A DNA stretch of 55,899 nucleotides, taken from the IMG/VR virus record IMGVR_UViG_3300032053_000095, positions 1 through 55,899 of that record; one strand, given 5' to 3'. Origin of the DNA: a virus. Taxonomy: Duplodnaviria; Caudoviricetes. The notes beneath the pieces are model-generated. The model saw nothing but the letters and a program-made list of their open reading frames with translations. It did no database searches and was not told where the DNA came from. The stretch's first letter is position 1. Every line of letters starts with the position of its first letter. Shown here piece after piece: positions 1 to 55,899 of the stretch. A program made the translations under genes and the position numbers.

Positions 1-503
1 TAAAATTCTATTTCCCACAATCCGCTCGGAATTGTCGTTATCCCGCTCATATTAATAGACCAGGAAGATAAAATCACATTAAGGCCCGATAGTGCCTTGG
101 AAAAAGTAACCGCCGTTCCCTGGGCGGTAAGAGAACTGCCATAATAACCGGCGGAGATAGAACTCACATTACTATTCAAGAAACGCCTTTGCGTGGAGCC
201 AACTAACGAATTAATTTTACTGTTCGTATAATTCGCCGCGTCGGTTCCGGTAGCCACCCGGACTTCATTCATAACGGTATTGGACGAATCCACTATTTGA
301 GTTTTCAGGGAAGTAGTGGAAACTCTAATATTTTCAAAATATCCATTTGTTCCACCAACATTTGTCGCGCCAATGATATCTTTGGCGTTCATGTTCAAGT
401 TTTTCTTCGCTTTATGGTTTCCTAAACCATCACCATGAATCCCTGCAAATACAGAACCAGAACATAAGATCAATAAAAGAAAAATAGAAAATACTTTTTT
501 CAT
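1..503 (-). CDS. Fibre-like protein with signal-peptide-like N-terminus, truncated by the window edge (not in ORF track)
   Basis: Own translation from ATG at 503 after a GGAG SD: MKKVFSIFLLLILCSGSVFAGIHGDGLGNHKAKKNLNMN...TTIPSGLWEIEF, open to position 1. Confidence 0.8.
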   Translation of the reverse strand, partial: MKKVFSIFLLLILCSGSVFAGIHGDGLGNHKAKKNLNMNAKDIIGATNVGGTNGYFENIRVSTTSLKTQIVDSSNTVMNEVRVATGTDAANYTNSKINSLVGSTQRRFLNSNVSSISAGYYGSSLTAQGTAVTFSKALSGLNVILSSWSINMSGITTIPSGLWEIEF

Positions 504-516
504 CTTTAAAACTCCT

Positions 517-2205
517 TTATGGAATCTGAACTTCATCAATATAATAATATAAAGAGGTTCCAGCAGGTAAAATCGCTGAATAAATAGGAGTAGATAATGG
601 AATAGGATATTCAAAATCAACAGGAATACCCTCTAAACAAGTAGTCGTTCCACTTCTATTTGATGCATTAATTTTTATATCACCACCTATTGCGTAAAAA
701 GAAGCCCTAACAACTTCTCCGGCAGGTGAAATAGTTCCAGAAGCATCTATTCCACCGGCTACTCCTGTTGAAACTCTATTAGAATAAAACTTATTTACAA
801 TCGTCCAACTTGACCTTGATTGATTAAGAATATCCTCAAGGGTTCCTTGAGCAGTTGAATCTGGATAATCAGTTGGAAAATTTTTAATCATCCCCGTAGA
901 TTCTAAGATTGAATTTACCACTTTAATCTGATCTATACTTCCACCACGAGGACAAATCGTTCCTTCTATTAAAGAATAAAGTTTATCTAAGTATCCACCA
1001 TAAATATAATTTGTAGTATTTTTCATTAAATCATTAAATTGTGAAATATTCAAAAACCAAGTTGAATGTTGAGTAAGTTCTGTAAATTGAGATATGGTTA
1101 TATAATTAGTTGCGAATTTAGCAAGTTCTTCAAATTGAGTAATAGTCATATAAATAGTAACAGGATTTATAATTCTATCTAAATAACCTCCTCTAATTGT
1201 TACCGTTCCTTCATCAATTTTTACCCAAGAATCTGTTGATGTTTTAACTTTTAATTGACCTTCTGAATCTACTATCGCTTTGTAACTATTATAATAAATA
1301 CTTGAAGTTGAATCCGTTGAAGTTTCTACTCTCAATTCTTTATCTGCCTGAACCTCTGCAATATTGCCATTATAATAAATACCTACTTTAGAATCAGTTG
1401 ATGCTTCTACTTCAAGTTCTCCATCACTCTGGATTTGTGCTTCTTTACCATTATAATTTAAAGTAACTCTTGAACCCGTAGAAGTTTCCACTCTTAATTC
1501 ATTATCCGCTTGAACTTGTGCTAAAAATCCATCATAATAAATTCCAACTTTTGACATAGTATCAGTTTCAACTTGCAGATTTCCTTCATTATCAATTACC
1601 GCATTATATCCATCATAATAAAGTTTCATATCTGAAGTCGTAGAAGTATGCACGAAAAGAAAATCCTCTAAATCACTTCTCAACCTATCCCAATCTGTTC
1701 CGTTAAATCCTAAATTATAAGCAGTAACCGCAAGAGTTTGAGATGAACCTGAAATTCCATTTTGATTAGGAGTAAAAATTTGCGCGGTTCTACCATCATA
1801 ATATAATCCTATAAGAGAATTTGTAGAAGTTCTTGTCCATAAATAATGGTCTTGATCGCTTTTTAATCTATCCCATCCAGTTCCATTATAACCATAAATT
1901 AAATTCTTAACTGTTTCTGCTCTTGTATTAACTGAAACATCATCTAAATTTGCGGAAGATACAGCAAGTTCTATCCAATTATTAAAATTTGAATCCCAAA
2001 CCCAAACCCTATTATGATATGCTCCTGTTGAAATATTATAAGTTTCAAAAGCATTATGAACTCTGTCCCATCCATCATTAATAATATCTGCTATAAGTAA
2101 ATCAGCGGTAGTAGGAGTATCAGTGCTTCCAGAAGGAGTTATCCAAGCAAAAGAAAGAATAGGCATAATAAATAAAAGTCCTAATGCTAAAATTAATTTC
2201 TTCAT
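517..2205 (-). CDS. Repetitive fibre-like protein with signal-peptide-like N-terminus
   Basis: Likely start MKKLILALGLLFIMPILSFA at 2205 (GGAGG SD); (Y/F)NGTxWDRL motifs, five 27-aa repeats, three 16-aa repeats. Confidence 0.7.
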   Translation of the reverse strand: MKKLILALGLLFIMPILSFAWITPSGSTDTPTTADLLIADIINDGWDRVHNAFETYNISTGAYHNRVWVWDSNFNNWIELAVSSANLDDVSVNTRAETVKNLIYGYNGTGWDRLKSDQDHYLWTRTSTNSLIGLYYDGRTAQIFTPNQNGISGSSQTLAVTAYNLGFNGTDWDRLRSDLEDFLFVHTSTTSDMKLYYDGYNAVIDNEGNLQVETDTMSKVGIYYDGFLAQVQADNELRVETSTGSRVTLNYNGKEAQIQSDGELEVEASTDSKVGIYYNGNIAEVQADKELRVETSTDSTSSIYYNSYKAIVDSEGQLKVKTSTDSWVKIDEGTVTIRGGYLDRIINPVTIYMTITQFEELAKFATNYITISQFTELTQHSTWFLNISQFNDLMKNTTNYIYGGYLDKLYSLIEGTICPRGGSIDQIKVVNSILESTGMIKNFPTDYPDSTAQGTLEDILNQSRSSWTIVNKFYSNRVSTGVAGGIDASGTISPAGEVVRASFYAIGGDIKINASNRSGTTTCLEGIPVDFEYPIPLSTPIYSAILPAGTSLYYYIDEVQIP

Positions 2206-2240
2206 TTTAAATCCTCCGTTATTTAATTCGATATTTTTCA

Positions 2241-2615
2241 TTATTTTAATTCCAGATTAATTGAAAAAGTTAATTTCGGCGTTCCTGTTCCGCCTACCGT
2301 ATATGCTACTTTCAAATATCCTGTCCAATCTTCACAAACATGACCACCGAAAATCCAGGGCGCTCCACCAGTAAAAGCTGAGCTTTTAATTTGAGATTCC
2401 TGATAGACCGTTCTCCATTTAGTATCATCAATAGCAGGATCAACCGGAGATGATAAAAGAGTAATATCTAATGTTTGAGTCGTTCCACTTTGAGCAGTAA
2501 TATAAACCACTGCTAAAGCAAAACGGGAAGAACGCCCGTTTATATAATTTGTATATCCTGAACTTGCAGCTCTTTGTGCGGAAGTAAGAATCGTATGATT
2601 GGAAGGGGAAACCAT
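2241..2615 (-). CDS. Hypothetical virion protein, beta-rich (possible decoration protein)
   Basis: AGGAGG SD; lies downstream of the capsid gene; beta-strand pattern. Confidence 0.5.
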   Translation of the reverse strand: MVSPSNHTILTSAQRAASSGYTNYINGRSSRFALAVVYITAQSGTTQTLDITLLSSPVDPAIDDTKWRTVYQESQIKSSAFTGGAPWIFGGHVCEDWTGYLKVAYTVGGTGTPKLTFSINLELK

Positions 2616-2729
2616 TTTATATCCTCCTATCTTGATTTTATTGCAATGTTAGGAACTATATTTATATAATTCCTAATATTACCTCTATTTTAAAATATCA
2701 CTTTCTAAAATAGAGTAATAAGAGGGTAT

Positions 2730-2981
2730 TTATTTTTTCTTCTTCGATTTTTCCTTTTTTATTTTTTTATCCTTTATCACACCATTCGGAGTAACTTCTT
2801 GAGTAGATTTAGATAAGATTTTTTTTTCTTTTACTTCTTGTTTTATTTCTTCAAAATTTGGAACTATAATATCCTCTTCAACTTCAAAAATACTAAAATC
2901 TAAATCAGTTCCTTTTATGATATGTCTTTCTTTTAAGAGCCATTCAATTTCTTTTACATTTGAAGTTTTAATTATTTTCAT
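2730..2981 (-). CDS. Small basic hypothetical protein
   Basis: GGGAG SD, Lys-rich tail. Confidence 0.55.
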   Translation of the reverse strand: MKIIKTSNVKEIEWLLKERHIIKGTDLDFSIFEVEEDIIVPNFEEIKQEVKEKKILSKSTQEVTPNGVIKDKKIKKEKSKKKK

Positions 2982-3006
2982 TTTATCTCCCTTTTAAAAC
3001 TTTAAT

Positions 3007-3040
3007 AAAAAGGAAAGGAAGGAGATTTTACTCTCCTTCC
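3007..3040 (-). terminator. Intrinsic terminator
   Basis: GGAAGGAG/CTCCTTCC stem followed by a U-rich tract on the minus strand. Confidence 0.65.
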
Positions 3041-3052
3041 ATGTTCTTCTTA

Positions 3053-4024
3053 CTAAATATCTGTCGCTAAACCACCACCAGCACTCGCAGTTGAAGTTGC
3101 CATATCAGCATGAATTATGCCCACCGCATCTGACCATGCAATAGTCGTTCCATTTCCTGAATAAACAGCACAATTTTTCAAGGCGATTTTAGTTATACCA
3201 TCTGTCGGAGTTACAAGCCCAAAAGCATAAGTTCCGTGATAACCTCCACTAACAGAAGTATAAATAAACATACAGTCTTTAAACCAAGTCAAACCCGACA
3301 AACCGCCCGCATCATTCATCTTGACAAGAGGATGGTTTGTGTTATGTTCTATCCTGCGATAAATAACGCAATTGTCAAAATTATTTTTGGAAGCACCAGC
3401 ATCAAAAAGAATTTCACTATTTGCGGTAGTTCCCGCAGAAATCGTATCGCCACCAATCAAACAATTTACGAACCTATTCTCATCAGCATCATTCAAACAA
3501 AGAGAATAAGCATCTGCCGCATCCTGTAAATCATTTCCGCCTATTCCGTAAATGTGGCAATTTTCAAAACAATTTTTCGTTCCTGTAACCTGAACACAAC
3601 CCTTAGAAGTCGCATCTGCTACACCTTGATAAAAATAAAGATTTCTAAAGGTATTCCCTGTACCAGTAACATCAACCATAGGAGTAAGTCCAGTCGTTGT
3701 AGAAGTCTGAAAAATCCTTGCCCTTCCGCCAAGAATACAATTAGAAGAAATACCTATAAAATGACAATATGATTTCTCCCATGTAAGTTTTGCCGAAAGG
3801 TTTATCGCAGAAGCACCACTCAAATAATAAAGCACATCATTTTTTCCGGTTGTTAAAGCAGCATAAGCAACAGTTAGAGTTTTAAATGCTCTATCCGGCT
3901 TCTTACCATTATGTCCATCACTTCCATTCACCGGGTCAAGAAAAAAAGAAGTTCCACCTGTAAGAAAACCTTGATTCCCTATCGGAACTCCTGCGCTTAA
4001 AATCCCATCCTTAAAATTAATCAT
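3053..4024 (-). CDS. Right-handed beta-helix (pectin-lyase-like) virion protein, probable head fibre/decoration
   Basis: FFLDPVNGSDGHNGKKPDRAFKTL cap motif; repeated NxFxNC coils; directly after the capsid gene. Confidence 0.7.
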   Translation of the reverse strand: MINFKDGILSAGVPIGNQGFLTGGTSFFLDPVNGSDGHNGKKPDRAFKTLTVAYAALTTGKNDVLYYLSGASAINLSAKLTWEKSYCHFIGISSNCILGGRARIFQTSTTTGLTPMVDVTGTGNTFRNLYFYQGVADATSKGCVQVTGTKNCFENCHIYGIGGNDLQDAADAYSLCLNDADENRFVNCLIGGDTISAGTTANSEILFDAGASKNNFDNCVIYRRIEHNTNHPLVKMNDAGGLSGLTWFKDCMFIYTSVSGGYHGTYAFGLVTPTDGITKIALKNCAVYSGNGTTIAWSDAVGIIHADMATSTASAGGGLATDI

Positions 4025-4078
4025 ACTATTACCCTCCTTAAAGGTAATGCTTCAAGTTTTCCTTGAAGCAGTATTAAA

Positions 4079-4113
4079 TTAAAAGAGAGAGGGTTTCAAA
4101 ACACCCTCTCTCT
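4079..4113 (-). terminator. Intrinsic terminator after capsid gene
   Basis: AGAGAGAGGGT/ACCCTCTCTCT stem plus U tract. Confidence 0.75.
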
Positions 4114-4126
4114 CTAATTCCTATCG

Positions 4127-6652
4127 TTATACTCCCGTCCCTGCTCCCAGATACAGCCCGGCATTATCAACCATTGTATAGCCATATTCATGCCGAACTT
4201 TGTAAACTATATCATCTGCTGTCAGGTTGCTCCCAATCTTCGGGTCATCTGCAACCAATACTTCCGGCTCTTCCTTCCCATCAACAAAACCAACTTCAAA
4301 CATATCACATTGAGTTTTATCAGCCACCGCAACCCAATAATACTGATATGTAGAACCCCTAAGATAAGGACAATAAATCTTTCCTAAGCCCTTATGCTCA
4401 TTAGGTTCTGTTGAAGCCGCATCTTCGGGATTATAATCAGCACCAGTAAGACTGTTAACCTTCGCCCTCAATGCTTTTCCATAAATTACTGATTTCATCG
4501 TAAGTCCGATTTCCTCATCATCAACCTGTGCCGCTGAAATTTCATACTTTGAACTTGAAGTAAGAGTCGCCGTCCAAGCCGCAGTAGTGAAAGTTGTTCC
4601 ATCATTTGCCGAAATAACCCTTGTTTCACCAGCACCTGGTCCGTAAACTATTCTTGCATAATAACCAACCAGAGCTGAACCAGTAAAACCAGCATCCGCA
4701 TCGGTTACAACTGTACCCGCTCCATTAACACTATCCACCGTTCCTACTGCTGAAGCCGTTCCTCTCTCCATCCTTCCCGCAATCGCCACGCTCGCATCGG
4801 TAAGATGGTCATAGGAAATGTTATTCGTTACATAATTTCCATGAGAGGTTGTCGCCCAAGCCCTATTCGTCGGTGTATAGGTGGAATTCGCCATCAAGAA
4901 ATAAGCAATATCATAAGCCAACGTATCCCTACCAGCCCGTGCAACCTTGCCGGGAATAGTTTGAATATATCTAAGGTCATCATTTTTAATCGTTTCCCTA
5001 GATACATAAATCAACCCACCCTTTTTCGCAGGCGTGTAGGTGGCTTCTTCATCATGAGGTTCATACAGGTCGCCATATGTACCGCGCTGTGCAACAGTAG
5101 GTAGTCTAGAAAAACCTCCCCACCTTACAACTTCCTGCTGTTTGAAATTTGACACAGGAACTTTACTCACGATAGAATCAAATATAAAAGGAATTTTCGC
5201 ATATTCCTTGCCAACCTTCCTCGTCATTGAAGTTCCAAGAGCATAAGAGAAATCAGTAGTAATAATATTTTCTGTCAACCGCTGATTTTTCCTTGAAGCA
5301 CTTTTCCCCATCGTAACATTAGGGTCATTAGGGTTATAAGCCCTATATGCTTCTTTCAAGCCCTTAAATCCTTCCTTAACTGATTCTTTCAGCTTTCCAT
5401 CAAGAACCGCTTCGGGATCAACAAGTAAATCAAGCCGTGCCTGCAATTTATCTTCTTCGGCTTCGGTAATTTCCACTTTCGTATCTCCCAAACCCTTGAT
5501 GCCAAGAGATTCAGCAAGTTTATCAAGAGTTTTTCTTTCGGAAGCAAGAATCTTATCAAGTTCTGCTTTCTCAAAAACCTTTCCATCAAACTGCTCTTTC
5601 ACTTTCTCCTTAATCGCTTCAGGCAGTTTAGATTCAGCAAGAACCTTTATAAGAGTAGCTTCGCAATTCGCCTTCTTCGTTTCCTGAATCATCTTATTGG
5701 CAGTTGCGATCGCTTCGTCAAGTTCTTTCTTTTTCCCTTCAAGACTTTCATCAACTTTCTTTTCTTCCACTTTCTTTTCTTCTACCTTTTTTTCTTCAAC
5801 TTTCTTAACCGGAACGCTTGCTTTAATTTTCGTTTTCAACTGCTTCAAATAACTCACCGCTTCCTTAACCTTTCCGGCTTCTATCATCTCAATAATCTTG
5901 TTCTCCAAATCGGAAATAAAAGTAGTAACATCTTCTTTCAATTCCTTCGGAGGAAAACTTTCACTTTCAAGAATCCCCTTAATAAGAGCAACTTCCTGCT
6001 CCGGGGTAATTTTTTCTACGTCAATTCCTTCAATAAGACTTTCCTTTATTCCTTTAGCAAACGCATACAACTTTTTCAACCACTCCATTTGTTCCTCCTC
6101 AATTATTTCCAGCCCTGCAAGTAATCTGCATAATTGACCACCTGCTGCCGGATTAGATACTATCGTAACTTCTTCTATACTCCTTATCTCTTTTACCACT
6201 CCGTCTTTATCAACCTCTCCATCACCATCAATAGAAAAACCCAATAAGGATTTCTTGCCATGTTCCCAAGCATCTTTCAAAAATTTTTGTAACCATTCTG
6301 CGTTTTCTGAAATATGTAATTTAGCAAGAATACCTTCTTGAGATTTTCCCTGTTCATCCTCAAAACTTGCATAACGCGGATTATCATACCAACCCACGAT
6401 ATTCTTTATGCAACCTTCTGGGATAATCTTACGAATTGTTTCAGGTAAATGATTCCATACTTTACCTTTAAACTCGTAAGCATAAGCACGGGCATTTTCA
6501 AAAAGGTTAGTGGCTTTCTTTAGAACTTCCGGAGGGTAAGTTTTGTTATTAAGAGATTTACCTGCTTGAATAAGGACTACTTCCCATTCCTTACCTTGAG
6601 CATCCTTAGATTCAATCAGTCTTGCTTGATAGTTTGTTTTGAATTTCACCAA
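4127..6652 (-). CDS. Fused prohead protease + scaffold + major capsid protein (HK97 fold, Mu gpT-like C-terminus)
   Basis: N-terminal SLNNKTYPPEVL...GFSIDG...VTIVSNPAAGG protease motifs; KKVEE-repeat scaffold; capsid motifs VSRETIKNDDL, FEVGFVDGKEEPE, YKVRHEYG. Confidence 0.88.
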   Translation of the reverse strand: MVKFKTNYQARLIESKDAQGKEWEVVLIQAGKSLNNKTYPPEVLKKATNLFENARAYAYEFKGKVWNHLPETIRKIIPEGCIKNIVGWYDNPRYASFEDEQGKSQEGILAKLHISENAEWLQKFLKDAWEHGKKSLLGFSIDGDGEVDKDGVVKEIRSIEEVTIVSNPAAGGQLCRLLAGLEIIEEEQMEWLKKLYAFAKGIKESLIEGIDVEKITPEQEVALIKGILESESFPPKELKEDVTTFISDLENKIIEMIEAGKVKEAVSYLKQLKTKIKASVPVKKVEEKKVEEKKVEEKKVDESLEGKKKELDEAIATANKMIQETKKANCEATLIKVLAESKLPEAIKEKVKEQFDGKVFEKAELDKILASERKTLDKLAESLGIKGLGDTKVEITEAEEDKLQARLDLLVDPEAVLDGKLKESVKEGFKGLKEAYRAYNPNDPNVTMGKSASRKNQRLTENIITTDFSYALGTSMTRKVGKEYAKIPFIFDSIVSKVPVSNFKQQEVVRWGGFSRLPTVAQRGTYGDLYEPHDEEATYTPAKKGGLIYVSRETIKNDDLRYIQTIPGKVARAGRDTLAYDIAYFLMANSTYTPTNRAWATTSHGNYVTNNISYDHLTDASVAIAGRMERGTASAVGTVDSVNGAGTVVTDADAGFTGSALVGYYARIVYGPGAGETRVISANDGTTFTTAAWTATLTSSSKYEISAAQVDDEEIGLTMKSVIYGKALRAKVNSLTGADYNPEDAASTEPNEHKGLGKIYCPYLRGSTYQYYWVAVADKTQCDMFEVGFVDGKEEPEVLVADDPKIGSNLTADDIVYKVRHEYGYTMVDNAGLYLGAGTGV

Positions 6653-6748
6653 AGCTCCGAAAATAAAAAATTTTTTATTCTCGTTCGGCTTTGGCTACTT
6701 TTCCTTCAGAAAGGAATTTGGCTATATGCGGAACTACTAATTGATAAG

Positions 6749-6777
6749 GTTATAACTTATTTAAATGCATTTGTCAA
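6749..6777 (-). promoter_or_regulatory. Sigma70-type promoter for the capsid operon
   Basis: TTGACA-N17-TATAAC with AT-rich UP element. Confidence 0.8.
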
Positions 6778-6803
6778 GGGTTTTTTAAAACAATTTCCTT
6801 TTC

Positions 6804-8423
6804 TTAATCTTTCGTTAAAAGCAATCCACCGTTTCCGGTTGAAGAAATTTTATAAATTTTCCCATTATAACTTACGGAAGTAGAAGTAAATCCCCTCCCA
6901 AATTCAACTATATCCCCTGTAATTGATATATTATTTTGCATAGATTCTTTCACCTTATTTGTTCCTTTCAAAAGAACCCATCCTGATTCAACTAGATTCA
7001 TAAGCCAGTAACCTTTTAAAAGTTTTCCGTTAAACTCAATTGAACGAAAATCATCTGTGCTCTCTATTATATTAAACGTTCCTGAATCCTTAATTTCAAC
7101 AGTCATGATAGATTCAGTTAAATTTCCATAAATAGATCCACCCGCTTTTTTCGTAGGAAGTTCCCCTTGCCAGTTCATCCATTCTTTGTAATCTTTTCCA
7201 TCAGGAGTATTAACATTTATTAATGTAAAATTTAAAGGTATTTCAGATTCTTTCAAAATATCCTTTTTAAGATTAAACTTTTCAATATATTCTTTCCCGG
7301 TATCAATAAGCAATTCATATATAGGAGATAATATTGATTCTTTAATATCTTTATTATATTTAATTCTTAAAGTAAATCTATTTTCATTAATATCAGTTTT
7401 TTCAAATTCATCAATCGGGGTATATTCAATATTCCTTTTTTCAAGTTCATCAGTTAAAACTTCATAAGCACTTAATATTTCCTTATCATCTTTTTTTGCT
7501 CCCCTTATAGTCCAAAGTTCATAAATATATTTTAATCTACCTTCAAGTTCTTCTTCTGTTTCTTTGGATATTAATTCAGGAGTCCAATCAATTTTATCAT
7601 ACTTAGGTTCATTAACTGCTTCTTTAAATTTATTTTGTGCTTCTTCCCATAAATTCGGATTCGTATTATCTGAAAATTTATCACTCGCTTTCCCATCTTT
7701 TATTTCTTTAACATAAACTATATCACCCTTACCATCTCCATTCATAGCCCATTCTTTAAAATCACTTTCACAAAACCAAGCATGTCCCATTCCCTCTGCC
7801 CATAATGCTTCATATAAAGGTTTTTTCTCACATCCTTCTTTCATACACTTATCTCTTTTATGTTTCGCTTCTTCTATCGGTAAACATTTATCAACATTTT
7901 CAGGAATAGTAATACCATCTTTTTTAATTTTTTTAAACATATTCTGATATAATTCTATTGATTTATTTTTCCAGTTTTCAGGATTAAATTTTTGCCTTCC
8001 TCTTATAAGCATTTCTTTAAGTATCAACTCCGTATCATCTAAAATTTCTGATTCTGATAAAATAACTTCTTTATCTTCTTTCAAGTTAGTATATTGCTTT
8101 GAACAATATCTCAAATCTTCAATAAGTTTTCCATCCTCTGATTCTTTAATATCTTTCGCTGGTTCAAAACTAATATACTTAATATTATTATCCTCTATCC
8201 ATTTCTTCGCTTGTTCTTCCGTATATTTATCTTTCGGAAATCTTATCGCTTGCGGAATTACAGGATCATTCTCTTTTGCTATTCCTTTCATCTTAGCCCA
8301 AATAACTTCTACTCCTGCTGGTAAAGTCTTTCCGTAAATCGGTGAATCATTTCTCCTAAAAGAAGTCGGCTCAAACTTATCTGGATTTAAAAGACGAAAA
8401 CTGTGCTGGTTAAGAAATGGCAT
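6804..8423 (-). CDS. Multidomain head-region protein with C-terminal LigD phosphoesterase-like segment
   Basis: N-terminal HSFRLLNPDKF..SFRR..QAIRFPK module; Cys/His module; IKDSGTFNIIESTDDFRSIEFNGKLLKGYWLM resembles the end of the LigD PE domain. Confidence 0.5.
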   Translation of the reverse strand: MPFLNQHSFRLLNPDKFEPTSFRRNDSPIYGKTLPAGVEVIWAKMKGIAKENDPVIPQAIRFPKDKYTEEQAKKWIEDNNIKYISFEPAKDIKESEDGKLIEDLRYCSKQYTNLKEDKEVILSESEILDDTELILKEMLIRGRQKFNPENWKNKSIELYQNMFKKIKKDGITIPENVDKCLPIEEAKHKRDKCMKEGCEKKPLYEALWAEGMGHAWFCESDFKEWAMNGDGKGDIVYVKEIKDGKASDKFSDNTNPNLWEEAQNKFKEAVNEPKYDKIDWTPELISKETEEELEGRLKYIYELWTIRGAKKDDKEILSAYEVLTDELEKRNIEYTPIDEFEKTDINENRFTLRIKYNKDIKESILSPIYELLIDTGKEYIEKFNLKKDILKESEIPLNFTLINVNTPDGKDYKEWMNWQGELPTKKAGGSIYGNLTESIMTVEIKDSGTFNIIESTDDFRSIEFNGKLLKGYWLMNLVESGWVLLKGTNKVKESMQNNISITGDIVEFGRGFTSTSVSYNGKIYKISSTGNGGLLLTKD

Positions 8424-8427
8424 AATA

Positions 8428-8796
8428 CTACCTCCCTGTTAATTCTTTATTTTTCCTTAAATCTCTTTTAAAATTGTTCCATTGAAATTTTAACTTCTTT
8501 TTATAATATCCTAAACTTAAATTTTCCTTAAAAGGATTTTCTATTTCTACGCATACTGGTGGCTGGCTTTGTCCATACCAAACCCAAAGCCAAATCTTTC
8601 CGGTAAATAAAAATTTAATTCTTTCAAACATATTCGCTTTCCATAAACTTATACATCTTTGTTTGTCTTCATTCCAAACAGGAAGTTCAGAACATTCATC
8701 ATCTTTTACTCCTTCAGGTTTCTTTAAAATCTTTGTCTGTTCTTTAAAGGAAATTGGCTTCACTTTACCTCCAACCTGGCATATAATTTTCTTCAT
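8428..8796 (-). CDS. Hypothetical phage protein
   Basis: LPV..CISLWK...ERIKFLFTGKIWL...QPP pattern typical of small phage proteins. Confidence 0.6.
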   Translation of the reverse strand: MKKIICQVGGKVKPISFKEQTKILKKPEGVKDDECSELPVWNEDKQRCISLWKANMFERIKFLFTGKIWLWVWYGQSQPPVCVEIENPFKENLSLGYYKKKLKFQWNNFKRDLRKNKELTGR

Positions 8797-9592
8797 GGCA
8801 ATTACAATTTATCCGGTTTTCCGGACTGGCATTCATATCTCCTGGATACATCAACTTTTCTCCACCTACATCAAAAGGTTCATCTATATCTCTTATTTGT
8901 CCATCCGCTTCTAAATGAGATATAAAACCTCTACCACCACCCATATCTTTATCCCTAGGATTAAATCCCGTTACCCAAATTCTTTTCATATCTGGTAAAA
9001 TCTCTAACGTTTCCTCATCTCTTAAATGTTTTGATAAAGAGTAAGCACTATTAATTTCAGTTCTCGCAATCTTATCGGCTCTATTCATATATCCAAAATC
9101 TTTATTAACTCCAATTATCTCATCAATCTTTCTTGCGGTATCAAAAGTATTATCTCCTTTTAAAAGTGATTTTCTTATTTCTCTCGCAACATCATCCTTC
9201 ATTTCACTTCCCATATTCTTAATAACATCTATTGCATAATTCTTTGAAACTGCTATCAATTCATCTGATAACTTCCCGAAGGTATAACTATATCCTATAT
9301 CTTTTAGAATTGAAGGCATCAAACTTGAACCCTGATTAAAAGCATAATCCCTACTTGATAAAATATTTCCATTCATTTTTCTTGTATATTCATCTATCTT
9401 TTCATCTATACCTCTTAATATATTTCTATAATATCCCATCTCAAATCTTTTTACATCTTTCAACTTCATGGTAATTTCTTGCTTGACTTTTTCAAGGTCA
9501 GAAAGCAAACCTTTAATCGTTGACTTCTGATTAAATCGTAAATTCTTTAATGTTTCTTTCGTATTTCTTTCAAGTATTTGCTTTCTTGTCAT
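8765..9592 (-). CDS. Minor head protein (MuF / SPP1 gp7-like)
   Basis: RADKIARTE, KRIW, H.EADGQ...PFDVGGEKLMYPGD, INCNC motifs; downstream of portal. Confidence 0.9.
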   Translation of the reverse strand: MTRKQILERNTKETLKNLRFNQKSTIKGLLSDLEKVKQEITMKLKDVKRFEMGYYRNILRGIDEKIDEYTRKMNGNILSSRDYAFNQGSSLMPSILKDIGYSYTFGKLSDELIAVSKNYAIDVIKNMGSEMKDDVAREIRKSLLKGDNTFDTARKIDEIIGVNKDFGYMNRADKIARTEINSAYSLSKHLRDEETLEILPDMKRIWVTGFNPRDKDMGGGRGFISHLEADGQIRDIDEPFDVGGEKLMYPGDMNASPENRINCNCHEENYMPGWR

Positions 9593-9848
9593 TTTCTATC
9601 CCTATAATTTTATTTAATTCTTCACCATTCAATCCAAAATATAATAATTTTCTATCACTATTCAAAAATTCTTTTATTTCATCTGGTAATTTCTTTTTAA
9701 ATTCATCTCTTGATTCAAGTATTTCTCCACAAATTCTTTTTTCTTCTGCTAACTTAGATGAATGATATTTACAAATTTCATCCATAATTTCCCTTGGATT
9801 ATTAGTTCCTTCATTTTTAACTAAAACTAATACTACTGAATATCCCAT
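9570..9848 (-). CDS. Hypothetical protein
   Basis: Start overlaps the portal stop codon. Confidence 0.5.
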   Translation of the reverse strand: MGYSVVLVLVKNEGTNNPREIMDEICKYHSSKLAEEKRICGEILESRDEFKKKLPDEIKEFLNSDRKLLYFGLNGEELNKIIGIENDKKANT

Positions 9849-11284
9849 TAAATTTCCTCCTCAGTTTTATTTTCAACTTTCTTTGGTCTATTTTTATTCA
9901 CATATAAATCTCTTAATTTTTCATCAACCTGTTCCGTAACAACGGCAGTTAAATCTTCCTCTTTCATTTCCATCCCTATATTTGAAAGAACATATCTATA
10001 AACTTCTGTCGCTAAACTTAAACTTATCCATTTTTCTTCTACTGCTGTCATTAAAGAAGTAGTCAAATTCACAAGAGAACCCGTTACTATTTCAAGTTCT
10101 TTTTCTTCTATCTTAGGCAAATTAATATTTACCTTAGTATTTTTTTTATCTAAAGTTAATATGCCTTTCGCTATCGCAGAATGAATTGAAAACCTAAACA
10201 TATAAGCAAGCATCCATTTAAAATATTTTTGCCTTGTCTTTAATTGCTTTTTTGTAGGTAAATCCATCGATACCGCCGTCGCTCTTGTTAAACCTTCCCC
10301 ACCTGCAAACCAATGCGGAGGAAATCCACCACCTGCAAGAATATGATTAAGTAAAACTTTTGCTCCAACTGTTACATCTGCCGAACCTAAATCAGGAACA
10401 GTAAAAGATAGTTTAGTCATTTGATTATGTCCGAATACTTCCATAGCATTAGGAACGTTAAATTTTTTCACTATCTCTTTTATTTCCTTTTCATCTTTTC
10501 CTTCAATTAGTAAATCAATAATTACCCTAGTAAGTAAATCAGATCTCTCTCCTACGTTATAAAGAAAATTCTCATAACTATCTATCTGGTCTGCAAGAGT
10601 AAATAAATCACTTCTTCCTCTTGGCTGATTGCAAACATTATTCACTGAAAAATAAAAACATCCTCCTTCAAGCATTTCATTGTCTTCATTAAGATTTATG
10701 ATTTTTATTTCTTTCCCAGAAGGATATTTACTTGAAGTAAATTTTACTGCTGTTTTCTTTTTAACATTATCTGGGTCTGTTAAAACATCATTAATCAAAG
10801 TCGGATCAAGGTAAAGCAATCTAACTCTCCCTGTCCCCTCTCCTATTTTTACCGGATAACATTGTTCTCCGTAAATAGATAATTCTCTGATTTCTTGATA
10901 TTGTGCTAACTCCATTTGGTTTACTTCATCAAGCCAAAAATCATCTATAATATCTTTAACTTTCGGATCACTACAACTATATGTAATCCCATCTCCCACA
11001 ACAAAATCAGTATATCTTTCAACTATCCTATGTGCAAGTCCATTCTTATCATAAAGCCAAAAACAAATCCTTAGCATCTTAGATTGGTCTAAAGGTTTTA
11101 AATCTTTTATATCTCTACCTGTCAAACCTCTATAACCATAATCCTCATTACTCCCACCTTCATTTGCTTGATAAGAAATTGCTCCCTCTTTTAATTTTGC
11201 AGAAAACTGCTTTTTTATTCCATCTGAAATCTCGCTACCTAAAACTAAATCCATGAACATATTTCTTAAACGGTTTTCTCCCAT
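9848..11284 (-). CDS. Portal protein
   Basis: 478 aa after TerL; LSIYGE, PRGRSDL, GGFPPHW, TRATA motifs. Confidence 0.88.
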   Translation of the reverse strand: MGENRLRNMFMDLVLGSEISDGIKKQFSAKLKEGAISYQANEGGSNEDYGYRGLTGRDIKDLKPLDQSKMLRICFWLYDKNGLAHRIVERYTDFVVGDGITYSCSDPKVKDIIDDFWLDEVNQMELAQYQEIRELSIYGEQCYPVKIGEGTGRVRLLYLDPTLINDVLTDPDNVKKKTAVKFTSSKYPSGKEIKIINLNEDNEMLEGGCFYFSVNNVCNQPRGRSDLFTLADQIDSYENFLYNVGERSDLLTRVIIDLLIEGKDEKEIKEIVKKFNVPNAMEVFGHNQMTKLSFTVPDLGSADVTVGAKVLLNHILAGGGFPPHWFAGGEGLTRATAVSMDLPTKKQLKTRQKYFKWMLAYMFRFSIHSAIAKGILTLDKKNTKVNINLPKIEEKELEIVTGSLVNLTTSLMTAVEEKWISLSLATEVYRYVLSNIGMEMKEEDLTAVVTEQVDEKLRDLYVNKNRPKKVENKTEEEI

Positions 11285-13098
11285 ATTCTTCTCCTTTTTT
11301 GTAAAATATTTCTTCCATCTCTTTTCTCTGAATCTCCTCCGCTAGTTCCAAACCCTGCTGAAATTCCTGTATCTTTATTTTGGCAATTCCATAAAATCCC
11401 TGCAACTACATCTAAGCAATCCTTACTTCCTCCTTGTGGGTGATCAATTTTATCCCCCACCATTTCAAGTTCCTTAGATTCTTTCTCTAATATATTTATA
11501 CCTTTTTTGTCAAGAACAATCGGGCATCTTAATTTATCCTGATATATATTATCTTTATATAAATCATATTGTTCTTTCCTTACATAAAGAATATCAACCT
11601 TTCTACCAGTTTTTTTTATCGCTTGAGTTAAATCAGCAATAGCCCAAATATCATAAGTAAAACATTCAATATCAAATCCTAAATCATAAATTGATAAAAC
11701 AAATTTCTTCACTTCTTCAACATCAACCTCTCCGAGTTGTTGAGTCGGCAACATTCTATAAATAAAATCTATTATCTTTTTCTCTCCTTCCCTGTGCCCC
11801 ATTCCAATCCAATATGCATCATGATTCAAAGACGGATCACCATGCATAAAATATTTTTTACTAGGAATAGGTTTAAAGGTTTCAGTAAATCTTCCAAATT
11901 CATCTATCGGATTCTTATAACCATCATTATTTGATTTCTCAAACATCTCATCTATCTTGTGTGGCATCCTAAAAAATCTACCTTTAGTAAATCCTAATAC
12001 GCAAGCTTTATCCCTTAAAAATCCTTCCGGATCTTTATCAAATTCATTCTTATGTTCAATAGGTATTTTTAAATTATTAAATAAGAAAAAATCAGATTCT
12101 AATGAACCTTCCTGATACATTTTATATCGCTCCTGTTGCATCTCCCATTCAGGAAGCCAAAATCCAAGCATGGTTGGAATGTCTTTACTTTTCATATATA
12201 AATCAACCATGTTTCCTTTCTCATTCACTAAACTTGAAATTGATGCTATATGCCCATCCTCTCTGAACGGATCCGTTGAACGGTTAAGAACTTTATAAAC
12301 TTCATCACCAGAATATTTTCCACCCCTTGTTTTAAATCTATCAAGTTCATCAAGCCCTACAAATTTTATAAGTTTTCCTGCGAGGGAAGATGAATTTGAA
12401 TGCCCTGATTTTATAATCGTATTAGTATCATTAAATCTAAAACTACTTCCTACCTCATAAGGATTTCTTCTCTTAAAATAAGATGAACGCATTATTGATG
12501 CTTTTATTTCAGCGAAAATAGTATCCCTTGCCTGCTCTTTATCTGTCGCTACATTCATAATATACATTTCTTTCCCTGGCGTAAAATTATATTTCTCCCA
12601 AGCCCTACCCATACTATATAATAAATACTCCTCTATTTGAGCGAAGATTGCAATAAGGGTTGTTTTTCCACCTTTCATCCCAACTATCAAAACAAGTTCC
12701 CTATATTTCCTCCCTTCCTGCCAAGTAGTTTTCCCTTCCGTCTGCCATTTCCAGATAATATTATGTTCTTCTACATTAAATGGTAATCCATAAAATGCTT
12801 TGAGTATCAACCTTTGAACCTTATTAGGTTTAACTTGTAAATATCTATCAACAAATTCTATCGGATTTAAAGTTTTATCTATTCGGCTTTCTTTCTCTAA
12901 ATTCAAGGAAGGGTCATCATTTTGTTTCTGCTTTATCTCTTTATCTTTTATAGTTCCTTTTATCCTTACTATCTGCCGTTCTGACATATTAAACTTTTCC
13001 GCCATATCAGCAATTCCATAACCGGCTTCCGCCATCTCTTTAATCTTTCCTCTTATTCTATTTATCTGTTTAGTGGTATGCCTAATTCGTTTTCTCAT
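11266..13098 (-). CDS. Terminase large subunit with N-terminal HTH
   Basis: Walker A GMKGGKTT, Walker B VGLDE, RNase H-like HGDPS..D and DHPQGGSKD. Confidence 0.92.
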   Translation of the reverse strand: MRKRIRHTTKQINRIRGKIKEMAEAGYGIADMAEKFNMSERQIVRIKGTIKDKEIKQKQNDDPSLNLEKESRIDKTLNPIEFVDRYLQVKPNKVQRLILKAFYGLPFNVEEHNIIWKWQTEGKTTWQEGRKYRELVLIVGMKGGKTTLIAIFAQIEEYLLYSMGRAWEKYNFTPGKEMYIMNVATDKEQARDTIFAEIKASIMRSSYFKRRNPYEVGSSFRFNDTNTIIKSGHSNSSSLAGKLIKFVGLDELDRFKTRGGKYSGDEVYKVLNRSTDPFREDGHIASISSLVNEKGNMVDLYMKSKDIPTMLGFWLPEWEMQQERYKMYQEGSLESDFFLFNNLKIPIEHKNEFDKDPEGFLRDKACVLGFTKGRFFRMPHKIDEMFEKSNNDGYKNPIDEFGRFTETFKPIPSKKYFMHGDPSLNHDAYWIGMGHREGEKKIIDFIYRMLPTQQLGEVDVEEVKKFVLSIYDLGFDIECFTYDIWAIADLTQAIKKTGRKVDILYVRKEQYDLYKDNIYQDKLRCPIVLDKKGINILEKESKELEMVGDKIDHPQGGSKDCLDVVAGILWNCQNKDTGISAGFGTSGGDSEKRDGRNILQKRRRIWEKTV

Positions 13099-13367
13099 AG
13101 TTTTTTAAGTTTAATAAATTTTCCATTCTTAAATATATGAGCATAAAATTTATCTTTATTATCTACGACAATCTCTATGTCCTCCCTACTATTTTTCAAA
13201 CTTCCATTTCTCTCCAAAATTAATTCTCGTTCCTTACCCTCCATTATGCTTTTAGCAATCCGCAATCCGTTTACTACCCCACACGCATAACCCCTTTTTA
13301 TAAGTTTTAGCTTTTTAAAATTCCCTAGTAAGTTGTTAATCTTTTCTACCTTATCATTTAATTCCAT
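13095..13367 (-). CDS. Hypothetical protein
   Basis: Purine-rich SD; stop overlaps TerL start. Confidence 0.5.
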   Translation of the reverse strand: MELNDKVEKINNLLGNFKKLKLIKRGYACGVVNGLRIAKSIMEGKERELILERNGSLKNSREDIEIVVDNKDKFYAHIFKNGKFIKLKKL

Positions 13368-13885
13368 TTTCCCTCTCCCTAACTTTTATGTCTACCCCCT
13401 CCCACTCTCCACTAAACTTATATGACCTCCCGGGGGAAGAAAAGCAACTTTACTGTTTTCCAAAAATGATTCTTAACTTTGTTAACCTCTGGTTCCGATA
13501 AGAAATATTAAGTTAATCTAATTATGGATTGTAATGCATCTAAATCACTATTGTTACCTACGATTAATCTAAACAGAAATGTAACAGAAATATATATGGA
13601 AAGGATCAGTTTAAACGCATCCGTTGGAGAGAAAAAATAAATGCATTTAAAGTCATTTAAATTTATTGCTTTCTTGCTTTTCTTTCGGCTTCGCCGTGGG
13701 AAGGAAACGGAGGAAGGTATATATATATTATTATAAGGGGGTGGGATTGGGTTGAGTGATAGGTGAGAAGATGGCATAGGGTATATGTCCTTAATAGGTT
13801 CTAGCCCTATTTGCTAAGTGATTGAGAGTATCGTAATAACGTTTGGCATCTATTGTTCTTAGGGTAGAGTTAAGATTATATGACA

Positions 13886-14161
13886 TCATACTAAAGCACC
13901 TTGGTTATTCCTTCTTACTACCTCGCAATACTCTTGGATACTTAGTGCTCTGGCTCCTTTTCTTAGCGCCAGGATTCTCTTAGTTTTAGTAAGGTCATAA
14001 TGGTCATGGGAACAGCGATTTCCTTTCTGTTGGAACCATACCTTTTTCAGTCTTAGTTTATCAGCAAACTCGTGAAGTTCGGTAAGAGTATCAGCGGTGC
14101 AATGACACCAGTAGTTATATCCAAAAGCAGGGGAATAAAAGAGATCATCTACATATATCAT
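13886..14161 (-). CDS. DUF4031-family protein
   Basis: IYVDD..WCH..AD...ELHEFA..WFQ..HYDLT motif. Confidence 0.85.
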   Translation of the reverse strand: MIYVDDLFYSPAFGYNYWCHCTADTLTELHEFADKLRLKKVWFQQKGNRCSHDHYDLTKTKRILALRKGARALSIQEYCEVVRRNNQGALV

Positions 14162-14402
14162 TAGCCAAATTCCTTTTCATTTCCTTTAAGCAATTCCTTA
14201 AAGCATCAAACCTACAACAACCTCTGAATGACCCTCTATATCCTTCAGGGTCAATATATATGTAATAATCCTCATCTATCTTTCCTACCCGTTTCATAGA
14301 TATTTGATTCCATTTAATTTTCAATTCCATTTTTAATCTTCTTACTTCATGTTTACAAAGAGTATGATTCTGTTGAAAAGCATAAGCATTTTCTTTACTC
14401 AT
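14145..14402 (-). CDS. Hypothetical protein
   Basis: GAGG SD; overlaps the next gene. Confidence 0.5.
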   Translation of the reverse strand: MSKENAYAFQQNHTLCKHEVRRLKMELKIKWNQISMKRVGKIDEDYYIYIDPEGYRGSFRGCCRFDALRNCLKEMKRNLANDICR

Positions 14403-14432
14403 AGAACCTCAAATTGTTATAATTATTTAAAA

Positions 14433-14820
14433 TGGAGCTGTGGGGAATCGAACCCCAGTCCGAAAGAATTAAACCGTAACATCTACCAAGATAACCCGCT
14501 TAATGACCGGGTAGTCAAACCCTCTTACGAGGGTGAGGGTGAAAGGGTTATTAAAGGTATCCCTTTCATTTCCACCATCCTGTTCGCTCTAACGTATAAG
14601 CCCAGGAACAGGCAACGATGTTACTTATACGCTTTAAAGCAAACTACCTTGTTAGGCAGCCACCGGAACTTCTATCGGTGAAACTGCGTTTACAATCTCG
14701 TTTGCCCTGTCAAGTATATTCTTGGCAGTTACGTTGTGGTCGGATTTTTAGGTAGCCATCTGACCAACTACCCTTGGCAGTTACGAGTTCGCGTTCAATC
14801 GTCGAACCCTGTTCAGCCCC
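14433..14820 (-). ncRNA. ssrA: tmRNA, one-piece, ~388 nt
   Basis: 5' GGGGCTGAACAGGGTTCGAC; 3' GGACTGGGGTTCGATTCCCCACAGCTCCA (T arm, Ala acceptor with G3-U); pseudoknot 1; tag ORF 14726-14652; CCA not fully encoded. Confidence 0.95.
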
Positions 14821-14846
14821 ATTTATCAAAGAACAATAATTCCTAT

Positions 14847-15152
14847 TCAGATAACATTTAAAACCACGTCTATCGCTTTCACGAAGTCCTCTACCGTTTT
14901 AATCTTCACTATGTTCTTATCCATCAGAGCTTTCATTATCGCTATCGCTTGCTTGCCCTTATCTGGATTAAAAGTAGCGAATTGAATCGGCTGATAAACC
15001 GGCATATAGTATTGATACCACCAATCCCAACAATAACGGTAATTATCTAAATGGTAAGGTCCATCTCCAACTTGCATATTAGTATTATCTGACATCATAA
15101 TACTTCCATCAATTTGAACAAATGCATTTAAAGATTGTTGTAAATCATTCAT
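14847..15152 (-). CDS. Hypothetical protein with aromatic-rich segment
   Basis: GGAGG SD, co-oriented. Confidence 0.6.
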   Translation of the reverse strand: MNDLQQSLNAFVQIDGSIMMSDNTNMQVGDGPYHLDNYRYCWDWWYQYYMPVYQPIQFATFNPDKGKQAIAIMKALMDKNIVKIKTVEDFVKAIDVVLNVI

Positions 15153-15164
15153 CTCTTTTCCTCC

Positions 15165-15404
15165 CTAAGAAAGTTTAATGTTTTCCCATGGACTTAATCG
15201 TATAATATTTAAATTCGCATAACCATTTGAAATTTTAGGATCAACTAAATTATGGCAGAATTGAAGCGCGGGGTTAGAAAAACAACTATGCTCAACATAT
15301 TTATTCTTATTACAATCCCAATCTTGCCTACCCCATCCCATCTGGCAAGGAACTATTTGATGCATTGAAGTTTCACAATAACGTATCATCTTTTTATCTT
15401 CCAT
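15165..15404 (-). CDS. Hypothetical protein
   Basis: ORF directly after a promoter. Confidence 0.45.
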   Translation of the reverse strand: MEDKKMIRYCETSMHQIVPCQMGWGRQDWDCNKNKYVEHSCFSNPALQFCHNLVDPKISNGYANLNIIRLSPWENIKLS

Positions 15405-15411
15405 TGGTATA

Positions 15412-15440
15412 GTTATATATCAAATACTCTTAAAAGTCAA
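15412..15440 (-). promoter_or_regulatory. Sigma70-type promoter upstream of the tmRNA-containing unit
   Basis: TTGACT-N17-TATAAC. Confidence 0.7.
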
Positions 15441-16045
15441 GAGATTTTTATTTTTCTCGCTTCATAACATTCTCTACAAGGTAATACTTTCCACTTTCCG
15501 CAAACATCTGATTCCCTTAAACTCTTTTTAAATAAACTACAATATGGACGCAATAAATCTTTCGCTAAACTAAAAAATTTACATCCCTCCACATCATTTT
15601 CGCAACAATTCATAGGAACTTCTGTTTTAATTTCTATCTTACAAGCATTCATTGAATCCTCCTTATTCTTCAAACTCAAAATATATCGCTACCAACCTGC
15701 ATATCGGAAGTTTTTCATGAATATCTTCCACTTTTTTTCCATAATATCTACATGTATTTATATCAGGAGTGCATAAAGGACAATCCCTGCACATTTTTAT
15801 TAATTTACCTTCTTTTCTTTTTATAAGATAATCTCTCATTTTTCCCTACCTTCATATATATCCTCATTTTTCGTTTTATTCTTTTTAATTATACTAAATT
15901 TCATTTTTTTATATATCCATACATCACAAGCAGGTTTATTAGAATAAACATATAATATTTTATTAAGCATCGAAAAACATAATCTCTTGCTTGGTGAAAC
16001 TTCAAGGCAATTCCCACAAATTCTTTTGATTTCTTTTCTCATCAT
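15437..16045 (-). other. Small Cys-rich hypothetical ORFs (15437-15679, 15836-16045 and a shorter ORF between them)
   Basis: Abutting ORFs with CxxC motifs. Confidence 0.5.
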
Positions 16046-16227
16046 AATCCCTTTTTAATATCAACCCTTTTTTCTTCCAAATATTTAAATATCATTTCCC
16101 TAGTAAATCTTATCTGCCTTCCTATCTTTATATAAGGGATTTTATTTTCACTTACCATTTTATATATCTTACTTTCACTAATTCCTATAAGTTCTGAAAG
16201 TTCTTTTATAATCATTACTTCTTTCAT
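16042..16227 (-). CDS. Excisionase/AlpA-like HTH DNA-binding protein
   Basis: ELSELIGISESKIYKMV..KIPYIKIGRQIRF. Confidence 0.85.
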   Translation of the reverse strand: MKEVMIIKELSELIGISESKIYKMVSENKIPYIKIGRQIRFTREMIFKYLEEKRVDIKKGL

Positions 16228-16238
16228 CTTTTCCTCTA

Positions 16239-17356
16239 TTATTTTACCTTTGGATTATAATTCTTAAATTCTTTGGGTGCTTGAATATTAACTTCAATTC
16301 CATATAAAGGAAGTTGCATATTCCATATAGTCATACATTTTTTACAAATACATTTTAATTTAATTTTATTAGCAATTAATACTATCTCTCCCCCGCATTT
16401 CTTGTGTACTTGTTGATAATAACCATCACAATTAACTTTTTTTTTCATTTTACCTCCACTAATTTAACTTTTTTTTGTTCTCCAGGATTAAGATGAAAAT
16501 TCGCAATAGTAAAAAAATTATTATCATTTAAGCAAATCCATCCATGATTCGTAGACCAATATTCCCCGGTTCTATCTAATTTTAATTTTTTACTATCAAT
16601 ACAATAATAATTTGCTTTTAAACATCTTGCAATCCAAAATATTTTATTTTTCATTTTATCTCCCTTTTCTAAGTAATTGATATTCTCCACCATTATGACA
16701 ACTTGTTTTCCCTTTTCCTAAATCAAATTCATGAAACCCATTAGGCAATATCCCTTTATAAATTCCTGATTTTATTCCAAAAGAAAAACATTTCCTTCCG
16801 TCATATTTTCTATACCTTCTTCCGATAATCATTCCTATTCCATCCATTTTCTTTTTTTCATATCTTTTCATCCTACACCTTGATATATCCCCTTGCATAT
16901 CAATAAAATATAAATATCCTTTATCTTTCTTAATCCCACATCTTAAAATTTTTTCATTCATCTTTTTTTCTCCTTTTTATACTATTTCTACTTCAGGAAC
17001 GAAACACATAGTATCTCCGTTAACTCCTGATTTCAAATAAATATATCCACCAGATACCTTGATAACCCACATCTTACTATTACCAACATCCAATTCAACT
17101 CCTTCGTGAAAACTAAGATTCTGTAATTTAATATGGTCTTTCCTTTCCATTTTCCCTCCTATTCTGCTTCCTTTATACGACGAATAAAAGTTGCACCTCC
17201 GCAAAGATAACCAAAACGATTATCCGCGAACCCACTCCCTATTTGGTCAATAACAGCACACATTTCATTGTCTGTTATAAGAATTAAACAATTCCCTCTT
17301 TCATTAGAAAAGATACTTTCTACTTCCCATACTTCTCCTACTTTTGGTTGTTTCAT
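16239..17356 (-). other. Five small hypothetical ORFs (16239-16448, 16445-16693, 16656-16961, 16977-17204, 17159-17356)
   Basis: Tightly packed, co-oriented, with SD motifs. Confidence 0.55.
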
Positions 17357-18648
17357 TTTTCCTCCTTATTCTTTTCAACTTCTTTTACGAATTTTAAAAA
17401 CTTCTTTTCTGATAAATCCGCGAGTTTCCCCTCATAATCAAGTTCCTCTTTAACTTCTTTCAATAGTTTCGTTCCAAATTTTTCTTTCAGTTCCTCTAAT
17501 TTCGCAAGTTTTTCTTCCCTTGTGAGTTCTTTCTTTTCTTTATCTTTTTCTTTGTCTTTTTCTTTTTCCTTCTCTTTATCTATTTTTTCCTTATCTTCTG
17601 CTACCGTATCTTTTTCAACTTTTTCTTCTTTCGGATTTTCTATTACTTGTAATTTTTTAATGAATTCAGCCCATTGAGAATCATCAATTCCAAGAAGTTT
17701 AGATTCAATTTTAAGTTTAGTTTTCACTTCTTTTATTTTATCATTCCCGAATTTTTTTACCAATTCTTGTAATATATCTTTCCTTGATTTTTCCGCAGAA
17801 GGTTGTGGAGTATCTTTTACTTGTTTATTTTCAACCTTAAAAGCGGAAATATCAGATTCAACTTGCCCCTCCCCTGCAGGAGATTCATCAACTTCTTCGT
17901 AATAATAAACTCCTGATATAGCATCAGGTGCATATCTCCTCGCACACCTTGACATAGCACGCCACCAAAGCATATCAGAAGTATAATCCTTCCAAACCTT
18001 TTTACTCGTGAGAGGTTTATTACTTTCTCCGAATGTTATCGCATTCGCTTCTTGAATCGTAAAACTTGCTGTCCCTAATTTTTCTCCCTTCTTTCCGAAA
18101 ATAGTAATCGTCGCTATTTGATTGTTTGATTCTCCCCTAAAATCATATCCCCTATTCCTAATCAAAGCTGCCATCGCCTGCCCGTCTGTTGAAGGCGGTT
18201 TACCGGGAGTCATATATAAATGTATGAGCGAGTAGTATGGAGGAAAACCAAGTTCTTGCCCATATTGCGCCTTTGCCATCGCCTGTGCTATTGATTGTAG
18301 ATCTTTGAAATAACCGGAAGCGTAAAGGTACTTAACTGTTTTCTCCAATTCATCCAAATTAAATTCTTTCCTTACCATTACCGATTTATTCGTTTCAGGT
18401 AAAGCCAAAGCTCTCCCTGTCGCTACCTCTCCTACGATCACTTCCTCTTTCTTGATTTCCTCTTTAATAATTTTCTCTGCCATTACACCCTCCTTTTCCT
18501 TCTTATCAAAATTTAACATCTCATTCACTAATTCATTCCCAACACAATCTTGACATAATTCAGAATCTTCTTTCGCGTAAGCATTTAAAACTTGAATCCT
18601 TACTGCCGGAGATAATTGTAAATATTTCTCTTCAAATTCTTTTATCAT
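17353..18648 (-). CDS. Single-strand annealing recombinase (RecT/Redbeta-like) with charged C-terminal tail
   Basis: GQELGFPP, ASFTIQEA, WKDYTSDMLWWRAMSRCARRYAPDAISGVY..EE motifs. Confidence 0.75.
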   Translation of the reverse strand: MIKEFEEKYLQLSPAVRIQVLNAYAKEDSELCQDCVGNELVNEMLNFDKKEKEGVMAEKIIKEEIKKEEVIVGEVATGRALALPETNKSVMVRKEFNLDELEKTVKYLYASGYFKDLQSIAQAMAKAQYGQELGFPPYYSLIHLYMTPGKPPSTDGQAMAALIRNRGYDFRGESNNQIATITIFGKKGEKLGTASFTIQEANAITFGESNKPLTSKKVWKDYTSDMLWWRAMSRCARRYAPDAISGVYYYEEVDESPAGEGQVESDISAFKVENKQVKDTPQPSAEKSRKDILQELVKKFGNDKIKEVKTKLKIESKLLGIDDSQWAEFIKKLQVIENPKEEKVEKDTVAEDKEKIDKEKEKEKDKEKDKEKKELTREEKLAKLEELKEKFGTKLLKEVKEELDYEGKLADLSEKKFLKFVKEVEKNKEEK

Positions 18649-18793
18649 TTATTTTCTCCAATTGACATAAAAATTAATACATTAAAAATAAGAGAAAAAC
18701 CAAACTTTAAAACTTCCGTAATTTCAGTTGATTTAAACATCATCACTAAACAAAAAATACAAGATAAGAATAAAAGAGTTCCATTAAAAATTT

Positions 18794-19492
18794 TCATTTT
18801 AAAATCCTCTGCAAATTAGATTTCTGCTTAATCACTATTTTATTTTCAGTTAAAATCTTTATAAGTTCCAATATCTTTTCTTTTGAAGGTTCAGGCAAAT
18901 GACAACCCTTACTATCTGCTCCTATGTTTACGAAATCTGGATGAGCATCTACAATCCATACGGATAATACATCTATATTAAATTCCATTATCGGCTCAAT
19001 AGTAACAAAAGTTTTTACCCCTATACTTTTAAATTTCCTTATTCCTAAATATCTTTCACCAGGAGCGGGAGCAGAAGAAATTTCCGGGTAATAAATATCA
19101 GATTCTATCGTGGTTCCCATAATGAAATCTTTGGGAAAATAACTGCCTATCTCCCATAAATTAAAAGCCTTATTAGGATTCTTAGTTTGAAACACATAAG
19201 TATTATTCGGATATTCCTTACAATGAGATAAAATTTTCTGTATCCAAGAATATTTAATACTTTCAGCAAATAAATCATTCATATGTTCTATAAATATAGA
19301 TTTTCCGCTTCCATAATTTACGTTTAATTCATCTTCTTTTAATCTTGGCTCTCCCTTATATCTCGGACTAACTCCGAACCTATTTTTCTGAACGTAACAG
19401 TATTTACATTTATGTGAACATTCTCCTGCTAAATGGCTGTGAGTAGATGTTACCCAATCATACATATTCCCTGCTGATTTGTTTAACGGCAT
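18794..19492 (-). CDS. Radical SAM protein (DUF5131 / phage Gp37-Gp68-like)
   Basis: CSHKCKYC motif, MNDLF, FQTKNP, TIEP, IGADS. Confidence 0.85.
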   Translation of the reverse strand: MPLNKSAGNMYDWVTSTHSHLAGECSHKCKYCYVQKNRFGVSPRYKGEPRLKEDELNVNYGSGKSIFIEHMNDLFAESIKYSWIQKILSHCKEYPNNTYVFQTKNPNKAFNLWEIGSYFPKDFIMGTTIESDIYYPEISSAPAPGERYLGIRKFKSIGVKTFVTIEPIMEFNIDVLSVWIVDAHPDFVNIGADSKGCHLPEPSKEKILELIKILTENKIVIKQKSNLQRILK

Positions 19493-19797
19493 TTTATTTC
19501 CTCCTTTCTATAATATCCTTTCTTAGTATGAATTCTGGGATTCTGGAATATTTTTTCAAGATTTTTTAAATCTATATTCCTTCTATATAATTGAGTTTTA
19601 CCTTTGATTGGATGATTTATAGCAGTTGAAATTGTCATCGTAGTAGTATAAATATTTATTCTTTGATTTTCCTTTTTAAAAGATAACATATATAAGTTAG
19701 GTGTATATAATTTATTCCAACCATTATCTAATCCTATTTTAATAATTTCATTAATTACTTTAATTTGATTATCTGATAATTTTTCAAGCATTTTCAT
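19483..19797 (-). CDS. Conserved hypothetical phage protein
   Basis: RINIY..HP.KGKTQLYRR..IFQNPRIHT.KGY. Confidence 0.65.
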   Translation of the reverse strand: MKMLEKLSDNQIKVINEIIKIGLDNGWNKLYTPNLYMLSFKKENQRINIYTTTMTISTAINHPIKGKTQLYRRNIDLKNLEKIFQNPRIHTKKGYYRKEEIKCR

Positions 19798-20617
19798 TCA
19801 CCTTAAATAAACTTTCTGAACATATTTTGTTCCAATCACAATACTTGCATACTCTTTCACTCTTTGACCTTAGTTGAGTTCCTTCTTCAATTCTTTGCTT
19901 GACATCAAACGCAAACGTAAGCCACTCTTTTACCTTCGCTTGATTATAAACAATAGAAAACGGAGTAACAACTACCGCATGGCAAACATTAAACTTGAAC
20001 CCTAAAATATTATAACCTTCATTTTTCATACAATAAGGATATATAATCGCTTGTGCTTCTTTTTCAGCTTCTTCCTGTGTCCAATCAGAGCTTGAAGTTT
20101 TGTGATCTATTATCCACATAGAACGATCAATAACATCGACCTTCCCTGTTATCCCTAATTTCCTTTCTCCATAAGTAATATGAACACAGAAAAACTTTTC
20201 TATAAATTCTTGCCCCAAAGGATAAATCATAGGAAGTGCTTTTTGAAAATATATTCTTATATAATTCTCACACTTCAAATGCGCCTTATTTTCAGCTAAT
20301 CTTGAAAAATCCGTATTCTGCTTTTCCCTTCCCCATATAGCGTTAAACATTTTTTCTATATCATTCCATCCGTAATGAATACCTCTCTTTACGAAAAATC
20401 TTAAATCCTGTTCTATAACTTCATGGAAGCAACTCCCAATCATGAGATAAACTGATTTAGTAGTTATTTTTGGTTGCGTATATTTCCATACTAATTTCCA
20501 TTCGCATTCCTTCGCCATCATTATGTCTGTCGCGCTCATTTGTAAAATATTATCACTATAAACATGAACCCGTTTATTGAAATCCCAAAATTTAAACCTT
20601 CCTTGTTGATTTTCCAT
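19784..20617 (-). CDS. Cas4/RecB-like PD-(D/E)XK exonuclease
   Basis: G..FH, GKVD..IIDHKTS, Q...Y; 1+3 Cys pattern (CEWK...CKYCDWNKIC). Confidence 0.85.
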   Translation of the reverse strand: MENQQGRFKFWDFNKRVHVYSDNILQMSATDIMMAKECEWKLVWKYTQPKITTKSVYLMIGSCFHEVIEQDLRFFVKRGIHYGWNDIEKMFNAIWGREKQNTDFSRLAENKAHLKCENYIRIYFQKALPMIYPLGQEFIEKFFCVHITYGERKLGITGKVDVIDRSMWIIDHKTSSSDWTQEEAEKEAQAIIYPYCMKNEGYNILGFKFNVCHAVVVTPFSIVYNQAKVKEWLTFAFDVKQRIEEGTQLRSKSERVCKYCDWNKICSESLFKVNENA

Positions 20618-20637
20618 TTTTTCTCCTAAATAATAAC

Positions 20638-20823
20638 CTAGATTATTTTATTTTTTTCTTCCCTATCTATTTCAATAGAATATCCACAATTCAAACAAGT
20701 TTTAATATTTATATACATATCTTCTGATTCACAATGATCAATTCTCCATTCATTTTTCTTACATTTATGACAATATTCTTTTATATTTTTCTTAAATTTT
20801 AATTTTTCACAAATCTTCGACAT
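20638..20823 (-). CDS. Small zinc-ribbon protein
   Basis: CHKC...CLNCG. Confidence 0.5.
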   Translation of the reverse strand: MSKICEKLKFKKNIKEYCHKCKKNEWRIDHCESEDMYINIKTCLNCGYSIEIDREEKNKII

Positions 20824-21973
20824 TTATATCCTCCTCAACTATAATTCCTTCTTTCTCCCTTATCTTTTTAATTATATTTTCATAAACATTATTCGCGATA
20901 GCTCTCATAAACAAAGGAGGAACAGCCCTTCCGCATCTTTCCCATTGTTGATTGAAATCTCCTGTTAAAATAAAATCATCAGGGAAAGAACAAACCCTTT
21001 TTATTTCCTTAATAGTTAATCTCCTATTTTCATCTGGGTAAATGCAAGCACATCCTCCAGTATGCCCATGGCTTTGTAAAACAGTATTACATTCTTTATC
21101 CCATTCCAATCTAGTAAGAGAAAAATATGAACCCTTCGGATGATATTTACTACCTGATTCACCAGGTTTTAATTGAATAACATATTTATAAGTTTCATAT
21201 CCTTCCGTTAAACCTTTCTTAGATTCTTCAATATCTTTTTCTGAATTTTCAACTCCTTCTAATGCTTCTCTCACTGTTACTCTTTTAGTAATCCAAGGCA
21301 AAGGAAATGACGGAGCTATTTCTAAATCTTGCCTTACTCCTATAATAATTAGTCTTGATCTCCTTTGAGGAACTCCGAAATCCCTAGCATTTAAAATATG
21401 ATATTGAACCCTATATCCACATTGTTCAAAATGATATAAAAATGTTTTCTCATGTTCTCCGAATAAATCATTCTGTTTAGTTCCTAATAAGTTTAATGCT
21501 CCCCCTAAAGTTAAACCTTCTACATTTTCAGCCACGAATACTTTCGGTTGTATCTCATTTAAAATCCTTATGAACTCAAAAAATAAATCATCAGTTCTCT
21601 GTTCCGTATCAGAATATTTTTTAACCTTTCCCCATCCTTTTTCTCTTTTACCAGAAATAGAAAAACTCGCGCAAGGTGGCGAACCGTCAAGCAAATCAAG
21701 TTCTCCTTTCTTTAATCCTACTTTATCTAAAATAATTTGACCGGTTAATTCTCTAATATCTTCAGGAAATATAATAGTATTAGGATAATTCACTTTATAA
21801 GTTTCAATAGCAGCAGGAATAAATTCATTTATAGCTAATATATTTGCTCCTGCTAATCTATAACCAGTAGAACTCCCTCCGCATCCTGCGAAAGTAGATA
21901 CTACCGTAAATAATTTCCTTTTCTCACTTTCATAAACATCTTTCATTTTAGGTAAGGTTTCAAAATATTTCAT
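20807..21973 (-). CDS. DNA cytosine-C5 methyltransferase-family enzyme, probable carboxymethyltransferase
   Basis: Motifs I FAGCGG, IV GSPPC, VI ENV, VIII QRRSR; motif X reads GRAVPP instead of GNAVPP. Confidence 0.92.
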   Translation of the reverse strand: MKYFETLPKMKDVYESEKRKLFTVVSTFAGCGGSSTGYRLAGANILAINEFIPAAIETYKVNYPNTIIFPEDIRELTGQIILDKVGLKKGELDLLDGSPPCASFSISGKREKGWGKVKKYSDTEQRTDDLFFEFIRILNEIQPKVFVAENVEGLTLGGALNLLGTKQNDLFGEHEKTFLYHFEQCGYRVQYHILNARDFGVPQRRSRLIIIGVRQDLEIAPSFPLPWITKRVTVREALEGVENSEKDIEESKKGLTEGYETYKYVIQLKPGESGSKYHPKGSYFSLTRLEWDKECNTVLQSHGHTGGCACIYPDENRRLTIKEIKRVCSFPDDFILTGDFNQQWERCGRAVPPLFMRAIANNVYENIIKKIREKEGIIVEEDINVEDL

Positions 21974-21974
21974 T

Positions 21975-22415
21975 TTAATTTTCCTTTAAAAATTCCGTAA
22001 CTTTTCTTTTTATTTCAACATCTTTTCCGTTTATACTTATATTTATTCCTGAAGGATGAGGGATGCTTAATTTTTCAATCTTCCATGGTAAATATCTCAA
22101 ATATTTTCCTATTAGATTTTGAGAAAATTTCCCAACCATAATAACTTTTTCATACTTACCTTGAATTATTCTTTTTATTACATAATCTCTTAATCCAAAA
22201 ATGGTTTCTTTTTTAACAGGAACTATATCACCTTTTCCATTTCTTCCCATATAATAAGGAATGGCATGAATAGTATCAACTAATTCCGCAAGTTCTTCTT
22301 GGCTGTTTACTCTGAACCATTTCCAAAGTCTTTTAGATGAATTCCCTCCATTCCAAGGAATCCTTGTTACTGAACTTTTCGCTGGTGCTTGCCCTATCAC
22401 TAAAATACTATTCAT
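21975..22415 (-). CDS. Uracil-DNA glycosylase superfamily protein
   Basis: ILVIGQAP and IPHPSG motifs. Confidence 0.8.
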   Translation of the reverse strand: MNSILVIGQAPAKSSVTRIPWNGGNSSKRLWKWFRVNSQEELAELVDTIHAIPYYMGRNGKGDIVPVKKETIFGLRDYVIKRIIQGKYEKVIMVGKFSQNLIGKYLRYLPWKIEKLSIPHPSGINISINGKDVEIKRKVTEFLKEN

Positions 22416-23274
22416 TTGGTTCTTCCCCTCCTCCTATTAATAATTGAACTGGTTTATTAACTTTCCAATATATATCCCTATATAAATCAATTACTCTCTG
22501 CCTTCCTTTTTTATTTATTTCAGGATTTTTTAATAAAGGTTCAAATATTTCCCTTATTCCTGAATCCCCACCTTGTAAATTCATCCTTTTAAAAAGATTA
22601 ATCTTAGAAAAATATTCAGGAAACATATCAAGTAGTGCTTGTTTTTGAATAGGTTTATTTATTTCTTCCCAAGTTTTATTAAAAAACCATTTTATTACCT
22701 CTTTACCAACAAATGGATCATAAGTTTTATTATCAGAATTATTAGAAAGTTTCTTAAATATTCCATTATGTATTCTCAAACTATCATAACTCAATATCGT
22801 TTCCTCTTTTCTATATTCTTGTAAATCTTTTAAATTCTTTGCATGATGAATTAATCCATGCTTAGTCAAACAAAAATGGTCATCGGAAGCAAGCCCGATT
22901 AACAAAAGATTTTCTTTCACTTTTGGATAAAGGAAATAATAAGGATAAAAACATTCAACCCTTGTCTTTCTCCAAGTCTTAAATTCCTTTATGAAACTAC
23001 GAACGATATTTATATCCACTATTTTAGGAATGATACATTCAATAAATTCAATTTTAAAAATATCACAATTCCTTTTAGCATTAATATAATCCTGGCTTTC
23101 AATACCTTCCACATGGAAATTATAAGCCCTAACCTTTTTCTTTAATTCCAATAAAGCAAATAATATAGAATTACTATCCTTGCCAGATGATAATGCTATC
23201 GCAATATTATCATATCCTTTAGTAATATTAGATACTTCTTTTAAAAATATTTCTCTTAGTTTTATTTGATGCAT
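22408..23274 (-). CDS. Asparagine-synthetase C-terminal-like PP-loop ATP-dependent amide ligase (no glutaminase domain)
   Basis: IALSSGKDS PP-loop; GLASD; YDPF; QK..L; LQGG. Confidence 0.8.
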   Translation of the reverse strand: MHQIKLREIFLKEVSNITKGYDNIAIALSSGKDSNSILFALLELKKKVRAYNFHVEGIESQDYINAKRNCDIFKIEFIECIIPKIVDINIVRSFIKEFKTWRKTRVECFYPYYFLYPKVKENLLLIGLASDDHFCLTKHGLIHHAKNLKDLQEYRKEETILSYDSLRIHNGIFKKLSNNSDNKTYDPFVGKEVIKWFFNKTWEEINKPIQKQALLDMFPEYFSKINLFKRMNLQGGDSGIREIFEPLLKNPEINKKGRQRVIDLYRDIYWKVNKPVQLLIGGGEEPNE

Positions 23275-23900
23275 AAAAACGCCTCAAAATTAAAGTATTT
23301 AAAAAACCTCTCTATTTTTTTAAATCCCACTTTCATTAAAAGCTCTTCATTTTCCTTGCTAGTATTAGGTTTCAAAATTTCCCTTAATGAATCCTCCTTA
23401 TCCAAAATTTCAGTTCCGGTAAATGAATTCCTTTTATAATCATAATAAGAAAAAGTAAAGATTTCCTGAAACTGTCCGAATTCGGAATAAGTCTTTTCAG
23501 CGATAATTAAAGCCCCACCAGGATTAAGCCCATTATAAATATCAGTCAAAAGTTGATACCTGCTTTTTTTCTTTAAAAATTGGAGAATAAATATTGAATA
23601 GATAATAGAAGCATTTTTAAACTCAAAACTATCATTTAAATCTGTACAAATCCATTCAATCCCATTCTTACTTTCTGGCAATAAATTCCTACTATTATCA
23701 ATCCCAACTTTCTTGCAATCAAATTTTATTGATTTTAAGAGCTTCCCGGTAGAACACCCTATATCATAAATGGTCATATTCTTATCATAAAAATACTTTG
23801 AAATACAAAGGATACTATTGAATAAAATATCATAGTTAGGAATGGAAGCCAAAATATGCTTATCAAAATCCTGAATCGTATTAAAACTAAACCTTTTCAT
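23262..23900 (-). CDS. cmoA: CmoA-like carboxy-S-adenosylmethionine synthase
   Basis: FDKHILASIPNY, YDIGCSTG, FILQF, LNPGGALIIAEK, FKYFNF parallel CmoA motifs. Confidence 0.8.
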   Translation of the reverse strand: MKRFSFNTIQDFDKHILASIPNYDILFNSILCISKYFYDKNMTIYDIGCSTGKLLKSIKFDCKKVGIDNSRNLLPESKNGIEWICTDLNDSFEFKNASIIYSIFILQFLKKKSRYQLLTDIYNGLNPGGALIIAEKTYSEFGQFQEIFTFSYYDYKRNSFTGTEILDKEDSLREILKPNTSKENEELLMKVGFKKIERFFKYFNFEAFLCIK

Positions 23901-24041
23901 GAACCCTCCTATCCTTATTTAAAGCCCTATCTAGTGCTCCCTAGTGGTCATTCTAGCCCTTAAACCCTATATAAAGGAAATCTCTTATTATATATAATTC
24001 TATTCTTTTTTATAAGTAAATTCTTATGTCCCATTTTTGGT

Positions 24042-24370
24042 TGTAAAGTGGTTTTTACTCTCAAAAACCTTCATTTTAAGCTTTTCTACTTTACATACTT
24101 TACAGAAATTGTTTAAAATTTTTAACCTATTCAAAAATAGATTCATTTAAACCTATTATATATATATATGTAAAGTGTAAAGTATAAAATATATAAGGTC
24201 GTACGAGGAAACTTTGATTTTTAAATTTCTCACTTTCTCTCCCTCTCTCTATATATATACATTCCTAGCCACTTTACAACTTTACACCCTACTTGTAAAC
24301 AACTTTTTTGATAATTTATATACAAATTGTATGTCAATGTAAACAAAAAGCTGTAAAAACCAGTAAAGTA
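24042..24370. other. Putative replication origin with iterons
   Basis: Seven exact ACTTTACA/TGTAAAGT octamers in both orientations around (TA)n tracts, just downstream of the primase-helicase. Confidence 0.75.
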
Positions 24371-24387
24371 TAAAATCAAAATCTTCA

Positions 24388-24558
24388 TTATTTTGTATCC
24401 TTTCTTGTTAATTTCAATCCTTGCTTTACATAAAATCTTTGAAATAAACCCTTTTTTGTATCATAGGTTTCTTTAAGATATTCCAAAAATGCTTCCCTGT
24501 CCTCTTTTAAATGAAAAACTGCAATCAAGTCAACCCCGTTTTTAATCCCATATTTCAT
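24388..24558 (-). CDS. Small hypothetical protein (56 aa, not in ORF track)
   Basis: AGGAGG SD; MKYGIKNGVDLIAVFHLKEDREAF... Confidence 0.5.
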   Translation of the reverse strand: MKYGIKNGVDLIAVFHLKEDREAFLEYLKETYDTKKGLFQRFYVKQGLKLTRKDTK

Positions 24559-24568
24559 AAATCCTCCT

Positions 24569-27325
24569 TTATAAATCCCCTAAATCCTGCCCATCATCTT
24601 CCTTTTTTGTCTTTTCTACCTCAAAAACGTTCTTTAGGATTTCCGGGGTAAGCTCATTATTGAGGTCAAAAAGCCATCTACCTGCAACCGTACCCTTAAC
24701 CCTCGTGGTGTCCCAACCCAAGCAATAGGGTTCTTGCTTCAGGATTTTGGCAACCTCTCTACTACTTGGAAGTTCATATTTACGGGTTACTGATTCCCCA
24801 TTTATCTTTCCTAAGAGCATCGGAAGGTGAATTTCAAGTTGATGTATTTCCTTAAAATCCCTATCGGCAGTCCTATGAAAAGCTACTTGTTCATCAAGTT
24901 TCCCTGATTTATGGAGAATATCCAAACCCTCCCAAAGTAACCCTATAATTTCCTCTTGTTTTTGCTGTTCAATTTCATAGTTAGCAAGTTTTATAGCAAA
25001 CCCACATATCTTATCTTTTTGGCTTTCAAAATATGGTTCAGTAAGTGCTCCGGCTACCGCTACCGCCCAAACTTGTGCTTGCCTTGGAGATGCTATTTCT
25101 TGCTTAAATTTAGCAGCTATCTCCTTATATTTAGCCATGAATTCAGGAAATAGGGGTATTCTATTCTTTACCCAATTAAACCCTATTTTGGCTAGTTCCG
25201 GCTCTAATCTAAGTATATCCTCATAATACTTGTCATTCCGTTCTTGTTGAGTTATTTCAAAGGTTACGAGTCTTGAATTAAGCCCTGAATCATTCGTAGC
25301 AGTTTCACCATCAACTATCAAACAACCCCTTACCGCAACCTGTCTTATTTTTAAAGCATCATTCTTAATACCTTTTGAAGCAGAAGAACGGTCAAAAATA
25401 TTCCTAAAAAATCCATGGAATTTCTGCCCCTCTCCTTCCCTATTTCTATAATCATCCGCCCAAACAGGCAAACTTGAATAATAAGCTAATCTCCTTTCAA
25501 TCCCAACTCCAGTGGTTCCACCTTCCCTTAAAGAGATCGCTTTTACTCCTTCAAGTCCAATCATATTCATAAGCCAGCCACACATTATGGATTTCCCACT
25601 TTCTTTTTTACCATGAATCATAAGAATAGGAAAAAACTTATTTTTCTCAAAAAACATCTTGCTCCATAAACAAGATTTTAACCATCCTATCGCTATCGCC
25701 ATTTTAAGATTTCTATTTTTTATAAGCAATTTAAAAATATCTTCCTTGAAATTTTCAATACCTCCTACTGATTCAGTAAGCGGAAAATAAGGAATTTCTG
25801 ACCTTACTCCTGCTTGAGTAGTAAGTGCTGGAATTTTAATTGAATCCTTTTCATTCAAAGTAAGATACCCATCTTTAAGCGGAACAATTTCACCAGTATT
25901 AGCAACGAATATATTATCAGCGATAAATCCTTCATCAATTTCCCCTACACATTCAACCTCTCTTACGATTTTAGGTTTATAAGCAACTCCCCAGAATTGA
26001 ACCAGAGAATTTAAATCATTATCATTCCCTTGAAAAAGACAAGTTTCATTGCAGTTATTTAATAAAAACTCTTTTAATTTTCCAGAATTACTTAAAACCG
26101 TTCCATCCATAAATACTGTATTCTCAAGTTGCCCGTGTTTTATTTTTACTTTCCTTACCCTTAGTTCCTCATTTTGAATAATAATCGCTTCAACTTTCCC
26201 TATCCAATTTGTAAGTTTAATTTCCATTTCTTTATCATGTACGAATTTTGAAATATAATAACCATCCGGTTTCTCCCTAATCAAACTTTGCATTTCAGGA
26301 GAAGGTCTATCAGCTTTAATCTGTAATCCTTCAAAAATTTCCTTTCCGTTTTCTTCATCCCTTATGGTTTCATCTATATCTATTTTATCAGGAGGGAATT
26401 TCATAACAAAAATATCACAATTACTAAAATTTTTCGCTAATCTTTCTGTATCTCTTTTCCCTTCAAAATCAGCATCAAAACAACTATATAATGTAATGAG
26501 TTCAAAGGTTTTTAGATAATCAATCTGCTCTTTAGTCAAAGTTCCTACTGAACCTGCCGCATTAACTCCGATATCCCAAAGTGAAACTACATCATCTTCA
26601 CCTTCAACTGTTACTAAATCAACTCCGTTTTTAATAATATCTTGATTATACCAAACTGAATCCTGTATTCTAACATTCTTAGGCATTTGTTGTTTTTTTA
26701 ATTTATTCGGATCTTTATTTCTAAAATAACTTATCTGACCATTTACTACAAAAGGATATGTAAAAGAACCTTCGGGAACAAGAGTTAATCCGCTCGCTTT
26801 CACTAAATCTTTATCATATAAAGCATTAATTCTTTCTATTAAAGTTCCATCATTAAATCCGATTTTAAAATGAGTAATGGCTTCATAGGAATGCTTGCGA
26901 TATTCAAGTAGATAATTCAAAGGATTTATTTTTAGTCCACGCCATTGATATATAGTCTGGCAAGTAAATAATATATCTTGTGCTATTTCACAATAATCTT
27001 GTCGCATTGAATAATAATCAACTTCTGATTTCTCAAATTTCTTGATTTTTAAATCTTCCGCAAATTTACTAATTGATGCTCTATAAGAAGAAAGTTTATC
27101 ATATTGTTTTCTAAACTGGATTAAATCTCCGATGAAGGTTTGACATTGGAAACAGAAATATTTATCATCTTGGCTTAATCTCGCACATTCATGCCCTCCG
27201 CAAAAACAACATTCAGGTAGATTTTTCCATAACCCTATCGCTTTAAATTGTTGCTCCGTTCTTTGTTCAATATAACTTTCAAGTGTTTGCGAAGATTTTA
27301 TTTTTTCTATAATAGATTGTTGCAT
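24569..27325 (-). CDS. Primase-helicase (Zn finger + TOPRIM + P-loop helicase)
   Basis: CCFCGGH..CFQC; VEGEDD..CFDADFEG; GKKESGKS Walker A, WADD Walker B, NSR Arg finger. Confidence 0.9.
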   Translation of the reverse strand: MQQSIIEKIKSSQTLESYIEQRTEQQFKAIGLWKNLPECCFCGGHECARLSQDDKYFCFQCQTFIGDLIQFRKQYDKLSSYRASISKFAEDLKIKKFEKSEVDYYSMRQDYCEIAQDILFTCQTIYQWRGLKINPLNYLLEYRKHSYEAITHFKIGFNDGTLIERINALYDKDLVKASGLTLVPEGSFTYPFVVNGQISYFRNKDPNKLKKQQMPKNVRIQDSVWYNQDIIKNGVDLVTVEGEDDVVSLWDIGVNAAGSVGTLTKEQIDYLKTFELITLYSCFDADFEGKRDTERLAKNFSNCDIFVMKFPPDKIDIDETIRDEENGKEIFEGLQIKADRPSPEMQSLIREKPDGYYISKFVHDKEMEIKLTNWIGKVEAIIIQNEELRVRKVKIKHGQLENTVFMDGTVLSNSGKLKEFLLNNCNETCLFQGNDNDLNSLVQFWGVAYKPKIVREVECVGEIDEGFIADNIFVANTGEIVPLKDGYLTLNEKDSIKIPALTTQAGVRSEIPYFPLTESVGGIENFKEDIFKLLIKNRNLKMAIAIGWLKSCLWSKMFFEKNKFFPILMIHGKKESGKSIMCGWLMNMIGLEGVKAISLREGGTTGVGIERRLAYYSSLPVWADDYRNREGEGQKFHGFFRNIFDRSSASKGIKNDALKIRQVAVRGCLIVDGETATNDSGLNSRLVTFEITQQERNDKYYEDILRLEPELAKIGFNWVKNRIPLFPEFMAKYKEIAAKFKQEIASPRQAQVWAVAVAGALTEPYFESQKDKICGFAIKLANYEIEQQKQEEIIGLLWEGLDILHKSGKLDEQVAFHRTADRDFKEIHQLEIHLPMLLGKINGESVTRKYELPSSREVAKILKQEPYCLGWDTTRVKGTVAGRWLFDLNNELTPEILKNVFEVEKTKKEDDGQDLGDL

Positions 27326-27328
27326 TTT

Positions 27329-27984
27329 TTATCCCTTCTTTTCTAGGTTAATTTTAACTAAACATTTCTTTTCATTATAATTCTTACAGTTATATCCGAA
27401 TAAGCATACACGGGTAGTAATTTTCTTCTGCCCCATAAATCCTAATTTATCATAAAAAAAATCAGGACAATCTGGGAAATTACAAATCTTCGCTATTGGT
27501 TCGTATCTCATTTTATACTCCCAGTGAAAGTTGATTTATGTGCCTTGAATTTTGCTTGAAATACTGATACTTTTCCCAGTATCCTAAACCTTGATAAAAA
27601 CATAACTTAAATTGAGCATAAAAAATTTTCAAGGTAAATTTCTTAATCTGCATAACCTTAATGTAATTGTCTAAATGAGAATCAAATTCATATAAACTTA
27701 ATCTGCTTTCAAGATTTTCAAACACCTTCTTTTTCTCTAACATTTTCATCGGTTGCTCTTTCCAGTTAGTCATTTTTCCTCCTTTATTTTTCTTCATAAA
27801 AGCACCTAAAAGCCAAAACTAATCCATGTATTTTTCCACAAACTTTTTTAGGAGAACATATATCATATTCAATACAATCTTTGCAAATAATATCCTTTAT
27901 ATCAGTTATCAAGAAATCCATTTTTACTATTTTAGGTGTTTTTTTCATAAAGATATTTAATAAATTCTTAAATGGATTTTTCAT
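27329..27984 (-). other. Three small hypothetical ORFs
   Basis: Abutting co-oriented ORFs. Confidence 0.5.
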
Positions 27985-28216
27985 ATTTTTTTCCTTCCAG
28001 AAAACTTAAAGCAAATTCCTTAGTTTTCTCACATTGTTCTATCGTAAAAAATCTAATATGACATTTTTCGGAAGGAATTTTTAGATACTTAGATAAGGAT
28101 TTATAACAATCAATTCTACTTCTTTTATAATTATTTCTACCTTTCCATATAGAATCAAATAATCTATGTGCTTCCAATCTCGCCTTACAAAGTTTAGGAT
28201 TATCAGAATAATACAT
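27968..28216 (-). CDS. DUF3268-like protein (C-terminal part)
   Basis: ARLEAH..FD.IWK..R..Y..L...L.I..CHI..F..EQC. Confidence 0.65.
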   Translation of the reverse strand: MYYSDNPKLCKARLEAHRLFDSIWKGRNNYKRSRIDCYKSLSKYLKIPSEKCHIRFFTIEQCEKTKEFALSFLEGKKYEKSI

Positions 28217-28217
28217 A

Positions 28218-28580
28218 TCAAATTCCTATTTTATTTCTACAATTAAAACAATTACAGGAAATATGATGCTTTTTGAAAATAGGTAATTTAATATTAAATT
28301 CATTTAATAATTCCTTTAATTGGTTATCTGTATGGTCATACCATTTATCTGAAATTTCAAATATATCGCCATTTTTAAATACATTCATTTTACAAGAACG
28401 TCCCTTGACATAATCCATCATTACAATACAACTATTATCTTTTTTAAATATATATTTTTCTGCTTCTTCATCTGTTAATGGTTGTGGATTATAATGTAAA
28501 AATCCTAATCCTTGTGGATTACTTAATTCATAAACCTTTTTAACAAATTTAACTAAATCTATTCCTGTAATATTTATCAT
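28218..28580 (-). CDS. Conserved hypothetical phage protein
   Basis: PQGLGFLH...MDYVKGRSCKM. Confidence 0.65.
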   Translation of the reverse strand: MINITGIDLVKFVKKVYELSNPQGLGFLHYNPQPLTDEEAEKYIFKKDNSCIVMMDYVKGRSCKMNVFKNGDIFEISDKWYDHTDNQLKELLNEFNIKLPIFKKHHISCNCFNCRNKIGI

Positions 28581-28588
28581 AAATCCTC

Positions 28589-29086
28589 CTAAATATTAAT
28601 TTTTAGTATCTCATATTTTACATAAAATTGTAGGATTTTATAAAGAGCATTACGCCCATTCTGATAACTATTAAAAAAAAGAGGAGTAATCCCGTATTTA
28701 ATCATAAAAGAAAATATTGTAGCATAAACATTTCCGGCAGGCAATATGCCTGGCGGTTGGTCATTTACAATTGAAAGATAATCTCCCTCAATAAGAATAT
28801 ACTTAAATTTCACATCTCTCATCTTTTCAAGTTCTCTACAAAATCTATCTCGTGATGAACCAGAAAAAGCAAAAAGCTCCGCGATTGCACCCTTACGTTC
28901 AATAATAATCTGGTCATAAAAATCCTTCCCATCATACCTCACACTATAATCCCCATAAGGAAGGCAAACTGAAATACTATTTGGAAACTTATAAGGTTGC
29001 TGTTCACGGGTATCCGTCAAAATCTGAAATCGGTTAATTAATTCATCCTGTTTTTCTTTTTGGTTCATAAATGAACATCCCTTCAT
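28589..29086 (-). CDS. ERCC4/XPF-domain nuclease (probable resolvase)
   Basis: DTREQ, GDY, IERK, RF.RE signature. Confidence 0.88.
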   Translation of the reverse strand: MKGCSFMNQKEKQDELINRFQILTDTREQQPYKFPNSISVCLPYGDYSVRYDGKDFYDQIIIERKGAIAELFAFSGSSRDRFCRELEKMRDVKFKYILIEGDYLSIVNDQPPGILPAGNVYATIFSFMIKYGITPLFFNSYQNGRNALYKILQFYVKYEILKINI

Positions 29087-29237
29087 TTATATATTGTAAA
29101 ACCCTTCCGGCTTGCATATTAATTACAACTGCCGCAGGTAATCTCCTATTTCCCATATTACCAAAACATTCACAATAAACTGACCTTCGTGCCCATGCAA
29201 GTTTTTGGATTTCCTCTACTGTATTTACTCTTTCCAT
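29043..29237 (-). CDS. Hypothetical protein
   Basis: RLPAAVVINMQ; abuts the SSB gene. Confidence 0.5.
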   Translation of the reverse strand: MERVNTVEEIQKLAWARRSVYCECFGNMGNRRLPAAVVINMQAGRVLQYINEGMFIYEPKRKTG

Positions 29238-29780
29238 TTATAAATCCTCCACACTATCCACATCTTTCTTCGGTTCTTCTTTCGCTTTTTCTGATTTAGG
29301 TTTCTTTTCTTCTACTGATTTTTCAGGAGTAGTTTCGGCGGGAACATCTGAAATCGGCGCAGTAGGTTGTTCAAGTGGTGAAAAATTCAAAATCTTATTC
29401 TGGTCTTGGCTTGAATCTTGATTATTTTTTTCTAATCCTAAATCAATCAATCCTTCAGCTCCTATTATCTTTTCTTTAGGAATATTAATCGCTCCCTTAC
29501 TCCTAATTCCTATTGAAAACAAAAAATTGTGCCAAAGAAATGACATCCTTTGTTCCTTATCAGTCATTAATGACCGTTTGATATTTCCCATTCTTTGAGT
29601 TTTATTTACATCCCAAATTTCAAAAGTAATAATCACTAAGTTATTCCCTGCGTCGGACATCTTTTTATAAATATCCTTCGCTATAAATCTATACCTCCCC
29701 TTTTCAATCACATTACTTTTGATACCTTCAATTTCTCCATTATAACCAAATACTTCACTATCATTTTCTTGCTCGCCCAT
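29238..29780 (-). CDS. Single-stranded DNA-binding protein (DUF669-like)
   Basis: GRYRF...SDAGN..ITFEI OB-fold pattern, acidic tail. Confidence 0.7.
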   Translation of the reverse strand: MGEQENDSEVFGYNGEIEGIKSNVIEKGRYRFIAKDIYKKMSDAGNNLVIITFEIWDVNKTQRMGNIKRSLMTDKEQRMSFLWHNFLFSIGIRSKGAINIPKEKIIGAEGLIDLGLEKNNQDSSQDQNKILNFSPLEQPTAPISDVPAETTPEKSVEEKKPKSEKAKEEPKKDVDSVEDL

Positions 29781-29807
29781 TGTAATGTTCCTCCGTTTTT
29801 ATTTTTT

Positions 29808-30194
29808 TTACTTTAAAATTACTTTTTCAATAACTGTTCTATTATCAATTTTTATAGGTGGAATTAAGTATTGCCTATAAATTAATTCCACTCTTTTTCC
29901 TGTAACTAATGCTTTTTGAACATCAGAAACTACTTTTGAATCTACATTAAAACAAAATTTTTCTGGTTCAACTGTTCCTGCAACTTCAATAGGTAAAGCC
30001 ATCAATAATTCTCCTTCCCAACTTTTAAAAATTAACCCCTTTTCACTTAATTTTGTTACTAATCCCATTCTTGAACCAGAAGAATATTTAGGAAAACAAC
30101 CAAAGGTTGCACAAGAAAACATTCCCCCTAACATAAGCATTAATAAAACTAAAATAAGTAAAACAAAACTAAAAGATTGTCCTTTATTATTCAT
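29808..30194 (-). CDS. Membrane-anchored/lipoprotein, conserved in phages
   Basis: Hydrophobic N-terminus with Cys; YSSGSRMG..KLSEKGLIFKSWEGEL. Confidence 0.7.
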   Translation of the reverse strand: MNNKGQSFSFVLLILVLLMLMLGGMFSCATFGCFPKYSSGSRMGLVTKLSEKGLIFKSWEGELLMALPIEVAGTVEPEKFCFNVDSKVVSDVQKALVTGKRVELIYRQYLIPPIKIDNRTVIEKVILK

Positions 30195-30203
30195 AAATCC
30201 TCC

Positions 30204-30887
30204 TTATAAATCCTCAATTTTTTCACTCCGAATTATCGGAACTCTCTTAAAAGTAATAGGTATCCCGGGAATTTCCCTCGTTCCCGCGTCAATAAGTTTC
30301 TGTACTGTTTTCTTATCTAAAATCTTCAACCTTACTCCATTGAAAATCTCTGGAACTTTATCAATCTGAACTCCGTTCTCATCAAAAGAATAATCATCTC
30401 TGTAAGATACTCCTTCTTCTTTTGATTCTTTAACTTCTACGGGAGGTGGAGGTGGAGGTGGGATTGCTCCTTTCTTTTCTGCTTTTTTTACTTCCTTATT
30501 ATAAGCATCCTGCTGTTCTTTTCTTATTTTTTCTTCCTCTATCCTTCTTGCTTCTGATTGTTTAGTTTCATAATCTGATAATTGTCCTCTTAAACCTTCG
30601 TAAGAATCTTTTCCTGCAAGTTCAATAAGACTTTTTGAAAAAGGTTTAATCAGATTTTCCCAAAACTTAGTATGATCTTTTAAGGGTTTAACTATTTCTT
30701 TAAGTTTTTTATCAAAAATATCCGCAAGCCCTTCTAGTTCTCTTACTAAATCAATACCTTTTTTCTTCGTTTCCTCATCTATGATTTTTAATCCTTTAGC
30801 TTCAAGAATTAACGTTTCATAACGAGGTTTAAGTTGTGCTATTTCATGTTCGTGATTTAATTCTACTGAAATTTTAGTTTTCTGCAT
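30204..30887 (-). CDS. Coiled-coil protein (Gp157/Gam-like C-terminus)
   Basis: Coiled coil, poly-Pro linker, GTREIPGI terminal motif. Confidence 0.6.
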   Translation of the reverse strand: MQKTKISVELNHEHEIAQLKPRYETLILEAKGLKIIDEETKKKGIDLVRELEGLADIFDKKLKEIVKPLKDHTKFWENLIKPFSKSLIELAGKDSYEGLRGQLSDYETKQSEARRIEEEKIRKEQQDAYNKEVKKAEKKGAIPPPPPPPVEVKESKEEGVSYRDDYSFDENGVQIDKVPEIFNGVRLKILDKKTVQKLIDAGTREIPGIPITFKRVPIIRSEKIEDL

Positions 30888-31040
30888 TAATCCTCCTTTA
30901 TCTTATTTTTTTTCTTCCAAGAAAAAAGTACCATTCCGCTTAGTGCTTTTATTTCAAGTTCTACACAAACACCATCTATAAAATTTTCCTTAATAGTAAA
31001 TTCTGAATAAGCAGTTAATTTTTCACTTTTTTCCATAAGT

Positions 31041-32082
31041 TTAAAGTTCCTCCTCTTTCTCTTTCTTTATACTTAATTTTTCATTACCAGTTTTAATTTC
31101 TATAAATAATTTCCTACCTTTTGAATCTTTCAAATGCAACTCTCTCTTACTATTTGCTTTTAAAAGTGGTAAGAGTTTCACTTTTTCATCCTCAAGTTTT
31201 TCCCTCTCATCCCAACAGGATTCCCATAATTCAATAACAATTTCTGCCTGTTTTTCAAGTTCCGTTTTCGGTGGCATCCCGCTTAGTTCCTCTTGTTTCT
31301 TACCATTCTTTGCTTTACTTGCCATGCTTTATTACCTCCCATACCTTCCTAAAAAATCCCTGTTTACCAAACGCCTGTTCCTTACTCTTATATATAAAAA
31401 CTTCTTTCTTTAAAGATTTATTTTCTTCACTTAATCTCTCCATCTCATCTTTAAAAGTTTTAATATTTTCAAGATAAGTTTTAATCATAGTAGGACTACA
31501 CATTTTAAGCAGATTCACCATCCTTCTTTTTTGAGATTTTAATTTCATAATAAGCGTTTTTCTTCTGTTCATTCTTTCGTATCTCCTTTTATTTAGTTAA
31601 TTCATTAAAAAGTAATTCTCTTTTCTCAATAGATTTTCTTAAATTAATAATACTTGCTGCTAATGAAAGTCTTAATGCTTTGATAGTATCTTCTTTTATA
31701 AACCAATAATTTTTATTCAACCCTTCCTTTGATAAACGTTTTCTCCAACCTACTCCAACTATATAATTATTTTTAGTTTCACCTACTATTTCACGTTCTA
31801 TAATAAGTTCAACTGGATTGCTGATTTCTTTCCAATCTATTTCATTAAGACTAAAACTATATATATATTTCTTATTCATTTTTTCTCCTTGTTTTCTTTA
31901 ATATGTAATACTTTTATACCTTTAACTTGATTTTCTTTACCGAAAATAATCATAAATCTTTTACTTGGAAATGCTTTTACTAATTGTCTATCAAGAAACA
32001 TAACAGATTGATAATTCATATCGGGCAAACAAATAATATCTCCGTCCTGAATATTGAATTTCTTAATCTCTTTAATTTCCAT
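31041..32082 (-). other. Four small hypothetical ORFs
   Basis: Co-oriented, with SD motifs. Confidence 0.55.
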
Positions 32083-32218
32083 TTTTCTCTCCTTTCACCA
32101 TTTCAACATCATCTTACATTTTCTTCTGCAATACCATAAACTTCTACCTAAAACACAAAACGGCTTCATAGTTCCCAAAGAAATCTGATAATAATGACAT
32201 TCCACAATTTTCTTTTTC

Positions 32219-32461
32219 TTACTTTTTCGCATAGTTATAAATAATCTGCTTAGCTTCACGAATCGCGGTAACGAAATCAAAAGGGGATACTAAATTTTCC
32301 TTTCTATAATAAGCAGAAAGAATCTCTTGACAATCTAGTGAATTCTCAAAGTAAAATACTACTTTATCATCAGATTTATTCCTATCAATTTTAGTAAAGG
32401 ATTTTTTAACCGCGAGAAGCAATGCTATTTCATAAAGATTTGCTGTTTGGAAGGAACTCAT
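32219..32461 (-). CDS. DUF5659-like protein
   Basis: FQTANLYEIA..L..KVVFYF..Y..V....F..AIREAK. Confidence 0.65.
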   Translation of the reverse strand: MSSFQTANLYEIALLLAVKKSFTKIDRNKSDDKVVFYFENSLDCQEILSAYYRKENLVSPFDFVTAIREAKQIIYNYAKK

Positions 32462-32526
32462 GCAACCTCATTTAATATCAATATTTAATATAAAATATAT
32501 AATATAATTATTTCCTATCTTTCATA

Positions 32527-32555
32527 ATACTACTAAACTAAAATATACTTGTCAA
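32527..32555 (-). promoter_or_regulatory. Sigma70-type promoter for the replication/modification genes
   Basis: TTGACA-N17-TAGTAT. Confidence 0.7.
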
Positions 32556-32571
32556 GGGGTTTAAATAAACA

Positions 32572-32955
32572 TTAAATCTCCTCTTTTATCGTCAGTAAAT
32601 CAGGATTTTCTCTAATATTTCCTATAACTAACATCTGTTTTATAATCAAATTTCCAAGTCCATAATTAATAGATTTTCCTTCTTTCTTTTCATCGGATTT
32701 TTGAATATAAAAACTCCCTTGATTCTGTTCCCATACTATTATTCCTTTACCAAAATGAAACTCAACAACATCACCTTCATAAATCTCTTTAGTTTTTCTA
32801 TCATGGAATTCCGTGAACCATTCAACCTCATAATTCATAAAACAGAATTCAATTTTCCATTTTCTCCAATCCGCTTTATTCTTTAAATCTACATAAATAA
32901 ACCTTGACTTCTTTGAATCCCAAAACCTGCATTTTAATCTCATAATTCCCTCCAT
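32572..32955 (-). CDS. YopX-family protein
   Basis: KCRFWD, FT..D...KEIYEGDVV, VIGNIRENPDLL. Confidence 0.85.
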   Translation of the reverse strand: MEGIMRLKCRFWDSKKSRFIYVDLKNKADWRKWKIEFCFMNYEVEWFTEFHDRKTKEIYEGDVVEFHFGKGIIVWEQNQGSFYIQKSDEKKEGKSINYGLGNLIIKQMLVIGNIRENPDLLTIKEEI

Positions 32956-33226
32956 ACTATTATTGTAGTATTAAAATCATTTTCACTTTTTCCCCTATAT
33001 ACTTTTTCAATTTTAAATTTATTAAAATGTGGTCTCATTCTTTTAATTTCTTTTTTAGTTAATTTCCAACCATAAACTACCGCATAAACATTCTTCATTT
33101 TACCCTCCTAGTTTAGTTCCACAATAAATACAAAATTTATAAATATCCACATTCATATTACCACATTTATTACATTTTATATGTTTTATTATTATTTCCT
33201 TTTTCTTAGCTCTCATTTAAACTCCT

Positions 33227-33810
33227 TTAATATCTATATGCCTTAAATGCTTCATCATTACAGGGAACTAATTTTTTAATGTTATTCTTACTAAAAACCT
33301 TATCTCCCATATCTTTTACTGTTTCCCAATCACAAGTAGCAAAATGACAATAAATACACCAATCAGGAATATCGCCACGTGAAGCAACCCATTTTAATAT
33401 TCTACCTGAATCAGAAATATTAATTCCTTCAGAACTATCAATAATTTCTCCTCTCGCAAAAATCCCTGGTTTCATTTCTTCTAAATCTTGTAAAGTTAAT
33501 TCTTTCATTTTCCCTCCTAATAAAATCCGAAAATTAATTTCCTACTTTTTGTAGGTAAATTCCTATAAGAAAACGGAGATTTAATACTTGATTCTAGAGT
33601 AACATATATTAATTCTCCATTTACTCTTTTTTCTTTCAGCCATTCCCCTGCGACAAATGAAAAATTCTCTTCGCAATTATCACAATGAAATAAAGTATAT
33701 TCTACGTGTACAAACTTTCTATTTTTACAAATCGGACAAACTAATTTACTTAAATTTATTTCTTTCATTTTTTCCACCTCCCATACCTCTCTTTCTTCCA
33801 GTAAAGCCAC
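33227..33810 (-). other. Two hypothetical ORFs (33227-33508; Zn-ribbon 33517-33810)
   Basis: SD motifs; CPIC...CDNC. Confidence 0.55.
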
Positions 33811-34056
33811 AGCGCCGATCCAATAGCAATTACTCCTAACCCTCCAAGGAAACAGATAATAAAAATTACGAGTTTATTTAGGATTTCCATTTAACCTCCG
33901 CTCCTCCCTTTGCCGGTTTCCACCTTATTGCATTTCTCACTCTCCCACGGACAATAATCCGCATGGGAAATACCGGCACATTTACCCTTGACATACTTTT
34001 TATAGTAATTGCACCAGCGCTTTCTTTTCATTTCTTCCCCTTGCCGGACAACTGTT

Positions 34057-34248
34057 TTAATTCGACCGCGACCGCGACCCCGACCACGACCTCGACCGCG
34101 ACCCCGACCACGACCCCGACCGCGACCCCGACCGCGACCTCGACCACGACCACGACCCCGACCCCGACCGCGACCTCGACCACGACCGCGACCTCGACCA
34201 CGACCACGCATTTTGTTCTCCGGTTTCCAATACCGCAATGTTTATCAT
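34057..34248 (-). CDS. Ser-(Arg/Trp/Gly) low-complexity peptide
   Basis: ATG immediately after the upstream stop, with AGGAG SD. Confidence 0.6.
   Translation of the reverse strand: MINIAVLETGEQNAWSWSRSRSWSRSRSGSGSWSWSRSRSGSRSGSWSGSRSRSWSGSRSRSN
34063..34206. repeat. Tandem hexamer array (CGACCN)x24
   Basis: Counted directly; only the sixth base varies. Confidence 0.95.
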
Positions 34249-34249
34249 T

Positions 34250-34627
34250 TTATTTTTGCTCCTTGGGGAGTTCGAATTTCCATGCGAAGAAATCCACCAC
34301 GGTATTCATATTGAGATACATCTCCCCTACCGGCTCCACTTCATTCAGCGTTCCTTTCTTGATGGCATCCATAAACCTACCGGAATCTGCTACCCACGAT
34401 GCCCCTTCAAGCCGTATTGTCTGCCCGATAACCTTCGTTACCTTTCCCACGCAATGATAAGTTACCGACCTGAAAAACCACTTCTTCCCAACCAAATCCT
34501 GAAAAGAGTTAATTTCTGTCTTTTCATCTTCGGTCAACTGCGCCTTAATCCGCTCGAAAGTTTCATCACTTACCTCAATTGTCTTAACCATTTTTACTCC
34601 CTCCCTTTTTGTGCTTCCACCTCTCAA
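34250..34627 (-). CDS. Small beta-barrel (Sm/SH3-like) protein preceding the low-complexity peptide
   Basis: VGKKWFFRSVTYHCVGKV..L..ASWVADSGRF...G.LNEVEP; likely start MVKTIEVS. Confidence 0.65.
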   Translation of the reverse strand: MRGGSTKREGVKMVKTIEVSDETFERIKAQLTEDEKTEINSFQDLVGKKWFFRSVTYHCVGKVTKVIGQTIRLEGASWVADSGRFMDAIKKGTLNEVEPVGEMYLNMNTVVDFFAWKFELPKEQK

Positions 34628-34697
34628 CCTTGTCCATCACCACGAATAGAACTGATACGACTAAAAGTAATAGGAATATTGTAAAGCAGATGTCCAT

Positions 34698-35638
34698 TCA
34701 GTCCTCCGGTTGGTTATTCTGTTCTACAATTGGATATGCCGGTTTTCCCCTGTCGGATATATCTGTGGACTTCATTCCTTCTTCTCTGCAAAACGTTAAT
34801 GTGCCATTAGTCCTACAAGGGCAGTCAAACATCATTCCATTCTTTGCTTTTTCCCAACTCCCCTTTGCTTCGTTTCTTCCAAAAGCAAAATCGCACTCTG
34901 AATTACCAGCAACACACCCCGGACAATTCCTTGCGTAGAAACGATAAATATTTACATAATTTTCCAACTTATATATGGCTTTTTCGACTATTAAATCGTT
35001 TAATTCACTTCCATCATTCCCAAACACACCCTTGAGTGCTTCTTCCAATGCTTGCTCAAAATCATTCCTACAATACACATATTTACCCATTAACTACCTC
35101 CTTTTTACTCCTCCCAGAATCTGTTCCACAGATACACTATCGCCTTAACCCCATCCCATACAAACACGATCACTACTGAAACGTAGATGATGGTGAGGAT
35201 GAGGGGGATCACTTCTTAACACTCCCCTTACCCGTTATGGGCTGGATGGTGAGTTTGACCTCTCTGTCGCTTTTGAAATACTTGGATTTACCAATCACAA
35301 TGGAATGTTCCCTTCTGCGTTTATATCGCTTAATGTCCTCATCGCTCATCCATCCTCTCAACTTGATTACTTTCCCTTTGACCATAGAACCCCCTTGTTT
35401 TATGCGTATAATATTTCACTTCCCCTCCCTATGAACCCTTGATTATCTTAATGCACTCTTCATAAATATCTGAATATGTTACACTATGAGCGAATTGTTT
35501 TTCTTGTATCTTCCCTATCAACAGGGATTTGATGCGGTCTGCGTAATAAGAGTAGTGTATGTTGTCAACTTGCCTTCCCTTTATATACACATCCCGTAAT
35601 ATCCCCTCAATCGTCTCCCTCTCCCTTTTAGCGGTCAT
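34698..35638 (-). other. Hypothetical ORFs (34698-35090, 35429-35638 and shorter ones)
   Basis: Co-oriented, with GGAGG-like SD. Confidence 0.5.
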
Positions 35639-35673
35639 ACTCCCTCCCTTTTGTTAGACCGACCCCTATGGTG

Positions 35674-36063
35674 CTATTTGCCGGATAAAAGCCATTTGTC
35701 ATATATTTCTTTTACTTCACTATAATTTCCCCATTTAATATTTTGTAGGTCAGCAAAATTTATCCCTTCCATTTCAAGGAATTGTTTTCCCATACCAGTA
35801 ATATAAACAATTAAAGTATTGGGATGTTCTTCGGCATATTTATTAACATATTTAGCATAACTTTCAGATAAACTGTTTCCTATTCCAATAGAAATTCCGC
35901 CATAATCAAGAACGATTAAATCATATCCGTCTTGCTCAATAAATGACATTGGAATTTTAGAATCAACCCATTGCTTATTTTTAATTCCAACAAATTGTCT
36001 TTTAATGTGACTAACAGGAATTCGTCGCAACTCATCGTCATCTATCATTAATCCTATTTTCAT
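35674..36063 (-). CDS. Stand-alone receiver-like (REC-fold) protein
   Basis: LMIDDD, YDLIVLDY, VYITG match receiver beta1, beta3 and beta4. Confidence 0.55.
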   Translation of the reverse strand: MKIGLMIDDDELRRIPVSHIKRQFVGIKNKQWVDSKIPMSFIEQDGYDLIVLDYGGISIGIGNSLSESYAKYVNKYAEEHPNTLIVYITGMGKQFLEMEGINFADLQNIKWGNYSEVKEIYDKWLLSGK

Positions 36064-36075
36064 CCCTACCCCCTG

Positions 36076-36498
36076 TTACTTCGGTGCGTCCAGTAAACCC
36101 TGTTCGATCATATATATGAGAAGTTTTGCTCGTGCGTCGGCTTCGGTATTTCCAAATTGAACATCTTTTAACATAAAGTGTAAATCATCGTCAGTAACTT
36201 GCCTTGCACACCCCCATTGTTCTGATTCTCCCTGCTTTCGGATATTGCACATATAACTCGTTGTGCAAAACCCTTTCAAAAGTTCCCCCAACTCCCCAAC
36301 GTGGTAAGCGGGGATAAACCTTAATGCCTTATCTTTCTCGCAACACTCTTTCAAGTGTCTTGTGGTAAGCGTCGCCTCTCCTCTTTGTTCTTGGTCGCCA
36401 CCTATCGTCTGCTCCCAATAGAAATCACTCTCTTGTTTGCAACCCAACTCTTTCAACCTCTTCGCCAGTTCAAGCGATACGACGTATTTAGTCTGCAT
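36076..36498 (-). CDS. Conserved hypothetical phage protein
   Basis: VVSLELAKRLKELG.KQES...AY.VGELGELL...TEADARAKLLIY. Confidence 0.7.
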   Translation of the reverse strand: MQTKYVVSLELAKRLKELGCKQESDFYWEQTIGGDQEQRGEATLTTRHLKECCEKDKALRFIPAYHVGELGELLKGFCTTSYMCNIRKQGESEQWGCARQVTDDDLHFMLKDVQFGNTEADARAKLLIYMIEQGLLDAPK

Positions 36499-36612
36499 AC
36501 TTACCCCCTGTCAGCCCTTGCGGACCACTATGTAACTGCCATAATAAAAACAATGCCCGTAAGAAACGCTAACTGCAGGCTTATTAAACGCAACATAAAT
36601 ACTATGTCTTTG

Positions 36613-37353
36613 CTATCCATTCTTCTTCCCTCCCTTTGACGGCTTGACCTCGACCAGTTTGTACACCTTTTTATCGGATTGTTCAGCATTAACCCACACA
36701 TCGCCTCTATATTCTTTCCATGATAATTTCTTCAATCCCCGTTTAACTCTTGTTGGATTCACCCCATATTTCAAATAGTGTTTCAACCTTATTTCTATTG
36801 ATAGTCCGTGCATTATTCCCCCTTTTCCTGTTTTCTCACCTCGACCGCTATTCCTTTTGAGATTAATTTTACAGCAATCCGGCGGGTAAAATAAAACTCT
36901 ACCCCGGCTTTCACCATTTTTCGCCCGCTTTCACCAAATATTCCCGTTAAAAATATTGTGTCCGGGTCTATTATCCGTATGCGGACAGCGTTGGGAACGT
37001 AACATTTATCCAGTTCATCTTGGCAAACAAGAAAATCTAACTTAACCTTTCTCATTAATCCTCTCCTGTTCCCTGTCGGTGTGGCAGATGCGACGGACTA
37101 TTGCCGATTCTACTACCATATCATCGCAATCCTGCCATCCTCCCGACCGTTCGAGTTTCAGTAGTTCCTCTCCAATTTTTCTACGTTCTTCTCTCTTGGC
37201 TTCGGAGATGAGGGATTTGTATATACCAATAGCACGTTTATGTATTTCACAACTATCACAATGTCTTGAACCCTTGCTATTGATACACTCTAAATCGCAA
37301 CCCTCAATCAAATATTCAAACACATCTTCAATTTCAATCAGTTGCTTACTCAT
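36613..37353 (-). other. Three small hypothetical ORFs
   Basis: Overlapping stops and starts. Confidence 0.55.
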
Positions 37354-38162
37354 AATTTCCCCTCCTGTTCCCTGTTCAGTTCTCGGCGGATAATATCTAT
37401 GGCTTCTTCAATTCCAGCATTAAAATGCACCAGTTTTTTCTCTTTTATCTTTGCTATTATCCGTTCCCACTCCCCTCTCCGTATCTCGGCTATCTGGGCG
37501 AGGGCGGTCTGCTTGGATTTTTCTATCCGTTCACGCGGATATACCGGCTCTATTAACTCATCCAACACAGATAAAATAGTTCCTGACGGATGAGGGGCGG
37601 GGGTGTCGTATTCAGAAGCGTTATTATCTCGGGCCATACATATGAAATCAGCCAACCCACAAACCTTGCAATTATCTACATCTTCTACCATACATATCCC
37701 GCCGTCTTTATCCTTTGCACTACATTTCTGCGATGAATAACATACCCTTGCATGACAAGCCCCATGTTTATCAAATTCACATATCTCGGTGGGGGCGGGG
37801 GAAAGGGATGAGATTTTTGAAAGTAATTCTTCATCGGATGTCACCGATAAATACTCCTTGGCCATTTCAAGTAATTTCTCTTTTGATATACTCCCCACCT
37901 TCGGCTCGGGGAGGGGCTTCTTGCCGGTTCCAAGACAGACGGGGCAAGGATAATGCGCACCACCATCAAGCGGAGTGTGATGTTTTTCTTCGGGGTCAAT
38001 TTTACTGCCCTTACAACTCTCGCATACCTCTACCGGCTCAACGGGGAGGGGGAGTAACATATTTATGACAGTATAACACCTTGGACATTCTGATGGATTT
38101 TCTGTCATATCTACCAAAAATCCACATCCACCACAAACATACTCACATTTACCTATCGCCAT
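37350..38162 (-). CDS. Cys-rich multi-zinc-finger protein
   Basis: CGGC/CPRC; DnaJ-like CESCKGS and CPVCLGTG. Confidence 0.6.
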   Translation of the reverse strand: MAIGKCEYVCGGCGFLVDMTENPSECPRCYTVINMLLPLPVEPVEVCESCKGSKIDPEEKHHTPLDGGAHYPCPVCLGTGKKPLPEPKVGSISKEKLLEMAKEYLSVTSDEELLSKISSLSPAPTEICEFDKHGACHARVCYSSQKCSAKDKDGGICMVEDVDNCKVCGLADFICMARDNNASEYDTPAPHPSGTILSVLDELIEPVYPRERIEKSKQTALAQIAEIRRGEWERIIAKIKEKKLVHFNAGIEEAIDIIRRELNREQEGKL

Positions 38163-38277
38163 TTCAATCCTCCTTGCAGAGTAATCGCTACATTTTATGC
38201 CAATGAATTGACAACCGATATATCCTCATTCCCACAAAATGAACATTTTGCTTTTATAATCATATTATCTCCTTATT

Positions 38278-39237
38278 CTATTTAGATATTTCAGTCGCAT
38301 AATCCCACGCTTTCTGTTTTAGTAATGCTCCTGAACCATAGAGTATTGTTTTGGCTCTCTTTTCAGGATTAGAAGTCCTTCCATAATCAACATACTCAAT
38401 AACACTATTTACTGCTCCCCATAAAGTTCCTCTAACTCCTATGAGGTCATTTCCTCTCCCATGTTCATAGAGTTGGGTAACTTCCTGTATTACATGTTCA
38501 GCTCTTGTTGATAACTTATTTTCTTCATCCTTTGTTATAAGCCCTATCTTTTCAAGGAATTCATCAAAGTTTTTCTTATTCATCTGAATCGTAGTCATTT
38601 TCTTTGAGAGTTCCTCAAACATATCATACTGATACTTTATAATCCCAAGTTGTTTTCTTACTTCGTCAATTTTACTCATCACCAAAACCATATGTCGCAT
38701 ATTTATCTTTTTCTCTGATGTTGAAATCGCCAGATTCAAAGTATTTTGACATACAACCCTTATAGGAGTAAACAACATTTCAACCGCCGAAGTTCCATCA
38801 TGGCTATTAGTAAGCAAAAGATATTTTTCAATTATATCATCTTTTACTACCTTAATATAACCCGGCAACTTCGCTAATATCCAAACTTTTTCCCCTTTCC
38901 CTAAACTTCCAGCCGTATGATACATAGCTTCTTTCACTCCAACTATCCCGTCAAAGAAAGAAAAAGCATCTTTGTTCTGTAAAGGTTGATAAACTTTCCC
39001 AACTATACCAAGTGGGATCTCTTTATCTTCCCTTACAGTAGAAAATTTTCCTTCAACTTTCTGATATAATCCTACTTGTTTTTTTGATGAAATAAAAATA
39101 TCTCTTTTCTCTACTCCCCACCCAAGTCCTGCTGCTTCCATTGCTTCCTTGCTTGTCGCAATCTTATCTAACTTTATTCCCTGTTCGTGCCACGGCTTTT
39201 CTCCAACATACATCATCTTATCAATATTAGCAACCAT
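38278..39237 (-). CDS. DUF932/DUF945-family protein
   Basis: PWH..G, YQPLQN, YHTAGSL, YLLLTNSHDG, TPIRVVCQNTL, TLWGAVNSVIEY. Confidence 0.9.
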   Translation of the reverse strand: MVANIDKMMYVGEKPWHEQGIKLDKIATSKEAMEAAGLGWGVEKRDIFISSKKQVGLYQKVEGKFSTVREDKEIPLGIVGKVYQPLQNKDAFSFFDGIVGVKEAMYHTAGSLGKGEKVWILAKLPGYIKVVKDDIIEKYLLLTNSHDGTSAVEMLFTPIRVVCQNTLNLAISTSEKKINMRHMVLVMSKIDEVRKQLGIIKYQYDMFEELSKKMTTIQMNKKNFDEFLEKIGLITKDEENKLSTRAEHVIQEVTQLYEHGRGNDLIGVRGTLWGAVNSVIEYVDYGRTSNPEKRAKTILYGSGALLKQKAWDYATEISK

Positions 39238-39271
39238 TTTAATTCTCCTTTTATTTTTTTGATTCCTATAC

Positions 39272-39754
39272 TTAGATTTCTTTCCCTAATTCATCAGCAA
39301 ATACTTTCTCCGCTCTTGCTAAAGCGGAAGTTTTACCATCAAAACTTTTCATCCATTTTGAAAGTAAATCACCTGCTTTTTGTTTCCCAAAACTAAATTC
39401 TTCTTCAACATAAGGTCTTGCTCCGAACATATTCGTAACTCCTGATTCTCTTAACCCATCCAGGTATTCAAAAACTTCTTCTATTTCTTCAACTTCTTTA
39501 TTTTTAGTTACCATTTTAGTTTCTCCTTTTTACCTATTATTAAGTCCATAACTCAAACTCATTGAAGTACATCTTAGTTTTTCTAAAAACCTAAACCATT
39601 CATCCAGAGTAATATGTTCTGATGATATTTCAATTCTTGTTCCATGAATATCATCATAAACCCGATGGCATACTATTTCTGGAAACTTCTTTTTGATATC
39701 TGATTCCGCATTTTCTGCAACTTCATCATTTTCAACATAAAGTAAATCAGTCAT
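39272..39754 (-). other. Two small conserved-looking ORFs (39272-39514, 39530-39754)
   Basis: YLDGLRESGVTNMFGARPY motif; SD motifs. Confidence 0.65.
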
Positions 39755-40021
39755 TTTTATTCACCTCCTCTTTCATAGATTTTATATCTTTTCCCTACTT
39801 TATTTTCAAGGACAGGGTTAACCTTGCCGGAGGTAAGCTCTGGAGAGCTTGGTGTGAACCCCTGTCCCCTTAGACTTCCTGAACTCTCTTTATATATAAG
39901 GAAAGAACTTCTAAATACCCCATTAGAAGCCCTATTTGTGCCCTCTCGCTGGTCATTTGAGCCATTCAATATGGATAATAGGGTATTCATACTCTTTTCC
40001 TCCGGCAATACACTTCTACTC

Positions 40022-41379
40022 TTATTTCTTTACAAGCTGAAAAGTCGCTTTTCCGAGGTCTTTCACAAGCCCTTCTTTCGCGTATTTCCGAAGAGCCGCG
40101 TAAACCCTGATGTAAGGAGAACATTTCGTGGCTTCCACTTTCACCTTTTCCAGAATCTCCTTCACCTTGACAGGATTCCCTGAACTGAAAGCAGGAGCGA
40201 GTAATTCAAACTCAATAAAGGGTGTTCTCTCTCTCCCCTTTTTCCCTTCCTCCACCTTCCCGTTTCCATTTGCTTTCACTTTCTTCACTTTCTCTTTCCC
40301 TTTCTTCTTTTCCATGTCCTTTACTACCTCCTCTTGGTTTACTTCCCTTAATAGATATCCGCCAGCAACCTCCACTTCATTATCGGTTGCTAAACTTTCA
40401 AGAATAATGAACCCCTTTTTCTTTGAAGCCCTCAAAACCTTCACTACGATTTTCGACCTTTCTGTAATGTAATAATTTCCTAATTGCGCACTTTCCGCAT
40501 AAATTACGCTTCCTTTACTTTCCATAATTTTTCATCCTCCGGCGTTTTGTGTTTCCCTTTCCTTATATATTATACTTTCCTTATTTTATAACTATCTATT
40601 CCCCTATCCTTTATTATTTCTTGCAACTTAAATGTTACCCACCATGTCCATTTTTTCATTCCTGTTTTATAATTAATTTCCCTAACTTCAAAATCAGGAA
40701 AATCAGGAAATGATTTTCTTACTCTTTCATCTTTTAAAGTTAATTGAATATGCGCTTTTATTTCTTCCCTTATTTTTTCAAATTCCGGAGGTCTTGTTGT
40801 CATTGACTTCGGATAAGAAACAGCAGAAACCCAAACACCAAACTTACGTCCTGTTTGGTATTCATCAAACATTGATTTCAAAATTCGTGTTATTTCCTTT
40901 ATTAACATCTGTCCTCCGGCGTTTTTGTGCTTCCTTATATTTTGCGTTCAATAAACATGCCGGAAAATCTTATTTTCTCACCTGTCTTTATGTTTTTACC
41001 ATCTATCATGGTTCCTATATGATAAACGTCCATGCCATCACCATTCAATACATTAAACATTCGACTTGTTTCTTTATGATGTTTGTTATCTTTAAAATAC
41101 CCTTCTTCCAAAATAACCACATCGCCTTTTTTAAAATTTACATTGATGCTGTTCATTTGTAACACCTCCGGCGTTTGGTGAGTCCTTGCTTTCTGCTTAT
41201 ATTAATTTCCTAACTTCAAAAACAGCGAAATCAGAAGGATAAGCAGAACCCTTATTTACTTCCTCTGCAAAATCAATCGCTGCTTCTTTCGTGGAAAACC
41301 TTTTAGGAGAGCTAAAACTTACTTCTTTCCCACAAATCCATGTAACCTTGTAACTCATCTTTCTGTTAGCTCTTTTCAT
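40022..41379 (-). other. Four early genes (40022-40525, 40570-40908, 40935-41165, 41197-41379)
   Basis: First genes after the 41425-41453 promoter; each preceded by GCCGGAGG. Confidence 0.65.
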
Positions 41380-41424
41380 CTTCGCGCCTCCGGCAAGTCT
41401 TTTATTTACTATCTACTATACTAT

Positions 41425-41453
41425 ATTATAACCTGTAATTACATAAAAGTCAA
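41425..41453 (-). promoter_or_regulatory. Strong early promoter with TGTAATTACA palindrome in the spacer
   Basis: TTGACT-N17-TATAAT; palindrome at 41434-41443. Confidence 0.88.
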
Positions 41454-41511
41454 GGGTTTTTAAAAAATATCCACATTTGGGTAATTACAAGATAGTTAAT
41501 ACTATATATCA

Positions 41512-41664
41512 TCATTTTTTCCTCTTTTTATCCTCTCTAATAAGGATAGCAATATGTTGAATTAGCAATTCTGACATTGTGATGTTTTTACTCTCCGAAA
41601 ACCTCTGGAATTTAAGAAGCAAATCCGGCTCTATCCTTATCTGCAAAACTTTTGATTTTTCCAT
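41512..41664 (-). CDS. Ribbon-helix-helix transcriptional regulator (50 aa, not in ORF track)
   Basis: Own translation MEKSKVLQIRIEPDLLLKFQRFSESKNITMSELLIQHIAILIREDKKRKK; AAGGAGG SD. Confidence 0.8.
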   Translation of the reverse strand: MEKSKVLQIRIEPDLLLKFQRFSESKNITMSELLIQHIAILIREDKKRKK

Positions 41665-41688
41665 TTTTTAGCCCTCCTTTATATAAGG

Positions 41689-41717
41689 ATTATATTAAGT
41701 CTGTAATTACTTGTCAA
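41689..41717 (-). promoter_or_regulatory. Consensus promoter of the RHH gene with GTAATTAC operator in the spacer
   Basis: TTGACA-N17-TATAAT; palindrome at 41703-41710. Confidence 0.9.
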
Positions 41718-41725
41718 GAGGACAT

Positions 41726-41790
41726 AAAAAAAAAGAGAGTTCCCTTGAAAGGGATGCATCAGGAAGGATGATGCTTGGCTCTCTCTTTTT
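41726..41790. terminator. Branched, possibly bidirectional terminator ending the lysis operon
   Basis: A-tract-GAGAG...CTCTC-T-tract enclosing two short hairpins. Confidence 0.6.
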
Positions 41791-41800
41791 TAATTTCTAA

Positions 41801-42124
41801 TTAGGAAAAGATTTTACGAAGATCGGATAACCAGTCCACCCCAAAAAACTTAATTAACATAGGTTTAATAGTTCTATCCACCGCTTGTCTAATAAACTTA
41901 TTATCAAACGGATCTAACACGCCAGTATTCGTGTTCAAGTCAATTATGTCTGTAATTGTCTGTAAGAATTTTTCTTCACTTTCAAACAATTCAGATAAAA
42001 TAATCTTCCCTTCTTTAACCTCATTTTTCATCACATCCAAGGTTCCCTTAATAAGATTCTGAACCATTGATGGATACTGCACGATTTCATCTGAAATCTT
42101 TTTTGCAAGTTCCTTACTTTCCAT
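41801..42124 (-). CDS. Hypothetical protein in the lysis module
   Basis: AGGAGG SD; overlaps the holin gene. Confidence 0.6.
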   Translation of the reverse strand: MESKELAKKISDEIVQYPSMVQNLIKGTLDVMKNEVKEGKIILSELFESEEKFLQTITDIIDLNTNTGVLDPFDNKFIRQAVDRTIKPMLIKFFGVDWLSDLRKIFS

Positions 42125-42452
42125 TTGAACCTCCTATTTTATCAAGCACTTTCTCAAAATATCCATAAAGAATTGTTAATGCAATCCCTGAAAAAACCCC
42201 TTCAAGAATCCCTACTGAAAGAGGTTTTATAAATGATAATCCGAAACCAAGTAGAATAGAAATAATAGGGTAACAATCATTTGGAATATTCACCTTGAAT
42301 TTAAAAAGATTAGATAAAATAGAAATAACCTTTTTCACAAATTCAAGCAGAATAAAAATTGAAAGCATAATCTGAACATTGATAAATTTCCCCATAACCC
42401 CAAAATACTGTGAAATCAACTCCGAAACTTGTTTAGCAAAATCTCCATCCAT
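42114..42452 (-). CDS. Holin-like membrane protein
   Basis: Two to three hydrophobic helices, next to the amidase. Confidence 0.75.
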   Translation of the reverse strand: MDGDFAKQVSELISQYFGVMGKFINVQIMLSIFILLEFVKKVISILSNLFKFKVNIPNDCYPIISILLGFGLSFIKPLSVGILEGVFSGIALTILYGYFEKVLDKIGGSNGK

Positions 42453-42464
42453 AATTTCCTCCTT

Positions 42465-43136
42465 TTAAATTAGCTTTGAATCAGGAATTTTCTGCACTAA
42501 ATTCCTAAACTTATCAAGATCAAATTTCTTTCCTGGGCAACTCTTATATGGTAAATCTACCAATAAATTTGCTTCCCTATGCCCTAAAACATTTTCAATA
42601 GGTATATTAAAAACCTTCATATATTTTTTCGTAGTAATTGCTAAAACTTCATACTTTTCAGATGATGGCTCCATAATATCAAAACATCCACATAAACAAA
42701 TTCCTATCGCTTTATCATTCCACTTTTTAGTGTGCGCTCCGTTCATAGTTAAAGGTCTGCCCGAATAAACCATCAATTTATTATTTACTTCTTCTATTAA
42801 AGCATTATATCCTATCGTTAAATCTGGTAATTCAAAAACTTTCCCTTTTCCTTCTTTCTGCATTTTAAAATATTCAGCTTTTGAAACTATCTCATAATCT
42901 ACCCTATAAGAAGTATGATATTTCCAAATCGCATCCATATCTTTTATTTGCTCATCTTTCGTAAAACTATGATGTTCGATAATATAAGTGAAATTTTTCC
43001 ACCTTAACATATCATCATTAAATAAACCTTTATTCGCTTCTATAACATCCATAGCTTTAATTTCTTTTATATAGGTTTGAATTATACGAGGTCTAAATTT
43101 CCTGTTTAAAAAATAACCTTTAATTAAAGAAAACAT
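42465..43136 (-). CDS. Endolysin, N-acetylmuramoyl-L-alanine amidase (Amidase_2)
   Basis: IEHHS, IGYN, GRP..GAH, IGICLCG, LGHRE, KSCPG. Confidence 0.92.
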   Translation of the reverse strand: MFSLIKGYFLNRKFRPRIIQTYIKEIKAMDVIEANKGLFNDDMLRWKNFTYIIEHHSFTKDEQIKDMDAIWKYHTSYRVDYEIVSKAEYFKMQKEGKGKVFELPDLTIGYNALIEEVNNKLMVYSGRPLTMNGAHTKKWNDKAIGICLCGCFDIMEPSSEKYEVLAITTKKYMKVFNIPIENVLGHREANLLVDLPYKSCPGKKFDLDKFRNLVQKIPDSKLI

Positions 43137-43147
43137 AAAACCTCTTA

Positions 43148-43372
43148 TTATTTTCCATATAACTGATTAATTCCATTTATCATATATATTGAAACAATAA
43201 TAATTAATATTTTATCAGTCTTTGTCATTTTATAATTTTTCTGTTCTAAAAATTGCATATTTATTCCAATATTATTATTAAAACTATGTATTACATTTTG
43301 ATTTACTGCTAAATTTCTAAAAGGAATAATAGTAAATCCCATAAATAAAATAATAAATATTATTTTTTTCAC
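43148..43372 (-). CDS. Small membrane protein
   Basis: Two hydrophobic segments; GTG start with GAGG SD. Confidence 0.5.
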   Translation of the reverse strand: MKKIIFIILFMGFTIIPFRNLAVNQNVIHSFNNNIGINMQFLEQKNYKMTKTDKILIIIVSIYMINGINQLYGK

Positions 43373-43526
43373 CTAAAACCTCACTAATCCATGAACCCGG
43401 CAAATATCCTAAGATTCATAATTATAATATCTATATGTAATATTTCTTTTAATCATAAAATAATAACCCTGTTTATACTTCATATTCTCAAAATAATCTT
43501 TGAAAATTTTAAACATTTTTTTTACC

Positions 43527-44090
43527 TCACGGATGCGGGGATGTAATTGTATATGTAATCTCACTCCCGCGATAATAAATATCAACAGAATAAATATATG
43601 TGAGAATAAGGTATGAATAAGTCGTATTACTAATAGTTGCGTAATCAATTGTTGTAGTTTCAACTGAATAGTTCCCTGTCATTCCGGCTAGTGAACTTGT
43701 GTTGGACATTGAGTTAATAGTTCCGTCAGTAAGTAGAACCCTCTGACATAATGTCGTTACAGCATTAACTGCAGTAGGAGATGAATTATAATAAAAAGAT
43801 TTGATCTTTGTTATTATTGCACCATGGGGTAAGTGAACTGGATAGCCAGCTGAAGCAGTATCGGCTGGATGAGCTCCGGCATATTGTCCGGCATAAACAT
43901 AATATGAAACATCCTGATCATGTAATTGGTATCCATAAATATTTAATGTTGTATATCTTATTTTAGCCGGAGAAAATGCAAAGTTTCCACTTATATACAT
44001 CTCCTTATCATTTTCAGCAAGGGCATCCATCATTGAATATTTCAATAATGTTTTGTACTTAAATGTCGTCGATAAATCAGAGTAACTCAT
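43527..44090 (-). CDS. Tail-tip/receptor-binding protein, paralog 2
   Basis: PVHLPHGAIIT jelly-roll motif; similar to 44097-44666. Confidence 0.65.
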   Translation of the reverse strand: MSYSDLSTTFKYKTLLKYSMMDALAENDKEMYISGNFAFSPAKIRYTTLNIYGYQLHDQDVSYYVYAGQYAGAHPADTASAGYPVHLPHGAIITKIKSFYYNSSPTAVNAVTTLCQRVLLTDGTINSMSNTSSLAGMTGNYSVETTTIDYATISNTTYSYLILTYIYSVDIYYRGSEITYTITSPHP

Positions 44091-44096
44091 AAAACC

Positions 44097-44666
44097 TCAT
44101 GGCATCGGAGTTGTTATTGTAAAAGTAATAACCGCCGCTCGAAAGGCAACCTCTGCTGCAGAATCATTTGGATCAATACCTATATCCAATTGGTATGAAT
44201 ATAAAGTATTGTCAATTGTTGCTGAAGCAATAGTAGTATCTTCGACTGAATGGTTTCCTGCCGATGAATCTGAATCAGCGTTTGCCATTGTTGTAATCGT
44301 TCCGTCTGTCAGTGTAACTCTTTCAAGAGCGCAAGTTCCGGACGATACGGCATCTGTCCGGTACCAATAAACCTTAAGGCTCGTAACAACGGTACCATCG
44401 GGAAATTGAATCGGACATCCACAGTAAGCAGCAACAGTATTTGAAACGCTTTGAGCATATTGCCCTGCATGAATACTAAAATTTACATTCTGATCATGAG
44501 GAGCAAGATCATAAGGATTAATAGCATAATATCTAGCTTTTGCCGGAGAGAATAAAAAATTTCCACTAACATACATTTCTTTATCATTCTCAGCAAGGGC
44601 ATCTAAATTTTGATAAGTCAGTAATGCCTTGTAAATAAAAGTTGAACTTAAATCAGTATATGCCAT
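44097..44666 (-). CDS. Tail-tip/receptor-binding protein, paralog 1
   Basis: PIQFPDGTVVT motif; shared DALAENDKEMY.SGNF.FSPAK. Confidence 0.65.
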   Translation of the reverse strand: MAYTDLSSTFIYKALLTYQNLDALAENDKEMYVSGNFLFSPAKARYYAINPYDLAPHDQNVNFSIHAGQYAQSVSNTVAAYCGCPIQFPDGTVVTSLKVYWYRTDAVSSGTCALERVTLTDGTITTMANADSDSSAGNHSVEDTTIASATIDNTLYSYQLDIGIDPNDSAAEVAFRAAVITFTITTPMP

Positions 44667-44900
44667 TTATTTTCCCCTAAAAAGAATTTTAAATAATTCC
44701 TTTTTCCAACCCTTAAATATATATTGAGTTTCTTTTTCAGTTTTAATTTCAACTATTTTTTCGTTTTTTCTTACACATATATTACATTGAGTATCAATTT
44801 CAGTTTTTCCAAAAGGACATTCTTGATGTAAAGGTATTCCTGTACTTTCATAGCAAGAAATAATCTTTTTTACTTTTAATTCTAATAATAAAGTTCTCAT
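44667..44900 (-). CDS. Small hypothetical protein inserted in the tail module
   Basis: AGGAG SD; Cys-containing. Confidence 0.45.
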   Translation of the reverse strand: MRTLLLELKVKKIISCYESTGIPLHQECPFGKTEIDTQCNICVRKNEKIVEIKTEKETQYIFKGWKKELFKILFRGK

Positions 44901-44909
44901 TTTATCTCC

Positions 44910-46592
44910 TTACCATAAATAATAAAGTGGCTGTGTCGTACTTCCCGTAGTTGATAAATAACAAAAGTTTTTATCTGACAATGTCGCAGAATCATAATCT
45001 GCTGTTTGAGGAGATATACCATCCCCCTCATCTATACTTGAACCAAGGAAGCACCAACCAATCCCTGATGTATTTATATATGAACCTACTATATTTATAT
45101 TTTTAGGATTAGATTCAAAATCTTTTTTTATTCCTATAACTTCAAATAATTTTTTAGATAAATTTGCTCCTAAATCTGTTACAAATATTCTATTTGCTAA
45201 ATTCATTTTCATTCCATCAAGTCCTGTATCAAATTCAATTGATAAAGGAAGTTCAGGAAGTCCGCCAAATTTATCAATAATTCTATCCGCAAACCATTGT
45301 TGCGCAGCATGATTTACTGAATACCAAGTTTTATCATCATAAGTAAAAGGATTTCTTAATCCAAAGGTTGTTATTGAATTAGTATTTTGATTTACATATT
45401 TATCATCAAGAGTTTCTTCTACTTCACTCCAAGCCCAAGATACTGACCTTTTACAATTTACCGTAACTCTATTTATAATTTTAGATGAATCTCCTTCCAT
45501 ATTTAAAGAAAAAATCTTTTTAGTATCTGCAAATTCCCTATATAAAAGTGATTCTCCGAAACTCGGTTGATATGCTGATAAAGAAATTCTACCTTTATTA
45601 TCTGTATAAATTGAACCTAAAAAATGAACAATAATTTCTTCAATAGTTTCTGAAGCATTTTTATTAAAAGGAATATATCCAGTCAAATCATTATCAATAG
45701 CCGAAATAGCTTCTGTAAAAGATTTATAATTTATATCAACATTATCATCTGATTTTGTATGGTCAAAAGAAAAAACAGCAGTACTCCAAGTATCTATTGT
45801 CCCTGAATCATATCCATAACCTGTTAAAATACTCCAAATAATTTTTCCTGGATTAGTTGTAGTCCATTCAGGAAATTGCCTTGTTGTAAAAGTAAAAGTA
45901 TCTGCTATAACCCAAACTATTGCTCCAGCTTTAATAGTAAATTTTATTCCATGAGTAGTATCTGAATTTTCCGTTCCACTTATCCATGTTGTCCCTGAAA
46001 GCCCGGTTACTGAACCTGTTGCTGAAAAAGTAGCAACCCCATCTGCTCCACCAAGAGTACAAGCAATTGTCCATGTTTCTGATACAACTGCAAATGGTAA
46101 AATTGATATGCTTGAAATAGTTCCATTTCCTGTTCCCACATAAGAAGGAATTAAAGAAGTATTTGGTTCATTAAGTTCTTCATCAATAATTCTCTGTAAT
46201 CCCTCTTGACAAAAAAGATAACAAATTCTTTCATCCATATCTAGTTTTATATCTTTAATATACATAATTGATTCAGTATAATATCCCACGTTTTCAAAAC
46301 CTTCCGAAAATCTTATTTTCTTTCCAATATATACTACTCCATAAAAAATTGAAGTTGCTATTGTAGGAGTAAAAGTATCGGAAGAGTTATCAAAAGAATA
46401 TCTCGTATCACCAGCAGAAATTTTATCAGGAGCAAGTTCTTTTTGCTGGTCATAAGTTGCTCCACCTAAATATTGAACAGTTATATCAGTCCAAACATTA
46501 GTAGTAAGTTCAATCTCAACCTTATCAAGAGGTTTAGAACCTATCTGCTGGTCAATTAAATCATTCCAATAATCATTTGAAACCCTAATCAT
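44910..46592 (-). CDS. Minor tail / baseplate hub-like protein
   Basis: Position after tape measure; IYTDNKGRI, IINRVTV, SITTFG patterns. Confidence 0.75.
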   Translation of the reverse strand: MIRVSNDYWNDLIDQQIGSKPLDKVEIELTTNVWTDITVQYLGGATYDQQKELAPDKISAGDTRYSFDNSSDTFTPTIATSIFYGVVYIGKKIRFSEGFENVGYYTESIMYIKDIKLDMDERICYLFCQEGLQRIIDEELNEPNTSLIPSYVGTGNGTISSISILPFAVVSETWTIACTLGGADGVATFSATGSVTGLSGTTWISGTENSDTTHGIKFTIKAGAIVWVIADTFTFTTRQFPEWTTTNPGKIIWSILTGYGYDSGTIDTWSTAVFSFDHTKSDDNVDINYKSFTEAISAIDNDLTGYIPFNKNASETIEEIIVHFLGSIYTDNKGRISLSAYQPSFGESLLYREFADTKKIFSLNMEGDSSKIINRVTVNCKRSVSWAWSEVEETLDDKYVNQNTNSITTFGLRNPFTYDDKTWYSVNHAAQQWFADRIIDKFGGLPELPLSIEFDTGLDGMKMNLANRIFVTDLGANLSKKLFEVIGIKKDFESNPKNINIVGSYINTSGIGWCFLGSSIDEGDGISPQTADYDSATLSDKNFCYLSTTGSTTQPLYYLW

Positions 46593-46593
46593 T

Positions 46594-47124
46594 TTAATTC
46601 CTTACGGTAAATTCTAAAATAACATTCAAAAGTCTTGCATCTCCTGCCATATTATCCGTTCCACCTGTTCCATCCGCATCTCTTGAAATTTTTAGAATAA
46701 CTAAATCAGAAGGATTCAATCCTGTTGAAGCAATATCAATCGTGGCTTTCGATAAATATTCAGTAGTTCCTTGTACAGTATCTTGAATATATGAAGCACT
46801 TCCCAAAGCAGTATCCCAAATTTCAGTATCAACTCTACCTAAAAGATTTGCCTGCCAAACTACACTTCCGGTTGTCGCCGCAGCTTTCCAGAAAACATGA
46901 ATCTGTATCGCTCCACTATCATAAAATTCATCCATCTGAAAAATCCAATAACAAGATTCATCAGTAGTAGTATCAAAATCAAGTTCATTAAATGTATGAT
47001 TTGTTCCATTAGTCTTTACTAAAGCCGCAGGATTTGTTGTAGGTAAAACTGCTGAAGCCGGGTCAAAAATTAAACAAGGAATAGTACACCTCCAATTAAA
47101 TTTCTTCAAACTCCAATGTTCCAC
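46594..47124 (-). CDS. Minor tail protein (beta-sandwich)
   Basis: LDFD...ESC...ISRDAD...D.M.GDARLL. Confidence 0.6.
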   Translation of the reverse strand: MEHWSLKKFNWRCTIPCLIFDPASAVLPTTNPAALVKTNGTNHTFNELDFDTTTDESCYWIFQMDEFYDSGAIQIHVFWKAAATTGSVVWQANLLGRVDTEIWDTALGSASYIQDTVQGTTEYLSKATIDIASTGLNPSDLVILKISRDADGTGGTDNMAGDARLLNVILEFTVRN

Positions 47125-47749
47125 CTACAACATCAAGCTGCGGAGGTGAAGAAAAAATTACTTCCCAAGCACGAAACACATAATCATTTACAAGTTGATT
47201 ATTATATCTCGTAACTAAATAAAAACTCGTATGTAAATTATGAAATCTCATTGTTTCCGCTTTCTGATTTGAACCTAAAAATGGTTTTCCTATTGATAAT
47301 GAAATTTTATCTTTCGTATTTTTAAATTCCGTAATTAAATTTCCAGCCCTATTCCTTCTTGAAGATTCAAAATAATGTTGATGAATATCTTGAGGTTGAT
47401 TTAATGGCTGTTCTTCAAACAAATAATAATCAGAATAATCTGCTTTATTTACAAAAGCCCATCCAGTCGAAACAACATCTCCAGCCAAAGAAGTATTTAT
47501 TATAAATGAATTTACTTCTCTCCATGGTTGCCAACTTGAAATATAAGGTTTTATTTTCCAATAATAAATTCCATTTCCTGTCGCTGTAAAAGATTTAGTT
47601 GAAACTGCTAACGCATTGTCATCTACAAGAAGCGTAGCCCTGAAATCGATATAAGATTTACTTACCTGAATATGATATGCCGTAGCACTTGTTATGTCCG
47701 CCCAATCACAAGTTATTGAATTATCGTTCTTCAAAATTTCATTACTCAT
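47096..47749 (-). CDS. Distal-tail-like protein with N-terminal FN3/Ig-like domain
   Basis: W..I.SATAYHIQVS...YYWKIK; follows the tape measure gene. Confidence 0.6.
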   Translation of the reverse strand: MSNEILKNDNSITCDWADITSATAYHIQVSKSYIDFRATLLVDDNALAVSTKSFTATGNGIYYWKIKPYISSWQPWREVNSFIINTSLAGDVVSTGWAFVNKADYSDYYLFEEQPLNQPQDIHQHYFESSRRNRAGNLITEFKNTKDKISLSIGKPFLGSNQKAETMRFHNLHTSFYLVTRYNNQLVNDYVFRAWEVIFSSPPQLDVVGGTLEFEEI

Positions 47750-47758
47750 AATTTTCTC

Positions 47759-49468
47759 CTATCCTATAAATTGCTGACCTGTTTTTTTAAGTAATCTTTG
47801 AAGTGGTTGAAAAATATGCTCTCTCGTAACCTTATCCCACTTCGCTTCATCTCCCTCAATAAGAGTTCCATTTATATGTACCGTTAGGTAAACATTATTT
47901 CCTGAACTTTCTCTTTCTTGCTGTTGTGGAGTTGAAACTTTTTCTCCTCCGTGAGCCATAATCATTACCGGAGTTCCTTCTGCTCCAGGAATAGTTCCTC
48001 CTCCCTGGAATTGTTGCGCTTGAATTTTAGCAACTTCTACAAGTCCAGCAGCAGTAACTAATGCAGCAGTAATAAATCCTAAAACTCCACCCTCCGCAAA
48101 TGCTTTCGTCGCTCCAAGAGCCGTATTCGCGGTTGCTTCAGCTATCATAAGAGGTTTAAGTGCTTCCCTTCTTTTTTTTGTTTCATTATCAGCATTAGTT
48201 TTTATATTTTCAACTTCTGCCGCATAACTTTGCTCAAGAGATGCTAATAATTCTTTTTTTGCTTTTTCATCTGTAACAGTTTTTTCTATCCTATCTTTTT
48301 CCGCTTTATATTTACTTTCAGAAGAATTTAATGCAGCAGTTTTTTCATTCTCAATTCCCATCGTTTGAAGTTCAAAAAGAGATTCACCTAATGCTGCCGT
48401 TCTTTCTGATACATCCATAGCACTATCTAATGTATCAAGATAAAGCTGCTTTTTCTTTTCAGCAAGTTCCTCCACGTCTTTTATTTCTTTTTCTAATTTC
48501 TCTTTTTTATCTTTCGCTTCTTTATCTCTTATTTCTTTAAGTTTTTTTGATTCTTCTTTTGAAATTTCAACTTTTATTTTTGTTACAGCAATTTCCTTTT
48601 TAGTTCCTTCTATAAATTCAAGTGCGGATTCCCTTGAAGCATCTTGAACTAACATAGTAACGTGCTTCTTTTTCCATAACTCTACATTTTCATCTTTTAG
48701 AAATTGCGTAATTTTATCAGTATCTTTTAGTTGCTTTTCAGCTTCTTTATTAGAACCTGTCAATGCTTCTGTAACTTTATTTATCGTTCCTAATAAATCC
48801 GTTAAACTAGGAATAAGAGCTTCACCAACAGTTTCTTTTAATTCATCTAAATTATTTTGGAATTGTTTTAATTGCCCTGTCCCACTTTTTGCTAATAATT
48901 CCGCTGTTCCTGAAACATGCTTTTGTAAAGTTTCTAATACCGCATTAAATCCTTTCGTTTTTAATTCATTTTCATCTACTATAATTCCATAACGTTTCAA
49001 CATATCATTTTCGCCAAGAGCTGCTTTTCCTACTATCCTAAAAGCAGTTTCTAAATCCATCCCCATAGCAGATGCAAAATCTAAAACTAATGGAGTAATA
49101 GTTTTTATCGTATCTGCCTGAACTCCCATATTTAAAGCAAGTGCCTGCCCTTCGGTAATTGCTTCATGAGTATAGGTAGTTAAAGACATTAAATCTTCTG
49201 CCTGTTTTATAAATGCTTCTCCAGTTCCTTTTCCTGTAATTCCTTGATTTCTTAAAGCGGAATTTAATTTAACCGCTGCCTGTTCTGCTTTTCCAAATTC
49301 AGTAATACAATCCTTGATCCCTTTCGCTAAAACCCCAACTGATAACATAGAACCAAGAGCACCAAAAATCTTAGTAGCGGTATCAGCACCAGAGGTAACT
49401 TTTCCAAGTTCCCCTTTTACTGAATCTCCACCAGATGCGCGTAAAATTATTTCAAGTAAAGAAGCCAT
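47759..49468 (-). CDS. Tail tape measure protein
   Basis: Ala/Gly-rich helical sequence, LKRYGI, coiled coil, FQGGG.IPG..MAHGGEKV. Confidence 0.9.
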   Translation of the reverse strand: MASLLEIILRASGGDSVKGELGKVTSGADTATKIFGALGSMLSVGVLAKGIKDCITEFGKAEQAAVKLNSALRNQGITGKGTGEAFIKQAEDLMSLTTYTHEAITEGQALALNMGVQADTIKTITPLVLDFASAMGMDLETAFRIVGKAALGENDMLKRYGIIVDENELKTKGFNAVLETLQKHVSGTAELLAKSGTGQLKQFQNNLDELKETVGEALIPSLTDLLGTINKVTEALTGSNKEAEKQLKDTDKITQFLKDENVELWKKKHVTMLVQDASRESALEFIEGTKKEIAVTKIKVEISKEESKKLKEIRDKEAKDKKEKLEKEIKDVEELAEKKKQLYLDTLDSAMDVSERTAALGESLFELQTMGIENEKTAALNSSESKYKAEKDRIEKTVTDEKAKKELLASLEQSYAAEVENIKTNADNETKKRREALKPLMIAEATANTALGATKAFAEGGVLGFITAALVTAAGLVEVAKIQAQQFQGGGTIPGAEGTPVMIMAHGGEKVSTPQQQERESSGNNVYLTVHINGTLIEGDEAKWDKVTREHIFQPLQRLLKKTGQQFIG

Positions 49469-49893
49469 TATGCCCTCTCAAAAATAGGAGATATTTTTAC
49501 GAGTTCTTTCATTAAAAAAACTTTAATATCCAAAGTAAGTAATTTAAAAGGAAGTTCATCATCTTTCAAATCATTTTCTTTTTCTACTAATTTAGGATAA
49601 ACAATACCTTTCTCAAAAAACATTTTACAGAACGAATCAGAATCAAGGGAAAGTAAATTTTTCTTAAAATTTTCAGCTACAACTCTACTCGCATTTTCAT
49701 AATTCTGCCCAACTGCCATTTCTTTATAAATTTCTTCTTTCATTTTATCTGTAAATAAATCAATAGCAAGAATAGGTTTAATTATAAATTTCAATTTCTC
49801 TTGCTTTTCAAAAATACTCTTTTTCGGGAATTTATAAAAAACTTTCTTCAATTGCTTATCAAATTTTTCAAGGTAATCATCTTTAATTCCCAT
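49468..49893 (-). CDS. Tail assembly chaperone (by position)
   Basis: Between tail tube and tape measure. Confidence 0.6.
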   Translation of the reverse strand: MGIKDDYLEKFDKQLKKVFYKFPKKSIFEKQEKLKFIIKPILAIDLFTDKMKEEIYKEMAVGQNYENASRVVAENFKKNLLSLDSDSFCKMFFEKGIVYPKLVEKENDLKDDELPFKLLTLDIKVFLMKELVKISPIFERA

Positions 49894-49908
49894 TTAAAAA
49901 CTCCTTTT

Positions 49909-49968
49909 AAAAAAAATAGAGAGCGCTTTGTGGTTGAAAAATCTACCCAACCAAACAGCGCTCTCTTT
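49909..49968 (-). terminator. Long hairpin terminator after the tail tube gene
   Basis: AGAGAGCGCT..TGGTTG/CAACCA..AGCGCTCTCT followed by a U tract. Confidence 0.7.
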
Positions 49969-50022
49969 AATTTGCTTCTTAAAACCGCAACCTTAATAAA
50001 GAGAGAACATTTAAATCAAAAC

Positions 50023-51438
50023 TTAATAACTCGCCGTATTGTTTTGCAAGATAACTTTTGCGAAATATCCAAGCGTACTATCATATTTTATTTTCGCACC
50101 TGCCGCAACTGTTATCCTTCCGGCACCACCAACATTAATCGGGTAAGCGGTGAAAAGCACTTTCGGAAAATACATAACTAAATCATAATAATGTGCCCCG
50201 GTAATTGCAGCACCATGAAAATATAAACACCATTCCCTTGTAGTCCATCCTGCGTAATAAGTAGAAAAATCAACAACATCTTCAGGAATAATAGTTTTAG
50301 AAATCGTTCCCGTTCTATATCCATCATTCAAAATCGCTGAAATATAATTCGTATTATTTAAAGTCGGAACTCCTACTAAACCATTATTCCAACCAAAAGT
50401 AATTGTTTCAGCTAAATTACAAGCATAAAAAACTTTAAAAACAGTAGTATTATCTGGGGTAACTGAAAAATTTGGAGTTACAGTTAATATCTCGGCAGTA
50501 TTTGAAGCAATTTTTCTACATTGATTTGCTCCAGTTCCTGCCGTAGTTAAAACAAGATACCCAGTATAAGCATTTACCGTCCAACCTGCCCCGGTATGAG
50601 TAAGAGTAGAAGTAGAACCAGCAGTAGCGGTTTCAGAAGTTGCTAATCCAACCCCTAAAATCGCATTATCCCAAATAAAAGGAGCGGTCGTTGGAAGTGT
50701 TGGAGTAGTCGCGGCAATATTAGCATAATTTTGTCCTAGCCAAGAAGCTGTTGAAGTCATAATTTTTGAACCAACTCCAAGAGTAAAAGAAAGATTATTA
50801 ATCACCATTCCTTTATATTGAAACGCCGGAGTTGCTCCCACCATATCTCTATGAACTTCAATAGTATAAGGAGGTAAAGCACAATGAGCAGGTCCATCAA
50901 GGATTTCAAAAGTATCACCTGAAGCTGCCGCCGGAGAAGTTGTCGCTATTGTTAATGCCGAAGTAGAATTTGCGGTAATTGTAACCGTCTGCCCTGCCGC
51001 AGTTCCGGTAATAATATGACACCATCTACCAATATAATCATTTGCAACCCATGGAGTTCCTGTAACATTAATGGTAGTCGCTCCTGTTCCCGCAATAGCA
51101 GTTCCAGTAGTCCTATTCCTGGTTGCAAGAGGAGTAAAAACATGAGTATAACTCCCGGTATTATTAGTGGTTATCGGGGCACCCAAAGCAGAACGAAGCA
51201 AAATTCCAACTCCTGCTGGATGAACTTCATGAGTAGTATCTCCTGCTATACTATTTAATCCTTCATAAGAAGCACCTTCATCTCTAATAGCATTTAGTGA
51301 ACCTTCTACTAAATCTTCTATCGTTAATCCAATAGATTCTGAATTATATTTCAGATAAGAAGTTGCTCCTGCTGCTGTCCCAAAAGTTACTTCTGGTGCT
51401 ACTCCTAAATGTGTCAGTTTTCCAGTCGTCCCGCCCAT
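50023..51438 (-). CDS. Major tail tube protein with two inserted modules
   Basis: LGVAPEVTFGT, YTHVFTP, PYTIEV..YKGM.IN.LSF, FPKV. Confidence 0.85.
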   Translation of the reverse strand: MGGTTGKLTHLGVAPEVTFGTAAGATSYLKYNSESIGLTIEDLVEGSLNAIRDEGASYEGLNSIAGDTTHEVHPAGVGILLRSALGAPITTNNTGSYTHVFTPLATRNRTTGTAIAGTGATTINVTGTPWVANDYIGRWCHIITGTAAGQTVTITANSTSALTIATTSPAAASGDTFEILDGPAHCALPPYTIEVHRDMVGATPAFQYKGMVINNLSFTLGVGSKIMTSTASWLGQNYANIAATTPTLPTTAPFIWDNAILGVGLATSETATAGSTSTLTHTGAGWTVNAYTGYLVLTTAGTGANQCRKIASNTAEILTVTPNFSVTPDNTTVFKVFYACNLAETITFGWNNGLVGVPTLNNTNYISAILNDGYRTGTISKTIIPEDVVDFSTYYAGWTTREWCLYFHGAAITGAHYYDLVMYFPKVLFTAYPINVGGAGRITVAAGAKIKYDSTLGYFAKVILQNNTASY

Positions 51439-51447
51439 AATACCTCC

Positions 51448-51645
51448 CTATTTTACTTTCCCTTTAGATTTATTATCTTTCTCATCTATAATCTCACTAG
51501 AACCCTGTTTTTTGCTCTGTATTTGCCCCTTCCTTTGACTTTCAAGTTGTTTGGCTATACTTTCCCCTATCTCAAATACATCTCCCTTATTTCGTCTAAT
51601 TCCTAGTATTTCTTCACTTTCAGGATATATCCATTTTATAAGCAC
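51448..51645 (-). CDS. Small hypothetical protein preceding the tail tube
   Basis: GTG start with GGAGG SD. Confidence 0.55.
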   Translation of the reverse strand: MLIKWIYPESEEILGIRRNKGDVFEIGESIAKQLESQRKGQIQSKKQGSSEIIDEKDNKSKGKVK

Positions 51646-51654
51646 TTTCCCTCC

Positions 51655-52113
51655 CTAATAATTTATCTGTTCTAAAGTATTCAAACTCATTTCCGCAAAA
51701 TGACAAAGAACATCTCCCCACATTCCAGCATCAAATTTATCAAGATTAAAATTTTCTACTGTTAAAACTTTCCCTCCCAAAGTAGGATCAGCAGAAAAAG
51801 CAGTTGAAATAGCATCAATAATTCCCTGAAAAGTTGCTTCTGTTGAACCTGCATCTCCTAATGAATAATAACCCCTAATAATCCATTTCGTAATTCTTGT
51901 ATTTGACCTACTTGCTTCCCTTTCTTCATTAAAACTTGCTCTCGTTATTATATAACCATGAATTACAGAATTTGTCGTATCTTTAAAAGCAGTAATATAA
52001 GATGCGTAATCTCTTGTAAGTTTTTGAAATTTAAAAACATTAGCATCTATAACTCCAGTTGCGGATTTTAAAGTAGTATCAATTGCTCCGATAACATCAG
52101 AATAATTACTCAT
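51655..52113 (-). CDS. Tail terminator/completion protein
   Basis: ADPTLGGKV...VLCHFAE; position. Confidence 0.7.
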   Translation of the reverse strand: MSNYSDVIGAIDTTLKSATGVIDANVFKFQKLTRDYASYITAFKDTTNSVIHGYIITRASFNEEREASRSNTRITKWIIRGYYSLGDAGSTEATFQGIIDAISTAFSADPTLGGKVLTVENFNLDKFDAGMWGDVLCHFAEMSLNTLEQINY

Positions 52114-52616
52114 TCTTTATCCCACCGCTCAATAATTCTTTTTTCTGCTTTTTCTACCATTTTAGGAATCTCAAGTTTTCCTGCTTCCCAACCTTTTTCA
52201 AACATGTGCTTTCCTAATATTCCTGAATTAGCAATATTTCTCGCAATAGTTCTTGTAACTAAATATAAATCCGTTCCCTCTAGTCCTAATTTTGACCTCA
52301 CCCAATCTGCGAGATTATAAAAATTTGGAAAAGCATGAGTAGGGAATCCAGATTCGATAAATTCTCCATAAACAACATTAGTAAAAACTGAACCGTAAAT
52401 TCCTAAACCTGAACCTCTTATTTGTCCTCTTGCTATATTATCAACTAAATGACCTTTCCAATTCGGAGTTCCTTGTTTTACTTTACTTTCTAAAAAAGCA
52501 AGTCCTTCCTCAAAAACTTTCCTAAGTTCTTCCTCAAAAATTCTCATAGTTTTATTGAAATCTTTTTTAAGCAATCCTGAAAAATTAGTTTTAATTTCTA
52601 TCTTAAAATCCGCCAT
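52110..52616 (-). CDS. HK97 gp10-like tail completion protein
   Basis: TP..KGHL, YGEFIESG, LADWV..KLG, G..GKHMF. Confidence 0.8.
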   Translation of the reverse strand: MADFKIEIKTNFSGLLKKDFNKTMRIFEEELRKVFEEGLAFLESKVKQGTPNWKGHLVDNIARGQIRGSGLGIYGSVFTNVVYGEFIESGFPTHAFPNFYNLADWVRSKLGLEGTDLYLVTRTIARNIANSGILGKHMFEKGWEAGKLEIPKMVEKAEKRIIERWDKE

Positions 52617-53341
52617 TATCTTGTCCCTGAATCATGAGTTAATCTTGATAAATTTAATTCCCCAAATTTTGTATCCATATCTTTTTGAATAAATGCAGCA
52701 GAAATATCTGGAAACATATACCTCATATAAGATTCAAAAAAATTCTTTGAAATACTTCTCCATACATCACTCTTATTCCTATATTCAACAGCATCTGCTC
52801 CAATAGTTGAATCTGTAAAATATCCATATTTAGAAGCAATGCACATAGCACAAATCGAAGTTGCTAAATCACAAAATACTCCGAAATCATTATCATAAAA
52901 AAGCGTATCAGTAGCAGATGCAGCAATAGAATGTTTTACCGTAAATGTAAATCTTATAGTCCCAGAAGAAGGAGTTTCATTAAGAAATCTAACATATTTA
53001 ATACTTGATTTTTCATAATACATCCAACCATCAAAACCAATTTCATTATCTCTTGGATCTTGACTTTCATCAGCAGGATATTCTATAAATTTTATATCTG
53101 AAAATCCTTCAAGCCAAGAAGGGAAATTCGTATTATTTATAGCAATACTATAAGAACTATTTGCGGTATAATCAGAAGTTTTTAAATATGGTTTATGTTT
53201 TGAATAAATATTTATAGCATCCGTTTGAATAATAGAATCTATTTGAGCAGTAGTAAGAGGATCAGTACTTGCACCATCTCCTGCCTGCTTTAATCTTATA
53301 TCAACTGAACTATCAAAATCGGAAAGTTTATAACTACTCAT
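52616..53341 (-). CDS. Head-tail adaptor-like protein
   Basis: YSKHKP, IEYPA, STIGADAVEY..KS; position. Confidence 0.7.
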   Translation of the reverse strand: MSSYKLSDFDSSVDIRLKQAGDGASTDPLTTAQIDSIIQTDAINIYSKHKPYLKTSDYTANSSYSIAINNTNFPSWLEGFSDIKFIEYPADESQDPRDNEIGFDGWMYYEKSSIKYVRFLNETPSSGTIRFTFTVKHSIAASATDTLFYDNDFGVFCDLATSICAMCIASKYGYFTDSTIGADAVEYRNKSDVWRSISKNFFESYMRYMFPDISAAFIQKDMDTKFGELNLSRLTHDSGTR

Positions 53342-53583
53342 TTTTGTAATACCATATTAACTCTTAAAGTTTCAGTTAATCCTAATTTAATATCAACTAT
53401 TTTTGAAGTTGAAGGATAAACAATAACCTTAGTACATTTCGTATCTAAAACCATAATTCTTTCGCCAGGATTCACTATACCATTCCAAGATTCATTAATA
53501 GTTTTCTTATAAGTAAAAGCCGCATAAGAAACTGCCGAACAAAATATGATTCCTAAAACAAATCCGATTAAAATTTTTTTCAT
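53338..53583 (-). CDS. Small protein with signal-peptide-like N-terminus
   Basis: MKKILIGFVLGIIFCSAVSYA. Confidence 0.65.
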   Translation of the reverse strand: MKKILIGFVLGIIFCSAVSYAAFTYKKTINESWNGIVNPGERIMVLDTKCTKVIVYPSTSKIVDIKLGLTETLRVNMVLQK

Positions 53584-53994
53584 TTAATTCTCCTTTGTTT
53601 TTATTTCGACAATTTCCTTCCAAAGTTTTTGTATATCTCCTCTTACTTCTATTTGAAATCCTTCATTTTTACTATAATGATGAGTCATTCTTTCTCCTAT
53701 TCCATCAATTCTTTCTCTTATCTCAATTAATTCATCATGAGCATTATTAAATTTTCCATCTATTTTTTCAAATCTTTTATTACCATCTTCTAATCTCTTT
53801 TCTACTTGTGTCATCTTTTCAATAAATGCATCTACTCTTAAAGTTTTAAGCGCATCTTTAACTACTACCATTTCATTTTGTAAAGTATTAATGCAATTAC
53901 TTTTAATATTAGATAAATTTTTCAAGGTAAGTAGAAACCCTGTAATAGTGCAAATTGAAACTAAAATTGATATTATAAAAATAATATTTTCCAT
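53584..53994 (-). CDS. Single-TM coiled-coil protein
   Basis: N-terminal hydrophobic helix and heptad repeats. Confidence 0.65.
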   Translation of the reverse strand: MENIIFIISILVSICTITGFLLTLKNLSNIKSNCINTLQNEMVVVKDALKTLRVDAFIEKMTQVEKRLEDGNKRFEKIDGKFNNAHDELIEIRERIDGIGERMTHHYSKNEGFQIEVRGDIQKLWKEIVEIKTKEN

Positions 53995-54121
53995 TATTTT
54001 ATCTCCTCCGCCGCCTCAATCAGTTCCATTTCTTCCTCTGTCAGTTGATAGTTTTCAGTTATCTCTATCAGGCTGACTACATACCCACTATTGTAGAGCG
54101 TTACTCTCTGGAACAGTCCGT

Positions 54122-54289
54122 TTATCCGTGTTTATGATAATATTCATAAGTATTTCGCGCCTGTTTTTCGGACATACGGAACAATCCATTAAGCCATTGT
54201 TTTATTTCTACTTCATACGCCAGACAAATATGTATGCAAACCGCCGGGATAATCGCGCAAATAACAAGCAAATATATTCCAAAACCCAT
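54122..54289 (-). CDS. Small membrane protein (55 aa, not in ORF track)
   Basis: GGGAGG SD; MGFGIYLLVICAIIPAVCIHICLAY... Confidence 0.5.
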   Translation of the reverse strand: MGFGIYLLVICAIIPAVCIHICLAYEVEIKQWLNGLFRMSEKQARNTYEYYHKHG

Positions 54290-54298
54290 AGTACCTCC

Positions 54299-54694
54299 CT
54301 ACTTTATTTTATAATAATCCGTGGGATAATCACGATATATCGTTACTGATGATACTTTTGTCGGGAATGGTTTTGAATAATCCATGTAAACATTATAATC
54401 AGCCATTTTTATTACTTTTCCCTGTGAAATCCACCCGCTTAATGATACTCTTTCAGTTGCCGACGAAATAACAACTGTCGCCAAAAGCCATTTTGTCGTG
54501 GGAGTAGCAAGGATTGATGTTACGCGATACGGCTGTCCCTTGGCAGTAGATATATTTTTTATCCCCATTGAATACAAGGCGGTTATCTGCGCGGGAGTAA
54601 AACAAGATACATTTATAAGAAACTGCTCGGCTACCTGACAAAAAGATAACGAAGAAAAAAAGAATATTACTATACCTGTAATTAATTTATTCAT
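54299..54694 (-). CDS. Hypothetical protein with signal-peptide-like N-terminus
   Basis: MNKLITGIVIFFFSSLSFC. Confidence 0.65.
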   Translation of the reverse strand: MNKLITGIVIFFFSSLSFCQVAEQFLINVSCFTPAQITALYSMGIKNISTAKGQPYRVTSILATPTTKWLLATVVISSATERVSLSGWISQGKVIKMADYNVYMDYSKPFPTKVSSVTIYRDYPTDYYKIK

Positions 54695-55415
54695 ACTTGG
54701 CTTTCATACTTTTATATAAATTTACTATTTGCCCGGTTGACAAAACGGCATTATATATTCCTATATCATCTATTGATCCCTTGAAATATCCTGTAAATGA
54801 AGATGCAGAACCGTCCCCATAAGCGCCTATTCCAACAATAGCGTTTGCACCGGTCCAGGGGCTAATGGCAGTAGCACCCTTGCCGGAAACAAATACACCG
54901 TTAACATAACAAGCGGCGTTTCCAACGCCGGCCACCAGGGTAAGGAAGGACCATTTACCTACCGGCAAAGAAGCGAGCGGAATATTAACATTAAACGCGG
55001 CGGGCCAACTTGCCCCGTCCCCGCCTTGCCACGCCGCGCCCTCGGTGTTATGCCAAAAAGCCCCGAAACCTTTCCCGTTCGCAGACGAAAAACAGCCCAG
55101 AGCCAGTCCGGCATTAACATTTCCCGTCCCCATTTTTATCCATTCACATATACTTATATTAGAATAATTTGCGACACCGAACGGCACAAGTATATATGCG
55201 GAACCACCAAACGAACAGGCAGAACCATATTTTCCTGTTACCCACGCAACCGAAGTTGCCGTTCCTTTCCACACATTAAGTTTGGAATCACTAATTGCGG
55301 TTCCGGTATTTTCATTAAGATGCCACACCGCGACAGCACCCGGATAGTGATTATTTTGCTGTCCCGCCATTAATGGATATGACATCAATAAACACAAAAA
55401 GAATAAGTTCTTCAT
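54687..55415 (-). CDS. LamG/concanavalin-A-like domain protein with signal-peptide-like N-terminus
   Basis: AVWHLNE..G, GKYGSA, W, YVNG, IG, FKGSIDDIGIYNAVLS. Confidence 0.85.
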   Translation of the reverse strand: MKNLFFLCLLMSYPLMAGQQNNHYPGAVAVWHLNENTGTAISDSKLNVWKGTATSVAWVTGKYGSACSFGGSAYILVPFGVANYSNISICEWIKMGTGNVNAGLALGCFSSANGKGFGAFWHNTEGAAWQGGDGASWPAAFNVNIPLASLPVGKWSFLTLVAGVGNAACYVNGVFVSGKGATAISPWTGANAIVGIGAYGDGSASSFTGYFKGSIDDIGIYNAVLSTGQIVNLYKSMKAKYE

Positions 55416-55899
55416 TTATTCCCCTGTAATATTAAACTGTAATCGCTTGCCAGTACGCCCGTTCCAATGGAATCTATTGCCAAATCAAGAATATCCCCCG
55501 CTGTCAATGCAATGTTTTCTATAACCACTCCGCTATCTTTCGTATTAGTGGATACTGAAACATTCGAAGGAAGAATATAAGTAAAATTATTAGGAAGTCC
55601 GTCGGTAGGCGAAAGTTTACACACATTGAATTTAGTATCCCCGGCAGTAGAAACATATTTATTTACCGCCCTTGCCGAAGTTACCGTGCAGTCGAATGGA
55701 ACTATAAATACGGAACCCACCCCCATTGTCGATACATATACATCACCTGCCCCGGAGAACGAGAAGGTAAAGGAATCGACAAATACAGTTGGAGTCCCTC
55801 CGGTAGCCGTTACGATAACATCACCCAGACCACCAGACGGAGCCAGGGAGATACCAGACCCCGCTATAATTTTTGTTACCGATACTTCTGATCGTAAGA
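55412..55899 (-). CDS. C-terminal part of a fibre protein, open to the window edge
   Basis: Frame is open upstream of 55726: LRSEVSVTKIIAGSGISLAPSGGLGDV...; terminal LTAGDILDLAIDSIG beta-sandwich. Confidence 0.75.
   Translation of the reverse strand, partial: LRSEVSVTKIIAGSGISLAPSGGLGDVIVTATGGTPTVFVDSFTFSFSGAGDVYVSTMGVGSVFIVPFDCTVTSARAVNKYVSTAGDTKFNVCKLSPTDGLPNNFTYILPSNVSVSTNTKDSGVVIENIALTAGDILDLAIDSIGTGVLASDYSLILQGNK

What the first reader, a model, noticed from the sequence alone, without database searches (positions are those of the whole stretch)
20807..23900. Four-gene carboxy-SAM DNA hypermodification cluster (CmoA-like + amide ligase + UDG-like + variant C5 methyltransferase)
Seen: four abutting or overlapping genes next to the origin; the methyltransferase motif X reads WERCGRAVPP instead of the canonical G-N-A/S-V. 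Established: CmoA makes carboxy-SAM from SAM and prephenate; an Asn-to-basic substitution at this position (engineered M.MpeI N374K) turns a C5 methyltransferase into a carboxymethyltransferase; PP-loop AsnB-like domains adenylate carboxylates and form amides. Inference: the phage installs 5-carboxymethylcytosine and then amidates it with an amine or amino acid as anti-restriction armour. I recall a related phage pathway being reported recently, so novelty needs a literature check.
Basis: partly seen in the sequence, partly recalled or inferred. Interest (0 to 1): 0.88.

Follow-up and report, generated by a model that had tools for sequence, protein, structure and literature searches.

The report
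Phage carboxymethyl-cytosine operon with extra UDG-fold gene
This phage carries the recently published three-enzyme pathway that puts a carboxymethyl group on DNA cytosine and then caps it with an amide, plus a small glycosylase-like gene inside the operon that turns out to be a recurring, so far undescribed companion of such DNA-modification genes.

Summary
Yang et al. 2025 (PMC12783734) showed CmoA/CmoX/CmoY of Synechococcus phage S-B43 making 5cxmC and then its glycine amide. The window proteins are 38/44/32% identical to those enzymes, in the same order. The best PDB hit of the methyltransferase is SpCmoX (8yf3, E 6.7e-83), and R349 aligns with the Cx-SAM-binding R350. The core is therefore a new member of a known system.

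The new part is the UDG-fold gene, which the main text of that paper does not mention. It belongs to a small phage family (53 hits among 1.84 billion representatives). Of 46 viral loci that carry it:
- 15 have it embedded in cmoX/cmoA clusters;
- 2 have it beside Asn-type C5-methyltransferases;
- 15 have it beside TAGT glycosyltransferases.

Natural fusions exist with CmoX, CmoA, CmoY and TAGT. Its role is inferred, not shown. My best guess is a quality-control glycosylase for uracil or deaminated products. It is optional: 0 of 31 other cmoX loci have it.

The parts
23262..23900 (-). cmoA-like carboxy-SAM synthase (212 aa)
   Evidence: TIGR00740 9.2e-40, 136.8 bits. The validated SpCmoA scores lower on the same model, 115.6 bits. 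38% identical to SpCmoA over 227 columns, E 5e-48. PDB hits 1im8 and 4gek (CmoA) at E 3.7e-27 and 2.3e-25. E. coli cofactor residues Y39, D62, G64, S66 and F137 are invariant in alignment A8.
22408..23274 (-). cmoY-like ATP-dependent amide ligase, short form without a glutaminase domain (288 aa)
   Evidence: 32% identical to SpCmoY, E 2e-38. tblastn hits the S-B43 'putative asparagine synthase'. PP-loop LSSGKDS, with S29, G31 and S34 invariant in 20 homologues. No GATase domain, unlike the long forms in L013, L051 and L068.
21975..22415 (-). mini UDG-fold protein (146 aa), accessory gene embedded in the operon
   Evidence: PF03167 2.8e-7. AlphaFold model from a 51-row alignment, pLDDT 94.2. 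Foldseek hits 3ikb 9.3e-7, SMUG1 1.6e-5, UdgX, family-4 UDG, MUG and TDG. The family recurs inside cmo clusters and occurs as fusions.
20807..21973 (-). cmoX, DNA cytosine C5-carboxymethyltransferase homologue (388 aa)
   Evidence: PDB 8yf3_A (SpCmoX) E 6.7e-83; next best is M.HaeIII at 2.6e-24. 44% identity to SpCmoX (171/387). GSPPC catalytic Cys is present, and R349 aligns with SpCmoX R350.
20638..20823 (-). 61-aa CxxC...CxxC ORF overlapping the cmoX 3' end by 17 nt; membership of the system is uncertain
   Evidence: coordinates and sequence. No Pfam hit. No tblastn match in L001-L008.
24042..24286 (.). cluster of 7 TGTAAAGT repeats around a (TA)n tract, upstream of cmoA; candidate origin or operator

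Best explanation
The region is one operon for post-replicative cytosine hypermodification of the phage's own DNA. It is a member of the CmoA-CmoX-CmoY system described in Synechococcus phage S-B43.

Step 1 (inferred from homology to a tested enzyme): CmoA converts SAM plus host prephenate into carboxy-SAM.

Step 2 (inferred from homology plus the conserved Cys and Arg): CmoX attacks cytosine C6 with the SPPC cysteine and transfers the carboxymethyl group of Cx-SAM to C5. R349 holds the cofactor carboxylate. The product is 5-carboxymethylcytosine.

Step 3 (inferred): the PP-loop ligase CmoY adenylates that carboxylate and joins it to an amine. It has no glutaminase domain, so the amine is a free amine or amino acid (glycine in S-B43) and not glutamine-derived ammonia.

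Step 4 (the least certain): the 146-aa UDG-fold protein encoded between cmoY and cmoX is an optional fourth component. It keeps the base-flipping pocket of family-4-type uracil-DNA glycosylases. My preferred reading (about 0.4 on its own) is a small quality-control glycosylase. It would remove uracil or deaminated carboxymethyl-pyrimidine from sites where a covalent C5-transferase intermediate, starved of a scarce cofactor, deaminates its target. This is analogous to UDG domains attached to polymerases of thymidine-hypermodifying phages.

The modified DNA is expected to resist host restriction.
For: Core pathway:
- The gene order cmoA-cmoY-cmoX is the same as in S-B43.
- Identities to the tested enzymes are 38%, 32% and 44%.
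- The best solved structure for the methyltransferase is SpCmoX itself (E 6.7e-83, against 2.6e-24 for HaeIII).
- GSPPC is present and R349 aligns with R350. In the paper R350 contacts the carboxymethyl group, and wild-type SpCmoX accepts only Cx-SAM.
- All 31 of 31 independent cmoX loci from viral contigs carry G-R-[AS]-V-P. 30 of 31 have cmoA and 21 of 31 have a ligase within the held flanks.
- The CmoA-like protein outscores the validated SpCmoA on TIGR00740 (136.8 vs 115.6 bits) and shares its KExxLR segment.
- The ligase PP-loop is intact.

UDG-fold component:
- The model is confident (pLDDT 94.2) and has a UDG-superfamily fold.
- The family profile aligns GQAP, the aromatic residue, Asn and HPS with the corresponding family-4 UDG motifs.
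- 15 of 46 unique viral loci with this family have it inside a cmoX/cmoA cluster, 8 with a ligase and 7 without.
- 2 of 46 have it directly after an Asn-type C5-methyltransferase, with no cmoA in the record.
- Natural fusions exist: CmoX::UDG (P0072), UDG::CmoA (P0070) and CmoY::UDG (L044-L046, three contigs).
- Precedent for a UDG serving hypermodified phage genomes: PMC13697223 (passages).
Against: - Nothing was assayed, so every step is by homology.
- The record is an estimated 52% complete fragment of an uncultured phage with no close cultured relative. Host and prephenate supply are unknown, and no chorismate mutase is present in the record.
- TIGR00740 and PF00733 scores are below the curated cutoffs.
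- The E. coli CmoA Arg199 column is Glu here, although it is also Glu in the active SpCmoA.
- The ligase is only 32% identical to SpCmoY (E 2e-38). That is weaker than the 1e-56 edge threshold of the paper's network, so the amine cannot be assigned.

Against the quality-control reading of the UDG-fold protein:
- Motif A is GQAPA, with no acidic residue.
- The uracil-reading Asn is His49 in this protein. It is Asn in all 45 locus rows that cover the column.
- 0 of 31 other cmoX loci have the gene, and none of those 31 records has any PF03167 match. It is therefore not needed by the pathway.
- 15 of 46 loci pair it with a TAGT glycosyltransferase instead, with no C5-methyltransferase. That pairing fits a more general role with modification enzymes.
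Confidence: 0.8

Rival explanations
1. The UDG-fold protein is not a repair glycosylase. It is a base-flipping or binding subunit that works with the modification enzymes, presenting or holding the flipped C5-modified pyrimidine for CmoY or CmoX (and for TAGT in other phages), with little or no hydrolytic activity.
For: It occurs fused to enzymes of three different chemistries that act in the same pathway or on DNA: CmoX, CmoY and TAGT, and also to CmoA. It is always embedded between cmo genes and not at the cluster edge. Motif A lacks the Asp/Glu of families 1 and 4 in most members (GQAP). The window protein has His in place of the uracil-reading Asn.
Against: SpCmoX and SpCmoY work alone in vitro and in E. 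coli. 0 of 31 other cmoX loci carry it. Fusion to CmoA, which does not touch DNA, shows that fusions can reflect mere adjacency. Some members read GEAP, as in active family-4 enzymes (L051, L053, L054, L058). The invariant PHPSG.N motif looks like a preserved catalytic pocket.
Confidence: 0.25
2. The UDG-fold gene is an ordinary small phage uracil-DNA glycosylase of the replication module. It lies inside this operon by chance or by loose modular linkage, with no functional tie to carboxymethylation.
For: 14 of 46 loci have neither a C5-methyltransferase nor TAGT nearby. Only 2 of 29 records without a nearby C5-methyltransferase have PF00145 anywhere, and 1 of 12 among records at least 90% complete. 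cmo-linked members are scattered through the family tree and do not form one clade.
Against: A third of loci (15 of 46) are cmo-linked. The paper found 5,615 CmoX candidates in all its databases, and the viral collection holds 2.9 million contigs (tool description), so I estimate a base rate well under 1%. The gene sits between cmo genes in all 15 cases. In-frame fusions with each of the three Cmo proteins exist.
Confidence: 0.15
3. The UDG-fold protein protects or edits the modification. Either it is an inert decoy that shields 5cxmC from host MUG/TDG-like glycosylases before amidation, or it is an eraser that excises carboxymethylated bases placed in the wrong context or on host DNA.
For: Host MUG is reported to excise carboxylated or formylated pyrimidines in E. 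coli (PMC13229309, passage). Foldseek also lists TDG bound to 5caC and SMUG1 among the structural neighbours. The His49 substitution could fit a non-uracil ligand (inference).
Against: There is no direct evidence. The family also occurs in phages with no C5-methyltransferase. Most members keep the uracil-type Asn.
Confidence: 0.1
4. The cluster does not carboxymethylate DNA. The methyltransferase makes plain 5mC, and the CmoA-like enzyme serves tRNA cmo5U modification or depletes SAM.
For: CmoA homologues normally act in tRNA modification, and the CmoA score is below the equivalog cutoff. The paper raises SAM depletion as a possible side role.
Against: No CmoB-type partner is adjacent. Arg replaces the canonical Asn of motif X. 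Wild-type SpCmoX could not use SAM, and its R350N mutant used neither cofactor. cmoA is linked to Arg-type enzymes in 30 of 31 loci. The two Asn-type relatives found (L065, L074) lack cmoA in their records.
Confidence: 0.04

Closest known systems
CmoA-CmoX-CmoY of Synechococcus phage S-B43 (Yang et al., Nat Commun 2025, PMC12783734; PDB 8YF3)
   Same: Same three enzyme families in the same order. SPPC Cys and the Cx-SAM-binding Arg are conserved. The ligase is the short form without a glutaminase domain. The CmoA has the same KExxLR variant.
   Different: Identity is only 32-44%. The host phage is an unrelated low-GC (about 31%) uncultured phage. An extra UDG-fold gene lies between cmoY and cmoX, which S-B43 lacks. 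The amine substrate and DNA target motif are unknown here.
Engineered M.MpeI N374K carboxymethyltransferase
   Same: A basic residue at the motif-X Asn position enables use of Cx-SAM, as cited in the paper's Discussion.
   Different: That enzyme is an engineered Lys variant of a CpG methyltransferase. This one is a natural Arg enzyme of the CmoX family.
Family-4 UDG, UdgX, SMUG1 and the uncharacterised S. mutans protein 3IKB (UDG superfamily)
   Same: Same fold. Profile alignment of GxxP, the aromatic residue, Asn and HPS motifs to 1ui0, 1l9g and 3ikb.
   Different: Only 146 aa. It has no cysteines, so it cannot hold the Fe-S cluster that I recall for family 4. Motif A is GQAPA, not GE(A/G)PG. 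It has family-specific KGD and PHPSG.N...N motifs. His49 sits at the Asn column in this member.
UDG domains fused to SP15-like DNA polymerases of thymidine-hypermodifying phages (PMC13697223)
   Same: A UDG-superfamily module is physically coupled to the machinery of a hypermodified phage genome. The published rationale is removal of dU that the modification pathway cannot handle (passages).
   Different: In that case the partner is a polymerase, the modification is on thymidine and the domain is a demonstrably active UDG. Here the partners are cytosine carboxymethylation enzymes (or TAGT) and activity is untested.
Dcm-Vsr pairing in E. coli (recalled, not checked here)
   Same: A C5-cytosine transferase is co-encoded, with overlapping genes, with an enzyme that repairs the deamination product of its own target.
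   Different: Vsr is an endonuclease for T:G mismatches, not a UDG-fold protein. The analogy is conceptual only.

Membership tests
CmoX (DNA cytosine C5-carboxymethyltransferase) | C5-methyltransferase fold with the SPPC catalytic cysteine motif | tested here: met
   PF00145 7.4e-58. GSPPCASFS aligns with SpCmoX S95-C98.
CmoX (DNA cytosine C5-carboxymethyltransferase) | Arg at the SpCmoX R350 position (motif X Asn of ordinary C5-methyltransferases) | tested here: met
   ERCGRAVPP aligns with ERVGRMVPP, so R349 corresponds to R350. HaeIII has GNAVP in the same alignment.
CmoX (DNA cytosine C5-carboxymethyltransferase) | Genomic linkage to a phage cmoA | tested here: met
   cmoA lies two genes upstream in the same operon. 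The same linkage holds in 30 of 31 related loci.
CmoX (DNA cytosine C5-carboxymethyltransferase) | Cx-SAM-dependent formation of 5cxmC in DNA | not testable with these tools
   Needs LC-MS of nucleosides.
CmoA (carboxy-SAM synthase) | Sequence membership of TIGR00740 above the trusted cutoff | tested here: not met
   136.8 bits against a cutoff of 193.3. The biochemically active SpCmoA scores 115.6, so the cutoff excludes the phage clade as a whole.
CmoA (carboxy-SAM synthase) | Arg199 (E. coli) salt bridge to the cofactor carboxylate (PMC3663124, passages) | tested here: inconclusive
   In alignment A8 the R199 column is Glu in the window, SpCmoA and L003. An Arg sits four residues later (KExxLR against E. 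coli KRxxLE). L004, L044 and L053 keep KR. This may be a helix-face swap, and SpCmoA with the same pattern is active.
CmoA (carboxy-SAM synthase) | SAM-moiety binding residues Y39, D62, G64, S66, F137 | tested here: met
   These are invariant columns in A8.
CmoY (5cxmC amide ligase) | Homology to SpCmoY with an intact PP-loop ATP-pyrophosphatase motif | tested here: met
   E 2e-38, 32% identity. LSSGKDS with S29, G31 and S34 invariant.
CmoY (5cxmC amide ligase) | Residues that bind the glycine carboxylate (paper's Supplementary Fig. 8) | not tested
UDG superfamily, family-4-like | UDG alpha/beta fold | tested here: met
   Model pLDDT 94.2. Foldseek probability 1.00 to 3ikb, SMUG1, UdgX, 4zbx and MUG.
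UDG superfamily, family-4-like | Motif A with an acidic or polar catalytic residue (GE(A/G)PG, GQDPY, GINPG; motif strings recalled) | tested here: not met
   The window reads IGQAPA. Most relatives read GQAP and a few read GEAP.
UDG superfamily, family-4-like | Asn that reads the uracil Watson-Crick edge | tested here: not met
   His49 in the window protein. Asn in all 45 locus rows covering the column. H/Y/N in the closest relatives P0002-P0005.
UDG superfamily, family-4-like | Motif B His (HPS) | tested here: met
   IPHPSG; H120, P121 and G123 are invariant in 51 sequences.
UDG superfamily, family-4-like | Four-Cys Fe-S cluster (recalled feature of families 4 and 5) | tested here: not met
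   The 146-aa sequence has no cysteine.

The most novel reading that the evidence does not exclude
The mini-UDG is a dedicated, previously unrecognised fourth module of phage pyrimidine-C5 hypermodification systems. It would be a stripped-down UDG fold that no longer polices plain uracil but acts on flipped C5-modified pyrimidines (5cxmC, its deaminated form, or the substrate of TAGT glycosyltransferases). It would act either as a proofreading glycosylase specific for the modified lesion or as an obligatory base-flipping partner. This would explain why it is fused in nature to CmoX, CmoA, CmoY and TAGT.
Probability: 0.35. Interest if true: 0.7.

Novelty: new variant of a known kind. Interest (0 to 1): 0.5.

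Why it matters
The core result is confirmatory. It extends the newly described 5-carboxymethylcytosine / amide hypermodification pathway to a low-GC uncultured phage lineage that is unrelated to the cyanophage in which it was found. It also shows that the sequence rule (SPPC plus motif-X Arg plus adjacent cmoA) identifies the system reliably.

The added value is the UDG-fold gene. A small, phage-restricted branch of the UDG superfamily is repeatedly embedded in, and sometimes fused to, enzymes that hypermodify pyrimidine C5. If it is a lesion-specific glycosylase, it would be the first repair or quality-control activity dedicated to a hypermodified base pathway on cytosine. If it is a base-flipping partner, it would be a new use of the UDG fold. 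Either way it is a compact, expressible protein with clear assays, and it may affect how 5cxmC chemistry can be used as a DNA-labelling tool.

Tried and rejected
- A single-sequence AlphaFold run of the UDG-like protein gave an unusable model (pLDDT 35.0). I replaced it with the alignment-based run.
- The UDG-like protein has no tblastn match in the 50,697 cultured-phage records. It has no close relative by word-indexed search (only itself) or by single-sequence pattern scan of viral contigs. Relatives appeared only with the exhaustive HMMER scan.
- I first labelled the largest neighbour cluster of the UDG family 'DNA polymerase A', from one 1210-aa representative. Scanning the other 23 members showed TAGT in 11 and ParB_N in 4, so I dropped the PolA label.
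- The aGPT-Pplase analogy (a glycosylase fold reused for hypermodification chemistry) was checked. Those enzymes are described as helix-hairpin-helix, not UDG fold (PMC8989533, passages), so the analogy is only conceptual.
- A complex prediction of the window CmoY with the UDG-fold protein returned 'no answer'. I draw nothing from it.
- The promoter and terminator scan of 20400-24600 gave counts no higher than shuffles (25 vs 23.4; 3 vs 1.4).
- TET/JBP (PF12851) in the 15 TAGT-linked records gave 0 of 15, but the control rang nowhere, so this is uninformative.
- Thymidylate-synthase family: 0 of 15, with controls ringing in 10 of 14.
- TAGT, ParB_N and chorismate mutase are absent from the window record, which is about 52% complete.
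- The tree's built-in group test compared only the CmoX and N-MT labels and is not informative. I use only the topology. One row under 100 aa (L077) and three exact duplicates were left out.
- One literature search was mis-specified (min_terms 1) and returned nothing useful.
- Iyer et al. 2013 (PMC3763556), which defined TAGT and might mention UDG neighbours, is not held. My statement that the UDG link is unreported rests only, on listings and passages. The supplements of PMC12783734 could not be seen.

Full report
**What is there.** Between 20807 and 23900 the minus strand carries four tightly packed ORFs:
- 23900..23262, 212 aa;
- 23274..22408, 288 aa (13-nt overlap with the first);
- 22415..21975, 146 aa (8-nt overlap);
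- 21973..20807, 388 aa (1-nt gap).

A 61-aa CxxC...CxxC ORF (20823..20638) overlaps the last gene by 17 nt. Family scans give, in order:
- a class-I methyltransferase whose best curated model is CmoA (TIGR00740, 9.2e-40, 136.8 bits, cutoff 193.3);
- a weak Asn_synthase / PP-loop match (PF00733, 8.6e-4, 19.5 bits against a cutoff of 21);
- UDG superfamily (PF03167, 2.8e-7, 31.2 bits against a cutoff of 24.3);
- C5 DNA methyltransferase (PF00145, 7.4e-58).

**It is the published Cmo pathway.** A literature search found Yang et al., Nat Commun 2025 (PMC12783734). I read its abstract, all of Results and the Discussion. Supplements were closed. The paper shows the following for Synechococcus phage S-B43:
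- CmoA makes Cx-SAM from SAM and prephenate.
- The C5-methyltransferase homologue CmoX makes 5-carboxymethylcytosine at GC sites, using only Cx-SAM.
- R350 contacts the carboxymethyl group (PDB 8YF3), and R350N is dead.
- The asparagine-synthetase homologue CmoY ligates glycine in an ATP-dependent way.
- Native phage DNA contains the glycine amide.

The S-B43 genes lie in the order cmoA-cmoY-cmoX. The window proteins are 38% (E 5e-48), 32% (E 2e-38) and 44% (E 2e-101) identical to them. Against the whole PDB, the methyltransferase's best hit is 8yf3_A at 6.7e-83; the next is M.HaeIII at 2.6e-24. GSPPC aligns with S95-C98, and R349 aligns with R350.

Among 31 other cmoX loci pulled from viral contigs with the window protein:
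- 31 of 31 have G-R-[AS]-V-P;
- 30 of 31 have cmoA;
- 21 of 31 have a ligase within the held flanks.

**Checks on CmoA and CmoY.** The CmoA score is below the equivalog cutoff, but the biochemically active SpCmoA scores even lower (115.6 bits). E. coli CmoA binds the cofactor carboxylate with Arg199 (PMC3663124, passages). I aligned E. coli CmoA (fetched) with phage CmoAs. The Arg199 column is Glu in the window protein, in SpCmoA and in L003. An Arg sits four residues later (KExxLR against KRxxLE). Other phage CmoAs (L004, L044, L053) keep KR. The window protein thus shares the variant of the validated phage enzyme. Y39, D62, G64, S66 and F137 are invariant.

The ligase has the PP-loop LSSGKDS (S29, G31 and S34 invariant among 20 homologues) and no glutaminase domain. 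Long-form ligases in other cmo loci do have one. [quoted passage not shown] At E 2e-38 to SpCmoY, the window enzyme is below that paper's 1e-56 network threshold. The amine is therefore open.

**The extra gene.** S-B43 has nothing between cmoY and cmoX, and the paper's main text has no occurrence of 'glycosylase' or 'UDG'.

How rare the 146-aa protein is:
- No match in 50,697 cultured-phage records.
- Only itself in the word-indexed protein search.
- 53 hits at E<=1e-3 among 1.84 billion representatives, nearly all 120-200 aa.

What the family looks like:
- An alignment of 51 of these hits has invariant G95, H120, P121 and G123. G8, N50, P119, S122, N125 and N129 are nearly invariant.
- The motifs are GQAP, an aromatic residue after Pro, Asn, KGD and PHPSG.N...N.
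- With that alignment AlphaFold gives pLDDT 94.2.
- Foldseek finds only UDG-superfamily structures: 3ikb (9.3e-7), SMUG1, UdgX, family-4 UDG, MUG and TDG.
- The family profile aligns with family-4 UDGs so that GQAP matches GEGPG, the Asn matches their conserved Asn, and PHP matches their FHP.

The window member differs from classical UDGs in three ways:
- There is no acidic residue in motif A.
- His49 sits at the Asn column. All 45 locus rows that cover the column have Asn. The closest relatives have N, Y, H and Y.
- It has no cysteine.

**Genomic company of the mini-UDG family.** Pattern scans with four sub-alignments gave 46 unique viral contigs after removing five repeat fetches. I then ran HMM and jackhmmer scans of six-frame ORFs. 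The loci divide as follows:
- 15 loci have the gene inside a cmoX(Arg)+cmoA cluster, 8 with a ligase and 7 without. Typical orders are cmoX-UDG-cmoA or cmoX-cmoY-UDG-cmoA. Of the loci I checked for GC, these ranged from 47% to 66%.
- 2 loci (L065, L074) have it directly after a close CmoX relative that keeps the canonical Asn (QQWHRLGNAVPP). No cmoA is present anywhere in those records.
- 15 other loci have a TAGT-family glycosyltransferase (PF20691) within 6 kb, mostly within 1 kb.
- 14 have none of these.

Of the 36 loci with at least 3 kb on both sides, 16 have a C5-methyltransferase.

In the opposite direction, 0 of 31 cmoX loci found with the CmoX query contain the mini-UDG. None of those 31 records has any PF03167 match (only 3 of them are at least 90% complete).

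Of the 29 mini-UDG records without a nearby C5-methyltransferase, 2 have PF00145 anywhere, and 1 of the 12 that are at least 90% complete does.

In a maximum-likelihood tree of 43 rows, cmo-linked members are scattered. The window pairs with L003 inside a well-supported clade with five unlinked rows. L008 groups with L064/L066, and L051/L054 group with L076.

**Fusions.** In three contigs (L044-L046) a single 417-aa ORF is CmoY followed by the mini-UDG (PF00733 on the N-terminal part; family HMM 8e-36). A search for longer proteins with the family profile gave:
- P0072 (688 aa): an Arg-type CmoX followed by the UDG domain;
- P0070 (382 aa): the UDG domain followed by a CmoA;
- P0066 and P0071 (513 aa): TAGT followed by the UDG domain;
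- P0069 (446 aa): a sigma-70 fusion;
- P0067, P0068 and P0073: partners with no assigned domain;
- P0074 (392 aa): a different methyltransferase with a more canonical UDG domain.

The fusion order matches the usual gene order.

**Reading.** The linkage is far above any plausible base rate. The paper counts 5,615 CmoX candidates in all its databases. The association is optional, polyphyletic and not specific to the carboxymethyl group or to the ligase. It extends to Asn-type C5-methyltransferases and to a glycosyltransferase family.

I therefore favour an autonomous small glycosylase that phages attach to pyrimidine-C5 modification modules as quality control. It would remove uracil or deaminated product, which covalent C5-transferase chemistry promotes when cofactor is short. 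That last point is established for C5-methyltransferases from memory, not from a call here. A similar rationale is published for UDG domains on polymerases of thymidine-hypermodifying phages (PMC13697223, passages).

The missing acidic residue, His49 and the fusions keep a non-hydrolytic base-flipping partner as a serious rival. A shielding or erasing role cannot be excluded.

**Surroundings.**
- The record equals the window: a 55,899-base IMG/VR virus record, about 52% complete.
- All sizeable genes are on the minus strand.
- Downstream of the operon lie a Cas4-like PD-(D/E)XK nuclease, DUF5131 and a RecT-like protein.
- Upstream lies a 918-aa primase-like protein whose best cultured-phage matches are only 24% identical.
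- The intergenic gap upstream of cmoA holds 7 of 10 TGTAAAGT copies.

**Verdict.** The core is a new member of a system published in December 2025. The embedded, recurrent and sometimes fused mini-UDG makes this a new variant and gives a concrete, testable lead.

Noticed in passing
window 14430-14820 (-): The phage record encodes a full-length tmRNA (Rfam RF00023, 89.3 bits, model positions 1-374 of 374). ARAGORN gives the tag peptide AKNILDRANEIVNAVSPIEVPVAA.
   Followed up: partly
window 24042-24286: Seven exact TGTAAAGT copies lie in tandem doublets of both orientations around a (TA)n tract, between cmoA and the primase-like gene. The whole window has only 10 copies (2.41 expected). This may be an origin or an operator.
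   Followed up: partly
L040-L043, L048, L049, L052, L058, L059, L070, L071, L075, L080, L083, L084; P0066, P0071: The mini-UDG family is paired with, and twice fused to, TAGT (TET-associated glycosyltransferase, PF20691). None of these 15 records has a thymidylate-synthase-family hydroxymethylase (0 of 15) or a TET/JBP match (control uninformative), and only L071's record has a C5-methyltransferase match. What TAGT glycosylates there is unexplained. L058 encodes a 1210-aa protein with TAGT at the N-terminus and DNA polymerase A at the C-terminus.
   Followed up: partly
L065:4271-6004 and L074:4009-5964: These are close relatives of CmoX that keep the canonical motif-X Asn (GNAVPP / GNSVP). Each is directly followed by a mini-UDG, and neither record has cmoA. 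They may be natural Asn/Arg counterparts for studying cofactor switching.
   Followed up: partly
window 23262-23900; alignment A8: Phage CmoAs come in two forms at the E. coli Arg199 site: KRxxLE as in E. coli (L004, L044, L053) and KExxLR (window, S-B43, L003). The second form looks like an Arg/Glu swap one helical turn apart.
   Followed up: partly
whole window: GGCC occurs 5 times. I calculate about 36 expected from the base frequencies printed. GATC (47) and AGCT (59) are also low against about 156 expected, while CCGG (101) is high. C is 21.5% and G is 11.9% on the plus strand, because nearly all genes are on the minus strand.
   Followed up: no
window 4127-6652 (-): An 841-aa protein matches both head-maturation protease and major-head PHROGs, which suggests a fused protease-capsid gene. 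Portal (9848-11284) and large terminase (11266-13098) lie next to it.
   Followed up: no
window 18794-20617 (-): Directly downstream of the cmo operon lie a Cas4-like PD-(D/E)XK nuclease (277 aa), a 104-aa ORF and a DUF5131 protein (232 aa with a CxxxCxxC-like motif), followed by a RecT-like annealase. This is a recombination module, not obviously part of the modification system.
   Followed up: no
P0073 (518 aa): A mini-UDG domain (residues 290-431) is fused to a 280-aa N-terminal domain with no Pfam hit. From memory its motifs resemble DpdA/TGT-like DNA transglycosylases. This was not tested.
   Followed up: no
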